Shown: positions 1 to 64,000, counted from the stretch's first letter. The stretch is DNA of 64,000 nt from an uncultured Actinomycetota bacterium (GCA_963835405.1 CAWIFV010000009.1:221221-285220); one strand, 5' to 3'. Notes: generated by a model not told the origin, from the sequence alone. A program made the numbers and translations.

Positions 1-1
1 G

Positions 2-634
2 TACCACCTGCTCACCAACCACCTGTCTGCCATGGTGGCGATGGTCGACGAGAACGCCCCGCCGATGGAGCTACCCGAGGACGGGCGGCAGTTCAGCTCT
101 CCGCAGGGGCACGGCATGGGCTTCTTCTTCAACGCGAACATGCAGGACTCCGGCCCGCTGGACAAGTATTACGAAGCGATGCGCCCCAAGATCGTCGAAC
201 GCATCGGCGAAGCCCGCGCTCGTGGTCCGCTGATCAGCCACGGCAACATCTTCCCCAACCTCGGCTTCCTGCCGGGCACCGGCGTGCTCCGCGTCTTCCA
301 CCCCCGCGGTCCCGGCGAGATGGAGATCTGGTCGTGGGTCGTCGTCGACAAGGACGCCCCGCCTGAGGTGAAGGAAGCCCAGCGGCTGTTCACGGTGCGC
401 ACGTTCACCGCCGCCGGCATCTTCGAGCAGGACGACAGCGAGACCTGGGCCGACTGCCAGCGCAACTCGACCGCGTCCGTCGTTCGCGACAACCCGTGGA
501 TCTACCAGATGAACCTCGGCCGGTCCGGACCTGACAGTGACTACCCCGGCAATGTCTCGTTCGTGCTCAGCGAGGAGGCCGCTCGAGGCTTCTACCGGCG
601 CTATGTCGAGCTGATGACGGAGGAGGGCGCGTGA
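2..634 (+). CDS. Rieske-type aromatic ring-hydroxylating dioxygenase alpha subunit, C-terminal catalytic domain; the 5' end lies outside the window
   Basis: The reading frame is open from the window edge. The translation (NIFPNLGFLPGTGVLRVFHPRGPGEMEIWSW, IFEQDDSETWADCQRN) is typical of the alpha-subunit catalytic domain. Its stop overlaps the start of a beta-subunit gene. Confidence 0.8.
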   Translation, partial: YHLLTNHLSAMVAMVDENAPPMELPEDGRQFSSPQGHGMGFFFNANMQDSGPLDKYYEAMRPKIVERIGEARARGPLISHGNIFPNLGFLPGTGVLRVFHPRGPGEMEIWSWVVVDKDAPPEVKEAQRLFTVRTFTAAGIFEQDDSETWADCQRNSTASVVRDNPWIYQMNLGRSGPDSDYPGNVSFVLSEEAARGFYRRYVELMTEEGA

Positions 635-1212
635 CTACGACGGAGACAGTCCCGCCGACCACCGCGTACGCCGCGTCGCAGGCGGGCGACCTGCCGCCGA
701 TCGTCGGACCCGATCTGCAGCACGAGATCCAGCAGTTTCTCTACTTCGAAGCGCAGCTGCTCGACGAGCATCGCTACGAGGAATGGCTCGAGCTGTTCGC
801 CGCGGACCTGCACTACTGGATGCCGGCGCGCACCAACCGGCTGCGCCGCCAGCAGAACCTCGAGGTGTCGACGCCCACGGACGTCGCCCACTTCGACGAG
901 ACAGCGACGTCGCTACGTCAGCGGGTGCGGCGGTTGGAGTCCGGCATGGCCTGGGCGGAGGACCCGAGGTCACGCACCCGCCGGCTGTTGACCAACGTGC
1001 GGGTCCGTCCGGGTGAGTTCGAGGGCGAATATGCCGTGACGTCGAACTTCATCGTCTACAAGAACCGGCTCGACCGCGACCATGACCTCATGGTCGGCGA
1101 GCGGGAGGACCTGCTGCGCCGCGTTGCTCCCCTGCGTTGGCGCATTGCGAAGCGCAAGATCCTGCTCGACCAGACGGTCGTGTTGAGCCAGAGCTTGGTG
1201 AACTTCCTTTGA
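631..1212 (+). CDS. ring-hydroxylating dioxygenase beta (small) subunit, NTF2/SnoaL-like fold
   Basis: The 193-aa ORF (IQQFLYFEAQLLDEHRYEEWLELFAADLHYWMP) is a typical beta subunit. Its start overlaps the stop of the alpha-subunit gene (GTGA). Confidence 0.85.
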   Translation: MTTTETVPPTTAYAASQAGDLPPIVGPDLQHEIQQFLYFEAQLLDEHRYEEWLELFAADLHYWMPARTNRLRRQQNLEVSTPTDVAHFDETATSLRQRVRRLESGMAWAEDPRSRTRRLLTNVRVRPGEFEGEYAVTSNFIVYKNRLDRDHDLMVGEREDLLRRVAPLRWRIAKRKILLDQTVVLSQSLVNFL

Positions 1213-2903
1213 GCGCCGACACCGCCGTCGTACCGAACCCGCGGCGAGAGCGAGCCGACGACCCCGCCTTCGTCGGCCCGGACTGGACCCACTGGACCTT
1301 GCCCGCGCTGTTCCTCGAGCACGTGCGGGAGCGGCCGGACGACGCCGCCGTGCGCTGGCGCGAGGGCGACGACTGGCGGCAGTGGACATGGGCCGAGTAC
1401 GCCGACACCGTCGCCCGGCTGGCTGCGTCATTCCGGTCGCTCGGAATCCAACGGGGTGACCGCGCCGTCCTGTTTCTGGCCAATACGCAGCAGTTCCACG
1501 TCATCGACCTGGCACTGTCCTTCCTCGGCGCCTGCGCCGTGTCGATCTACACAACCGCCGCACCGGACCAGATCCGCTACATCTCCGATCACTGCGAGGC
1601 GGTGATCGCGTTTGCCGAACCGGGGCCCGCCCTTGACCGGGTTCGCGCCGTGGCCTCCGAGTTGCCGCGACTGCGCCACGCGGTGACGACGGGTCGCGCC
1701 GAGCCCGGTGTGGTCGGCTTCGACGAACTCGTCGCAACGGAACCCGCGTCGCTCACCGCTCTGGCGGCCGAGCTCGAGCCAACCGAGCTTGCGACGATCG
1801 TCTACACCTCCGGCACGACCGGGCCACCGAAGGGTGTGATGATCGACCACCGGGTGGCGATCATGAGCGTCCGTGCGCAGTACTTCGCCCTGGGTCGGCC
1901 GCTGCGAGGCTGGCGGCTCATCTCCTACATGCCGCATGCCCATGTGGGTGAGCGGATAGCCGGTTACTACACGCACCTGGCCCAGGGGACTCTTGCGTAT
2001 TGCTGCCCCAACTTCGCGGAGATCGGCCAATACCTCGTCGACGTCCGGCCGCAGCTCTTCCTTGCGCCACCTCGGGTGTGGGAGAAGCTGCACGCGACAA
2101 TCGCGGCGAGCGAAGCGCCTGCGCACGAGGCCATCGCGGCTGTCGGGCTCGACGAGTGCGAGGTGGCGGTCATCGGCGGCGCCGGACTCAGCCCTGACGT
2201 GCAGCGGTTCTTCCTCGACGTCGGTGTGCCGATCTCGGAGGGATACGGGCTGACCGAGAGCGGGCTGCTGACCTGGGAGGTGGACGAGCCGCGCCCGGGC
2301 ACGGTCGGGCGGGCGTTGCCCGGGATCGAGCTGCGACTGGCCGACGACGGCGAGATCCTCTGTCGGCCCTCAGATGGCCCGGGTTTCCTCGGCTACCTCA
2401 AGGATCCCGAGCGCACCGCCGAGGTCCTGACGACCGACGGCTGGCTGCGCACCGGCGACCTCGGGGCGATCGACGGCGATGGCTACGTCAGCATCGTCGG
2501 CCGTAAGAAGGAACTCATCGTCACCGCCGGTGGCAAGAACGTCTCCCCCGGAAACCTCGAGGAGTCGCTTCGGGCGTATCCATTCATCGCTCACGCCTGC
2601 GTCATCGGCGACGGCCGTCCCTACATCGCCGCGCTCGTCGTGATCGACCCGGCCGAGGTCCAGCACCGCGACGTCGACGCGGTGCGTACCGAGCTCGCCG
2701 CTGCGGTCGCCACGATCAACCGCAGCGTCTCGCGGGCCGAAAGCATCCGTCGCGTCGCGCTGCTGTACGACGAGTGGTCGCCGGGCAGCGAAGAGTTGAC
2801 AGCGACCGGGAAGCTGCGCCGCCCCAACGTGCTCAAGCGGTACGCCGCCGAGATCGACGCGATCTACGCCGGCACGGTCGGTTTCGACATCTCCTCCGGC
2901 TGA
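1209..2903 (+). CDS. AMP-dependent acyl-CoA synthetase/ligase (FadD-like)
   Basis: It carries the AMP-binding motif IVYTSGTTGPPKGVM and the C-terminal motifs GWLRTGDLG and GRKKELIVTAGGKNV. The proposed TTG start at 1209 overlaps the upstream TGA; the start is uncertain because the ORF is open from 1137. Confidence 0.8.
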   Translation: MSADTAVVPNPRRERADDPAFVGPDWTHWTLPALFLEHVRERPDDAAVRWREGDDWRQWTWAEYADTVARLAASFRSLGIQRGDRAVLFLANTQQFHVIDLALSFLGACAVSIYTTAAPDQIRYISDHCEAVIAFAEPGPALDRVRAVASELPRLRHAVTTGRAEPGVVGFDELVATEPASLTALAAELEPTELATIVYTSGTTGPPKGVMIDHRVAIMSVRAQYFALGRPLRGWRLISYMPHAHVGERIAGYYTHLAQGTLAYCCPNFAEIGQYLVDVRPQLFLAPPRVWEKLHATIAASEAPAHEAIAAVGLDECEVAVIGGAGLSPDVQRFFLDVGVPISEGYGLTESGLLTWEVDEPRPGTVGRALPGIELRLADDGEILCRPSDGPGFLGYLKDPERTAEVLTTDGWLRTGDLGAIDGDGYVSIVGRKKELIVTAGGKNVSPGNLEESLRAYPFIAHACVIGDGRPYIAALVVIDPAEVQHRDVDAVRTELAAAVATINRSVSRAESIRRVALLYDEWSPGSEELTATGKLRRPNVLKRYAAEIDAIYAGTVGFDISSG

Positions 2904-2909
2904 GGGGAC

Positions 2910-4025
2910 TCAGGCGCGGGGCAGGCCGAGCAACCGCTCGGCGATGATGCCGTCCTGGATCTGCGCAGTGCCGCCGGCGATGCTCATCCCGCGGGAGTAG
3001 AGGTAGTCGTCGTACCAGCGCGCGTCCGCGCCGGTGACGGCGGTCGGGCCGAGCACGTCGACGGCGGTCCGGTGGATCTGCTGCCACACGCGCGTGAGCA
3101 GCACCTTGTCGATCGACGACTCCGGGCCGGGCGCGCTGCCGTCGAGCCGCTGCGACAGGCTGCGCAGCACGTGGACCCGCAGCACGTGCTGCGCGACGCG
3201 TGCCCGCGCCACCTTGGCCCGCGACACGGCGTCGGCGTCGCGAACCCGCTCCTCGAGCTCTCGCAGCGACCGCTCGAGCCGGGCAATGACGCCGATGTCC
3301 GCGGGTCCGCGCTCGTAGCCGAACAGCGACATCGCGAGCGACCATCCGACGCCCTCGTCACCGACGCGCGATGCCTGCGGCACGACGACGTCGTCGAAGA
3401 AGACCTGGCCGAAGTCGCGGTCCCCGTTGATCATCCGGATCGCGCTCACCGTCACGCCCGGGCTCGCCAGCGGTACGACGAAGCACGACAGCCCACGGTG
3501 CCGGCTCGCGAGGTCACCGGTACGCGCGAGCAGGAAGCAGTACTGCGCCCACGCCGCCTCACTCGTCCAGATCTTCTGGCCGCTGATGACGTAGTCGTCG
3601 CCCTGCCGGGTCGCGCGCGTGGTGACGGCCGCGAGGTCGGACCCGGCACCGGGCTCGCTGAACCCTTGGCACCAGGTGTCCTCGCCCGCGAGCAGCCGGC
3701 GCAGGTAGCGCCGCTTCTGCTCCTCGCTGCCGTAGTTGAGGAACGCCCTGCCGAGGAAGCCGATCGGGGGCAGTGCCGGCGCGAAGGTGGCGCCGATCTC
3801 GTCGTTGAGGATGAGCTCGTAAACCGGGCTCAGCCCCTGGCCGCCGTACTCGATGGGCCACGACAGGCCCAGCCACCCGGCGGCGAACAGCATGCGATGC
3901 CAGTCGTTCCGCTGCCGGATCCGCGCGTCGTCGTCGGCCGGCTGCTCTCCCGGGGCGTTCGCCTCGAGCCACGCCCGCAGCCGGGCGCGGAAATCAGCCT
4001 CCTCGGGCGTGTCCTGGAAGTTCAT
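2910..4025 (-). CDS. acyl-CoA dehydrogenase
   Basis: The 371-aa product begins MNFQDTPEEADFRARL at ATG 4025. It shows ACAD motifs (WCQGFSEPGAGSD, ISGQKIWTS, GGTAQIQDGIIAERLLGLPR). The ATGA overlaps the stop of the upstream ACAD-like gene. Confidence 0.9.
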   Translation of the reverse strand: MNFQDTPEEADFRARLRAWLEANAPGEQPADDDARIRQRNDWHRMLFAAGWLGLSWPIEYGGQGLSPVYELILNDEIGATFAPALPPIGFLGRAFLNYGSEEQKRRYLRRLLAGEDTWCQGFSEPGAGSDLAAVTTRATRQGDDYVISGQKIWTSEAAWAQYCFLLARTGDLASRHRGLSCFVVPLASPGVTVSAIRMINGDRDFGQVFFDDVVVPQASRVGDEGVGWSLAMSLFGYERGPADIGVIARLERSLRELEERVRDADAVSRAKVARARVAQHVLRVHVLRSLSQRLDGSAPGPESSIDKVLLTRVWQQIHRTAVDVLGPTAVTGADARWYDDYLYSRGMSIAGGTAQIQDGIIAERLLGLPRA

Positions 4026-5025
4026 CCGCCCGCCATGGCGCCGGCAAGGGATGCGTAGTGCCACTCCTCGTCGCCGAAGAGCATCCGGTCGAGCCAGCCG
4101 CGTCGCAAGTAGAGATGCGCCGGACAATCCCAGGTCATCCCCATGCCGCCCCACACCTGCACGGCTGACTCGCAGACCCGCGGGCCGACGGTCGCGCAGT
4201 AGGCCTTCGCCATCCGTGCGGCCTCGAGCGCGGCATGGGCGTCCAGAGTGTCGACCGCCCACGCCGCTTGCCACGTCGCACTGCGTGCAACTCTCGACAT
4301 CGACCAGCGCCTCGGCGGCGAGGTGCTGCACGGCCTGGAACGACCCGATCGGTCGGCCGAACTGCTGGCGGGTCTTGGCGTGCTCGACGGCGAGATCGAG
4401 CGTCGCGCTCAGCACCCCGACGAGGTCGGCGCACACGACGGTCAGGGCGAACGCGGTCCACGCCGCGCGCTCGTCCGCCGGCAACGTGCCGACGCGGTCA
4501 CGCGCCGGGCCGGGGGTACGACGCGAAGCTCCCGCGTCAGGTCGGCGCCGTCCGCGATGTCCGTCAAGCCGCCGAGCGCGACCGTGCCGTCGAGAGCAAC
4601 CGCCACCGCGGCCTCGGCGCCGACCGCGTCAACCGCGAGACCGGCATCGGACAGGGCGCCGAGCCGGTCGTCGAGAACAACGGCGTACCGCGTGGCGGGC
4701 GAGGCGACGAGACGGTCGAACGGGGAATCACTCCCCGAGCGCACGAGCAGGTCGGAAGCGAGCGTCGCGCCGAGGAACGGCGCCAGCACCAACTGCGCGG
4801 CCAGCGCCTCGGCGACGAGACACGTCTCGACCACGCCGGCGCCCATCCCGCCGCGGCCTTGCGGTATCCGCAGCGTCGTCAGTCCGGCACGCGCGAGTGC
4901 CGCCACGCCTCGTCGGCCGCGGCCGCCGCATCGGCGCGGGTAACCGACTTCAACGCGTGGTCGGCGGCAATGTGGCCGGCAGCGTCGGCGACTTGGCGCT
5001 GCTCTGCCGTGAGCGTCACATTCAT
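4022..5025 (-). pseudogene. second acyl-CoA dehydrogenase-family gene (partner subunit-like), interrupted by three frame changes
   Basis: ACAD-like translation can only be followed by switching frames. MNVTLTAEQRQVADAAG (start 5025) is followed by ALARAGLTTLRIPQGRGGMGAGVVETCLVAEAL, then LPADERAAWTAFALTVVCADLVGVLSATLDLAVEHAKTRQQFGRPIGSFQAVQHL, then ARSATWQAAWAVDTLD...WGGMGMTWDCPAHLYLRR. The switches fall near 4903, in the G run 4512-4516 (C run on the coding strand) and near 4289. Confidence 0.7.
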
Positions 5026-5800
5026 GCTCGCGCGCCACCGACGGGCTCTGCCGTGCCGGACCAGAACGGCGTGAAGTCCGGGACGCGCCCCTCGCGGAAG
5101 GCGGCGAAGCCCTCGGCCATCTCGGTCGGGATCGAGCGCGTCCACGGCAGTGGCCATGTCGCCCCACGCCGCGTCCCGGCGCTCGGTAAGTGACCGGAGG
5201 GCTTACTGCGACCGCGGTCGGGGCACCCGCGGAGACGATCGAACGGGCGAGGTCACAGCCGGCCTGCTCCGCCGCGCCGGCGGCGACGACCACGGTCGCG
5301 ATCCCGAGCGCCAGACTCTCGGTGGCGTCGAGCCGGCGCCGGGTTAGGACGATGTCCAGGGCGCGGCGCATGCCCACGATCGTCGGCAGCAGCGCCAGTG
5401 CGGTGTTCGGTACGACGCCCACGCCTACCTCGGGCAATGCCAGCATCGACTCGGTCGACAATACGGCGAGATGGCAGGACAGCACGAGTTCGAACGCGCC
5501 GCCGAGGGCAAGACCGTCCACGGCCGCGATGACCGGGCGGTCCTCCTCCTGCAGCGCGCGGAACAGGTCGGGCGGTGTGGGGCTCGCCGGTCGCAACGGG
5601 TCCGCGGTGAGGTCGGCACCGGCGCTGAAGCAGCGGCCGGCTGCGGAGATGACCACGGCCCGCGCTCCGTCGCCACGTGACCTCGACAGGCACGTGAGGA
5701 CCTCGTCGACCAGCTCCGCGGACAGGGCGTTGCGTCGCTTGTCGTCGCTCAGCTGAATGACGGCGACGTGGTCGCGCACCTCGTAGGCGACGAGGCTCAC
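5022..5800 (-). pseudogene. enoyl-CoA hydratase/isomerase (crotonase) with two frame changes near the 3' end
   Basis: The N-terminal 200 aa are intact crotonase (VVISAAGRCFSAGADL, AAVDGLALGGAFELVLSC). The C-terminus continues in other frames (ALRSLTERRDAAWGDMATAVDAL, then IPTEMAEGFAAFREGRVPDFTPFW). The switches fall near 5203 and 5132. The GTG start overlaps the upstream stop, and the final stop overlaps ATG 5025. Confidence 0.7.
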
Positions 5801-7404
5801 CGCAGCCCCAGTGTTCCGGGGTTGAGCCTCCCCGCCGGGTCAACGGTCCGCTTGATCGACTCGACGAGCTGCCAGGCAGTCCCGCCGCCGAGCGCGTCGC
5901 GGTAGGGGTAGACCTTTCCGATCTGGATGTTGAGGGCGCCGGCGGCGCGCAGCGCGTCGATCATCCGGTGGCGCAGGTCGACCGCCACGGCGGTCGCCTC
6001 CGCGTCATCGGGAATCGTCTCGAGCGCGCGGCGCTGCTCCTCGTCCTCGACGAAACTCAGCCGGAAGGGGCTCATCCGGCCCTGCCAGTAGATGATCGGC
6101 TCGATCGCGAAGCAGTTGTCGAACGCGAGGTAGTTGCGCGCCTCGAATATGCCGTGCAGCCGCATCAGCTCGGCGTTGTCGGCGAAGAACCGGTCGAGGA
6201 CCGCCACCGCAGCCGGGCCGGCCGACAGGGGAAACATCGCGTTGCTCGGGAAGTTGGTCTCGCCGTTCATGCCGATCATCAGCGCACTGACCGCGGGCAG
6301 CGGACCGAACCGCATGCCCAGCGCGAGCGCGGTCGGCAGCCTCTTGCCGCCGGCGTTCCGGGCGATGCGGTCGACCTTGCGCACGAGCCGGTCGCTGATG
6401 CGCATGTCCGGCGCGTCGACGACGACCGCGAGGGAGAACGGCGCGTCCTCCAGGAACTTCAGACCTCCCGGCCGTGCCGCCTTGGCCAGCTGACGCAGGG
6501 ACCGCAGCCGGCTCGACCCGGCGCGGAGCACGTCCGCCGCCATCTGGCGCATGACGTCCCTCGGCGGCCGCGGCATGTTGGTCATGGCCCGGCCCATGTA
6601 GTTGTCCGCGGCGATGCACTCCACCGACAGTCCGGTACGGGTGATCGCGGTCATCGCCTCGACAAGCTCGGCGACGGTGTCGAACCGGTAGCTCGCGAAC
6701 GACGTCCCGCGCGGCCGCGGCTCGAGCGCGAGGGTCACCGTGGTTTTGATGCCGAGAGCGCCGGAGTCGGAGAGGAAGAGCCCGGTCAAGTCGGGTCCGA
6801 AGTTGCGGGTGAAGGGAGCGCTGCCGACAGCGGCCGCCGCGCCGGTGCGCAGCACCCGGCCGTCACCGAGCACGACCTCGACCGAGCGCACGTGGTCGCT
6901 GAGGAGTCGGCGCCCGAGACCGGCGGAGTTCTGCGACAGGCCACCGCCGACCTGCGCATGGGCACCGGACAGCGTGCCGAAGAACGGCACCCGGTAGGGC
7001 TTGTCCTTCAGGAAGCCGTTGAGCTCCTGCCAGGTGATGCCGGTCTCGACGGTGATGTAGAGGTCGTCGGCGTTCCACTCGATGATGTGGTTCATCCGGC
7101 GCATGTCGACGAGGACGACACCGGCGTCGTCCGAGACGTGACCGCGGCAGTAGGACATCCCCCCACCGCGGACGACGAGGCGCAGGTCGTGCTCGGCCGC
7201 CAGCCGGACGAGGTCGACGACATCGTCGGTGCTCGCCGGCTGCACGACGGCAAGCGCCGTCGCGCCGGGCTCCTCGGAGAAGTCGAGTGAGAGCAGCTGC
7301 CGGGTGGCCTCGTCGACGAGCACCCGCGCGTCGCCGTACCGCGCACGGAGGACCTCGACGACATCGGCCTGCCCCTGCCGCGGCGTGATCGCGATCGTGC
7401 TCAT
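5797..7404 (-). CDS. FAD-binding oxidoreductase (PCMH-type, GlcD-like)
   Basis: Translation from MSTIAITPRQGQ includes the FAD_binding_4-like segment ALAVVQPASTDDVVDLVRLAAEHDLRLVVRGGGMSY. An AGGAGG Shine-Dalgarno sequence precedes ATG 7404. Confidence 0.8.
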   Translation of the reverse strand: MSTIAITPRQGQADVVEVLRARYGDARVLVDEATRQLLSLDFSEEPGATALAVVQPASTDDVVDLVRLAAEHDLRLVVRGGGMSYCRGHVSDDAGVVLVDMRRMNHIIEWNADDLYITVETGITWQELNGFLKDKPYRVPFFGTLSGAHAQVGGGLSQNSAGLGRRLLSDHVRSVEVVLGDGRVLRTGAAAAVGSAPFTRNFGPDLTGLFLSDSGALGIKTTVTLALEPRPRGTSFASYRFDTVAELVEAMTAITRTGLSVECIAADNYMGRAMTNMPRPPRDVMRQMAADVLRAGSSRLRSLRQLAKAARPGGLKFLEDAPFSLAVVVDAPDMRISDRLVRKVDRIARNAGGKRLPTALALGMRFGPLPAVSALMIGMNGETNFPSNAMFPLSAGPAAVAVLDRFFADNAELMRLHGIFEARNYLAFDNCFAIEPIIYWQGRMSPFRLSFVEDEEQRRALETIPDDAEATAVAVDLRHRMIDALRAAGALNIQIGKVYPYRDALGGGTAWQLVESIKRTVDPAGRLNPGTLGLR

Positions 7405-7448
7405 CCGGCCTCCTGGGCCATGAGGGAACCGTCCTACTGTTGTGCGAC

Positions 7449-7461
7449 TTTGTATGACAAA
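7449..7461. promoter_or_regulatory. 13-bp palindrome TTTGT-ATG-ACAAA in a divergent promoter region
   Basis: Read directly from an AT-richer patch of the 140-nt region between the divergent genes starting at 7404 (-) and 7545 (+). Confidence 0.3.
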
Positions 7462-7544
7462 ATGCGCGTGGCGTCCACCGACATCACGGTCCAGCACCCA
7501 ACCCGGCAAGCCAGCCGAGCCCACGACCCCGAGCGGAGGCGGTC

Positions 7545-7897
7545 ATGAGCGTTGCACCGAACCAGCCCGCCGCGGCGGCGGGTCGGCGTGCGGGTCTGCG
7601 ACGTCGGGGGCTGCCGGCGGAGGACGAGGCGTGTGTGTCGCGTACGACGGCGAGCCGGTCGCCATCTTCAACGTCGACGGCGACTACCTCGCCGTCGCTG
7701 ACACGTGCACGCACGCCCACTCCTCTTTGTCCGAGGAGGGTTGGGTCGAGCATGGCCGGGTGGAGTGCGGTTTCCACGGCGCGCAGTTCGACCTGCGGAC
7801 GGGCGCGGTATGCCGCCTGCCCGCGCGGGTTCCGCTGAGGTCCTACGTCGTCGAGGTCCGTGGCTCGGACGTCTGGCTCCGCGGCGGCACGGGATGA
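7545..7897 (+). pseudogene. Rieske [2Fe-2S] ferredoxin component, with 2-3 frame changes in the first 90 nt
   Basis: The C-terminal 90 aa are intact (VAIFNVDGDYLAVADTCTHAHSSLSEEGWVEHGRVECGFHGAQFDLRTG). The N-terminal motif pieces VRVCDVGG, LPAEDEA and VCVAYDGEP lie in three different frames. ATG 7545 has a GGAGG Shine-Dalgarno sequence; a GTG at 7588 is an alternative start. Confidence 0.65.
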
Positions 7898-9071
7898 CTC
7901 CGCGGACGGTCGCCGTGGTCGGCGCCTCCGTGGCAGGCACTCGGGTGGCGACCGCGCTGCGCACGGAGGGGATGACGGCAACATCGTGCTCGTGGGCGCG
8001 GAGCCGTACGAGCCCTACGACCGACCGCCGTTGTCGAGGATCTGCTCACCACGGCCGAGCCGGACCCGGCCGGGATCCGGCTGTTGACCGTCGACGACGC
8101 TGCGGCGCAGGACGTGGACCTGATGCTCGGCCGGGCCGCGACGGCGCTCGAGCCCGGTGATCGGACGGTGATACTCGACGACGGCCATCGGCTGCGGGCC
8201 GACGCCGTCGTCGTCGCGACCGGCGCCGCGCCGTACCGGCTGCCGATCACCGCTGGCGACGACGTGCACTACCTCCGGACGCTGGATGACGCGCAAGCGC
8301 TGCGCGCGGCGCTCGATGTCGCGCACCGGGTCGTCGTCATCGGCGCCGGCTTCATCGGGTGCGAGGTCGCGGCGGCCGCGCGCGGGCGGGGCGCCGACGT
8401 GACCGTCGTCGACGCCGACCTGCGGCCGTTCGACCGGTTCGTCGGCCACGAGCTCGCCTCGTCGTACCGGCAGCTACACGAGACGAACAGCGTGCGGTTC
8501 CGGTTCGGCGGAGCGATCGTGGACGTCCGCGGAAGGCGCGGCGACCACGAGGTCGAGCTCTACGACGGCTCCCGGCTGGCAGCCGACACCGTCGTCGTCG
8601 GAGTCGGCGTTCCGGCCGGTCGTCGGCTGGCTCGCCGGGCTCGGCATCGCCGGCGCCGGCGGGGTGCAGACCGACGCGACCGGAGCAACGGCGCTCCCCG
8701 GCGTCTATGCCGTCGGCGACGTCGCCGCGTGGCCGCAGGAACCGGGCGGCGCGAGCCGAGTCGCCGGGCACTGGACGGCGGCGATCGGTCAGGCCGAGAC
8801 GGTCGCGCGCCGCCTCGTCCACGGCAGCGCAGACCCGTGGTACGGCGACCGGTACGTACGGTCCGATCAGTACGGCGTCCGGATCCAGGTGGCCGGCTCA
8901 CCCCGGATCGGGGATGAACTGACGATCATCGACGGAGCCCTCGGCGAACCGCTCGGTCTGGTCGCGCAGTGGTCGCGAGACGGCTCCCCGTCCGGCGTGG
9001 TCGCGCTCGGCAACCCCCGCGGGTTCACCCGCGTCCGGCGCCGGCTGCTCCATGCCGCGGTGCCTGCCTGA
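7894..9071 (+). pseudogene. FAD/NAD(P)H ferredoxin reductase (pyridine nucleotide-disulfide oxidoreductase) with three frame changes
   Basis: Pieces lie in four frame segments: MTPRTVAVVGASVAGTRVATALRTEG, DDGNIVLVGAEPYEPYDRPPLS, DLLTT...VVVIGAGFIGCEVAAAARGRGADVTVVD...VVVGVGV, and PVVGWLAGLG...LPGVYAVGDVAAWP. The switches fall at the G run 7968-7971, near 8037 and near 8612. The ATGA start overlaps the ferredoxin stop. Confidence 0.7.
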
Positions 9072-9076
9072 TCTGT

Positions 9077-9099
9077 CTGGACCGTCATAGACGGTCCAG
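9077..9099. terminator. perfect 10-bp stem / 3-nt loop hairpin (CTGGACCGTC ATA GACGGTCCAG); terminator and/or operator
   Basis: I checked the base pairing by hand. It lies 6 nt after the reductase stop and about 50 nt upstream of the ABC operon start, followed by an AT-richer stretch ending in TACACT. Confidence 0.45.
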
Positions 9100-9147
9100 G
9101 ATTGTCTTACTAAACTGCCCTACACTCGGACTTCGGAGGACCGGCAC

Positions 9148-10608
9148 GTGGCGATCACGGCGGCGCGAGCCAGTGCCCGACGCCCCGCGCCCCGAGCGGC
9201 GGGGGCACGTGCCGTGGCGCTCGCGGCCGGCGGGCTGATCGGCACCGCCCTCCTCCTGCTGCCGCACAAGGAGCAGGTGACCGACGCCGCCGACGCCCCC
9301 GCCACCGCAGCCATCCGTGCCGTCGCCGTCATCCTTGTCGTCGCCGGGGCGTTCGCCGGTCACCGCATGCTGCGCAGGAACCTGGCGGGCCAGCCGCGTT
9401 ACGCCCTGCGCTTCGCCGGTCTCGCGGGAAGCTATGCCACCGTCGCGTTCATCGCCGCCGGAGCAGCGCACGCGTGGCAGGCCGTCGCCGCAGCGCATGT
9501 CGTCGGGGCGCTGCTGACCGGCATCGTCACGGTCGCCGCCGTGGGCGCCGCAGGTGCCGCAGGCGGTGGGCTGACACGGTCGGCCATCCGGCTCGTCGTC
9601 ACCGGTGGGGCAGGCTTCCTCGCCGTCTGGCTCGTGCCGCCACTCGTGCCCGCGATGTCCGACTACGCGGCGAGCCACGCGTGGCGCTATCCCACGATGA
9701 CCGACGGCAACGCCGGATGGTTCGTGGGTGCCGGCGCGCTCGCCGGCCTCGTCGCCCTCGCCGGGTTCGAGCGGCTCGCCCGCCGGCCGGCCGCTGCATC
9801 CACCGGCACGACCCGTCGCGACGCCCCGATGGTCGGCGCCGCCGAGATCACCGCACCGCTCGGCGACCGGCTGCTCGACGCCCGCGGCATCGAGGTCCGG
9901 TTCGGGAGCGTCCAGGTGCTGTTCGGCGTCGACCTGCACGTCGCGCCCGGCGAGGCGGTGGCCCTGCTCGGGGTCAACGGCGCCGGCAAGAGCACGCTGC
10001 TCCGCGCCGTGACGGGGCTGACGCCACCGTCGGGTGGCCGGGTGTGGTTCGACGGCATCGAGACGACCGGCGCCCGCGGCGAGGTGATGAGCCGACGGGG
10101 CCTGCTGCTCGTCCCCGGCGGGAAGGGCGTGTTCCCGACACTGTCCGTCGACGACAACCTGCGGGTCGCCGGCTACCACCAACCACGGGCACAGTACGCC
10201 GCCAGCGTCGAGCGGGTCCTCGCGGCGTTCCCGCAGCTCGCGCGATACCGCGGAAAGGCGGCCGGGCTGCTGTCGGGCGGTGAGCAGCAGATGCTTGCGC
10301 TGTCCCGCTCCTATCTGGCCGACCCCAAGCTTCTCGCGATCGACGAGCTGACACTCGGCCTCGCTCCGGTCGTGGTCGAGCAGCTCATTGCCTTCGTCCA
10401 GTCGTTGCGAGAAGCCGGCGTGGCGATGTTGATCGTCGAGCAGTCGGTGCAGGTCGCACTGAGGCTGTGCGACCGGGCGTACTTCCTCGAGCGCGGCACG
10501 GTGCGCTTCCAGGGAGCGACGACAGACCTTGCCGGGCGCGACGACTTGTTGCGGTCGGTGTTCCTCGCCGGCGCGCAAGCGTCGGAGCCCACAACGGTGC
10601 CGGCATGA
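9148..10608 (+). CDS. ABC transporter ATP-binding protein (LivF-like) with a roughly 235-aa N-terminal hydrophobic domain
   Basis: The C-terminal half carries Walker A (GVNGAGKST), the signature LSGGEQQ and Walker B (LLAIDE). The N-terminal half is Ala/Gly/Val-rich with several hydrophobic segments. A GGAGGA Shine-Dalgarno sequence precedes GTG 9148. Confidence 0.8.
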   Translation: MAITAARASARRPAPRAAGARAVALAAGGLIGTALLLLPHKEQVTDAADAPATAAIRAVAVILVVAGAFAGHRMLRRNLAGQPRYALRFAGLAGSYATVAFIAAGAAHAWQAVAAAHVVGALLTGIVTVAAVGAAGAAGGGLTRSAIRLVVTGGAGFLAVWLVPPLVPAMSDYAASHAWRYPTMTDGNAGWFVGAGALAGLVALAGFERLARRPAAASTGTTRRDAPMVGAAEITAPLGDRLLDARGIEVRFGSVQVLFGVDLHVAPGEAVALLGVNGAGKSTLLRAVTGLTPPSGGRVWFDGIETTGARGEVMSRRGLLLVPGGKGVFPTLSVDDNLRVAGYHQPRAQYAASVERVLAAFPQLARYRGKAAGLLSGGEQQMLALSRSYLADPKLLAIDELTLGLAPVVVEQLIAFVQSLREAGVAMLIVEQSVQVALRLCDRAYFLERGTVRFQGATTDLAGRDDLLRSVFLAGAQASEPTTVPA

Positions 10609-12590
10609 TGCAGCTCGAGTCCGCGCTCGTCATCGGCGTCATTCTCGGCGGCCTCTACGGCATCCTCGCCGTAGGCTTCGTGCTCGTCTACCGCGCAACC
10701 CGTGTGCTCAACCTTGCCCATGGTGAGATCGGCACCAGCGCGACGCTCTTCTTCGTCTACGTCGTCGTCGAGCACCACTGGTCCTACTGGCTCGCCTTGG
10801 GCGGCGCCCTCCTCGTGGGCGCCGCCGTCGCGCTGCTCATCGAGAGCACCGTCATCAACAGGCTGCGAAACGCACCCGCACTGGTCGCCATGGTGGTCAC
10901 GCTCGGCATCGCCCAAGTGCTCGTCGCCACGAACGGCCTCATCATCTCCCCCGCCGAGCAGGCGAAGCTGAGCCTGACGAGCGCGTTCCCACAACCGTTT
11001 CAGGCACGCCTCACCGTCGGACACGTCACGCTCAGCGGTGGGACGCTCTGCGCGCTGTTCGTGATCCCAGCCGTCGTCCTCGGGCTGACCGGCTTCCTGC
11101 GCTACGCCCGGTTCGGCATCGCGATGCGCGCTTCGGCGGACAATCCTGACAACGCGCGGCTGCTCGGCATCTCCCCTCGGCTCGTCTCCATCACGGCGTG
11201 GGCGATGTCGGGTGCGCTCGCGGCGCTTGCCGGCATCCTCATCAGCTCGACCAGAGGTGCGGGCGCGTCGCTGACGTTCGGGATGCCGCTGTTGTTGCGG
11301 GCGCTCGCCCCCGCCGTCGTCGGTGGCCTGACGAGCATGCCGGTGGCCGCCGCATCCGGGCTCGGGGTCGGGATCATCGAGTCGCTGGTGCTGAGCTACA
11401 CGCACAGCCAGAACTACGCCGACCTCGCATTGTTCCTCATCGTTCTCGTCGCGCTGCTGGTCCGTCGACGCGGCAGCGCACGGTCGCGGGACGCCGACAA
11501 CATGGCCTTCTCGACGACCGCGCGGCTACAGGTCCCCGCCGTACTGCGCGGCAACCCTGCACTCGGGCGGCTGCGTAGAGGTACGGGCACCGCCGCAGCG
11601 GTCTTTGCCGTCCTGCTCGCCTACGTCGTGCCGTCGCACGACGCGTTCATCCTTTCGATCGGCGCGGCGACGGCGCTCGCGGCGCTGTCCGTCGGCCTCA
11701 TCGCCGGACTTCTCGGTCAGGTGTCGTTGGGGCAGTGGGCAGTCGCCGGTGTCGGCGCATTCGCAGCGGCGGTCGCCGCGGAGCGCTGGTCGTGGAACGT
11801 CCTCGTCGCACTGATCTTCGCGATGCTCGCGGGGTCGGTCGCGTCGCTCGTGGTCGGCCTGCCGGCTCTGCGGTTGCACGGGCTGTTCCTGTCGGTGACA
11901 ACCCTTGCATTCGCCGTGGCTGCAGCGGGATGGCTGTTCACGACGTCGTTCGCGACGTCGCTGCACGACACCCCGATGAAGCGCCCCCGGCTGTTCGGGG
12001 TGTCATTCCTGCCGGACAACACGATGTACCTGCTCGCGCTCGGTTGCCTGGCCTTCGGTCTGCTCATCGCGCACCTGACGCGCACCAGTCGCACCGGCCG
12101 CAACATGGTTGCGATCAGAGAGAACGAGCGGGCTGCGGCCGCGATGGGCGTCAATGTCGTCGCGACCAAGCTCACCGGCTTCTGCCTGTCCGGTGCGATC
12201 GCCGGTCTGGCCGGCGGCCTGCTGGCCTACACCCAGCAGGGCGTCTCCTACACGAACTTCCCTGCCGAGTCGTCGTTCCTCGTGGTCGCGGTCGCTGTCG
12301 TCGGCGGGATGGGCACGCTGCTGGGCCCCGTCCTCGGCGCTCTCGCCCTGGTGGTGCTGCCAGCACTGTTCCCCGACCAGAACGCGCTCGCGCTGCTCGC
12401 CTCAGGAGCCGGTGTGGTGCTCATCGTGCATCGGTTGCCCGGTGGACTCGTGAGCGTGCTCACGCAGTTGCGCGACCTGCTGCTGCTCCCGGACGAGGCG
12501 GAGCAGGAGCAGGAGCAGGGTGCAGTGACCGCCTCGGCGTCCCCCCAACCCGCTCGTGCGCCGGTCGAGTCGCTGGTGGCGACGCAGTGA
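10605..12590 (+). CDS. fused branched-chain amino-acid ABC permease (LivH-like plus LivM-like halves)
   Basis: The 661-aa polytopic protein has a first half with LivH-like sequence (NLAHGE, RFGIAMRASADNPDNARLLGI) and a second half that is LivM-like (GQVSLGQWA, GRNMVAIRENERAAAAMGVN). The ATGA start overlaps the upstream stop. Confidence 0.85.
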   Translation: MMQLESALVIGVILGGLYGILAVGFVLVYRATRVLNLAHGEIGTSATLFFVYVVVEHHWSYWLALGGALLVGAAVALLIESTVINRLRNAPALVAMVVTLGIAQVLVATNGLIISPAEQAKLSLTSAFPQPFQARLTVGHVTLSGGTLCALFVIPAVVLGLTGFLRYARFGIAMRASADNPDNARLLGISPRLVSITAWAMSGALAALAGILISSTRGAGASLTFGMPLLLRALAPAVVGGLTSMPVAAASGLGVGIIESLVLSYTHSQNYADLALFLIVLVALLVRRRGSARSRDADNMAFSTTARLQVPAVLRGNPALGRLRRGTGTAAAVFAVLLAYVVPSHDAFILSIGAATALAALSVGLIAGLLGQVSLGQWAVAGVGAFAAAVAAERWSWNVLVALIFAMLAGSVASLVVGLPALRLHGLFLSVTTLAFAVAAAGWLFTTSFATSLHDTPMKRPRLFGVSFLPDNTMYLLALGCLAFGLLIAHLTRTSRTGRNMVAIRENERAAAAMGVNVVATKLTGFCLSGAIAGLAGGLLAYTQQGVSYTNFPAESSFLVVAVAVVGGMGTLLGPVLGALALVVLPALFPDQNALALLASGAGVVLIVHRLPGGLVSVLTQLRDLLLLPDEAEQEQEQGAVTASASPQPARAPVESLVATQ

Positions 12591-13378
12591 ACGCACCCGT
12601 TCTCGTCGCGGAAGGGATCCGCGTTGCCTTCGGCGGAATCGCCGCCGTCGACGACATGACCGTCGAGGTCCACCCGCGCGAGGTCGTCGGCCTGATCGGC
12701 CCTAACGGAGCGGGGAAGACCACGCTGTTCGAGGCGATCTCCGGGTTCATCACCCCGTCCGCCGGTTCAGTGCGACTGAACGACGCTGACATCACGGCAC
12801 TCCCGGTCCACCGGCGAGTGCAGCTCGGACTGTCGCGCGGCTTCCAGGATGCACGGATGTTCCCGTCACTCACGGTGCTCGACACGTTGATGGTCGCCCA
12901 GGAGCGGCACGCGCGTCGCACCTCGGACCTTTCGGGCGAGCTGCTGCGACTGCCGTCAGCGCGCGCCACCGAGCGGCGGTCGCGCACCGTTGCCGAGGCG
13001 ATGGTCGAGCGGATGGGGCTGGAACGCTACCGGCAGACCTACATCGGGGAGCTGTCAACCGGCACCCGACGCGTGGTCGAGCTCGCCGCTGTCCTGTCTC
13101 AGGAACCGTCGGTGCTGCTGCTCGACGAGCCCACGGCCGGCATCACGGCGAGCGAAACCGAGGCGTTCGCCGAAGTGCTGCGTCGCGAGATCGCGGGCAC
13201 CGGAATGTCACTGCTGCTCATCGAGCACGACATTCCGACCGTGACCAAGCTGTGCGACCGGATCTACGTCATGGAAGCGGGCCGGCCATTGACTTCCGGC
13301 ACGCCGGCGCAAGTCGCAGCCGACGACCGCGTGCTGCATGCCTACTTCGGAACGGCGACCGTGGGGGCGTCCGCGTGA
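12587..13378 (+). CDS. ABC transporter ATP-binding protein (LivG-like)
   Basis: It carries Walker A (GPNGAGKTT), LSTGTRR and Walker B (LLLDEP). The GTGA start overlaps the permease stop. Confidence 0.85.
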   Translation: MNAPVLVAEGIRVAFGGIAAVDDMTVEVHPREVVGLIGPNGAGKTTLFEAISGFITPSAGSVRLNDADITALPVHRRVQLGLSRGFQDARMFPSLTVLDTLMVAQERHARRTSDLSGELLRLPSARATERRSRTVAEAMVERMGLERYRQTYIGELSTGTRRVVELAAVLSQEPSVLLLDEPTAGITASETEAFAEVLRREIAGTGMSLLLIEHDIPTVTKLCDRIYVMEAGRPLTSGTPAQVAADDRVLHAYFGTATVGASA

Positions 13379-14340
13379 CCCGGCGGACGGCCAAGGCGGC
13401 GATGTTCACGGTGGCGGTGACGGCCGGGCTGACCGTCGCCGCGGGGTTGCCGGCCGCCGCCCGCCCGGTGGACCAGCCCCAGCCGACACCCGTGACTGTC
13501 GACCGGCTCGGCACCGCGCCGTTACCGCCCGCGGGCGGTGCACCCGCACTGCCACAGACCGACACGGCCCCAGACAGCCACGTCTATGTCGACGCGCACG
13601 CCGGGACCCCCCGCGCGCTGGCGATGGTGCATCTCGACTTCACCTCGTTGCCGCCGGACGCGACGGTGACGTCGCTGGTCTTACGGATGAACGACGATCC
13701 CGGCCAACCGCCGGACCTGGAGAACATCAACGTCAGCAGCGCGGAAATCGTCGCGTGCCCGCTGACCGAGGAGTTCAACGACGGCACCGCCGCGGCGTAC
13801 GACTGCGACTTGGGTGGCAAGCCGGCCGCCGGCCGGCGCACCGCGGCCGGGCAGTGGCTGTTCCGGTTGGACCCGCTGCTGCCCGTGCTGCTGAAGTCGG
13901 GCTACGGCGTCGCCCTCGTACCTCGGGCGGCACCCGGCGCCACCTTCTCGGTGGCACTGCTGCGCGTCTCGGCGTTCGCCACCGCCGACGTCATCTCGAC
14001 AGCACCACGAGTGGCGCCCACGACACCGGCGACGCCGGCTCCTGTCTCGACGGTGGCCGCCGTGCCACCGGCCGCGCCGCCGATCGCGCCGCCACCGGCG
14101 GATCTTCCGGGTCGCGAGACCACGCCCGCACCCACGGCGCAGCCCGCGCCCACGGTTGCCACACCCGCAGCGCCGGTCGCGCTGGCGGCCTCGACGGACG
14201 GCCCGGCCCGACTTCCGCGCTGGACGCTCGTCGTCCTGCCGGTGGTCATCGGGGCGCTGGCCGCAGCCGCAGATCGACGAACGCTCGCGCGAGTGCTCCA
14301 CCGCCTCGCGGTTGCGGCAGAGAAGGGGACGACCGCCTGA
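13375..14340 (+). CDS. secreted, C-terminally anchored Pro/Ala-rich protein of unknown function
   Basis: It has a signal-like N-terminus (KAAMFTVAVTAGLTVAAGLPAAARP), a roughly 200-aa middle region, a Pro/Ala/Thr-rich linker and a C-terminal hydrophobic helix (WTLVVLPVVIGALAAAA). The GTGA and ATGA overlaps couple it to both neighbouring genes. Confidence 0.55.
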   Translation: MTRRTAKAAMFTVAVTAGLTVAAGLPAAARPVDQPQPTPVTVDRLGTAPLPPAGGAPALPQTDTAPDSHVYVDAHAGTPRALAMVHLDFTSLPPDATVTSLVLRMNDDPGQPPDLENINVSSAEIVACPLTEEFNDGTAAAYDCDLGGKPAAGRRTAAGQWLFRLDPLLPVLLKSGYGVALVPRAAPGATFSVALLRVSAFATADVISTAPRVAPTTPATPAPVSTVAAVPPAAPPIAPPPADLPGRETTPAPTAQPAPTVATPAAPVALAASTDGPARLPRWTLVVLPVVIGALAAAADRRTLARVLHRLAVAAEKGTTA

Positions 14341-15848
14341 TGGTCACAGAACCGCGGATTCTCAACCGCACCTACCGCTACGGCGTGGCGGCGGCGCTCG
14401 CAGCGGCGCTCGTCGTCGTAGCCATCACAACGGCGGGGCCGGGCAACTCGGCATCCGTCGCAGATGCATCGTCGGTGACAACGTCGAACAGCGGCCAGCC
14501 CGCAGGCGCCGCACCGGGGGCGGCCCTTGCACCGACCGGTGCCCCCTCGCCGGGACGGAACGCCGGGACAAACACCGAACAGGGGCCGGCCGGCACCACC
14601 GGACCCGCGGGCACAGACCCCCGCACAGGCACCAGCGCCACGACACACGACGGACCGCAACACCAGGATCTCCCGCCGCAGTCGCAGGTTGCGGGCGGCG
14701 ACCAGGGAGTGAGCTCGACAGAGATCGACCTCGGTGCCGTCTACGTGCCGGACAACTTCTACTCGCAGTACGGCGGCAACCCGCCGCACGAGCAGGACGC
14801 GATCCAGGCCTATGCGCAGATGGTCAACGACGAGGGCGGGATCAACGGGCGGCGGCTGAAGATCATCGCGCTTCCGGACAACGCGATGACCGACACGACG
14901 GGCGGGCAGGCGCCCTGCCGCCAGTTGATCAACGACGACCGCGTCTTCATGTTGCTGGACTCCACACTGCTCGGGTCACCGGAGTGCGCCGTCGCCGCGC
15001 ACCGACCCATCGTCGACCTGGGCAACGGAATCCCCTACGCGGTGAGTCAGGCGCAGCTCGACGCCGCGGCGCCGTACTGGTGGATCACCGGCGAGACCAT
15101 GGACACCCAGGTCCTGCAATGGGCACAGTTTCTCGCGCACTACCAGAAGGCGCAGGACGAACGCATCGGGCTGCTCTACTACAGCAACGTCCCGCAGATG
15201 GTGCAGGCCAAGAACGTCTTCGTGCAGCGCGCCCGCCAGTACGGGTTGAACGTGGCGTCGACATTCGGCTTCACGACGGATGTGTCCCAGGCAGGGCTGG
15301 ACTGCCAGCAGGTCGTGGCCGACTGGCAACAGAAGAGGATCACGGAAACGGCGTTCCTCGCCGGACCGGCGGCGGCCGGCATCTTCTCGCAGTGCATCTC
15401 GAGCTCGCTGCCGGCGGAGAAATACACCTTCTCCGCGATCGGCGGCATCGTCTGGACCAACTTTGCGAGCCTCTACTCCCCAAGCTTCAACGGCGCTCAG
15501 GGTGTCAGTGAGGAACAGTTGCCGTCGTCGACGGACGCCCCACAACGGAAGTGCCGTGCGGCGCTCGCGAAGTACTACCCCAAGAACGACTACAACCAGA
15601 ACTCGGCGCAATGGTGCGAGATCATCACGGTGACGGCGACGGCGCTGCGCGCAATCCCCCCGACGACGCCCGTGACGCCGGCCAGCTTCGCGTCGGCGAT
15701 GGCGTCGATCCGCGGGCTCGACGTGAACGACACCGCGCCGGTCACGTTCGGAGTGCGCGACTTCGTCGGAAGCGACTCGGCGGTCGGTCTGGAGTACGTC
15801 GGCAACAACCGGTATCGGCAGCTCACCCCGTTCCGGCGGGCGTTCTGA
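14340..15848 (+). CDS. ABC transporter substrate-binding protein (LivJ / type-I periplasmic binding fold), N-terminally anchored
   Basis: It has an N-terminal hydrophobic anchor, a low-complexity linker and then a binding-protein-like body (INGRRLKIIALPDNAMTD..., IGLLYYSNVPQMVQAKNVF). It is the last gene of the ABC operon. Confidence 0.75.
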   Translation: MVTEPRILNRTYRYGVAAALAAALVVVAITTAGPGNSASVADASSVTTSNSGQPAGAAPGAALAPTGAPSPGRNAGTNTEQGPAGTTGPAGTDPRTGTSATTHDGPQHQDLPPQSQVAGGDQGVSSTEIDLGAVYVPDNFYSQYGGNPPHEQDAIQAYAQMVNDEGGINGRRLKIIALPDNAMTDTTGGQAPCRQLINDDRVFMLLDSTLLGSPECAVAAHRPIVDLGNGIPYAVSQAQLDAAAPYWWITGETMDTQVLQWAQFLAHYQKAQDERIGLLYYSNVPQMVQAKNVFVQRARQYGLNVASTFGFTTDVSQAGLDCQQVVADWQQKRITETAFLAGPAAAGIFSQCISSSLPAEKYTFSAIGGIVWTNFASLYSPSFNGAQGVSEEQLPSSTDAPQRKCRAALAKYYPKNDYNQNSAQWCEIITVTATALRAIPPTTPVTPASFASAMASIRGLDVNDTAPVTFGVRDFVGSDSAVGLEYVGNNRYRQLTPFRRAF

Positions 15849-15855
15849 CCAACCG

Positions 15856-16251
15856 CTACTGCACGGCCTTGTCGGCGATTGCCTGGTCGGAGGTGTAGTG
15901 CCCGCCGGCAACACCGATCCCGCCGACCGGCCCGCCAGGGCCCATGATCGGCGCACCGCCGCCGAGCGCGAGCACATCCGGACTGCCGGTGAACGCGCCG
16001 AGCAGCAGTGGGTCGGCGCCGGCCATGTCCGCGACCGCGCCGGTCGGCAACGCCATGGCCGACGCCAAGGTGGCCTTGCGTCGCGCGACATCGGTCATCA
16101 CGAAGCTCATTCCGTCCATTCGCGCCGACGTGACGATGTGCCCGCCGCGGTCGACGACCACGACAGCGACAACGGCACCCTGCGCCGCGGCGAGCTCCAC
16201 GGCGCTGTCGAGCACGCGCCGGGCCGTGGCCAAGTCAATCTGGTCGTTCAT
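15856..16251 (-). CDS. GlcG/HbpS-like (DUF336) heme-binding protein
   Basis: The 131-aa ORF contains VVAVVVVDRGGHIVTSARMDG and GGIGVAGG motifs. A GAGAGG Shine-Dalgarno sequence precedes the start. Confidence 0.75.
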   Translation of the reverse strand: MNDQIDLATARRVLDSAVELAAAQGAVVAVVVVDRGGHIVTSARMDGMSFVMTDVARRKATLASAMALPTGAVADMAGADPLLLGAFTGSPDVLALGGGAPIMGPGGPVGGIGVAGGHYTSDQAIADKAVQ

Positions 16252-16277
16252 CGCTACCTCTCGACGTACCGCTGACC

Positions 16278-17276
16278 TCAGTTGATGAGCCCGTCGCCCG
16301 GATGGGCACGCGGGAGCTTCCGCGCATACCGGAGGAACTTCGCCAGGCCCCGGTCCGCGTCGATAAGAACGTCCTCGCGGAACCGGATGGTGTTCATGAT
16401 CGGGGCATCCTCGGCCTGCAGTTGTGCGCCGAGCGCCTGGCCGAGCGCAAGCACCTGGGCGACGCGCTGGTCGTCGTCCTCAGTGCCGTCGCTACGTCGC
16501 GTCGCGGCGACGGTGTAGCCGCGGGTGTGGCCGTTCACCGGGACGCCGGCGAACATCGTGAGCATCTCGACCTCGGCGCCCTGCGTCAGGGTGAGCGTGA
16601 TGCAGTTGTTGCCGAAGACCTTGACGTGCTGACGCATGTCGCCGAAGTTCGGAATGTAGCCCTCGGCGACGAACTCGAAGACTGACCCCTCCATGACGAT
16701 GTCGTCCGGCTCGACCTGCAGCGTCATGCCGTGCAGCTCGACGAGGTGCTGGAAGTCCATCGAGTTGGTGAGCAGCACGAAAGGGTCGACTTTGAAGGCT
16801 TCGCTTTCGACGGCCAGGAACTGCAGGTCCGCCGGGTCGTGCGTCGGAAAGGCGGGCAGCGGGTAGGTCGGCTTGTCGCCATTGAACGCCCAGACGAGGC
16901 CCCACGCCTCCGCAACCGGGTAGGTGAAGAGCCTTGCGTGCGCAGGGACCTTGTCAGGTGAGGCAGGGATCTTCGTGCATCGACCGTCCGGCCCGTACTG
17001 CCAGTGATGGAAGGCGCAGCGAATGTCGTCGCCTTGGACGTCGCCGTTGGCAAGGTCCGCGCCCAGGTGCCGGCAGTAGGCGCTGTGCACGTGCGGTCGA
17101 CCGTCGCGATCGCGGTAGACCACGACCCGACCGTCGAGGAACTCCGCGCCAACGACCTTTCCCGGTGGGACCTGATCAGCGAGCAGCACCGGATACCAGC
17201 ACTGCGTGAAGCCGCCGTCGCCCTCGCGCGGGAGGCCGCGGCGGGTCGATTTGAGGGGTGCAACCGTCTCGGTCAC
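16278..17276 (-). CDS. Rieske non-heme iron oxygenase, single-component alpha type (KshA/phthalate-family like)
   Basis: It carries the Rieske motif CRHLGADL...CAFHHWQY. GTG 17276 is preceded by an AGGAGAAG Shine-Dalgarno sequence; the ORF is open to 17315. Confidence 0.8.
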   Translation of the reverse strand: MTETVAPLKSTRRGLPREGDGGFTQCWYPVLLADQVPPGKVVGAEFLDGRVVVYRDRDGRPHVHSAYCRHLGADLANGDVQGDDIRCAFHHWQYGPDGRCTKIPASPDKVPAHARLFTYPVAEAWGLVWAFNGDKPTYPLPAFPTHDPADLQFLAVESEAFKVDPFVLLTNSMDFQHLVELHGMTLQVEPDDIVMEGSVFEFVAEGYIPNFGDMRQHVKVFGNNCITLTLTQGAEVEMLTMFAGVPVNGHTRGYTVAATRRSDGTEDDDQRVAQVLALGQALGAQLQAEDAPIMNTIRFREDVLIDADRGLAKFLRYARKLPRAHPGDGLIN

Positions 17277-17411
17277 GGCTTCTCCTGTTTCGGACGAAAT
17301 TGTCCGACAAGACAACCAACTTTCCTGCGTCCCGTCAATGGACGTGGGGTGGACGCCGCGTGATCCGAGCCACCCGACCCCGCGCTGGCCCTATGCGCAG
17401 GCGAACCGGGC

Positions 17412-18677
17412 CTAGTGCGGGTAGGCGCCAGCGACCGGCGCGGCGGGAAGCGAACGCCGGCGCACCGGCTCGGTGCACCCCGGCGTCCTGGTCCAGTAGT
17501 CGAGGCGTTGCGTGCTGGTGCTCGGCCGATCCAGGAGGTAGCCCTGTGCCGCGTCGACCCCGAGGTCCACGAGCGCGGAGAGGTCGTCCGTGGTCTCGAC
17601 GCCCTCGGCGATCACGGTCGCGCCGAGGTCGAGCGCCAGCAGGACGAAGCTGCTGACCGCTATGCGTCGAGCATGATCGTGGGCGAGGCCGCTGACGAGC
17701 GAGCGGTCGATCTTGATGAAGTCGGGCTGCAGCTCGATGACGTGCCGGAGCGAGGCATAGCCGGCGCCGGCGTCGTCGATCGCGATGCGCAGCCCCCGCC
17801 GGCGCGGCTCGGCCAGTTCGCGCCGCAGTTCGGCGTACCCCGACACCGCCGCGTGCTCGGTGATCTCCACGACCAGCCGATCCATAGGCACGCGGGCGGA
17901 CCCGGCGCCGTCGGCGTCGCCGACGACGGCCAGGGCCGCACTCGGGCTGACGTTGACGCTCAGGAACTGCTGCCGCGCCAACCGCGGGAGGACACCGAGC
18001 GCCTTGCGAATCACTGCACGCTCGAGGCCTACCCCGGTGCCGGCCGCGTGGGCAGCGGCGAAGACGGCGTCGGGTGGCTCGTCCGCGGGGAATCGCGCCA
18101 GCGCCTCCACGCCGAGCACTGCCCCGTCGCGGAGATCGACGACCGGCTGACACGCGATCTGCACCCCACCCGCCGCGATGACCCGCGAGACCGACCCGCG
18201 ATGGTCCGCGACGTCCCGCTCCTCGCCGAGGTCATCGGCGATGACGTCGGCAAGTGCCGACAGCACCCGCACCGAGTCGCCGTCCAACGCCGGCCTGGGG
18301 GTGTGGTTCAGCGCGAACAGAGTCCCGTACGGCGGCCGGCCGGCGAGCCGGATCGGCGTGCCCACATAGGCGCCGATCTCGACGCGACTGGTGACCGCCA
18401 GCCCACGCACGCGCGGCTCCGCCGTGGTGTCGGGGATCACGGTCGGGATGGTTCCCTCGACCATCCGCTGGCAGTAGGTCTCGATGAGCCGCGGCCCGGT
18501 CCCGATCAGCAGACCGAACGACGCGGCGTCACCCGCCACGGCGCGGGTGACCTGACGCCCGCCGACGAACTCCGACAGGCAAACCGCATCCATGTCCAGG
18601 TGCCGCCGCGCCGACTCGACAACCCGGGTGAGGCGGGCGGCGCCGGCAAGGGCTGGCTCGACCGCGGCGAGGCGCAT
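17412..18677 (-). CDS. GAF-EAL domain protein (putative c-di-GMP phosphodiesterase)
   Basis: The C-terminal EAL domain is recognisable (VEITEHAAV, IAIDDAGAGYASL, DFIKIDRSLV, VIAEGVET, AQGYLLDRP). The N-terminal region is GAF-like. ATG 18677 has a GGGAGG Shine-Dalgarno sequence. Confidence 0.8.
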   Translation of the reverse strand: MRLAAVEPALAGAARLTRVVESARRHLDMDAVCLSEFVGGRQVTRAVAGDAASFGLLIGTGPRLIETYCQRMVEGTIPTVIPDTTAEPRVRGLAVTSRVEIGAYVGTPIRLAGRPPYGTLFALNHTPRPALDGDSVRVLSALADVIADDLGEERDVADHRGSVSRVIAAGGVQIACQPVVDLRDGAVLGVEALARFPADEPPDAVFAAAHAAGTGVGLERAVIRKALGVLPRLARQQFLSVNVSPSAALAVVGDADGAGSARVPMDRLVVEITEHAAVSGYAELRRELAEPRRRGLRIAIDDAGAGYASLRHVIELQPDFIKIDRSLVSGLAHDHARRIAVSSFVLLALDLGATVIAEGVETTDDLSALVDLGVDAAQGYLLDRPSTSTQRLDYWTRTPGCTEPVRRRSLPAAPVAGAYPH

Positions 18678-18949
18678 CGGAGCCTCCCTCACTGTCATCA
18701 CACCCGCGGACCCGACAGCGTGACGGCAGCGGCCCCGGCTGGCTCAGTTGCTGAGTCCGTAGCACGCTTCTGGCTACCTGGAACGTCCTAGTAGCACCAT
18801 CGCACTAGGTAGCGCGACGGTGCCATAGCCCAAACGGGTGATGACATACCGTGCTTCTCGGTCGACACCGGCAAATTCTCGACCTCAGTGTGGGTCTGGC
18901 TCTCACCCGGCGCGCCGCGCCCCCCGGCCGCGCCTGACATCCTCGCGAC

Positions 18950-20257
18950 ATGACGTCCACGGCTGACGCCGTCGTCGTCGGCGCGGGGGTGATCGGCGCC
19001 GCGACGGCGTACGAGCTGGCCCGCGCCGGTCGCCGCGTCGTCGTCGTCGACAAGCTCGGCGGTCCGGGTCAGGGGTCGACGAGCGCCTCCAGTGCGGTCG
19101 TGCGCTTCAACTACTCCACGCATGCCGGCGTGGCGACGGCGTGGGAGGCGAAGCACTGGTGGGAGCACTTCGCGGACCACCTCGGCGCGGCGGACGCGAG
19201 CGTGACTGCGCGTTTCCACCGGACCGGGCTGGTGATGCTGGACGTCCCGGTGGCTCCTGCCGCACGCTCTGCTGCCCTGCTCGCCACGGTCGGCGTACCG
19301 CACGAGGTGTGGGATCCCGCCACGCTGGCCGCACGCGTTCCCGGCATCGACCCCGGCCGGTACGGTCCGCCCAAGCGGCTGGAGGATGAGGCGTTCTGGT
19401 CCGCCGCGTCGGACGAGCTCGGCGCCTTGTTCATGCCGGACGCAGGGTTCGTCGACGACCCGCAGCTGGCTGCCGTCAACCTTGCGGATGCCGGCCGGCG
19501 CGCCGGGGTGGAGTTCCGGTTCCGGCGCGAGGTGACGCAGGTCCGCCGTAGCGGCGGCCGGGCTGCGGGCGTCACCCTGGACGACGGCACGTCCATCGAG
19601 TCGCCGGTCGTCGTCAACGTCGCCGGCCCCTGGTCGGGCGCGCTCAACGGGCTCGCCGGTGTGGGTGACGACTTCACCGTCGACGTCCGCCCACTGCGCC
19701 AGGAGGTGCACCACGTCACCGCCCCTGCGTCCTACTCGTCGGCCGACCGACTGGGGCCCGTCGTCGCCGACCTCGACCTCGGGACCTACTTCCGGGCGGC
19801 TCCCGGCGGCTCGATGCTCATCGGCGGCACCGAACCCGAGTGCGACGTCCTGCAATGGGTCGACGACCCCGACGACGCCGGTCCGCACGTCACCACGCAG
19901 CTGTTCGAAGCGCAGGTGACACGGGCGGCCAGGCGCCTGCCCGGCCTTGCCGTGCCCGGCACCCCACGGGGAGTTGCGGGCGTGTACGACGTCGCGACCG
20001 ACTGGACCCCGATCTACGACCGGACAGCGCTCGACGGCTTCTACGTCGCCATCGGCACCAGCGGCAACCAGTTCAAGAACGCGCCGTTGGTCGGTCGGCT
20101 GATGACGGTTCTCATCGAGGCGGTGGAGGCCGGCCACGACCACGACCATGACCCGGTGCGCTACGTCGGCGACCACACGGGCTTGGCGATCGACCTCGGC
20201 GCGTTCTCCCGGCGTCGCACTGTGAACACCGCATCGACGAGGACCGTGATCGGCTGA
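18950..20257 (+). CDS. FAD-dependent oxidoreductase (DAO / sarcosine-oxidase-beta-like family)
   Basis: It has an N-terminal dinucleotide-binding motif (DAVVVGAGVIGAATAYELARAGRRVVVVD). Confidence 0.8.
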   Translation: MTSTADAVVVGAGVIGAATAYELARAGRRVVVVDKLGGPGQGSTSASSAVVRFNYSTHAGVATAWEAKHWWEHFADHLGAADASVTARFHRTGLVMLDVPVAPAARSAALLATVGVPHEVWDPATLAARVPGIDPGRYGPPKRLEDEAFWSAASDELGALFMPDAGFVDDPQLAAVNLADAGRRAGVEFRFRREVTQVRRSGGRAAGVTLDDGTSIESPVVVNVAGPWSGALNGLAGVGDDFTVDVRPLRQEVHHVTAPASYSSADRLGPVVADLDLGTYFRAAPGGSMLIGGTEPECDVLQWVDDPDDAGPHVTTQLFEAQVTRAARRLPGLAVPGTPRGVAGVYDVATDWTPIYDRTALDGFYVAIGTSGNQFKNAPLVGRLMTVLIEAVEAGHDHDHDPVRYVGDHTGLAIDLGAFSRRRTVNTASTRTVIG

Positions 20258-20259
20258 CC

Positions 20260-20306
20260 CCAGGTCGAGCGGGCCGGCCAGGCCACGGACGGATAGCTCG
20301 ACCTGG
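20260..20306 (+). terminator. hairpin with a perfect 11-bp stem (CCAGGTCGAGC ... GCTCGACCTGG) and 25-nt loop, followed by CTACTTTCGG
   Basis: I verified the pairing by hand. It begins 3 nt after the stop codon at 20257. Confidence 0.5.
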
Positions 20307-20422
20307 CTACTTTCGGACAGTTTCATCGAATCGGGGGCATTCGGGACCGCTAGGGCCGATCATCGGAAGATGGCTCTTGACGTTACGGCCATGGGCACCC
20401 GGCGCACGGTGAGCCGTCGGTG

Positions 20423-20992
20423 ATGAGCGACGTGGCCCAAGCGGCGAGGCCGTGCGCGGGCTGTCTGGGATCGGGCAGGTGCTGGGTCTGCCTCGGCACC
20501 GGCTACGCGGTCCCGGAGAGCCTCACCGGCATCTGCTCCCGCTGCCAAGGCACCCGACGATGCCACCTCTGCGCGGGCTCGGCCGCGCGCGGACCCGGCA
20601 GTGCCACCGCCACCACCGGACCGGTGGGCCCGAGGCGGGTGCTGGTCGTCGACGACGAAACGGACATCCTCGACCTGCTCGGGCTGTGGCTGCAGGACGA
20701 TCCACGGTGTGCGGCGGTCAGCACCACGACCAGCGCCGAGGAGGCGTTGCTGATCCTGGCCGAGGAGCCCGTCGACGTGATCGTCTGTGACTTCCAGCTC
20801 GTCGGCGCGTCCAGCGACCAGTATCTGCCCGGGTTCCGCTCGGCCTGTCCGCACGCACGGATCGTCGTCCATACCGCTGACACCACGGCTGCCTACGCGG
20901 CCAGGGTGGTTGAACGCGGCGCCGACCTGGTGCTCGAGAAAGGCCGGTCGACGTTGCAGCACGTCGTCGACGTCGTACTCGACCCAGCGTGA
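20423..20992 (+). CDS. stand-alone response-regulator receiver domain with an N-terminal 8-Cys (DnaJ-type CxxCxGxG) zinc-finger module
   Basis: The N-terminus reads CAGCLGSGRCWVCLGTG ... CSRCQGTRRCHLCAGS. The receiver domain is recognisable (RVLVVDDETD, VIVCDFQL, VVHTAD, LEKG). There is no output domain. Confidence 0.7.
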   Translation: MSDVAQAARPCAGCLGSGRCWVCLGTGYAVPESLTGICSRCQGTRRCHLCAGSAARGPGSATATTGPVGPRRVLVVDDETDILDLLGLWLQDDPRCAAVSTTTSAEEALLILAEEPVDVIVCDFQLVGASSDQYLPGFRSACPHARIVVHTADTTAAYAARVVERGADLVLEKGRSTLQHVVDVVLDPA

Positions 20993-21387
20993 CTCCTCCC
21001 TTCGAGCGCCCGCCGAGGCCCCCGGGCCGGCCCGGCTGGGCTATGGCCACCTCGTCCTGGCACGCGCACATTCGAGGTGAGCGGCCGTCGTCTGCCCCCG
21101 TGGACGGCGGTCGCCCCGCACTGCGCCGCGTTCGGGTCATGCGAGCGTCGGGGCGGCCCGCATAGGGACCTAGGTCCCGAGCGCCGGCGGACGACGGACG
21201 ACGGCTGCACAGATCGGGTCATTCGCCTCTGGCGCGACCGCTGCACCCGAGAATGATCGGGCGTGGGCCCACCCGAGGTTCGGGGGGCCGGCAGTGTCGG
21301 TGGATTGCCACCTGCGCGCGTCAGCGCGACACCGATCGGTGCCGAAGCACGCGCGCCGTCGGCATCCGGGATAGGCAGGTGCTCGAC

Positions 21388-21672
21388 ATGACAGTGACCC
21401 TCGAGCTGTACGAGCAGGCGGAGCGCGAGATCTCGATGCGCGAGGCCAGGATCGGGCTGACGGTTCACGCGATCGTCACGGCGGTCGTGTGGGCGGCACT
21501 GATCCCTGTGAACGTCTTCGTCGCGCCGGACTTCCCCTGGTCCGCGTTCGTCGTCTTCGGCATGGGCGTCGGGCTGTTCTTCCACTGGTTCGGCTACCGC
21601 CGGGCCGAAGCCGACATCCGTAGCCGGCAGAGCCGCATCGAAGCCCGCGCCCGTGAAGCGCTGCGCATCTGA
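21388..21672 (+). CDS. small two-transmembrane-helix protein (2TM-domain-like)
   Basis: The 94-aa product from ATG 21388 has two hydrophobic helices flanked by charged termini. The ORF is open from 21253. Confidence 0.5.
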   Translation: MTVTLELYEQAEREISMREARIGLTVHAIVTAVVWAALIPVNVFVAPDFPWSAFVVFGMGVGLFFHWFGYRRAEADIRSRQSRIEARAREALRI

Positions 21673-21742
21673 ACCGACGCACCGCGAACACCAGCCGGGG
21701 TGCGCACCGGCCGGCACGCGGACCTGAGGGGAGCTGGACCTG

Positions 21743-22465
21743 ATGCCCGTTCCTGCGCATGAGGCGGTGTGGTGGGGATCTCTGTTGTGGCTCGTCGGCG
21801 TGAGTTCCGTCGCGTTCCTCGTCGCGTGGTTGACCGGGACCCGCCTGCACATCCGGCGCGGCGTCTACGTCCCGATCCTGCTCGCCGTGACCGCCGGCCT
21901 GGCCGTCGGCTACGTCGCCTGGCTCGGCGTCGGGTTCGCCGACGTCGCGAGCGCGCGCTGGGGCTGGGGAGTCCTCGCGGCCGTCATCGTGCCAATCCTG
22001 CTGTGGAAGCCGATCACCCACCAGCCCGTCGACCGTCACGTCGAAGGACGTCGGCTGCGCTGGGAGCTGTTCTGGGAAGGTGGCGTCTACGGCGTCGCCG
22101 AGGGTGTCCTGCTGTCCGCGCTCCCGCCGTTCATCGCCTGGCAGATGGTCCACTCACTCGGTTGGAGCGGCGCCGGCGGCGGGCTGGCCCGATGGGCACT
22201 ACCGATCGTCGCCGCCGCGGCCGTCGTGGTCATCCATCACCTCGGCTACTGGAACTGCCGCAACAAGATCCTGATCCCGATCACGCTCGCCCTGTCCGTG
22301 CTGACCGTGGGGTTCCTCGTCACGGGGAGCTGGATCGCACCGGCCCTCGGACACGTCTTCATGCACTTCGAGGCCACCATTCACGGCGTCGAGATGCCGC
22401 CGGTCGAACGCAGAACGCCGACGCAGCGCGAGATGGTCCAACCGGCCCTCGTCACCGTCGCCTGA
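21743..22465 (+). CDS. polytopic membrane protein, function unknown
   Basis: The 240-aa ORF has about 6 hydrophobic segments. Confidence 0.55.
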   Translation: MPVPAHEAVWWGSLLWLVGVSSVAFLVAWLTGTRLHIRRGVYVPILLAVTAGLAVGYVAWLGVGFADVASARWGWGVLAAVIVPILLWKPITHQPVDRHVEGRRLRWELFWEGGVYGVAEGVLLSALPPFIAWQMVHSLGWSGAGGGLARWALPIVAAAAVVVIHHLGYWNCRNKILIPITLALSVLTVGFLVTGSWIAPALGHVFMHFEATIHGVEMPPVERRTPTQREMVQPALVTVA

Positions 22466-23416
22466 AGGACGCGACACCAACGCATGCCGGAGCACCTCGG
22501 CGATCACCTGCACGGCGGGTACGGCGGCGGAACATAGTCGCGGCACGGACAGGAACCCGTGCGGCATCCGCGGATGGTTCACATGCCGCACCGGCACTCC
22601 TGCCGCGCGCAGCCGCGTCGCATAGGCAATCCCCTCGTCCCGGAGGACGTCACGGTCGGCGGTGACGACCAGGGCGGGCGGCAGGCCGGCCAGGTCATCG
22701 GCGGCGAGCGGGCTGACCAGCGGCCGGTCCCAGCCATCGGGCCCAACGTACCACTCGAGCATCAACCGACCGGCCGCGACGTCCAGGCCGGCGCCGGCGC
22801 AGGTCTGCCAGGACTCCGAGCTCAGAGTGGAGTCGAGGAACGGGTAGATGAGCGTCTGGTGCCGGATGGCCGGCGCGTCCCCGGCGCGCGCGACGAGGGT
22901 GAGCGCGGCGGTGAGGTTGCCACCGGCGCTGTCCCCGGCGACGGCGATGCGGTCCGGGTCGACACCGGAGAGGCCGCCGTCGGCCAGCCAGCGCAGCGCG
23001 TCGGCGCAGTCGTCGAGAGCGGCCGGGAACGGGTCCTCGGGAGCGAGCCGATAGCCGACCGCGATCACGACGTACGACGTGCGGGCAGCGATCTCGGCGC
23101 ACAACCAGTCGCACCCGGCGAGACCACCAAGGACGAAGCCGCCACCGTGCAGGTAGAGCACAGCCGGGCCCTCGACGGCGCCCGGCGGCCGGTGCACGCG
23201 CACGCGCAACGAGCCGCCGCGGCTGTCGATGACCTGCTCGGTGCTCGTCACGCCGGCCGGCCGGCGCCGCTGCGTCCACCACGGCGGTCGGAACTCCTGT
23301 CGCAGCGCAGCCGGCTTGGCGATCATCTTCGCGGGGTCGGCGAGGCCGAGCCGCCGGGCGAGCCCGTTGGCGGCGTTGAGCGTCCGCACGCCCACCGGTA
23401 GTCCGTCGCGCCGCAC
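22199..23416 (-). CDS. alpha/beta hydrolase, hormone-sensitive-lipase-type esterase
   Basis: It carries the HGGGF oxyanion motif (LYLHGGGFVLGG), YRLAPE and the nucleophile elbow GDSAGG. The recognisable fold ends near 22478. The last 92 codons run antisense through the convergent membrane-protein gene, so the 3' end is uncertain. Confidence 0.75.
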   Translation of the reverse strand: MRRDGLPVGVRTLNAANGLARRLGLADPAKMIAKPAALRQEFRPPWWTQRRRPAGVTSTEQVIDSRGGSLRVRVHRPPGAVEGPAVLYLHGGGFVLGGLAGCDWLCAEIAARTSYVVIAVGYRLAPEDPFPAALDDCADALRWLADGGLSGVDPDRIAVAGDSAGGNLTAALTLVARAGDAPAIRHQTLIYPFLDSTLSSESWQTCAGAGLDVAAGRLMLEWYVGPDGWDRPLVSPLAADDLAGLPPALVVTADRDVLRDEGIAYATRLRAAGVPVRHVNHPRMPHGFLSVPRLCSAAVPAVQVIAEVLRHALVSRPSGDGDEGRLDHLALRRRSAFDRRHLDAVNGGLEVHEDVSEGRCDPAPRDEEPHGQHGQGERDRDQDLVAAVPVAEVMDDHDGRGGDDR

Positions 23417-23418
23417 GG

Positions 23419-24690
23419 TCAGCCCCGCCCCGCGGCAGCGTAGAGGGATCGGACCAGCCGGGCGCCCTCCGCCGGTGTGCCGGCCAGCTCACTGCGGACG
23501 TACGCCACCGCGATGCCGTTGTCCGGGTCGGCGAAGGTCAGCTGGCCCCCCGCACCCTCCGCGCCGTAGGCCCGCGGGTTGGGGCCGAAGTGCGGCAGCT
23601 CACGCGGGGGCATGAGGTTGGTGAGGTAGCCGAGCGTGCGGCCGACCGGCCGCGCGAGCAACTTGCCGACGACCGGGATGCGGAGGTCGACGAGGAGCTC
23701 GTCCGGTGCGCGGACGACCTCGGTCGACCACAGCCGGACGATCTCCGGCGACAGGATCCGGACACCGTCGAGTTCGCCACCGGCGGCGAGCATCGCGTAG
23801 AGCCGGGCCAGCGACCGCGCGGTCGCGGTCGCGTTGCCCGCAGGGATCTCGGCGGACAGCACCTCCTGGTGGCGGAAGAAGTCCTCGGCGCGATCGACGA
23901 TCGTCAGACCCTCGTGGGCGAGGAAAGCCTTGCCGGACAGCGTCGCCGGATCGGCGACCTTGCGCTGGATCCACGGGTAGGCGAGCCGCATCGGCAGGGG
24001 CATCGACTCGCGCATCCGGTTGACGACGTGTGCCACCCGGGGCTGCTCCGCGACCGGTGTACCGAGATGGACGTCGAGCCCCAGTGGCATGACGACCTCC
24101 TGATGGAGGAACCGGCCGATCGTGAGACCGGTGATCCGGCGAACGACCTCACCGACGAGCCAGCCGACGCTCATCGCGTGGTAGCCGGAGCGGGTGCCCG
24201 GCTCCCAGCACGGCTCCGCCGCGGCGAGGCCGGCCGCGATCGCGTCGTAGTCGTTCCAACCGGCGCCGTCCCAGCGGAGCAGGGCCGAGTGCTCCGGCCA
24301 CCACAGCACCCCGGCGGTGTGGGTGAGGACCTGCCGGACCGTCACGTCCCGTTTGCCGGCCTGGGCGAACTCCGGCCAGTAATCCGCGACGCGTGCGTCC
24401 ACGTCGAGCAGCCCCCGGTCGGCGAGCACCTGGGCGGCCAACGCGACGAGCCCCTTCGACACCGACATGAGGACGGTCAGGGTGTCCCCCGTCCATGCCT
24501 CACCGGCGCGCGCAGTGCCGCCCCACAGGTCCACGACCGGCCGGCCGTCGACGTACGCCGCGAACGCGCCCCCACCGACGCCGAGCCGCGGGATCCGGCG
24601 GGCGAACTCGTCGCGGACGTCCTCGTAGCCGGGCACCACCCAGCCACCGATCGTCGCCGAGCTGCCGGGTCGTTGGTCGATAGCGGTCAT
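23419..24690 (-). CDS. serine hydrolase (beta-lactamase / class C-like esterase family)
   Basis: It carries the SxxK motif (SVSKGLVA). ATG 24690 has a GGGGAGAGG Shine-Dalgarno sequence and overlaps the upstream stop (ATGA). Confidence 0.8.
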   Translation of the reverse strand: MTAIDQRPGSSATIGGWVVPGYEDVRDEFARRIPRLGVGGGAFAAYVDGRPVVDLWGGTARAGEAWTGDTLTVLMSVSKGLVALAAQVLADRGLLDVDARVADYWPEFAQAGKRDVTVRQVLTHTAGVLWWPEHSALLRWDGAGWNDYDAIAAGLAAAEPCWEPGTRSGYHAMSVGWLVGEVVRRITGLTIGRFLHQEVVMPLGLDVHLGTPVAEQPRVAHVVNRMRESMPLPMRLAYPWIQRKVADPATLSGKAFLAHEGLTIVDRAEDFFRHQEVLSAEIPAGNATATARSLARLYAMLAAGGELDGVRILSPEIVRLWSTEVVRAPDELLVDLRIPVVGKLLARPVGRTLGYLTNLMPPRELPHFGPNPRAYGAEGAGGQLTFADPDNGIAVAYVRSELAGTPAEGARLVRSLYAAAGRG

Positions 24691-25535
24691 GGCCTCTCCC
24701 CGCAGCATCCGATCAGTGCCGTCACGAGCCGCTGAGCGTGGTCGTCGAGGTCGATGCCGCCGACCTCGGACGCTCGCCGCAGCCGGTAGCGCAGCGTGTT
24801 GGGGTGCACCCGCAGCTCCCCGGCCGTCGGCGCTGTCTCCTGGTTGTTGCGCAGCCACGTGGTCACCGATCGCAGCAGGTCACTGCCCTGGCGGTCGTCG
24901 GCCTCGGCGAGCGCGGCGACCGGGTTGCCGACCGGCAAGGCGGCGGGCAGCGCCTCGACGAGCCGGGCGAGCGTGACCTCCGCCCAGACCTCGTCCACGC
25001 AGAGCAGGCCGGTACCTCGCCGGCCGGCGAGGACCGCGGCGTCGACGGCGTCCCGGGTGGCCGCGGGAAGGTCGGCGATGCCGGTCAGCCGGGCGCTGAT
25101 CCCAGCCGTCACGGCGAGATCGGCGGCCGACTGCCGGCAGGCGTCGAGGGCGATGCGCCGGGCGGCCGGGAGAGCACGGTCGGCACCGGCTCGCCGCGGC
25201 GAGCCGCGCAGCACCGCGACGGCGTGCCCGGCGGAAGTCGTGATGGCGACGACGTCGCGGTCGTTCTCCAGCGCCACTGTCGCGAGCCGACCCGACCTGG
25301 CATCCGGACGGCTGATCGCGACCACCCGGCCGCCGGTGACAGCAGCGTCCAGGACCTGAGCGTCACCGGGCGACGCGGACCGGGCCAGCACGCGGGTCAG
25401 CGCCGCATCGGCCGGCCGTCGTACAGCGGTCTCCCCCTCGCCGGCCAGCAACGCCTCGACGCAGTCGGTGAGCGTCGCGAGTGCTCGGCGCAGCTCCGCG
25501 CTGTCACCGGACGGAGCGGGAAACGTGATCGTCAT
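24687..25535 (-). CDS. PucR/CdaR-like transcriptional regulator (C-terminal HTH)
   Basis: The C-terminal segment TAGELRVHPNTLRYRLRRASEVGGIDL is typical of PucR-type HTH domains. The ATGA start overlaps the upstream lipoprotein stop. Confidence 0.7.
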   Translation of the reverse strand: MTITFPAPSGDSAELRRALATLTDCVEALLAGEGETAVRRPADAALTRVLARSASPGDAQVLDAAVTGGRVVAISRPDARSGRLATVALENDRDVVAITTSAGHAVAVLRGSPRRAGADRALPAARRIALDACRQSAADLAVTAGISARLTGIADLPAATRDAVDAAVLAGRRGTGLLCVDEVWAEVTLARLVEALPAALPVGNPVAALAEADDRQGSDLLRSVTTWLRNNQETAPTAGELRVHPNTLRYRLRRASEVGGIDLDDHAQRLVTALIGCCGERP

Positions 25536-27031
25536 GGCATCGGATAGGTGCGGCCGACGTACCGGAAGCAGGAGCAGGCGTCGCGCCACACGACGTGCCG
25601 GTAGACCCGCGGGACGTTGTTGCGCCACGCTGGCCGGAACGACGAGGCACCGTCGTAGTTGAGCGTGCTGAGGAAGTCGCCGACCTTTCCAGCCCACCGA
25701 TGACGGTCGCGCCGGCACTGCCACCGCCGACCTGTAGTGCCCGCTCGTAGACGAAGAGCGACTCGCAGGCGCTGTAGGCGAAGCCGAAGTCGGCGGCCGA
25801 ACGCGGCACTATCCCCTGGGACTCGAGCAGCCCGAGGCAGCGGCGCTGCGTCGCATTGGGCTTCGAGTACTGCGCAGGCGTGACGTCCTGGCTCTCCAGC
25901 CACCCGTAGCCGTGGACGTTGCGCAGCTGGCTGGTGGGCGCCTGGCCGATCTGGATGGCCAGGTTGGCGAGCGAGGAGACGATCCACGTGGGGTGATAGC
26001 CCTGGGACTCCGCAGCCTCGCTCAGGACCAGGAGCGCCGGCCCTTCGGAGACCGTGAAGAACGTGATGCGGTCGACACCCTTGCTGCGATAGGTGAGCAT
26101 GGCGTTGCCCGCCGAGCTCACCGCGTTGGCCGTGCTCGCGTTGTTACCCGTGCCGCAGCCATAGTCCTGCACCGCCGCGACGTTGATGTGTGCTTGTTTC
26201 AGGTAGGGCTCGATCGTGGTCTTCCAGGCGTGCTGCGTGCCGGGGCAGTCGTCGACGAGCACGCCGAGCTTGTTCTGCGGGGTGAGCACGCCCGTGGCCA
26301 TCGCGCCCTGGATCTTGGCGATCGACCGTTCGTCGATGGTCGGCGTCTCGAGCGCCCAGAACAGCGGCCACTGCCGGAGCTCGGCGTTGTCGGGGATGTT
26401 GAACGACGTCGTGAGGTGCGGGATCCCCGCACGGGCGAGGCAGGACTCGAAGTTGCGCTGGTAGTCGAAGGCGTAGCCGAGGACGACCTGCACGTGGTCG
26501 TCCTGGGTGAACGCGGCGCAGGCCGCCTCGAAGTCGGTCGACCAGTTGGTGGTCCCGGTATCGGTCTTGGCATAGACCGGCACGATCTTGCGGCCGTTCA
26601 GGCCACCGCGCCGGTTCATCGCGCGGACCAGCGCCTCGTCGACGTCACGCTCGTCGTAGGTGTTGCCGAGACTGATGCCGAAGTCATCGGCGTTGCTGAC
26701 GCCGGTGAGCAGCATCCCGACCTTGATCGGCCCATGGGTCGAATTCGCCGCCGGCGGTGGCACGCCGACGGTCACGGGCGCGGCAGGGCCACGCGAGGCG
26801 TCGACGCGGGGAGCACCAGCGCCGGTCGTCGCGCCCGGCGCGACGGCGTCGTGACCCATCCCGTCGCCCGTCGACGATGCCGCGCCCGATCCGCCCGGCG
26901 CGGCGCTCACCCCGCCCTCGACGGCGCCCGGCGCCGCCAGCCCGGAACCGGCGAGCGACGCCGTCCCCGTCGCCTGGATCGTGCTGCCGCAGCCGGCGGT
27001 GAGGGCGAGCGCGGCAACCGCGAGCAGCGGC

Positions 27032-27039
<8 letters not shown>
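25532..27039 (-). pseudogene. binding-protein-like lipoprotein (paralog family, copy 1) with one frame change near the 3' end
   Basis: It has a lipobox (LALTAGC). The body is alignable with the copy at 33179-34720. At about 25690 the reading frame breaks where the paralog reads GLGKVG: CTGGAAAG is present where CTGGGAAAG would restore the frame. The conserved tail WRDACSCFRYVGRTYPMP lies in the other frame. Confidence 0.75.
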
Positions 27040-28583
<1,544 letters not shown>

Positions 28584-28622
28584 CTGGGCCCCCTTCGCCA
28601 CGGTGCGGTGGCGTCCCGGTTG

Positions 28623-28650
28623 CGGTACTGAACTGCAGGTGACGGTACCG
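28623..28650. promoter_or_regulatory. dyad CGGTAC-N16-GTACCG (site C), candidate TetR operator
   Basis: Read directly. It lies 40-67 nt upstream of the acyl-CoA synthetase start at 28583, in a 110-nt intergenic region. Confidence 0.55.
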
Positions 28651-28692
28651 TGCCGAAACGGGGTGTCAAGGGACGTACGCCGCACATCGGCG

Positions 28693-29955
28693 TCAGCACA
28701 CGCAGGCGTAGACCGCGCCGATGAGGTCGGCCGGCGGTATCGCCGCGCCGGGCGTCCAGTCGGTGACGACATGGGCGATGCTCAGCCGGGTGGCGGGGTC
28801 GCCGAGGACCCACTGCCCGCCGTAACCACCGGAACCGAACGCCTCGCGGTGCGGGCCCAACGCCCAGCGGCCACGCGCCTTGTGGTTGGGCACGAGTCCG
28901 AGGCCGGTGGGGACGGGGGGCACCGCGAACCGCAGCGACCGGGGCAGCGCCGTGCGCATGACCGCGTCGCGGCCGCGGACCTGCTCGGTCGCCATCGCGC
29001 GCACCGTCTCCGGTCGCAGCACGCCCACCCCGTCTAGCGACCCGCCGCCGGCCAACGCCGCGAAGAGCCGCGCGAGCGATCCGGCCGTTGCGACACCGTT
29101 GCTCGCCGGGACCTCCGCGGCGAGGAACTCCGGGTGCCGCAGCAGCTCGGGTGCCCGCTCGAGGATGTTCGTCCGCCCGTCGGCGAGCAGTGCCGTCCCG
29201 GCCAGGGTCCCCGGGTCGCGGCTGCGCCGGGCGGCAGCCGACGCGAGCAAGCGCGCCGGCCAGGGCCCGGCCTTCGGGTCGGGTGGCCAGACGTCGGCGA
29301 CCAGCGCCCGGTCGGCCTCGCCGGTGCCGAGCACACAACGCAGCCCGAGCGGGCCTGCGACATCGTCGCGGAAGTGCTCCCCCACCGTGCGGCCGCTGGC
29401 CCGGCGGACCACCTCGTTGACGAGCCAACCGAAGCTCACGGCGTGGTAGCCGTGCCGGGTGCCCGGCGGCCAGGCCGGCCGGGCGGCGGCCAGCCCGCGG
29501 GCGATGGCTGCGTCGTCGCCCCACCCCGCGGCGTCGGTGAGCAGCGCCTGCTGGCCGTCGAAGCCGAGCACCCCGGCCGAGTGGAGCAGCAGGTGGCGCA
29601 GCGTCACCGCGTCCTTGCCATGGGCGGCGAACTCCGGCCACCACGCCACGATCGGGGTGTCGAGGTCGAGCGTGCCGGCTTCGACGAGGCGGTGGACGAC
29701 GATCGCCGCCCAGCTCTTCGTCACCGAGGCGACCGGGGCGAGCGTCGCTTCCGTCCACGGCCGATCGGGGGCGGCCCAGCCGCCCCACACGTCGAGCACG
29801 GACTCGCCGTCGACGTAGACGGCGACCGCGCCACCGCCCCGGCCGAACGGCCGCGCCCGGTCGCGCAACAGCGCGGCGACCGGCTCCATGAGCGGCGTCA
29901 CGACGCCGGACAGTCCCGAGCCGACGTCGCCCGCCGCGCGGGAGCCGAGGGTCAT
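28693..29955 (-). CDS. serine hydrolase (beta-lactamase family), second copy
   Basis: It carries the SxxK motif (SVTKSWAA) and resembles the hydrolase at 23419-24690 overall. Confidence 0.8.
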   Translation of the reverse strand: MTLGSRAAGDVGSGLSGVVTPLMEPVAALLRDRARPFGRGGGAVAVYVDGESVLDVWGGWAAPDRPWTEATLAPVASVTKSWAAIVVHRLVEAGTLDLDTPIVAWWPEFAAHGKDAVTLRHLLLHSAGVLGFDGQQALLTDAAGWGDDAAIARGLAAARPAWPPGTRHGYHAVSFGWLVNEVVRRASGRTVGEHFRDDVAGPLGLRCVLGTGEADRALVADVWPPDPKAGPWPARLLASAAARRSRDPGTLAGTALLADGRTNILERAPELLRHPEFLAAEVPASNGVATAGSLARLFAALAGGGSLDGVGVLRPETVRAMATEQVRGRDAVMRTALPRSLRFAVPPVPTGLGLVPNHKARGRWALGPHREAFGSGGYGGQWVLGDPATRLSIAHVVTDWTPGAAIPPADLIGAVYACVC

Positions 29956-29958
29956 CGC

Positions 29959-30591
29959 TCAGCCGGCGGAGCCGGACCGGAGCCCGTCCGCGAAGAAGGT
30001 GAGGAACTCTTCGAGCGCCTCGGCGAAGCTCACCCCGGCGGTGCGCAGCACCGCGGGCTCCTGGAGCCGGGCAAGCCCGGCGTCGAGCACCTCCGCGGCC
30101 ACCCGGGGGTGGATGCGAGCGAACTCGCCGGCTTCGATGCCCTCGGTGAGCATCGCGACGACGACGTTCGTCGCGAACCGGAAGTGCGCCGTCACCAAAG
30201 CGTGTGCGGCCGGCTCGTCGGCGACGTCCTCGGCGAAGCTCACCGTCGCCCGGTGCAGCTCGGTCAACCCCTTGGTGAGGAACGCCCGGAGCCGGTCCAG
30301 ATGCGTCCCGCCGTCCTGCGCCGCGTCGTGGGCACGCCGGGCGAGACGGCGCAGCAACCGATCGATGACGAGCAGGACGAGCGACTCCTTGGTGTCGGCC
30401 AGCTCGTAGAGCGTGCGGCGGGAGCAGTGCAGCCGCTCGGCCAGCCCACCGACGGTGAGGTCGCGGAACCCCTCGGTGAGGATGATCGTCTCGATGCCGT
30501 CGAGCAGCTGCACGTGCCGGGCGCCGTACTGCCGGCCCGCGGCGAGGTCCTCCGGTGGGGCCCAGACGTGGGTCGTCGCGGCGCTCGTCAC
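29959..30591 (-). CDS. TetR-family transcriptional regulator
   Basis: The N-terminal HTH is recognisable (TEGFRDLTVGGLAERLHCSRRTLYELADTKESL). GTG 30591 overlaps the GH3 stop (GTGA). The start is uncertain. Confidence 0.8.
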   Translation of the reverse strand: MTSAATTHVWAPPEDLAAGRQYGARHVQLLDGIETIILTEGFRDLTVGGLAERLHCSRRTLYELADTKESLVLLVIDRLLRRLARRAHDAAQDGGTHLDRLRAFLTKGLTELHRATVSFAEDVADEPAAHALVTAHFRFATNVVVAMLTEGIEAGEFARIHPRVAAEVLDAGLARLQEPAVLRTAGVSFAEALEEFLTFFADGLRSGSAG

Positions 30592-33080
30592 GCCGGTACT
30601 GTAGCGAGAGACTTGGTACCGGACAACTCCACCGGGACGACATGCCGGATGTCGGCCGACGACCGGCCGATGTGCAACTCGTAGGTCCCCGAGTGGAGCG
30701 TCCAGCCCCCGCCGCCGGTCACACCATCGGCCGTCTCCCAGTAGGCGAACGCGCGGTCGCCCAGGGTCAGCTGGGCGACGCCCGACTCGCCCGCGGCAAG
30801 GCTGAGCTTTGCGAACGCCTTGAGCTCCTTGTCCGGGCGGGTCACAGGTCCGGGCGGTGGCGCGACGTAGCACTGCACCACCTCGCTGCCGGCCCGGTCT
30901 CCCGTGTTGGTCACCGGGACCTCGACGACGAGGGTGTCGCCCGGCCGGAAGGTGGCCGCGGACAGCCGCGGCGTGCCGATCCCGAACGTCGTGTAGGACA
31001 GCCCGTGCCCGAAGGGGAAGCGGACCGGCACCCCTTTGGTCTCGTGCCAGCGATAGCCGAGCAGCACGCCTTCGTCGTAGCGGACCCGGCCGTGCGTGGC
31101 GGGGAAGTTCCCGTACGCCGGGGTGTCCTCGAGCCGCAGCGGCACACTCGTGGGCAGTCGGCCGCCCGGGTCGGCATCCCCGACGAGGACGTCGGCGAGG
31201 GCGGGCGACATCTCCTGGCCGCCGAACCAGACGTTGAGCACCGCCCGGCATCGCGGTTCCCACGGCATCGCGACCACGGTGCCTGCGTTGACCACGACCA
31301 CCGTGCGGGGGTTGGCGGCCAGCACCCGCTCGACGAGCTCGTCCTGACCGCCGGGCAGGTGCAGGGACGTCCGGTCGAAGCCCTCGGACTCGACGGCCGC
31401 TCCGGTGCCCACGACGACGACGGCGACGTCAGCTGCGGCGGCGGCCGCGACGGCACGGTCGAGCAGGTCGGCGGGAGCCGGCCGACGGCAGCCGATCCGG
31501 ACCCCGCTCAGGCGCGGGGCACCGACATTGGCGAACTCGACCGTGACCTCGACCGGGCGACCGCGGGCCAGCTCGACGGTCGCCGTGATCTCGGCACTGC
31601 CGAAGCCGAGGAACGAACTCCCCGGGGGCAGGTCGCCCGCCGTTGCGTCGAGGGCGACGTCGCCGTCGACCAGCAGCCGGGCCCGACCCAGCTGCGCGAG
31701 GGAGAAGGTGTGCGGCCCATCCGCGGCGGGGGCGAACCGCCCGGTGGCGCGCACCGAGAACTCCGGCAGCTCTGGGACCGGGCTCGGGTCGAAGAACGTC
31801 AGGTCGGTGTCCGACCGCAGGCGGTGCTCCACCGCGTCACCGGCGAAGGCGTGCCCCGCGAACACCTCCAGCAGCAGTCCGCGCCGCCCGTCGGGCGCGG
31901 TGAGCTCGCCTTCGGTCAGCACCGGTGCCGGCCCGGGCACGTCCACACCGGGCGCGTGGACGACGCGCACCTGCTCGCCGAACCGGTCGCGGATCGCCTG
32001 CAACGGTGAGATCTCGACCTCGGCCGCCAGGTTCGCGGAGCCGCCGCCCACGATCTCCGCGGTGGCCGCGAGGGGCCCGATGACGGCGACGGAGCGCACT
32101 GTGTCCAGGTCGACGGGGAGCAGGGCGCCGTCGTTCTTCAGCAGCACGGCCCCGACCGCCGCCGCCTCGCGCGCCAGCACCCGGCGGTCGTCCCGTGCGC
32201 CGGGTCCGGCCGCGGGCCCGGTACCGGTGTCGGTGCCGCCACCGACGCGGTCGACGAGCCGCAGCATCCGTCGGGCGGCCCGCTCCACCGTGTCGGCGTC
32301 GACCAGCCCGGTCCGTACGGCGGCGGCGAGCGCCGGGCCGAGCGCCCGGCCCGGACCGGGCATCTCCAGGTCGGTGCCTGCGCGGGCGGCGTCGGCGGTG
32401 GACGCGGCTGCCATCCAGTCGGTGACGACGAACCCGTCGAAGCCCCACTGCCCCCGGAGCACGCGGCCCAGCAGCCAGGCGTGGTCGGCGCACTGGACAC
32501 CGTTGAGCCGGTTGTAGGCGGTCATGACGCCGAGCACGCCACCGTCGCGCACCGCCATCTCGAACGGCACCAGGTAGAGCTCGCGGAGCGTCCGCTCGTC
32601 GACCACCGAGTCCATCGTCATGCGCTCGGTTTCGGATTCGTTGCCGGCGAAGTGCTTCACGGTCGCAGCGACGCCCTGCGACTGCACACCGCGCACGTAC
32701 GCCGCGGCAAGCGTCCCGGCCAGCAGCGGGTCCTCCGAGTAGGACTCGAAGTTGCGACCGGCCAGCGGTGAGCGGTGCAGGTTGACCGTCGGTGCGAGCA
32801 GCACGTGAGCACCCCGGGCCCGGGTCTCGGCGCCGACGAGCGCACCCACTCGCTCCACCAGGGCGGTGTCCCAGCTCGCGCCGAGCGCCGTACCGCACGG
32901 GACGCAGGTCGCCCGTGCGCCGTCGACGCCGGTGCCGCGAGCCCCGCTCGGCCCGTCGGTCATCCGGAGAGCCGGGATGCCGAGGCGCTCGACGGCGGTT
33001 GTCGACCAGAAGTCCGCGCCGGCGGTGAGCGATGCCTTCTCCTCGAGGGTCATCCGGGCCAGCACGTCCTCGACGTCCAT
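30588..33080 (-). CDS. glycoside hydrolase family 3 beta-glucosidase
   Basis: The 830-aa product shows GH3 features (MTLEEKASLTAG, RMTDGPSGARG, GFVVTDW and a C-terminal fibronectin-like region). ATG 33080 has a GGAGAGGAGG Shine-Dalgarno sequence. Confidence 0.9.
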   Translation of the reverse strand: MDVEDVLARMTLEEKASLTAGADFWSTTAVERLGIPALRMTDGPSGARGTGVDGARATCVPCGTALGASWDTALVERVGALVGAETRARGAHVLLAPTVNLHRSPLAGRNFESYSEDPLLAGTLAAAYVRGVQSQGVAATVKHFAGNESETERMTMDSVVDERTLRELYLVPFEMAVRDGGVLGVMTAYNRLNGVQCADHAWLLGRVLRGQWGFDGFVVTDWMAAASTADAARAGTDLEMPGPGRALGPALAAAVRTGLVDADTVERAARRMLRLVDRVGGGTDTGTGPAAGPGARDDRRVLAREAAAVGAVLLKNDGALLPVDLDTVRSVAVIGPLAATAEIVGGGSANLAAEVEISPLQAIRDRFGEQVRVVHAPGVDVPGPAPVLTEGELTAPDGRRGLLLEVFAGHAFAGDAVEHRLRSDTDLTFFDPSPVPELPEFSVRATGRFAPAADGPHTFSLAQLGRARLLVDGDVALDATAGDLPPGSSFLGFGSAEITATVELARGRPVEVTVEFANVGAPRLSGVRIGCRRPAPADLLDRAVAAAAAADVAVVVVGTGAAVESEGFDRTSLHLPGGQDELVERVLAANPRTVVVVNAGTVVAMPWEPRCRAVLNVWFGGQEMSPALADVLVGDADPGGRLPTSVPLRLEDTPAYGNFPATHGRVRYDEGVLLGYRWHETKGVPVRFPFGHGLSYTTFGIGTPRLSAATFRPGDTLVVEVPVTNTGDRAGSEVVQCYVAPPPGPVTRPDKELKAFAKLSLAAGESGVAQLTLGDRAFAYWETADGVTGGGGWTLHSGTYELHIGRSSADIRHVVPVELSGTKSLATVPA
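30594..30621. promoter_or_regulatory. dyad CGGTAC-N16-GTACCG (site B), candidate TetR operator
   Basis: Read directly. It lies 3 nt upstream of the TetR start codon, inside the last codons of the GH3 gene. Confidence 0.55.
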
Positions 33081-33122
33081 GGCGCGCCTCCTCTCCCCGG
33101 GCGCCGGGTCAGGACCCTTGCA

Positions 33123-33150
33123 CGGTACCGAATTGCGCCGTACAGTACCG
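33123..33150. promoter_or_regulatory. dyad CGGTAC-N16-GTACCG (site A), candidate TetR operator
   Basis: Read directly, in the 98-nt divergent region between the GH3 start (33080) and the lipoprotein start (33179). Confidence 0.55.
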
Positions 33151-33178
33151 CACATTCCCCCACCAAAGGTGACAGGTC

Positions 33179-34720
33179 ATGACGTTCTCGCGCGCAGTGA
33201 CTCGCCGGCTAGGTCGCAGCGTCGCGCTCGGGGCCGTGGCCGCCTGCGCCGCGTGCGGCAGCACGGTGGCGGGGGTCGGCACCGTCGCGACCGGCCCGGC
33301 CGTCGACGGTCTCTCGTCATCGGCCGGGTCGCAGACCTTCTCGGCCCCGGGTCCCGCGGGTGCGCCGGCTGCGGACCCGGGGGCGGCCGCCGTGGGGATC
33401 GGGCCGCCGGCGGCCGGCGGGGCCGACACGACGACCGGGCCCGTCCCGGGGGCCGGCGCCGCGGTCGTCACGCCCACCACCGCCGGCGCCGCGCCAAGGG
33501 CGGACGTGACCGGCCCGATCAAGGTCGGGATCCTGCTGACGGCCGTCGGCAACGCCGACGCCGTCGGGATCGAGGTCGGCAACACCTACTCGGAGCGCGA
33601 GTTCGACGACGCGTTGATCGAGGCGCTCAACAAGCGGGGCGGGTTGCACGGTCGACGGATCATCCCGGTCTACGCCAAGACGGACACGGCGAGCACGGAC
33701 TGGAGCACCGACTTCCAGAAGGCGTGCGCGAAGTTCACGCAGGACGACCGGGTCGACGTCGTCCTCGGCTCGGACTTCGCCTACTTCGCGAACTTCGAAC
33801 GGTGCCTCGCCCGGGCGGGCATCCCGCATCTCAGCAACTCCTCGAACGTCCCCGACAACCAGGAGTTGCGGCAGTTCCCACTGCTGCGAGCGCTCATCGT
33901 GCCCACCATCGACAAGCGGTCGATCGCGAAACTGCAGGGTGCGATCAACTCGGGCTTCCTGACCCCGGAGAACAAGCTGGGGGTCATCACCGACAGCTGT
34001 CCCGGCACCCAGCGCGCCTGGCAGCAGGTCGTCAAACCGTTCCTGGCCCGCCATCACATCACCGTCGCGGCGACCGCTGACGAAGGCTGCGCCGACGGCT
34101 ACAACTCCTCCTTCTCCGCGGCGGGTGCCGCCGTCGGCAACGCGACCCTGTCGTTCCGCTCCAAGGGTGTGGACCGGATCACCTTCATCACCGTCTCCGA
34201 GTCGGGAACGATGATCGTGATGGCGCACGACGCGTCGTCGCAGCACTACTACCCCGGCTGGATCCTGTCCTCGCTCGCCGGCACGGCACTCCTCCAGGAT
34301 CAGGCGCCGCAGGACGAGATGCGCAACACCAGGGTCTACGGGTGGCTGCCGTCCCAGGACGTCAAGCCGTCGCAGTACCCCGAGCCGAACGCCGCGCAAC
34401 GCCGCTGCTACTCGCTCGTGAAGTCGCAAGGCGTCACCCCGGTCTCGACCGCGGACTACTCCTACACGCAGAGCATCTGCGAGGCGGTCTTCGTCTACGA
34501 GGCTGCGCTCGGCAACAGCCACGTCGACACCGAGGGGCGGGCCGTCATCGCCGGTCTGGGAAAGGTGGGCCGCAGCTACCAGAGCGTGTTCGACATCGGT
34601 GGCGCCGCCGACTTCAGCATCGACCGGTTGAACGACGCGCCGCGGCTCTATCGCGAGGCCCGCTGGGAAGCCCATTGCAGCTGCTTCGCCTACGCCGGCC
34701 CCACCTACCCGATGCCGTGA
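33179..34720 (+). CDS. binding-protein-like lipoprotein (paralog family, copy 2), intact
   Basis: It has a lipobox (AACAACG), a low-complexity linker and a type-I binding-protein-like body. The conserved tail is WEAHCSCFAYAGPTYPMP. Confidence 0.8.
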   Translation: MTFSRAVTRRLGRSVALGAVAACAACGSTVAGVGTVATGPAVDGLSSSAGSQTFSAPGPAGAPAADPGAAAVGIGPPAAGGADTTTGPVPGAGAAVVTPTTAGAAPRADVTGPIKVGILLTAVGNADAVGIEVGNTYSEREFDDALIEALNKRGGLHGRRIIPVYAKTDTASTDWSTDFQKACAKFTQDDRVDVVLGSDFAYFANFERCLARAGIPHLSNSSNVPDNQELRQFPLLRALIVPTIDKRSIAKLQGAINSGFLTPENKLGVITDSCPGTQRAWQQVVKPFLARHHITVAATADEGCADGYNSSFSAAGAAVGNATLSFRSKGVDRITFITVSESGTMIVMAHDASSQHYYPGWILSSLAGTALLQDQAPQDEMRNTRVYGWLPSQDVKPSQYPEPNAAQRRCYSLVKSQGVTPVSTADYSYTQSICEAVFVYEAALGNSHVDTEGRAVIAGLGKVGRSYQSVFDIGGAADFSIDRLNDAPRLYREARWEAHCSCFAYAGPTYPMP

Positions 34721-34734
34721 CGAGGGAGACCCTG

Positions 34735-35601
34735 ATGACCGAGCTGGTCACCGATGTCCGGCGACACCCGTGGAACCGGGACTTCCGCTGGCAGTCGCGC
34801 ACCGGGCCGTTCCAGGTGCTCACCCCCGAGCACGCAGAACAGTTCGACCGGGACGGCTTCGTCGTCCTCGAGGACGTCTTCGACGCAAACGAGGTCGCGG
34901 CCGTCACCGCCTGCACCGACGCGGCCGACGAGCGCACCGAGGCGATGCTCCGCACCCGGGCAGACGGGCGGATCAGCATCGCGGAGTCCGGCTCCATCAG
35001 CTTCACCGCGCATCTGGTCGCGGAGTTCCCGGCCGTCCGCGAGTTCGCCGCCCACCCCACCCTGGCCGGAATATGCGCCGACGCCCTCGGCCCGGACGTG
35101 AACCTCTACTGGGACCAGGCGGTCTACAAGAAGCCCGAGAAGCCGCGCCGGTTCCCGTGGCACCAGGACAACGGCTACACCTTTGTCGAGCCACAGCAAT
35201 ACGTGACCTGCTGGGTGGCGCTCACCGACGCCACTGTCGACAACGGCTGCCCGCAGGTCGTGCCGGGCCTGCACCGGCTCGGCACCCTCCACCACGACTA
35301 CGTCGACCCGCTCGGTCTCGAGTGCCTTTCCGATCCGCCCGGCGTGGTTGCCGCCCCCGTTCGCGCCGGTGGGGTCGTGCTGTTCTCGTCCCTGACGCCG
35401 CACCTGACGGGCCCGAACACCACCGACCAGGTGCGCAAGGCCTACATCCTGCAGTACGCGCCGGCCGGTGCGCATGCCCTCACCGGGGAGCCGGACGCCC
35501 CGCCCACCGGCCGGGAGCCGTGTGACCGGCCGGACCGGCAGTTCCCCGTCGTCCGCGGCGGCGGCCGCGTCCCACCACCCACCTGGAGCCCGGCACAGTG
35601 A
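34735..35601 (+). CDS. phytanoyl-CoA dioxygenase (PhyH) family Fe(II)/2-oxoglutarate oxygenase
   Basis: It carries the HxD motif (WHQDNGY) and a distal His (LTPHLTGPN). A GAGGGAGA Shine-Dalgarno sequence precedes ATG 34735. Confidence 0.8.
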
Positions 35602-36532
35602 CCGCTCTCGATCTGTCCGGACGCGTCGTGGTCGTCACCGGCGCCGGCGCCGGCCTCGGCCGCTCACACGCTCTGCTGCTCGCCGCGCACGGCGCTGCCG
35701 TCGTCGTCAACGATCTCGGCGGCGCCGCCGACGGCACCGGTTCGGACCGGTACGCCGGCCGACGCGGTCGTCGCCGAGATCGTCGCCGCCGGCGGGGCCG
35801 CGGTGGCGAGCCATGCCAGCGTCGGGACCGGGGACGGCGCCGCGGAGATCGTCTCGTCCGCCCTCGACGAATTCGGCCGGGTCGACGCCGTCGTCAACAA
35901 TGCAGGCATCCTGCGGGACCGCTCGCTGACCAAGCTCACCGCCGACGACATCGACCGTGTCCTCGACGTCCATCTCAAGGGCACGATCTTCGTCACGCAG
36001 GCGGCGTTCCCGCACATGAAGGCAAACGGATTCGGGCGGTTCGTGCACACGACGAGTGCGGCGGGGCTGTTCGGCAACTTCGGCCAGGCCAACTATGCCG
36101 CCGCAAAGATGGGCATCGTCGGCTTCTCCCGCACGGTCGCCGAGGAGGGCGCCCGCGCCGGCATCACGAGCAACGTCATCGCCCCGGTGGCCCGCACCCG
36201 ACTGACCGGAGAGCTCCTCGGGACCGCTCGCCGACCAGCTCGACCCGAGGCCCGTGTCGGCTCTCGTCTCCTACCTCGTCAGCCCCGGGTGCACGCTGTC
36301 GCGCGAGGTCATCTCGTGTGCCGGCGGCCGTTACGCCCGGGTGTTCACCGGCCTCACTCCCGGATGGCGGGCGGACCCGGCGACCGTGACACCGGAGGAC
36401 GTCGGCGCGCATCTCGACGACATCCTCACGCTCGACGGGTTCACCGTCCCGGTCAACGCCATGGAGGAGATCAAGCAGATCGCGGCGATGGTCAGTGCGC
36501 CGGTGAGCCCGCAACCGGTCGGCGCGGCCTGA
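35598..36532 (+). pseudogene. short-chain dehydrogenase/reductase (MFE-2/Hsd4A-like hydroxyacyl-CoA dehydrogenase type) with two frame changes
   Basis: TGAGAGLG is in frame 1; NNAG, the YAAAK catalytic motif and [12 protein letters not shown] are in frame 2; [22 protein letters not shown] and the C-terminus are in frame 3. The switches fall near 35745-35760 and near 36222. Confidence 0.7.
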
Positions 36533-36563
36533 TGCGCGACCACGACGAGAGCCAGGAGGGCTA

Positions 36564-37757
36564 GTGCCAGGGAAGGTGTTCGTCGCCGGGGTCGGCATGA
36601 CGAAGTTCGACAAGCCAGGACGCCGTGAGGCGGACTATCCGCAGCTCGTCGAGGAGGCCGGCACGCGCGCACTTGCCGATGCCGGCATCGGCTACCACGA
36701 GGTCGAGCAGGTCGTCGCGGGCTACGTCTACGGCGACTCCTGCTCCGGTCAGAGGGCGGCGTACGAGCTCGGGCTGACCGGCCGACCGGTCTACAACCTC
36801 AACAACAACTGCGCGACCGGCTCGACGGCTCTCGCCCTCGCCCGGCAGCTCGTCGCCGGCGGCGTTGCCGACGTCGTGCTCGCGCTCGGGTTCGAGAAGA
36901 TGCAGCGCGGATCGCTGGCTCTGGGTTCGACGGATCGGGCGAACCCGCTCCAGCCGCACATCGACGCGGTCGCCGCCGTACACGCGCCGGAGCAGTCCCC
37001 GATCGCTCCGCAGATGTTCGGCAACGCCGGACGCGAGCACATGGCCCGCTACGGATCGACGCCGCGGCACTTCGCGATGGTCGGCGAGAAGAACCACCGG
37101 CATTCGGTGAACAACCCCTACGCGCAGTTCCAGGACGCCTACACCCTCGATGACATCGAGAACGCGCCCCTCGTCCACGCGCCGTTGACCCGGCTGCAGT
37201 GCTCCCCCACCTCCGACGGAGCGGCCGCGGTCGTCGTGATGAGCGAGCGGGCCGTCGCAGCCCGGGGGCTCGGCGCAACCGCCGTCGAGATCGCCGGCCA
37301 GGGCATGGCCAGCGACACCAGCGAGTCGTTCGACCCACCGAGCGCGATCGCAGCTGTCGGTGTCGGCATGACGCGGCAAGCCGCAGGCATCGCCTACGAA
37401 GAGGCCGGGCTCGGCCCCGACGATGCCCAGGTGGTCGAGCTCCACGACTGCTTCTCCACCAACGAGGTCCTCAGCTATGAGGCGCTCGGCCTGGCGCCCG
37501 ACGGCAAGGGACACCTCCTCGTCGAGGAGGACGCCACGACGTACGGCGGCCAGTGGGTCGTCAACCCGTCCGGCGGCCTCATCAGCAAGGGCCACCCGTT
37601 GGGAGTCACCGGGCTCGCCCAGTGCGCCGAGCTGACCTGGCAGCTGCGCGGCACCGCGGGTCTGCGCCAGGTCGCGGACGCGCGGGTGGCCATCCAGCAC
37701 AACATCGGGCTCGGTGGCCTGGCCGTCGTGACCGTTTACCGCGCGCCCGCCGCGTGA
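36564..37757 (+). CDS. SCP-x / lipid-transfer-protein-type thiolase
   Basis: The translation (KVFVAGVGMTKFDKPG, NLNNNCATGSTAL, GGLISKGHPLGVTG) is typical of non-specific lipid-transfer thiolases. An AGGAGGG Shine-Dalgarno sequence precedes the start. Confidence 0.85.
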   Translation: MPGKVFVAGVGMTKFDKPGRREADYPQLVEEAGTRALADAGIGYHEVEQVVAGYVYGDSCSGQRAAYELGLTGRPVYNLNNNCATGSTALALARQLVAGGVADVVLALGFEKMQRGSLALGSTDRANPLQPHIDAVAAVHAPEQSPIAPQMFGNAGREHMARYGSTPRHFAMVGEKNHRHSVNNPYAQFQDAYTLDDIENAPLVHAPLTRLQCSPTSDGAAAVVVMSERAVAARGLGATAVEIAGQGMASDTSESFDPPSAIAAVGVGMTRQAAGIAYEEAGLGPDDAQVVELHDCFSTNEVLSYEALGLAPDGKGHLLVEEDATTYGGQWVVNPSGGLISKGHPLGVTGLAQCAELTWQLRGTAGLRQVADARVAIQHNIGLGGLAVVTVYRAPAA

Positions 37758-37904
37758 CCTCCCCCTCGACCGAGTGTTGAGTGTGACGCTCCGCGTTCAC
37801 TGCGGGTCGGATGGGACACGGTGCGTCGCGAGTGCAGACTGAACGACGGCGGAACGACCGAGATCATGACGGAGATCGTCGGCCGCTCCCTGGGGGTGTA
37901 GGCG

Positions 37905-39405
37905 ATGCGGCCGCGGGTCGGCGTCGGGGTCGCCGCTGCACTGCTGGCGGCCGCCTGCGGCACGCCACTGTTCCGACTGCGGGACGAACCGGCCTCGAGA
38001 CCGATCGCCTGAGTGATCCCGTCGAGGTGGTGCCGCCGTCCGCGGTCGGGGGCACGGGACTGGAGGCGAGCCCGCCCGGGTCCCCGGGTGGGTCGAATAT
38101 CGCCTCGTCCGGCGCCAGCGCCGTCCGCCCCGGCGGACAGATCGAGCGCAGCGTCCACCGGCGGAACTGTCCGAGGCCGTCCGGGGGGTGGGCAAGGCTG
38201 GGTTGCGCAGCAATGGGCCGATCCTGGTCGCGGCCCTGCCCTACGTCGACCAGCAGCAGGGCTCCGCGTTCACGGGGTCGATCGGCACAGGCCTGGAGAC
38301 GGGCGACCTGAAGGGCATGGTCGACGCCCTCGTCGCCGACCTCAACCACCGCGGCGGCATCCTGGGCCACCTAGTGAAGATCATTCCCTATCGCATCGAC
38401 CCGTCATCCTCCCAGACCCAGTACGAGCAAGGCGCCTGCGCCACCTTCACTCAGGACAATCACGTCCTCGTCGCCCTCCTCGGCGGCGCGAGCCCGAACT
38501 ACCTCAGCTGTGTCACTCGCGGAGGTGCTGCCGTCCTCGGCACCGACTGGAGCAACTTGCGACAGGCGGACTATGCGCGACTGCAGTGGGTGCTCCAGCC
38601 CGACGCCATCGCGCTCGACCGGCTCGCCCGCATCCAGGCGGACCAGTTCGTCGCAATGGGCCTGTTCGAGTCCGATCTCCCTGCCAAGGTCGGCGTCCTC
38701 TACTTCGAGGACCCGGCCTTCGCCGCCGCCGAGAAAGTGCTCGAGCAAGAACTGGCGCGGCGGGGTGTGCAGGTTGCGGACCGGCAAGCCTTCCACTATG
38801 TCGCCGCTGCCTCCGACGTCGGCCCGACACAGACACAGGTGCAGAACGCCGTCCTGCGGTTCCGCTCCGAGGGCATCACCCACGTCATCGGGGTAGAGAC
38901 GAACGCGTGGCTGATCGGCTTCTTCGGCGTCGGCGCCGCAAGCCAGGACTACTACCCCCGCTACGGATATACCAGTGACGAGGTGCTGAGCAACGTCGCG
39001 GCCAACGTGCCCGCGCGCGCCCTCGAAGGCGCCAGGTTTGTCGGCTGGTGGCCCGCGCAGGACGTCACAGACCCGGCCTCCTACCCCACCGCCGCCCGTC
39101 GCTGCCTGACTTTCATGCGCAAGCACGGATTCGCGATCAGCACCGGCAACCAACGTGGCGATGCGCTCGGCGCCTGCGAAAGCATCAGCTTCCTCGAGCG
39201 AGCCTTGACCGCTGGCGGTGAGCCCATGTCGCGGACCAGCCTCTTCACCGGGGCGCGCGGGCTGCGGACGTACCAGCCGACCAACACGTTTCGGTTGCGG
39301 ATCACGGCACGCAACTACGACGGAGTCTCCACAATCCGACAGGGAAGGTGGGACTCTCACTGCGGCTGTTTCGCCTACACGAGCGGTCTCATCCCGATCG
39401 ACTGA
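37905..39405 (+). pseudogene. binding-protein-like lipoprotein (paralog family, copy 3) with at least two frame changes in the N-terminal linker
   Basis: ATG 37905 encodes a lipoprotein signal (MRPRVGVGVAAALLAAACG) that hits a stop at 38010. The body (GPILVAALPYVD ... WDSHCGCFAYTSGLIPID) is in another frame, which is closed upstream by a stop at 38014-38016. Only the third frame bridges the two. Confidence 0.6.
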
Positions 39406-39500
39406 GGCGCGGGCAGCGGCAGCAACGACGGGTGCTTCGCAGCCCGATTCACCAACGGGGCTTCACAGCCGCGCAGGCGCCCACACTCCTGACCCGGTGG

Positions 39501-40487
39501 TCAGGCAGAGACGCGCTCGCACAGGCGAAGCGTCGGGACAGGCAGCGTTGCGGCGGTTCGGCCGGCGAGCACGGCCTCGACGGCGTCGGCAACCGCAACC
39601 GCAAACTCTCCGAAGTCGCCGGCGACCGTGGTCAGCGCGGGTGTGACGACCCGGCCGAGTGGCTCGTCGTCCGCGCCGATCACCGCGACGTCATCCGGCA
39701 CGCGAACGCCCCGCGCCTGCAGCGCCGTCATCACGGCGATCGCCCAGCTGTCGTTGTACGCCGCGACCGCGTCCGGTGGTGTCGCCCAGCTGGCGACGAG
39801 GTCGGCGACCTCGAGTAGGTCGATCCTCACGATCTCGAGTCGCGCACCGGCCATCACTGCCTCACGCTGGGCCTCGGCGAGCAGGCTCTTCTCGGTGCGC
39901 GCGTCGACCGGTAGGGCGCGCGGGAACAGGCAGACGATCCGTCGGTGGCCGCGGGAGCTGAGGAACCGTAGTTGCGCAAGGCGCTGCTCGCGCGCGAAGA
40001 CGTCACCGCTACTCTCCCAGGGCTTCTCGTTCGGCAGGGCCGTGGACAGCACCGGAATGCCGCGTGAGCGCAACCGCATGAGCGCCTGGTCATCGTGGTG
40101 CAGTACGAGGTCGAGAACGGCGGCCGGCGCGAGCTCGGCCCATGCGTCAGCCTGAAGGACGGGGTCGTCATGCACCGTCATGTCGCGAACCAGTGCGAGC
40201 CCACGGGGTGCGAGCGCCTCCATGCAGGCATCGATGAGCGAGGTCAGGACGTGGTTCATCTCGATTCGCGGCAGGGGGAACAGCACGATATTGCTCCGGC
40301 CGCGCTTGAGCGACCGCGCGAGGGCGTTGGGCTGGTAGCCAAGCTCCCGTGCGACGCGCAACACGGTCTGACGTGTCTCTGGTGAGAGCACCCGACCCGG
40401 GGCGTCGTTCAGCACGTAGCTGACGGTCGCGCGCGACACACCCGCCGCGCGGGCGACGTCGGCGCTGGTGACAGACATGAACCCCAA
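39501..40487 (-). CDS. LacI-family transcriptional regulator
   Basis: It has an N-terminal HTH (TSADVARAAGVSRATVSYVLN, LGYQPNALARSLK) and a sugar-binding-like C-terminal domain. Confidence 0.85.
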   Translation of the reverse strand: MGFMSVTSADVARAAGVSRATVSYVLNDAPGRVLSPETRQTVLRVARELGYQPNALARSLKRGRSNIVLFPLPRIEMNHVLTSLIDACMEALAPRGLALVRDMTVHDDPVLQADAWAELAPAAVLDLVLHHDDQALMRLRSRGIPVLSTALPNEKPWESSGDVFAREQRLAQLRFLSSRGHRRIVCLFPRALPVDARTEKSLLAEAQREAVMAGARLEIVRIDLLEVADLVASWATPPDAVAAYNDSWAIAVMTALQARGVRVPDDVAVIGADDEPLGRVVTPALTTVAGDFGEFAVAVADAVEAVLAGRTAATLPVPTLRLCERVSA

Positions 40488-40539
40488 GAAGCGGCGAAGG
40501 AGCGTTGCCAGAACGTCGGACAGACTCTATCTTGCCAGG

Positions 40540-40551
40540 TTACACGAGTAA
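40540..40551. promoter_or_regulatory. CG-centred 12-bp near-palindrome TTACACGAGTAA, candidate LacI operator
   Basis: It lies between the divergent LacI gene and the esterase operon, 17 nt upstream of GTG 40568. Five of six pairs are complementary. Confidence 0.3.
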
Positions 40552-40567
40552 ACAGAGGGGTCGATAC

Positions 40568-41482
40568 GTGTCGCATCCGCTGCCGGAGATCGCTGACCTG
40601 CTAGCCGAGGTGAGTGCTCAGCCGCTGCCCCCGCCCAACCTCTCCGTGGCCGAGCTCAGGGCGGTCTGCGACGAAGGGGTGCTCCGGCACCACCGCCTCG
40701 TCCGCGACCGCGGTCCGCTTCATGCCGTCCACGAGCTGGTCTCACCCGGCGGTGTCCCCGTCCGGCTCTACCTTCCGACCGACCAGTCCGGCCCGCTCCA
40801 CATCCACCTTCACGGTGGAGGTTGGTGGATGGGCAGCATCGTGACAGCCGACCCGATGGCGCGCGAGCTTGCCCATGGGCTCGGAATGGCCGTGCTCTCC
40901 GTCGACTACCGGTTGGCGCCCGAGCACCCGTGGCCGGCGGCGCCCGAGGACGTCTACGAGGTCCTCGCCTGGATGGCTCAGTCCTACGACAGCATCTCTA
41001 TCGGAGGCGAGTCTGCGGGAGCCAACCTCGCGGCAGTGGTCGCGCTCATGGCCCGCGACCGCGGGGGCCCCCGCATTGTCGCGCAGTGGCTCGACGTCCC
41101 CGCCGTCGACCTCGGGCGGTGGGAGGACAGGAGCATGGCGCAGTACGGCACCGGCTACGGCATCGAAGCCGCGCAACTCCAGGCGATCGTGAGCTGGTAC
41201 AGCGAGGACACCGACCACCCGTACGTCAGCCCGCTAAGGGCCGACCTCACTCATCTCCCACCGGCGATCATCACGGCCGCCGAATTCGACCCGCTGCGCG
41301 ACCAGGCGGAGGCCTATGCGACTGCCCTCCGCGAGGCCGGTGTGCCGATGCAGCTCATCCGCGCTGAAGGACACATCCACGCCAGCACCTGGTTCACCGC
41401 GCTCACGGAGAGCGCGGCGGCCTGGCACGACGAAATCGTCGCGCTGCTGGCGCGGCACCACGCGCTGGAGCCGACGGCGTGA
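40568..41482 (+). CDS. alpha/beta hydrolase, HSL-type esterase
   Basis: It carries HGGGW, YRLAPE and GESAGA motifs. GTG 40568 has an AGAGGGG Shine-Dalgarno sequence; the ORF is open from 40505. Confidence 0.75.
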   Translation: MSHPLPEIADLLAEVSAQPLPPPNLSVAELRAVCDEGVLRHHRLVRDRGPLHAVHELVSPGGVPVRLYLPTDQSGPLHIHLHGGGWWMGSIVTADPMARELAHGLGMAVLSVDYRLAPEHPWPAAPEDVYEVLAWMAQSYDSISIGGESAGANLAAVVALMARDRGGPRIVAQWLDVPAVDLGRWEDRSMAQYGTGYGIEAAQLQAIVSWYSEDTDHPYVSPLRADLTHLPPAIITAAEFDPLRDQAEAYATALREAGVPMQLIRAEGHIHASTWFTALTESAAAWHDEIVALLARHHALEPTA

Positions 41483-42966
41483 AGCGCCTCATCCTGCTCC
41501 TCGCCGCCGCCCTTGTGAGCACGGCCTGCGGCAGCACCGTCCAGACGCAGGGCCAGGTCACGACGAGCGGCGACAGCCTCTCCCCCGGCACGCAGCAGCT
41601 CCAGGGAGCCACCGGCTTGGAGAGCCCAGCGATGGGCAGCGGTCCCACCACAACAACCGGGAGTACGCCGGGGAACGTCACCGCCCCGAGGCGAGCGGGA
41701 GACCCCGGCGTCGCGGCGCGACCAGCGGCGACGGTGAAACCCGTATCGGCGCAGGGCGCGCCGATCGGGAAGACCGACCCGATTCAGATCGGCTTCGTGA
41801 CGACGAGCGTCGGCAACGCCGAGGCATTCGGCGTCAACGCGGGCCAGTCCTACACCGACAAGTCGATGTTCCAGGCCATGGTCGCCGAGTACAACGCCCA
41901 TGGCGGGGTCGCCGGGCACCGCATCGTGCCGGTCTATGGCGCGACCGACACGGCCAGCAGCGACTGGTCGACCCAGTTCCAGGCAGTCTGTGCAAAGTTC
42001 ACGCAGGACAACCACGTGCAGGTCGTCATCGGCTACATCTTCGTGTTCTTGCCGTCGTTCGAGCGCTGCCTCGCCAACGCCGGTGTGCCACATCTTTACG
42101 CGGGCTACCAGCCAGGAGACGTGATCGACCAGCAGCAGTTCCCGACCATGGTCTCGACCGCGCACCCGACCGTGGACGGATTCGACCTGACCGCGCTCGA
42201 GGGTGCCCTGCGCACCGGCCTGCTCACGAAGTCGACGAAGCTCGGCATGATCATCGACACCTGCGCCGACGGTGACCGGGCATACCGGCGCTCTGTCGAG
42301 CCCTGGTTGAAGGCTCACGCCATCAACTACATGACATTCATCGGAGACTGCGCGCGCGGCGCCACCGATGCGTCCTCCGCCTCGTCCGCGATCAGCAGTG
42401 CCGAGCTCCAGTTCTCGACGTCCGGCGTCAACCTCGTTTTTGGTAACGCGGTCGAGCTGCTCCTCTTCATGAACGACGCGCAGACTCAGGGGTACAGGCC
42501 GGAGTACCTCACGGCCAGCGGCGGCGGCGCACTCCAGGCCAGCGGTGCAGCACCCACCAGCCAGATGCAGCATCTACACGGCTTCGGCTGGACGCCCGCG
42601 ATCGACGTCGACCTTCAGCACCAACCCACATCCCCTAGCCCTTCCCAGAAGACCTGCGTGGCCAGGCTGAAGCATCACGGTCTCCAACCGAAGGCTTACA
42701 ACGACTTCATGGCGGCCTACGCGACGTGCGACGGGCTCGACCTCTACTCGCGAGCGCTCGCGGCCGGCGCAACGACCCCGCGGCCAGTTGTGGACGCGGT
42801 CCTCGCCGCGCAAGCCCATCTCGCCGGCGCGCTCACCTACGGCGGGCGACTGCGCGCCGGCCCCCATCAGCGCGGTGGACCTCGCCTCTACCGCGAGTAC
42901 GGATGGACCGACTCCTGCAAGTGCCTGACCTACCGAGGCGGCGTCTACCCGCTCCCGACCCCGTAA
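41479..42966 (+). CDS. binding-protein-like lipoprotein (paralog family, copy 4), intact
   Basis: It has a lipobox (LVSTACG) and a body alignable with the other copies (AVCAKFTQDNHVQVVIG, FERCLANAGVPHL). The tail is WTDSCKCLTYRGGVYPLPTP. The GTGA start overlaps the esterase stop. Confidence 0.8.
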   Translation: MKRLILLLAAALVSTACGSTVQTQGQVTTSGDSLSPGTQQLQGATGLESPAMGSGPTTTTGSTPGNVTAPRRAGDPGVAARPAATVKPVSAQGAPIGKTDPIQIGFVTTSVGNAEAFGVNAGQSYTDKSMFQAMVAEYNAHGGVAGHRIVPVYGATDTASSDWSTQFQAVCAKFTQDNHVQVVIGYIFVFLPSFERCLANAGVPHLYAGYQPGDVIDQQQFPTMVSTAHPTVDGFDLTALEGALRTGLLTKSTKLGMIIDTCADGDRAYRRSVEPWLKAHAINYMTFIGDCARGATDASSASSAISSAELQFSTSGVNLVFGNAVELLLFMNDAQTQGYRPEYLTASGGGALQASGAAPTSQMQHLHGFGWTPAIDVDLQHQPTSPSPSQKTCVARLKHHGLQPKAYNDFMAAYATCDGLDLYSRALAAGATTPRPVVDAVLAAQAHLAGALTYGGRLRAGPHQRGGPRLYREYGWTDSCKCLTYRGGVYPLPTP

Positions 42967-42976
42967 GAGGCGCTTC

Positions 42977-43930
42977 GTGGCTCTCAACTGGAAGGTCCGC
43001 ACGTCCTTCGCTCTCATGCGCTCACTCGCCGTCGTGGGTCTTGCGCCCACCGCGGAAAAGGCGCTGAAGCTGCCGATGGACAAGCGGCTTGCCATGGGTC
43101 CGGCGAAATGGCTCGTGGGCCGGGTGCCGGAGGTGCCGTCGTACGACGTGACGGTGCCCACTCGGGACGGAAGCGCGGTCCGGGTCCGCCTCTACCAACC
43201 CGAGAGCGCCTCGATTCCCTTGCTCTATGCGCACGGGGGCGGGTTCGCCATCGGCGGGATCGCAGCCTGTGACCACATCTGCCGTCGCCTCGCAGCCGAG
43301 GCGAACGCCGTCGTCGTGTCCGTGGAATACCGCCTCGCCCCGGAACACCCCTTCCCGGGGCCGTTGCACGACTGTGAGGATGCACTCGACTGGTTGCTGA
43401 CACGAGGCTTCGACAACCGCCGCCTTGTTGTTGCCGGAGACAGCGCCGGCGGCAACCTCGCTGCCGCTCTCGCACTACGACTGCGAGACCGGGGGACACC
43501 TCTCGCCGGTCAACTTCTGGTCTATCCCGCTCTCGATCTGACCGTCTCCGGAGCCGGCGTCCTCGGCTATCGCGGCATCGGTCTCACCGCTGCTGAGTGT
43601 CGGCTGTGCGCCGAGACCTATCTTGCCGGAGCAGACCCCACGGATCCGTACGCCTCACCCTTGTTGGCTCCCGGCCTAGCCGGCTCCGCGCCGGCCCTTG
43701 TCGTCACCGTCCGGCATGACCCGTTGCATGACGAGGGTGGAGCGTACGTCGCCCGACTCCACGAGGCAGGCGTGCCAGCAACACTTCTCGACCTAGACGA
43801 CCACGCGCACGGATCGCTGTCCGTGCCCGCGCTGTACGACGGGATCGGGCCCCTCTACCGCCGTCTGAGTGCGTTCATCCGCGACCCAGGGGTCGTCCCA
43901 AGCTCGTCGGGAAGCGGCCGGAGCCAGTAG
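42977..43930 (+). CDS. alpha/beta hydrolase, HSL-type esterase
   Basis: It carries HGGGF, YRLAPEHPFP and GDSAGGN motifs. An AAGAGG Shine-Dalgarno sequence precedes GTG 42977. Confidence 0.8.
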   Translation: MALNWKVRTSFALMRSLAVVGLAPTAEKALKLPMDKRLAMGPAKWLVGRVPEVPSYDVTVPTRDGSAVRVRLYQPESASIPLLYAHGGGFAIGGIAACDHICRRLAAEANAVVVSVEYRLAPEHPFPGPLHDCEDALDWLLTRGFDNRRLVVAGDSAGGNLAAALALRLRDRGTPLAGQLLVYPALDLTVSGAGVLGYRGIGLTAAECRLCAETYLAGADPTDPYASPLLAPGLAGSAPALVVTVRHDPLHDEGGAYVARLHEAGVPATLLDLDDHAHGSLSVPALYDGIGPLYRRLSAFIRDPGVVPSSSGSGRSQ

Positions 43931-44020
43931 TCAAGGACCCGAGCCCGACTACCCGTGGTTGACAAAGTCGCGCGTCAGCGGCGCGAACCACCCCACAGGA
44001 ATCAAGCTCGACGGGGGCGG

Positions 44021-44743
44021 CTAGGCGCTGAGCTCACGCCCTCGTCCACCGAGGCGGCCCTGAGTCACCGACAGGTCCGCGCGAGCACCGGCGCCGTGGC
44101 CGGCGACGAGGCCGCTGCCATTGCTCGCCGTCGCGCGGAACGTGCCGAGCCGGGGGAACTCCTTCTCGAACGCCGCCTCGACCCGCTCCTTCCGGTCGAC
44201 CAGCACCAGGTCGGTGCCGGGCGTCGCCGACGTCGCCGCTGCCACCGTCTCCTGCCGCACCGCGCGCAGCCGCGTACCGATGGCGGCGGCGTACCCGAAC
44301 AGGAAAGAGCGCCGGAACGCCTTGACGTCCGGTCGCCCGGCCGAGGCTGCCCGCATCGCCGTCGACGCCTGCAGCAGCAGGCTGGTGAACAGCAGCTCCA
44401 CCCTCGCGAGGTCGGCCGGAAAGCCGACGAGCGTGCACCGGCGGGGCGCGGAGTAGGAGCCGCGCCCGATCGCCACCGGGACGCCGAACGCCTTTGCGAC
44501 CTCGTCGAGCAACACGACCTTGGCGACGGTGTAGGGCGGCTCGACGGTTACCCGTCGCACGACGGGCTCCTCGCGACCGTGCCGACCGGCGTCCACGACC
44601 GCACGGTCGATGAGATGTCGGCTCATCAGCGCGGCCGCCTTGGCGGAGCACGCCTCGGCCTCGGCGGGCGGGGTCGCCGGATGCTCGGCACGGGTGAGCA
44701 GCTTGCGGACGCGGTCGAGAACACGGTCGTCGACGTCGGTCAC
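44021..44743 (-). CDS. DUF2786-like protein
   Basis: The N-terminal segment RVRKLLTRAEHPATPPAEAEACSAKAAALM matches the DUF2786 pattern known from actinobacterial proteins. Confidence 0.6.
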   Translation of the reverse strand: MTDVDDRVLDRVRKLLTRAEHPATPPAEAEACSAKAAALMSRHLIDRAVVDAGRHGREEPVVRRVTVEPPYTVAKVVLLDEVAKAFGVPVAIGRGSYSAPRRCTLVGFPADLARVELLFTSLLLQASTAMRAASAGRPDVKAFRRSFLFGYAAAIGTRLRAVRQETVAAATSATPGTDLVLVDRKERVEAAFEKEFPRLGTFRATASNGSGLVAGHGAGARADLSVTQGRLGGRGRELSA

Positions 44744-44895
44744 GGCGTTCGGTCCTTTCGGGCACGTCGGAACGGGACGTCGGGAACGATGCCGGGCAGC
44801 GCCGACAGGGGGGCAGGTCGTGGTGGCGGGGTTGTGGACGCGGCGGTGGTTGTGGATGCCGACCGCGGCCGGCTGGAGCGGCGGAGAAGACGCCG

Positions 44896-45759
44896 TCAGG
44901 CGTCCACGCCGGTCAGCAGGTCCTGGATCGGACGGTCCCGGACCGCCTCCGGGGGCCGGACGACGAACAGCTCGGCACAGTGACTGTCCAGCTCCAGCTC
45001 CGGCCCGGCGTCAAGTCCCCGCTGCTCGAGGCAGGTCACCGCCGCCTGTCGCTCGCCGTCATCGGCGAACCGGCGCTGCGGCACGCAATAACCGTCGAGG
45101 TGCTCGGTGACGAGCCCCAGGTCCTCCAGCGCCTCAGCGATGGGGTCGAAGCCGATCCAGCGCAAGCTCAGCGCCGCCACCCACGGCGGCTCGTCACCGG
45201 CCGCTTCCACCACGGTCCGCATCGTGCGGGCCCCGATGTAGCCGATGCCACCCGTCACGGTCACGAGGTCGGCGCCGGCCATCATCTGCGCCAGCTTCGG
45301 GTCGGGCGGCGCGGACTCCAGATCGGCGACGATGCCGCGGTCGAGCAGGCCGACCTTGGTCGCGTACTCCACCGCGTGAGGTGCGGCATCGAGGCCGATC
45401 GTCTCGACGGCATCGGCGCGGCGGCGCTCGGCGAACCAGTCCGCGGAGACGCGCTGCACCTCGGTCTCGTCGCTGTCGGCGCCGAACTGGGCGTACAGCG
45501 CGACCAGGTCGTCGAGGCTGATGTCGTGGTTGAGCAGGGCAGCGTTGATGCCATAGCTGCAGCAGACGTCGAGCACCGTCTTGCCCTCGCGCCCGCCCAT
45601 CTCGCCGAGCAGTCGCTCGAAGATCGGTGTGCCGTGAGCCGGCACGGCGTAGTCGAGCGATCCCAGCGTCCGGAAGTACGCCCGTGGATCCCCTTGGTCG
45701 TAGATATCGCTGAAGTCCGCTTTTTGCTCGTAGTGCTCTGGCTGACTGTCCGGATGCAC
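44896..45759 (-). CDS. class I SAM-dependent methyltransferase-like protein
   Basis: It has a motif I-like segment (KTVLDVCCSYGINAALL) and the expected overall size. The GTG 45759 start is uncertain. Confidence 0.6.
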   Translation of the reverse strand: MHPDSQPEHYEQKADFSDIYDQGDPRAYFRTLGSLDYAVPAHGTPIFERLLGEMGGREGKTVLDVCCSYGINAALLNHDISLDDLVALYAQFGADSDETEVQRVSADWFAERRRADAVETIGLDAAPHAVEYATKVGLLDRGIVADLESAPPDPKLAQMMAGADLVTVTGGIGYIGARTMRTVVEAAGDEPPWVAALSLRWIGFDPIAEALEDLGLVTEHLDGYCVPQRRFADDGERQAAVTCLEQRGLDAGPELELDSHCAELFVVRPPEAVRDRPIQDLLTGVDA

Positions 45760-45900
45760 GTGACATTCCCTTGCTCGCGGCGACCCCGTAACACTTACCA
45801 CACGGCCACATGGAGATCGCCGCCAGGTAGTGGCGCAGAGCGCCCCGCCTGCTGCCGAAATTGCCTGGCGACGTACCGACAGCGGCCCTAACCTCGCCCG

Positions 45901-47172
45901 GTGAGGCGCATCACCGAGGCGGTGGTTCCGGCGCGCCTCGGCATCGGGTTCCGCTGGCTGCTCGCCTCGTCATGGGTGTCGAACCTCGGCGACGGCATGG
46001 CCCTCGCCGCCGGCCCGCTGCTCGTCGCCTCGCAGACGCACGACCCCCGGCTCGTCGCCCTCGCCACCTTGCTCCAGCAGTTGCCGTGGCTGCTGTTCGG
46101 CCTGTTCGCCGGGGCGATCTCCGACCGGCTCGACCGGCGGCTGATCGTCGTGACGGTCGACCTCCTGCGCGCGGCGGTCCTGGCCGTGCTCGCCACGTCG
46201 ATCGTCACCGGCGCGATGAGCATCGCGCTCGTGCTCGGTGCGCTCTTCCTGCTGGGGACCGCGGAGGTCTTCGCCGACAACGCGTCCGCCACGCTCCTGC
46301 CGATGCTGGTGGCGCGCCCGGATCTCGCGCTCGCCAACGCGCGGGTCATGGCGGGCTTCGTCACCGTCAACCAGCTCGCCGGACCGCCGATCGGTGCGGC
46401 GCTGTTCGTGGCCGGGACGTCGCTGCCGTTCGTGACCCAGGCCGTGCTCGTCGCCGCCGGCGCCCTGCTCGTCTCCCGCGTGATGCTTCCCGGCCGCGAG
46501 CCGGCCGTCACGGGCGAGCGAAGGATCCGTCGGGACATCGCCGTCGGTTTCCGCTGGGTGGTCCGCCATCCGGCCGTCCGCACCCTCGTCCTGACGATCC
46601 TCATCTTCAACATCACCTTCGGTGCCGCCTGGTCGGTGCTCGTGCTCTATGCAAAGCAACGGCTCGGCATGGGCTCCGTCGGTTTCGGCCTCCTGACCAC
46701 GGCCATGGCTCTCGGAGGTCTGCTGGGGACCCTGTCCTACGGCTGGATCACCCGCCGGGTCAGCCTGGGCGACCTGATGCGCATCGGGCTGGTGATCGAG
46801 ACGTTCACGCATCTCGCGCTCGCGCTGATCACCTCACCGGCCGCCGCGCTCGCGATCTTCTTCGTGTTCGGGGCGCACGCGTTCGTCTGGGGTACGACGT
46901 CCATCACCGTGCGCCAGCGCGCGGTGCCCAGCGACCTGCAGGGCCGGGTCGGCAGCGTGAACAGCCTCGGCACGTACGGCGGCATGGTGATCGGTGCCGC
47001 TCTCGGCGGCGTCGTCGCCGGCCGGTGGGGCATCACCGCGCCGTTCTGGGTCGCCTTCGTCGGCTCGGCCGTCTTCGTCGTACTCATCTGGAAGCAGCTC
47101 TCGCACATCGCGCACGACGACGGCCCCGAGGTCCCGCGGCCCGTCCCGGTCGCAGCACCCACCGGCCGCTGA
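45901..47172 (+). CDS. MFS transporter
   Basis: The 423-aa product has about 12 hydrophobic segments and an MFS loop motif (GAISDRLDRRLI). Confidence 0.8.
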   Translation: MRRITEAVVPARLGIGFRWLLASSWVSNLGDGMALAAGPLLVASQTHDPRLVALATLLQQLPWLLFGLFAGAISDRLDRRLIVVTVDLLRAAVLAVLATSIVTGAMSIALVLGALFLLGTAEVFADNASATLLPMLVARPDLALANARVMAGFVTVNQLAGPPIGAALFVAGTSLPFVTQAVLVAAGALLVSRVMLPGREPAVTGERRIRRDIAVGFRWVVRHPAVRTLVLTILIFNITFGAAWSVLVLYAKQRLGMGSVGFGLLTTAMALGGLLGTLSYGWITRRVSLGDLMRIGLVIETFTHLALALITSPAAALAIFFVFGAHAFVWGTTSITVRQRAVPSDLQGRVGSVNSLGTYGGMVIGAALGGVVAGRWGITAPFWVAFVGSAVFVVLIWKQLSHIAHDDGPEVPRPVPVAAPTGR

Positions 47173-47205
47173 CGCCCCCGCCGGAGCCGCCGGCGCGGGC
47201 GGCCT

Positions 47206-47650
47206 ACAGCTCGCGCAGCAACCGGTCCTCGAGCGCCGGAGTGGCCCCCCGGATCCGCAGCGTGACCCGGCTGCCGTCGAGGTGCAGCGACCCGACGCAG
47301 TTGTCGAACCAGGGGCCGTCGACGACCTGCCAGTCGAGCGACGGTTCGGACACGTTCGCCCCGCGGGCCAGCCCGGCTGGTGCACATCGCCGGAGAACAC
47401 GACGATCGTCGGACGCAACTCATGCAACGACCTTGACCTTCTTGATCCGCTCGAGCTCCGCAGCCTCGAAGAGGCGCTGGCCTGGTGTGGCCAGCGGATC
47501 GCCCGCGACCTCAGCGCCGCAGAGGCCGATGCGATCCAGCGCTTCGAGCACTCAACCGCGCGCAGGTCACGCGCGCTCGCGCGAGGGGGTGCCGAATTTA
47601 CCGCTCTTACCGGGGCGGGGTCCCGAGGATTCAGGGTGCCCTCGACTCGA
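47206..47650 (-). pseudogene. degraded gene remnant, possibly the C-terminal part of a PhoD-like/metallophosphoesterase
   Basis: Protein-like translation is obtained only by alternating two frames: RDLRAVE / VLEALDRIGLCGAEV...ERIKKVKVV / HELRPTIVVFSGDVH / AGLARGANVSEPSLDWQVVDGPWFDNCVGSLHLDGSRVTLRIRG...REL-stop. The family assignment is weak. Confidence 0.3.
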
Positions 47651-48212
47651 TCTTCTCGGCCTGAAGATCAATTCCAGGCGCGATCACTTTCATCGTGTAC
47701 TTGAGCGGCACCCGCAGGGTGTAGTCGCGGCTACCCGCTGTGTAGTTGACGAGCAATGCTCGGAAGCTAGCTTCGCCCAACGAGATCGGCTTCACCTCTA
47801 CCGCAAACACGAATCGCGGCAGAGTATGCCCATCCAGGGTGACCCCCGCGAGCCCTTGCCACGGAGTTTGCGGAAATCGAGCCTGTACATCACCCGCTGC
47901 AATGATCGGGAAGACGGCGTGCTTCGGCTTGAGATCCGCCGCCAACGAACGATTCAGCACCAGATTTGAGGCGCCCAGAAGGCGCACGCTCCTCAACGTG
48001 ACCGGTGTGGCGCCAACGGAGGAGAGGGGGCCGAATCCCACGGCGTACACCGAGGCCAGGTGACCACGCGAGTACTCGCGTGCCCCCTGGTCCGGTGCTC
48101 GCAAAGGACCGGTGCCTCCGCTCAAAGGACGGCCAATGAGCATTAGCGCAATTGCTGCGGCGGCTGCGGCGGCCACGACCGCCGCCGCGGCCGCACCTCT
48201 TTTCCTGCTCAA
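47631..48212 (-). CDS. membrane-anchored or secreted protein of unknown function (AT-richer islet)
   Basis: The proposed TTG 48212 start overlaps the upstream TGA (TTGA). The N-terminus SRKRG plus an Ala-rich hydrophobic helix resembles a signal anchor. The ORF is open to 48260. Confidence 0.5.
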   Translation of the reverse strand: MSRKRGAAAAAVVAAAAAAAIALMLIGRPLSGGTGPLRAPDQGAREYSRGHLASVYAVGFGPLSSVGATPVTLRSVRLLGASNLVLNRSLAADLKPKHAVFPIIAAGDVQARFPQTPWQGLAGVTLDGHTLPRFVFAVEVKPISLGEASFRALLVNYTAGSRDYTLRVPLKYTMKVIAPGIDLQAEKIESRAP

Positions 48213-58336: not shown

Positions 58337-58429
58337 GACCCCAGGATTCGACTCGGCGAGGGGACGTCCTGCGGCGACGACGGAGAATCTGCGGCGAACA
58401 CCCGGTGAACGACGGCCGCCGTCCTGGAC

Positions 58430-58455
58430 TTGACATGCGTGTGCCACTTTGGCAC
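58430..58455. promoter_or_regulatory. TTGACA hexamer followed by the 15-bp palindrome GTGCCA-CTT-TGGCAC; candidate autoregulated TetR promoter/operator
   Basis: Read directly. It ends 10 nt upstream of ATG 58465, in the divergent region shared with the phosphoesterase gene. Confidence 0.4.
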
Positions 58456-58464
58456 GGTCGTGCC

Positions 58465-59085
58465 ATGACGACGGCGGAGGCCGGTCCCTCACTGCGGGCG
58501 CGACAGGGCGAGCTGGTACGCCGGGCGGTGCTGGACGCCGTGGTCGCCCAGCTGGACGCCATGCCGGTCGACGACATCTCGATGGGTGGCGTCGCTGCGG
58601 CTGCCGGGATCTCACTGCGGACGCTCTACCGCTACTTCCCCGACCGCCCGGCGCTCCTGCACGCCGCCGGTGAGCACCTGTACGAGTCCTTGGGCATTCC
58701 GTTCGAGATCGCCGGCCCGGACGAGGTTTCGGCCAGCTTCCTCGATGCGGCGCGGCGGCTGTCGACACGGCCGAACCTGACGCGCGCGCTGGTGGCGACG
58801 AACGCCGGCCGCACCGCTCGTTCCCCCGCGAGGGCCGAGCGACTGAAGGCCATCCGGATCGCCCTCAGACCCCTGACCGACGGCGTCGGCGACGACAGCG
58901 CGCGCCGCGCGACCGCAGTCATCGCCCACCTGTGCAGCGCCGCCTCGTGGGTGGCGATCTGCGACGACAGCGGACTGGACGACGGCGACGCGCAGCAGGC
59001 GGTGGCATGGGCGATCGACGCCCTCATCGCCGCCCTGCGCTCGGAGCAGGCACCCTCCCGCGGACGCCGCACCGCCCGTCGCTGA
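58465..59085 (+). CDS. TetR-family transcriptional regulator
   Basis: The HTH segment is ISMGGVAAAAGISLRTLYRYFPDRPALL. The ORF is open from 58405. Confidence 0.8.
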   Translation: MTTAEAGPSLRARQGELVRRAVLDAVVAQLDAMPVDDISMGGVAAAAGISLRTLYRYFPDRPALLHAAGEHLYESLGIPFEIAGPDEVSASFLDAARRLSTRPNLTRALVATNAGRTARSPARAERLKAIRIALRPLTDGVGDDSARRATAVIAHLCSAASWVAICDDSGLDDGDAQQAVAWAIDALIAALRSEQAPSRGRRTARR

Positions 59086-59122
59086 CCCTTCCCGTCCCTC
59101 GAGCAACGGAGGAGCATCCCTC

Positions 59123-60034
59123 ATGACCGTCACCGACGAGCCCGTCCGCCCCTCGCAGCCGGAGTTCGCGACGGAGCCCGCCACCAGCCGCGCCTGGTGG
59201 TTCCTCGGCACGCTCGCCGAACTGCGCAACCCGGTCGGTGCGCCGCGCACCCCCACCGTCATCGAGCTCACGGTGCCGGCCGGTGGGTCTCCCCCGCTGC
59301 ACGTCCACGACACGCTCGATGACTCGTTCCTGCTCCTCGCCGGCGAGATGGTGGTCCGCTGCGGTGAGCAGACGCTGGTGGCACGCCCCGGCACCTACGT
59401 GGTGGTGCCGCACGGCGTCGAGCACACGTTCCGGGTGACCAGTGCCGCGCCGGCAAGGCTGCTGCTGGTGCACGGTGACGACAGCTTCCTCTCCTTCATC
59501 GAGGCGCTGGGGTCGCCCACGACCGCGCACCGGCTGCCGCCGCCGGGCGAGTCCGACGTCGACGGTGACACGATCGTTCGCGTCAGTGGCGAGCACGGCG
59601 CCCCGATCGTCGGGCCGTCGCTCGAGGCCGAGGAGGCCCGCCGCCACACCGGCCGGACCGAGCCGGCACTCGGGCCGGTCAACCACGTCGCTCTCACCGT
59701 CGCCGACGTCCGCCGCAGCGAGCGCTGGTACGCAGACGCCCTCGGCCTTGTCCGCATCGACGGCGAGGTGACGGAGAACGGCGCCGGCCATGTCACGCTG
59801 CTGCACCCGGACGGCGGCTGGGTGCTCGCGCTCAGCAGCGGCGAGACGCCGTCACTCCAGCACGTCGCGTTCACCTGCGCCGACCGGGACGCCCTCCTCC
59901 GCTGGCACGAGGCGCTGCCCGGTCGCGGCATCACCCCCGGCTCCCTCACTGACGCGCCGTACGGGTCCGGGTTCGTCGTGCGGGACCCGGACGGCCTCGA
60001 ACTGGAGCTGTTCGCGCCGGCACCGGCTAGGTAG
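59123..60034 (+). CDS. cupin domain fused to a VOC (glyoxalase/bleomycin-resistance/dioxygenase) domain
   Basis: The cupin motifs are GGSPPLHVHDTLDDSF and VVVPHGVEHTF. The C-terminal VOC-like half is VNHVALTVADVRRSERWYADALGL ... GFVVRDPDGLELELF. A GGAGGAG Shine-Dalgarno sequence precedes the start. Confidence 0.7.
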   Translation: MTVTDEPVRPSQPEFATEPATSRAWWFLGTLAELRNPVGAPRTPTVIELTVPAGGSPPLHVHDTLDDSFLLLAGEMVVRCGEQTLVARPGTYVVVPHGVEHTFRVTSAAPARLLLVHGDDSFLSFIEALGSPTTAHRLPPPGESDVDGDTIVRVSGEHGAPIVGPSLEAEEARRHTGRTEPALGPVNHVALTVADVRRSERWYADALGLVRIDGEVTENGAGHVTLLHPDGGWVLALSSGETPSLQHVAFTCADRDALLRWHEALPGRGITPGSLTDAPYGSGFVVRDPDGLELELFAPAPAR

Positions 60035-60096
60035 AAACGAACTGCCCGTGCGAAAGTGGTGGGCAGGCCATCGTCCCGTCCCCACGGAGGTTCCTC

Positions 60097-61197
60097 GTGG
60101 CCAGCACGGACTTCTACGCCACCCCCGTCGAGACCACCGAGCGCTGGCGGTTGGACACCGGCGGTGACACCCGCTTCACCTGGGAGTACGACGACAGCCG
60201 CGGCCGCCTCCTCGCCCTGTACCAGAAGGGCAAGGACAAGCAGTGGGACTCCACGACGCGCATCGACTGGGACCTCGAGATCGACGTCGACAACCCGCTC
60301 GGCATCGGCGAGGTCGCGAACCCACTCATCGGCAGCGACATGTGGCGACGGGCACCGAAGTCGGTGCAGGAGAGCTGGCGGCGGCACCAGATCGCCTGGC
60401 AGTTCAGCCAGTTCCTTCACGGCGAGCAGGGCGCGATGATCACGAGCGCGCGCATCGTCGAGACGGTGCCGGACCTCGACGCGAAGTTCTACGCCGCGAC
60501 GCAGACGATGGACGAGGCCCGGCATGCCGAGACGTATGCGCGGTTCCTGCAGGAGAAGCTCGGGCTGATGTACCCGATCAACGCCAATCTCCAGGCCCTG
60601 CTGCAGGACACGCTGACCGACAGCCGGTGGGACATGCCCTACCTCGGCATGCAGGTGCTCATCGAGGGTCTGGCCCTCGCGGCGTTCGGGCTGATGCGGG
60701 ACATGACCCAGTCGTCGCTGCCCAAGCAGATCCTCGCCTACGTCATGCAGGACGAGGCCCGGCACGTCGCCTTCGGCCGGATCGCGCTGAAGGACTACTA
60801 CGCCGAGCTGTCCGCGGCGGAGAAGGCCGAACGCGAGGAGTTCGTCATCGAGGGCTGCTACCTCATGCGCGACCGGATCCGCAGCGTCGAGGTGTGGGAG
60901 CACCTCGGCTTCGACGTCGACGAATGCCTCGAGCTGACAAAGGTCTCGCCGTACATGCAGATGTTTCAGTCGCACCTGTTCTCGCGCATCGTGCCGATCG
61001 TCAAGGACATCGGGCTGTGGAGCGAGAAGGTGCAGGCGGCCTATCTCGACATGGGCGTGCTCGACATGGCCGGCGTCGACCTCGCGAAGCTCATGGAGGA
61101 CGACGAGAACACCGCCGACCGGATCGAGCAGGAGCATCGAGATCTGCTGACCCGCCAACGCGAGGTCGAGGAGACGATCGCCCTCGGCGCGAGCTGA
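60097..61197 (+). CDS. ferritin-like diiron-carboxylate protein (AurF-like oxygenase superfamily)
   Basis: Two E...DEARH motifs are present (HGEQGA...MDEARHAE and IEGLA...QDEARHVA). An ACGGAGG Shine-Dalgarno sequence precedes GTG 60097. Confidence 0.7.
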   Translation: MASTDFYATPVETTERWRLDTGGDTRFTWEYDDSRGRLLALYQKGKDKQWDSTTRIDWDLEIDVDNPLGIGEVANPLIGSDMWRRAPKSVQESWRRHQIAWQFSQFLHGEQGAMITSARIVETVPDLDAKFYAATQTMDEARHAETYARFLQEKLGLMYPINANLQALLQDTLTDSRWDMPYLGMQVLIEGLALAAFGLMRDMTQSSLPKQILAYVMQDEARHVAFGRIALKDYYAELSAAEKAEREEFVIEGCYLMRDRIRSVEVWEHLGFDVDECLELTKVSPYMQMFQSHLFSRIVPIVKDIGLWSEKVQAAYLDMGVLDMAGVDLAKLMEDDENTADRIEQEHRDLLTRQREVEETIALGAS

Positions 61198-61222
61198 GAC
61201 AGGCGGCGCGAAGAATGCAGGC

Positions 61223-61684
61223 GTGAACTGGTCCACGTGCACGCGCAGCGGCCAGCGACACTGGGGCCGCAACGGCGCCGCCGGCCTGCTGGTCTCGGTG
61301 CGCGACGGCGAGCGCATCTATGTCCTGCTGGACGAGCGGGCGCACTGGGTGCACCACGGCGGGACCTTCGGCGTTCCCGGCGGGGCGATCCACAGGGGTG
61401 AGAGCCCGCTCGACGCGGCGCTGCGCGAGGCGGCCGAGGAGGTCGCCGGTCTCGACGCCCGGCAGCTGGACGTCATCCGAACCCACGTGCAACGGTGCGC
61501 CGACTGCGCACGCTGGTCCTACACGACCTTCCTCGCGCTGCTGCCGACTCGCGTCGACGCCGCGGCGTGCTCGTTCGAAAGCCGGGCAGTGCACTGGGTC
61601 GACGTCGAGGACGTCTCCGGGCTGCCGCTGCACCCTGGATTCGCATCGGCCTGGCCGACGCTGCGCCAAACGCTCACGCCATGA
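61223..61684 (+). CDS. NUDIX hydrolase
   Basis: The Nudix box is GGAIHRGESPLDAALREAAEEVAG. The start codon is uncertain. Confidence 0.75.
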   Translation: MNWSTCTRSGQRHWGRNGAAGLLVSVRDGERIYVLLDERAHWVHHGGTFGVPGGAIHRGESPLDAALREAAEEVAGLDARQLDVIRTHVQRCADCARWSYTTFLALLPTRVDAAACSFESRAVHWVDVEDVSGLPLHPGFASAWPTLRQTLTP

Positions 61685-61750
61685 AGCTGCCGGACTCGCC
61701 CCGGCTGACGGCGTCGCAGGGGTGACGTGATGGGGCACCTGGTCGGCCGA

Positions 61751-64000
61751 TCAGCCTGCTTGCTCCTCCAACCGCTCCACGCCCTGCTGCCAGCCGCCCG
61801 CGCGCGCCTTCGACAGCGCCTCCCGCGCCAGCGTGACTGCTGACGACGATCCTCGGGCGCGGGCGAGCTCGACCTCGGCGAGCCGCGCCTCGTAGTGCGC
61901 CAGCGGCGGCCCGGTCGACAGCGCGCGCGACACCATCGGCTCGGCGGCGTCCAGCTCGCCTTGCCGGGCCAGGACCGAGGCAATCCGCGACGCCGCCCAC
62001 GAGGCGAACAGGTCCAGGTGCTCGGACAGGGCGAGCGACGAGCGGTAGGCGGCGAGCGCCGCGCCGAGGTCGCCGCCCGCCTCGGCCGCGATCCCCACCG
62101 CCCGCCATCCAGTCGCCGTCCAACCGCGGTGCCCGATCCGCGTCGCGGTCGCGAGAGCTTCCTTGGCATACGACGACGACTCCTCCGACCGCCCTGAGGC
62201 AGCCGCGGCCTCGGCGCAGTGCCAGAGCGCGTACGCCTCTCCCTCCGGGTAGCCGAGCTGGCGCGCGAGTTCCAAGGCGGCCAGGGAGAGTGCCAGGCCT
62301 TCGACCGGCCGACCGGCGAAGACCAGTGCGTGTCCGCTCGTCGACCGCGGCGTGACCACCCGCAACAACTCGCCGGAGTCCTCGAACCGGTCGCCCGATC
62401 GGCGCAGCTCCTCAATGCCTCCACGGATGTCGCCGCCCAGGAAGCGCGCCATGGCTCGCGCATCGAGCACGCGGGCGACACCGCGGGCGTCGCCCAGGCC
62501 CCGGTAGCGCGCGAGCGCTTCGGCAGAGCGTGCGGCCGAGCGTTCCGGCCGGGCGAGGTTCATGTCGAGGACGGAGGCCACTTCGAGCGCCTGCGCCTCG
62601 GCGCTGGGGTCCGCGCCCGCCTCGACGATCGCCAACTCGGCCAGTTCGGCCGCCCGGACCAGGTCGTCGGCTCCCGACGCCACCATGGCCAGCGCGCCCA
62701 ACAGCCGGGCCCGGTCGGGTCCCGTCGGCTGTGCGCCCAATGCGACCCGCAAGTCCTCGCGGGCACCCGGGATGTCGCCGATCCGGGCGCGGGCCCCGCC
62801 GCGCACCTCCCGCAGCCGCGCCTCGAGCGAGCTGTCGGTGGCGAGCGCCAGACCCTCGTCCACCAACCCGATCGCCTCCTCGTGCGCGAACGATTCGAGC
62901 GCCCGAACGGCCGCCGCGGCGTACGCCGTCGCGGCACGGCCGCCGTCGCCCGCCCCGCGCCAGTGCCGCGCGACCTCTGCCGCGTCGGCGTGAACGCGCT
63001 CCAGGGCGGCGGCCAGCCGGCCGTGCAAGGCGGCCCGATGCTCGGCGGGCATCCGGCTCACGAGCGCCTCGGTGACCATGTCGTGCGCCGTGGCCCAGCC
63101 CAGATCGCCGGGCCGGACCAACCCGTCATGGGCCAGCCTCGTCAACCCGTCGAGTACACCGGTCTCGTCCGCCCCAGCCGCCTCCGCAACAACGCTCGAC
63201 GGCGTCTCGCGGCCGAGCAGGGCCAAGCACTCGAGCAGCGTGCGCACCTCGGCCGGTTGGGCGTCGGCGCGACGGCCGATGGCGCGTTCCTTGCCCGCCC
63301 GACCGAGCTCGCCGGCCCGGGCAACGACGGACGGGTCGATCGGCTCCCATCGCTCCCCGCCCGGGCGTACGACGAGCCCCTCGGCCGCCAACGCACGCAG
63401 GACCTCGCCCACCGCCAGCGGCGTACCGTCCGTGTCCGCCGCCAGCGTCACGGCCAGGCCGCGGTCGTCAACCAGTGCTCCGATCTGCTGTGCGTCGAAC
63501 TCCCGCAGCCGCAGCCGGAGGTTCACCGGCAACCTGCCCAACAACTCCCTGACCGCGTCGGCATCGGCCAGCTCCTCCGGACGCACCGCCAGCACCAGGC
63601 GCAGCGCCGCCAGCCGCGCACGTCCTGCCTCGAGCATGGCGAGGCTGGACGGATCGGCCCACTGCAGGTCGTCGACCGCGACCACGGCTCCGGCTGCGTC
63701 CAGCAGCCGCAGCGCGGCCTCTCGCACCAGCGCGCGCCGGCTCTCCGGATCGACGGGACCAGGAGCCGGTTCGAGCTCCGGCAGCACCGTTGCCATCGCG
63801 CCGCGGAGCGGCGTGGGCAGCCGATCGGCGAACGTCGCGTCGACGGCCAGCAGCTCCCGTAGCAACGTCCGGGCCAGGCTCCACGGCTCGGTGCGCTCCG
63901 CCAGGTAGGCGCGGACGACGAGCGTGGGCGTACGACGTGCGAGCACTGACAACAACCGCGACTTGCCGACCCCCGACACGCCTTCCAGCACCACCGTCGC
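61751..64000 (-). CDS. large ATPase-TPR (STAND/LAL-like) regulator; the N-terminus lies outside the window
   Basis: A P-loop lies at the window edge (LEGVSGVGKSRL), followed by more than 600 aa of Ala/Leu/Arg-rich TPR-like helical repeats. No C-terminal HTH is evident. Confidence 0.7.
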   Translation of the reverse strand, partial: ATVVLEGVSGVGKSRLLSVLARRTPTLVVRAYLAERTEPWSLARTLLRELLAVDATFADRLPTPLRGAMATVLPELEPAPGPVDPESRRALVREAALRLLDAAGAVVAVDDLQWADPSSLAMLEAGRARLAALRLVLAVRPEELADADAVRELLGRLPVNLRLRLREFDAQQIGALVDDRGLAVTLAADTDGTPLAVGEVLRALAAEGLVVRPGGERWEPIDPSVVARAGELGRAGKERAIGRRADAQPAEVRTLLECLALLGRETPSSVVAEAAGADETGVLDGLTRLAHDGLVRPGDLGWATAHDMVTEALVSRMPAEHRAALHGRLAAALERVHADAAEVARHWRGAGDGGRAATAYAAAAVRALESFAHEEAIGLVDEGLALATDSSLEARLREVRGGARARIGDIPGAREDLRVALGAQPTGPDRARLLGALAMVASGADDLVRAAELAELAIVEAGADPSAEAQALEVASVLDMNLARPERSAARSAEALARYRGLGDARGVARVLDARAMARFLGGDIRGGIEELRRSGDRFEDSGELLRVVTPRSTSGHALVFAGRPVEGLALSLAALELARQLGYPEGEAYALWHCAEAAAASGRSEESSSYAKEALATATRIGHRGWTATGWRAVGIAAEAGGDLGAALAAYRSSLALSEHLDLFASWAASRIASVLARQGELDAAEPMVSRALSTGPPLAHYEARLAEVELARARGSSSAVTLAREALSKARAGGWQQGVERLEEQAG

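What the first reader, a model, noticed from the sequence alone, without database searches (positions are those of the whole stretch)
28623..33150. Three copies of a 28-bp dyad, CGGTAC-N16-GTACCG, at promoter-proximal sites around a TetR gene
Read directly from the sequence:
- 33123-33150: CGGTAC cgaattgcgccgtaca GTACCG
- 30594-30621: CGGTAC tgtagcgagagacttg GTACCG
- 28623-28650: CGGTAC tgaactgcaggtgacg GTACCG

The spacer is exactly 16 nt in all three. The half-sites extend to CGGTACYG on the left; the right halves read CAGTACCG, TGGTACCG and CGGTACCG.

Site A lies in the divergent region between the GH3 beta-glucosidase gene and a lipoprotein/PhyH/SDR/thiolase operon. Site B abuts the TetR start codon. 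Site C lies 40-67 nt upstream of the acyl-CoA synthetase gene that heads the lipoprotein/PucR/hydrolase/esterase string.

Scanning the other intergenic regions by eye, I did not find this arrangement again. I infer an operator set, most simply for the TetR at 29959-30591. It would tie a glycosidase, two beta-lactamase-like hydrolases, an esterase, acyl-CoA metabolism and two orphan lipoproteins into one regulon of unknown substrate.
Basis: partly seen in the sequence, partly recalled or inferred. Interest (0 to 1): 0.72.

Follow-up and report, generated by a model that had tools for sequence, protein, structure and literature searches.

The report
Conserved operator of a TetR repressor clade
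The three 28-bp dyads are real. They are the conserved promoter-overlapping binding site of the neighbouring TetR-type repressor, which probably switches a lipid/ester-degradation gene set on and off in an uncultured actinobacterium; this is a well-supported but ordinary kind of bacterial gene switch.

Summary
CGGTAC-N16-GTACCG occurs exactly three times in 64 kb, at the stated coordinates, against 0 expected.

The interpretation as an operator set of the adjacent TetR is supported by comparative evidence.
- In 13 of 14 independent lineages carrying a TetR homolog (84% down to 40% identity; metagenomes and MAGs of Mycobacteriales, Acidimicrobiia and Ilumatobacter), the same dyad with the same spacing lies at or just upstream of tetR or its operon.
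- In 189 kb of such loci there are 18 sites with at most one mismatch, against 0.34 expected. Fifteen are fully intergenic, although only 8.4% of that DNA is intergenic.
- 673 kb of unrelated loci hold none.
- A reverse search of metagenomes with the motif found four high-GC hits, each directly upstream of a TetR ortholog.
- The recognition helix CSRRTLYE is invariant or nearly so across 71 homologs.

The core is GGTACC repeated 20 bp centre to centre. It overlaps a TTGnnC-N17-TAcAGT promoter, and tetR looks leaderless.

- Site B lies inside the last 10 codons of the GH3 ORF.
- One TetR dimer cannot span the two arms, so a QacR-like pair of dimers is the likely mode.

Binding, repression and the ligand (probably an acyl-CoA) are inferred, not shown. 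This is a new member of a known kind.

The parts
33123..33150 (.). Site A: CGGTACCG-N12-CAGTACCG, in the 98-bp divergent region between GH3 (-) and the lipoprotein/PhyH/SDR/thiolase string (+)
   Evidence: It is 28 nt from the lipoprotein ATG (33179) and 42 nt from the GH3 ATG (33080).
33118..33146 (+). Promoter-like elements overlapping site A: -35 TTGCAC (33118-33123), a 17-nt spacer, and -10 TACAGT (33141-33146), pointing at the lipoprotein operon
   Evidence: Read. The same arrangement is seen at orthologous tetR promoters. The E. coli-consensus scan did not call it. The assignment uses the actinobacterial TTGnnn/TAnnnT consensus, which is my own knowledge.
30594..30621 (.). Site B: on the - strand it reads CGGTACCA-N12-CAGTACCG. 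It ends 2 nt before the TetR GTG and lies inside the last 10 codons of the GH3 ORF.
30598..30626 (-). Promoter-like elements for tetR: -35 TTGTCC (30626-30621), a 17-nt spacer, and -10 TACAGT (30603-30598). The GTG at 30591 lies 7 nt after the -10, which implies a leaderless tetR mRNA.
   Evidence: Read. A 7-9 nt gap between the -10 and the start codon recurs in L037, L043, L044, L056 and L061.
28623..28650 (.). Site C: on the - strand it reads CGGTACCG-N12-CAGTACCG, in the 109-bp gap between the beta-lactamase-like gene and the acyl-CoA synthetase gene
   Evidence: There is no convincing -35/-10 here (TTCAGT lacks A2), so it may act as an internal operator or roadblock.
29959..30591 (-). TetR-family regulator (210 aa, GTG start), the proposed binder. 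Recognition helix is C56-S-R-R-T-L-Y-E63.
   Evidence: Pfam TetR_N and TetR_C_27 both score just under their cut-offs. The AF2 model has pLDDT 90.5. Foldseek gives probability 1.0 to TetR structures. The helix is invariant or nearly so across 71 homologs.
30588..33080 (-). GH3 beta-glucosidase-like gene (830 aa). Its stop codon overlaps the tetR start as GTGA.
28693..29955 (-). Beta-lactamase-fold esterase-like gene (LipL/LipE-like), directly downstream of tetR
27032..28583 (-). Acyl-CoA synthetase (AMP-binding), split by one frameshift near 27873/27874. It is the first gene after site C.
25504..27042 (-). A lipoprotein of about 500 aa, a paralog of the gene at 33179-34720
   Evidence: The syntenic gene in relatives hits Peripla_BP_6.
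24687..25505 (-). PucR-type HTH (HTH_30) regulator inside the operon
23419..24690 (-). Second beta-lactamase-fold hydrolase
22199..23416 (-). Abhydrolase_3 (HSL-type) esterase. Its start is uncertain.
   Evidence: L037 has the same gene order.
33179..34720 (+). Lipoprotein of 513 aa with weak SBP (Peripla_BP_5) similarity; first gene downstream of site A
34735..37757 (+). PhyH dioxygenase (34735-35601), SDR (starts 35598; frameshifted between 35717 and 35755) and an SCP2-type thiolase/lipid-transfer protein (36564-37757)

Best explanation
The 28-bp dyad is the operator of the TetR-family repressor encoded at 29959-30591. Its information lies in two GGTACC-centred boxes (symmetrised half-site rCGGTACYR) exactly 20 bp apart centre to centre. 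The inner 12 bp are not conserved.

At tetR (site B) and at the lipoprotein operon (site A) the left box abuts a -35-like TTGnnC. The right box overlaps a -10-like TAcAGT and the transcription start. For tetR, that start is the start codon itself, giving a leaderless mRNA. Bound repressor would therefore occlude RNA polymerase. Site C would do the same, or act as a roadblock, in front of the acyl-CoA synthetase / lipoprotein / PucR / hydrolase / esterase string.

The arms are about 70 A apart, whereas the two HTHs of one TetR dimer are 31-38 A apart. The site is therefore most likely filled by two dimers, as in the QacR/IcaR 28-bp operators.

A pathway intermediate, most plausibly an acyl-CoA made by the co-regulated synthetase, would release the repressor. 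This would induce a set of genes for uptake (SBP-like lipoproteins), de-esterification or deglycosylation (esterases, GH3) and beta-oxidation-type breakdown (PhyH, SDR, thiolase) of a lipophilic ester or glycoside.

Shown: the motif, its non-random occurrence, its fixed spacing, its intergenic and promoter-proximal placement, and its co-inheritance with this TetR clade.

Inferred: that TetR binds it, that it represses, the stoichiometry and the ligand.
For: - Three exact copies against 0 expected.
- The same dyad is found 2-46 nt upstream of the called or corrected start of TetR homologs at 84, 79, 76, 69, 64, 63, 62, 57, 49 and 47% identity. It overlaps the called start of the 40% homolog, and it lies upstream of the SBP gene that precedes the 72% homolog.
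- Eighteen sites with at most one mismatch in 189 kb of such loci, against 0.34 expected. Fifteen of 18 are fully intergenic against 8.4% intergenic DNA.
- Zero sites in 673 kb of unrelated loci. Spacing N16 accounts for 22 of 31 GGTAC/GTACC pairs; one other spacing occurs twice and the rest once.
- A metagenome scan with the promoter-plus-operator pattern returned 8 stretches. All four high-GC ones lie directly upstream of a TetR ortholog. The four low-GC ones have no TetR and look like chance.
- The footprint alignment shows only CGGTACC and T..AGTACC as invariant, with flanks and spacer free.
- In the recognition helix CSRRTLYE, C56, S57, R58, R59, L61 and Y62 are invariant, and T60 and E63 are at least 90% conserved, in 71 homologs down to 36% identity.
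- TetR is the only regulator shared by all loci. PucR is missing from L039, L043, L045, L049, L050, L051 and L052.
- TetR fold confirmed.
- Published classes: single-dimer operators are 15-17 bp and dimer-of-dimers operators 22-32 bp, with QacR and IcaR at 28 bp; HTH spacing is 31-38 A (PMC5397183, PMC4150764, PMC2275139).
- Gene order tetR-ACS-lipoprotein-(PucR)-beta-lactamase-esterase is conserved.
- Other sites in relatives precede thiolase/MaoC, SBP/ABC, MFS, esterase and SDR-thiolase genes.
Against: - There is no binding or expression data of any kind.
- One peripheral homolog (P0120, 39% identity, same recognition helix) has no site within 6 kb either side.
- The inner 12 bp are not conserved, whereas in QacR-type operators the proximal subunits also read bases. 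The two-dimer model is therefore only an analogy.
- The E. coli-consensus promoter scan calls no promoter here.
- Site C and the GH3 side of site A lack a recognisable -35/-10.
- Pfam TetR_N and TetR_C_27 scores are just below their gathering thresholds.
- The ligand guess rests on gene context and on weak structural neighbours: KstR2 and FadR at 15-18% identity and TM 0.55-0.73.
- Two regulon genes (ACS, SDR) carry frameshifts. Either the assembly has indel errors or the pathway is decaying.
- Only 64 kb of a 328-kb contig could be scanned.
Confidence: 0.8

Rival explanations
1. The dyad is a real operator but is bound by a different regulator: the PucR-type protein in the operon, the LacI-type protein 9 kb away, or a global factor encoded elsewhere. 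On this view TetR is merely one of its targets.
For: A PucR HTH_30 gene sits in the site-C operon in the window and in L037, and one is nearby in L047 and L048. A LacI gene follows tetR in L051 and lies at 39501-40526 in the window. The arm separation is atypical for a single TetR dimer. P0120 keeps the recognition helix but has no site.
Against: PucR is absent within 10 kb in seven motif-bearing lineages, and LacI is absent from most. The only gene always next to the site is tetR. The site tracks tetR even when all neighbouring genes differ, as in L045, L048 and L052. Known LacI operators are contiguous 14-20 bp palindromes (my own knowledge).
Confidence: 0.1
2. The conserved blocks are promoter elements (-35/-10) for an alternative or ECF sigma factor, not a repressor site.
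For: The two blocks are separated by 16 nt, a typical promoter spacer. Many sites lie just upstream of start codons.
Against: The element is two-fold symmetric, and fully symmetric copies exist (CGGTACC-N14-GGTACCG in L045, L049 and L051). It occurs in tandem arrays with GGTACC boxes spaced 20, 10 and 20 bp apart (L045). Its distance from start codons ranges from 2 to about 350 nt. Ordinary TTGnnC-N17-TAnnnT hexamers overlap it in register. No sigma gene was seen among the window genes annotated (about 20-43 kb) or in the listed genes of the related loci.
Confidence: 0.04
3. The copies are chance, or a structural element such as an RNA hairpin, a repeat element or KpnI-site relics, with no regulatory role.
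For: The arms can pair as a 6-7 bp stem. GGTACC is a common restriction site.
Against: Zero are expected by chance. RNA folding energies are no better than shuffles (z = -1.4, +0.15 and -0.26). The spacer sequence is free while its length is fixed. The element is conserved across lineages whose TetR has diverged to 40% identity.
Confidence: 0.01

Closest known systems
QacR IR1 and IcaR ica operators (TetR family, dimer-of-dimers class)
   Same: Both are 28-bp operators lying next to or over the regulated gene's promoter or start. They are filled by two TetR dimers on opposite faces with overlapping footprints. The class as a whole has operators of 22-32 bp (PMC4150764, PMC2275139, PMC5397183). 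The element here is 28 bp long, with its strongest conservation where the distal subunits would sit.
   Different: Here only the outer 8-9 bp of each arm are conserved and the central 12 bp are free. The half-site (rCGGTACYR) is unrelated in sequence. The boxes are themselves short palindromes and can be arrayed at 10-bp phasing. The protein is only a remote homolog. Stoichiometry is untested.
Acyl-CoA-sensing TetR regulators: FadR of Bacillus subtilis, B. halodurans and Sulfolobus, and KstR2 of mycobacteria
   Same: These are TetR repressors of fatty-acid or steroid-CoA catabolic genes that are released by acyl-CoA thioesters. B. halodurans FadR binds as a dimer of dimers (PMC5397183). They are among the top structural neighbours of the model. 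The regulon context here is similar: acyl-CoA synthetase and thiolase in the window, plus MaoC hydratase and acyl-CoA dehydrogenase in related loci.
   Different: Identity is only 15-20%. The phmmer E-values against PDB chains are 0.0067 for B. subtilis FadR (3whb) and 0.0059 for 1vi0. The B. halodurans FadR operator sequence, GATGAATGAATACTCATTCAT (PMC5397183), is unrelated. There is no evidence here for the ligand.
Classic autoregulated TetR/tetO-type switch (single dimer, 15-17 bp palindrome)
   Same: The repressor gene is adjacent to its targets. A palindromic operator overlaps the promoter, and autoregulation is implied.
   Different: The arm separation (22 bp between hexamer centres) is about twice what one dimer can span.

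Membership tests
TetR-family repressor/operator switch | The regulator has an N-terminal TetR HTH and an all-helical ligand-binding domain | tested here: met
   Pfam TetR_N scores 22.5 bits (cut-off 24) and TetR_C_27 scores 24.3 (cut-off 26.1), both sub-threshold. The AF2 model has pLDDT 90.5 and ten helices. Foldseek gives probability 1.0 to many TetR structures.
TetR-family repressor/operator switch | A dyad-symmetric operator at or over the promoter of its own gene or an adjacent gene | tested here: met
   Site B is 2 nt from the tetR start. The same holds in 12 of 14 homolog lineages; in L047 the site precedes the tetR operon, and P0120 has none. The site overlaps TTGnnC-N17-TAcAGT.
TetR-family repressor/operator switch | The protein binds the operator and a small-molecule ligand releases it | not testable with these tools
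   This needs EMSA, footprinting or ITC with purified protein and candidate acyl-CoAs.
Dimer-of-dimers TetR class (QacR, IcaR, CgmR, CprB, Ms6564, B. halodurans FadR) | Operator length of 22-32 bp, longer than the 15-17 bp of single-dimer operators | tested here: met
   The conserved element spans 28-30 bp. Class limits are taken from PMC4150764 and PMC5397183.
Dimer-of-dimers TetR class (QacR, IcaR, CgmR, CprB, Ms6564, B. halodurans FadR) | Four HTHs contact the DNA (1 DNA : 4 monomers), and the proximal subunits also read inner bases | tested here: inconclusive
   The inner 12 bp show almost no conservation beyond a weak A/T preference at positions 9-11. Stoichiometry cannot be tested here.
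Acyl-CoA-responsive FadR/KstR2-type TetR regulators | Sequence membership in those subfamilies | tested here: not met
   There is no NCBIfam hit. The best PDB sequence E-values are 5e-5 to 7e-3, with 15-18% identity.
Acyl-CoA-responsive FadR/KstR2-type TetR regulators | The regulon is made up of fatty-acid or CoA-ester catabolic genes | tested here: met
   Sites precede acyl-CoA synthetase, thiolase, MaoC hydratase, acyl-CoA dehydrogenase, SDR and esterase genes in the window and in L049-L051.
Alternative-sigma (ECF) promoter | Asymmetric -35/-10 blocks at a fixed short distance from transcription starts, with a cognate sigma gene | tested here: not met
   The element is two-fold symmetric, occurs in arrays and lies at variable distances from genes. 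No sigma gene was seen among the window genes annotated (about 20-43 kb) or in the related loci.

The most novel reading that the evidence does not exclude
This TetR clade may use a recognition geometry not yet described for the family. Two short, individually palindromic GGTACC boxes sit exactly two helical turns apart, with a sequence-neutral centre. They can be extended into same-face arrays (boxes spaced 20, 10 and 20 bp in L045). That would imply cooperative same-face oligomerisation or bridging, rather than the opposite-face, fully sequence-read binding seen in QacR.
Probability: 0.2. Interest if true: 0.5.

Novelty: new member of a known kind. Interest (0 to 1): 0.35.

Why it matters
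It gives a concrete, testable operator (rCGGTACYR-N12-YRGTACCGy) and a candidate regulon for a TetR clade that so far is known only from uncultured Actinomycetota and has no characterised member.

It links SBP-like lipoproteins of about 500 aa with no significant Pfam match, beta-lactamase-fold esterases, a GH3 glycosidase and CoA-dependent catabolic genes into one unit. That narrows the search for their substrate.

The fixed 20-bp box spacing with a free centre is a useful case for understanding how TetR proteins of the two-dimer class achieve specificity. The repressor/operator pair could also serve as an orthogonal switch.

It does not change any general principle. Autoregulated TetR switches over leaderless promoters are common in actinobacteria.

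Tried and rejected
It was useless for orthology and was reused as a 673-kb negative control.
- The E. coli-consensus promoter and terminator scan over 28300-33400 found nothing. The promoter reading therefore rests on the actinobacterial TTGnnn/TAnnnT pattern and on its conservation in register.
- The literature search for a GGTACC-based TetR operator found nothing relevant. The QacR-DNA structure paper (PMC125875) is not held.
- The one-mismatch hit at 3518-3545 is coding and breaks an invariant position, so I rejected it as chance.
- The GGTACC pair at 49442/49469 has the wrong spacing (27 bp) and lies in coding sequence that encodes Gly-Thr repeats in a secreted protein. I rejected it.
- The RNA hairpin reading was rejected because folding is no better than shuffles.
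- PucR, and LacI, as the binder was rejected on co-occurrence.
- The P0120 locus (39% identity) was examined to extend the family and has no site. I keep it as a counter-example.
- I could not find a promoter for GH3 on the minus strand of the site-A region.

Full report
**Observation**

The pattern CGGTAC-N16-GTACCG occurs exactly three times in the 64-kb window, at 28623-28650, 30594-30621 and 33123-33150. No match appeared in any of 100 dinucleotide-preserving shuffles. Allowing one mismatch adds a single hit at 3518-3545. That hit is inside a coding region and breaks a position that is invariant in the family, so I treat it as chance. GGTACC itself occurs only nine times in the window, and three of those are in these sites.

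**Gene map**

The window has 71% G+C, so I called genes by third-position G+C and by Pfam and NCBIfam matches.

On the minus strand, in the direction of transcription:
- GH3 beta-glucosidase-like gene, 33080-30588
- TetR, 30591-29959
- beta-lactamase-fold (LipL/LipE-like) hydrolase, 29955-28693
- site C
- acyl-CoA synthetase, 28583-27032
- a lipoprotein of about 500 aa, 27042-25504
- PucR-type HTH protein, 25505-24687
- a second beta-lactamase-fold hydrolase, 24690-23419
- an Abhydrolase_3 esterase

On the plus strand after site A:
- a paralogous lipoprotein, 33179-34720
- PhyH dioxygenase
- an SDR
- an SCP2-type thiolase

The GH3 ORF ends at a TGA (30588-30590) that overlaps the TetR GTG (GTGA). 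Site B is therefore inside the last ten codons of GH3. The homologous part of GH3 ends near residue 813 of 830, so the operator is read as a non-conserved tail.

**Is the motif conserved where the TetR is conserved?**

A first attempt to fetch orthologous loci from reference genomes failed (remote TetRs only). A protein search then found about 200 homolog clusters, nearly all from metagenomes and MAGs labelled Mycobacteriales, Acidimicrobiales, Ilumatobacter or Actinobacteria. I fetched the DNA around 13 of them, spanning 84% to 39% identity.

In the ten lineages at 84, 79, 76, 69, 64, 63, 57, 49, 47 and 40% identity, a copy of the dyad with the same 16-nt spacing lies 2-46 nt upstream of the called or corrected tetR start, or overlaps the called start (40%). 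In the 72% lineage (L047) it lies upstream of the SBP gene that is followed at 20 nt by tetR. Two further lineages came from the reverse search below, giving 13 of 14 with the motif.

Several loci have extra copies:
- L045 has five in 10 kb, all intergenic. These include four GGTACC boxes spaced 20, 10 and 20 bp apart in the MFS/tetR divergent region.
- L050 has four.
- L049 and L051 each have a second copy between tetR and the next operon, like site C here.

Over the 11 annotated loci (189 kb) there are 18 sites with at most one mismatch, against 0.34 expected from Markov shuffles. Fifteen are wholly intergenic, although only 8.4% of the DNA is intergenic. The other three overlap an over-extended tetR annotation, a tetR start, and the 3' end of an upstream gene. 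The 673 kb of unrelated loci contain none. Among all GGTAC...GTACC pairs in the related loci and the window, spacing N16 accounts for 22 of 31; one other spacing occurs twice and the rest once.

**Reverse test**

I scanned the metagenome collection with TTGNNCGGTACC-N11-TANAGTACC. It returned eight stretches. All four high-G+C ones (three lineages; TetR identity 79, 76 and 62%, the last two new) have a TetR ortholog starting 4-19 nt downstream. The four low-G+C ones (38-58% G+C) have no TetR and look like chance matches.

**Anatomy**

The symmetrised consensus of 26 sites is rCGGTACYR, followed by a weakly A/T-rich trinucleotide. G2, G3, T4, A5 and C6 are 96-100% conserved, and the central 12 bp carry no information. 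Because GGTACC is itself a palindrome, the element can be described equally well as two 6-8 bp palindromic boxes 20 bp apart centre to centre, which is two helical turns.

Oriented towards tetR, the closer relatives read ccTTGnnCGGTACCr-N11-TAcAGTACCG, followed after 2-6 nt by the start codon. That is a -35-like TTGnnC, a 17-nt spacer and a -10-like TAcAGT. The start codon begins 7-9 nt after the -10, the arrangement expected for a leaderless mRNA. (The actinobacterial promoter consensus and the frequency of leaderless genes are my own knowledge. The E. coli-consensus scanner called nothing.)

Site A has the same arrangement, TTGCAC-N17-TACAGT, pointing at the lipoprotein operon. Site B has TTGTCC-N17-TACAGT, with the TetR GTG 7 nt after the -10. 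Site C and the GH3-facing side of site A have no convincing hexamers. As RNA, the three sites fold no better than shuffled sequence.

**Who binds?**

TetR is the only regulator present in every motif-bearing locus. The PucR-type gene is missing within 10 kb in seven of the 11 annotated loci, and a LacI-type gene is present in only two.

In the TetR recognition helix C56-S-R-R-T-L-Y-E63, six residues (C56, S57, R58, R59, L61, Y62) are invariant and T60 and E63 are at least 90% conserved across 71 homologs whose overall identity falls to 36%. This matches the near-invariant GGTAC core. The protein models confidently as a TetR fold (pLDDT 90.5) and matches TetR structures at probability 1.0.

One counter-example exists. 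The 39%-identical homolog P0120 keeps the helix but has no site within 6 kb on either side.

**How it probably works**

The centres of the two conserved hexamers are 22 bp (about 75 A) apart. The two HTHs of a TetR dimer are 31-38 A apart. Single-dimer operators are 15-17 bp, whereas operators filled by two dimers are 22-32 bp, and QacR and IcaR use 28 bp (PMC4150764, PMC5397183, PMC2275139). I therefore infer that two dimers fill each site, with the distal subunits reading the GGTACC boxes.

The lack of conservation in the centre is a difference from QacR-type operators, and it leaves room for a different geometry. Bound over -35, -10 and +1, the protein would repress its own gene and the flanking operons.

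By context, the inducer is most plausibly an acyl-CoA or a related pathway intermediate. The supporting context is as follows:
- An acyl-CoA synthetase is the most constant neighbour.
- Esterases, thiolase, MaoC, acyl-CoA dehydrogenase and SBP/ABC genes lie downstream of sites in relatives.
- The acyl-CoA-sensing FadR and KstR2 are among the structural neighbours, though only at 15-18% identity.

This last step is the weakest.

**Comparison with the known, and novelty**

This is an autoregulated TetR switch, which is a known kind. The operator sequence, and the clade in uncultured Actinomycetota that uses it, appear uncharacterised. There was no NCBIfam match, no close PDB relative and no literature hit for such an operator. 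I file it as a new member of a known kind. A modest chance remains that the box geometry represents a new binding mode.

**Limits**

- There are no experimental data.
- Only 64 kb of a 328-kb contig was available.
- Regulon membership of genes behind the first gene of each string rests on overlapping or short gaps and on conserved gene order.
- Two regulon genes carry frameshifts.

Noticed in passing
window 27860-27880: The acyl-CoA synthetase downstream of site C is split by a single frameshift. The N-terminal 237 aa are in one frame up to about 27873, and the rest is in another frame from 27874 (tblastn against the L037 ortholog). This is either a pseudogene or an assembly indel.
   Followed up: partly
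window 35717-35755: The SDR gene of the site-A operon also changes frame after about 40 codons. Past that point its called ORF translates as arginine-rich nonsense.
   Followed up: partly
window 30588-30623: The GH3 stop TGA overlaps the TetR GTG as GTGA. The last 10-11 GH3 codons (SGTKSLATVPA) are encoded by the tetR promoter and operator. GH3 is absent from all related loci, so it looks like an insertion that reads through into the operator.
   Followed up: partly
window 25504-27042, 33179-34720, 38017-39405, 41368-42966: There are four paralogous proteins of about 460-530 aa; the first two have clear signal peptide/lipobox N-termini. Pfam similarity to Peripla_BP_5 is only weak and is seen in just two of them. 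Three share a C-terminal CxCFAY motif. Their counterparts in relatives hit Peripla_BP_6 and sometimes sit beside LivH/M-type ABC genes. No transporter genes were found among the window genes annotated (about 20-43 kb).
   Followed up: partly
window 39501-42966: A second cluster (LacI-family regulator, Abhydrolase_3 esterase, SBP-like lipoprotein) resembles the TetR regulon in content but carries no copy of the dyad.
   Followed up: no
window 47500-49700: This stretch has lower G+C (61-63% against about 71%). It holds a 468-aa probably secreted protein (48209-49615, minus strand) and a 209-aa ORF, and may be horizontally acquired. The GGTACC pair at 49442/49469 inside it encodes Gly-Thr and is unrelated to the operator.
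   Followed up: partly
L045 5576-5633 (also L046 1476-1533): Two dyads lie back to back, giving four GGTACC boxes spaced 20, 10 and 20 bp apart in the MFS/tetR divergent region. All four fall on one helical face, which suggests higher-order cooperative binding.
   Followed up: no
window 33113-33153 vs L043 9960-10000: Site A and the tetR promoter of the 63%-identical Mycobacteriales MAG are similar even in the otherwise free spacer (GAATTGCGCCGTA against GAATGCGCCCTTA). Site A may derive from an ancestral tetR promoter.
   Followed up: no
window 28670-28680: A CGTACG box lies 30 bp (three helical turns) from the right box of site C, inside the same intergenic gap. It could be a weak auxiliary box or chance.
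   Followed up: no
L054 5319-5350 and L060 521-552: Low-G+C (43-47%) metagenome contigs matched the search pattern through a longer, unrelated palindrome (GGTACCCTGTAG-TCTT-CTACAGTACCGG). No TetR is nearby.
   Followed up: no
L062 6001-6672: The TetR homolog P0120 (39% identity, same CSRRTLYE helix) lies next to an SDR and an integrase-like gene. It has no GGTACC dyad within 6 kb, so either its targets are elsewhere or its specificity differs.
   Followed up: partly
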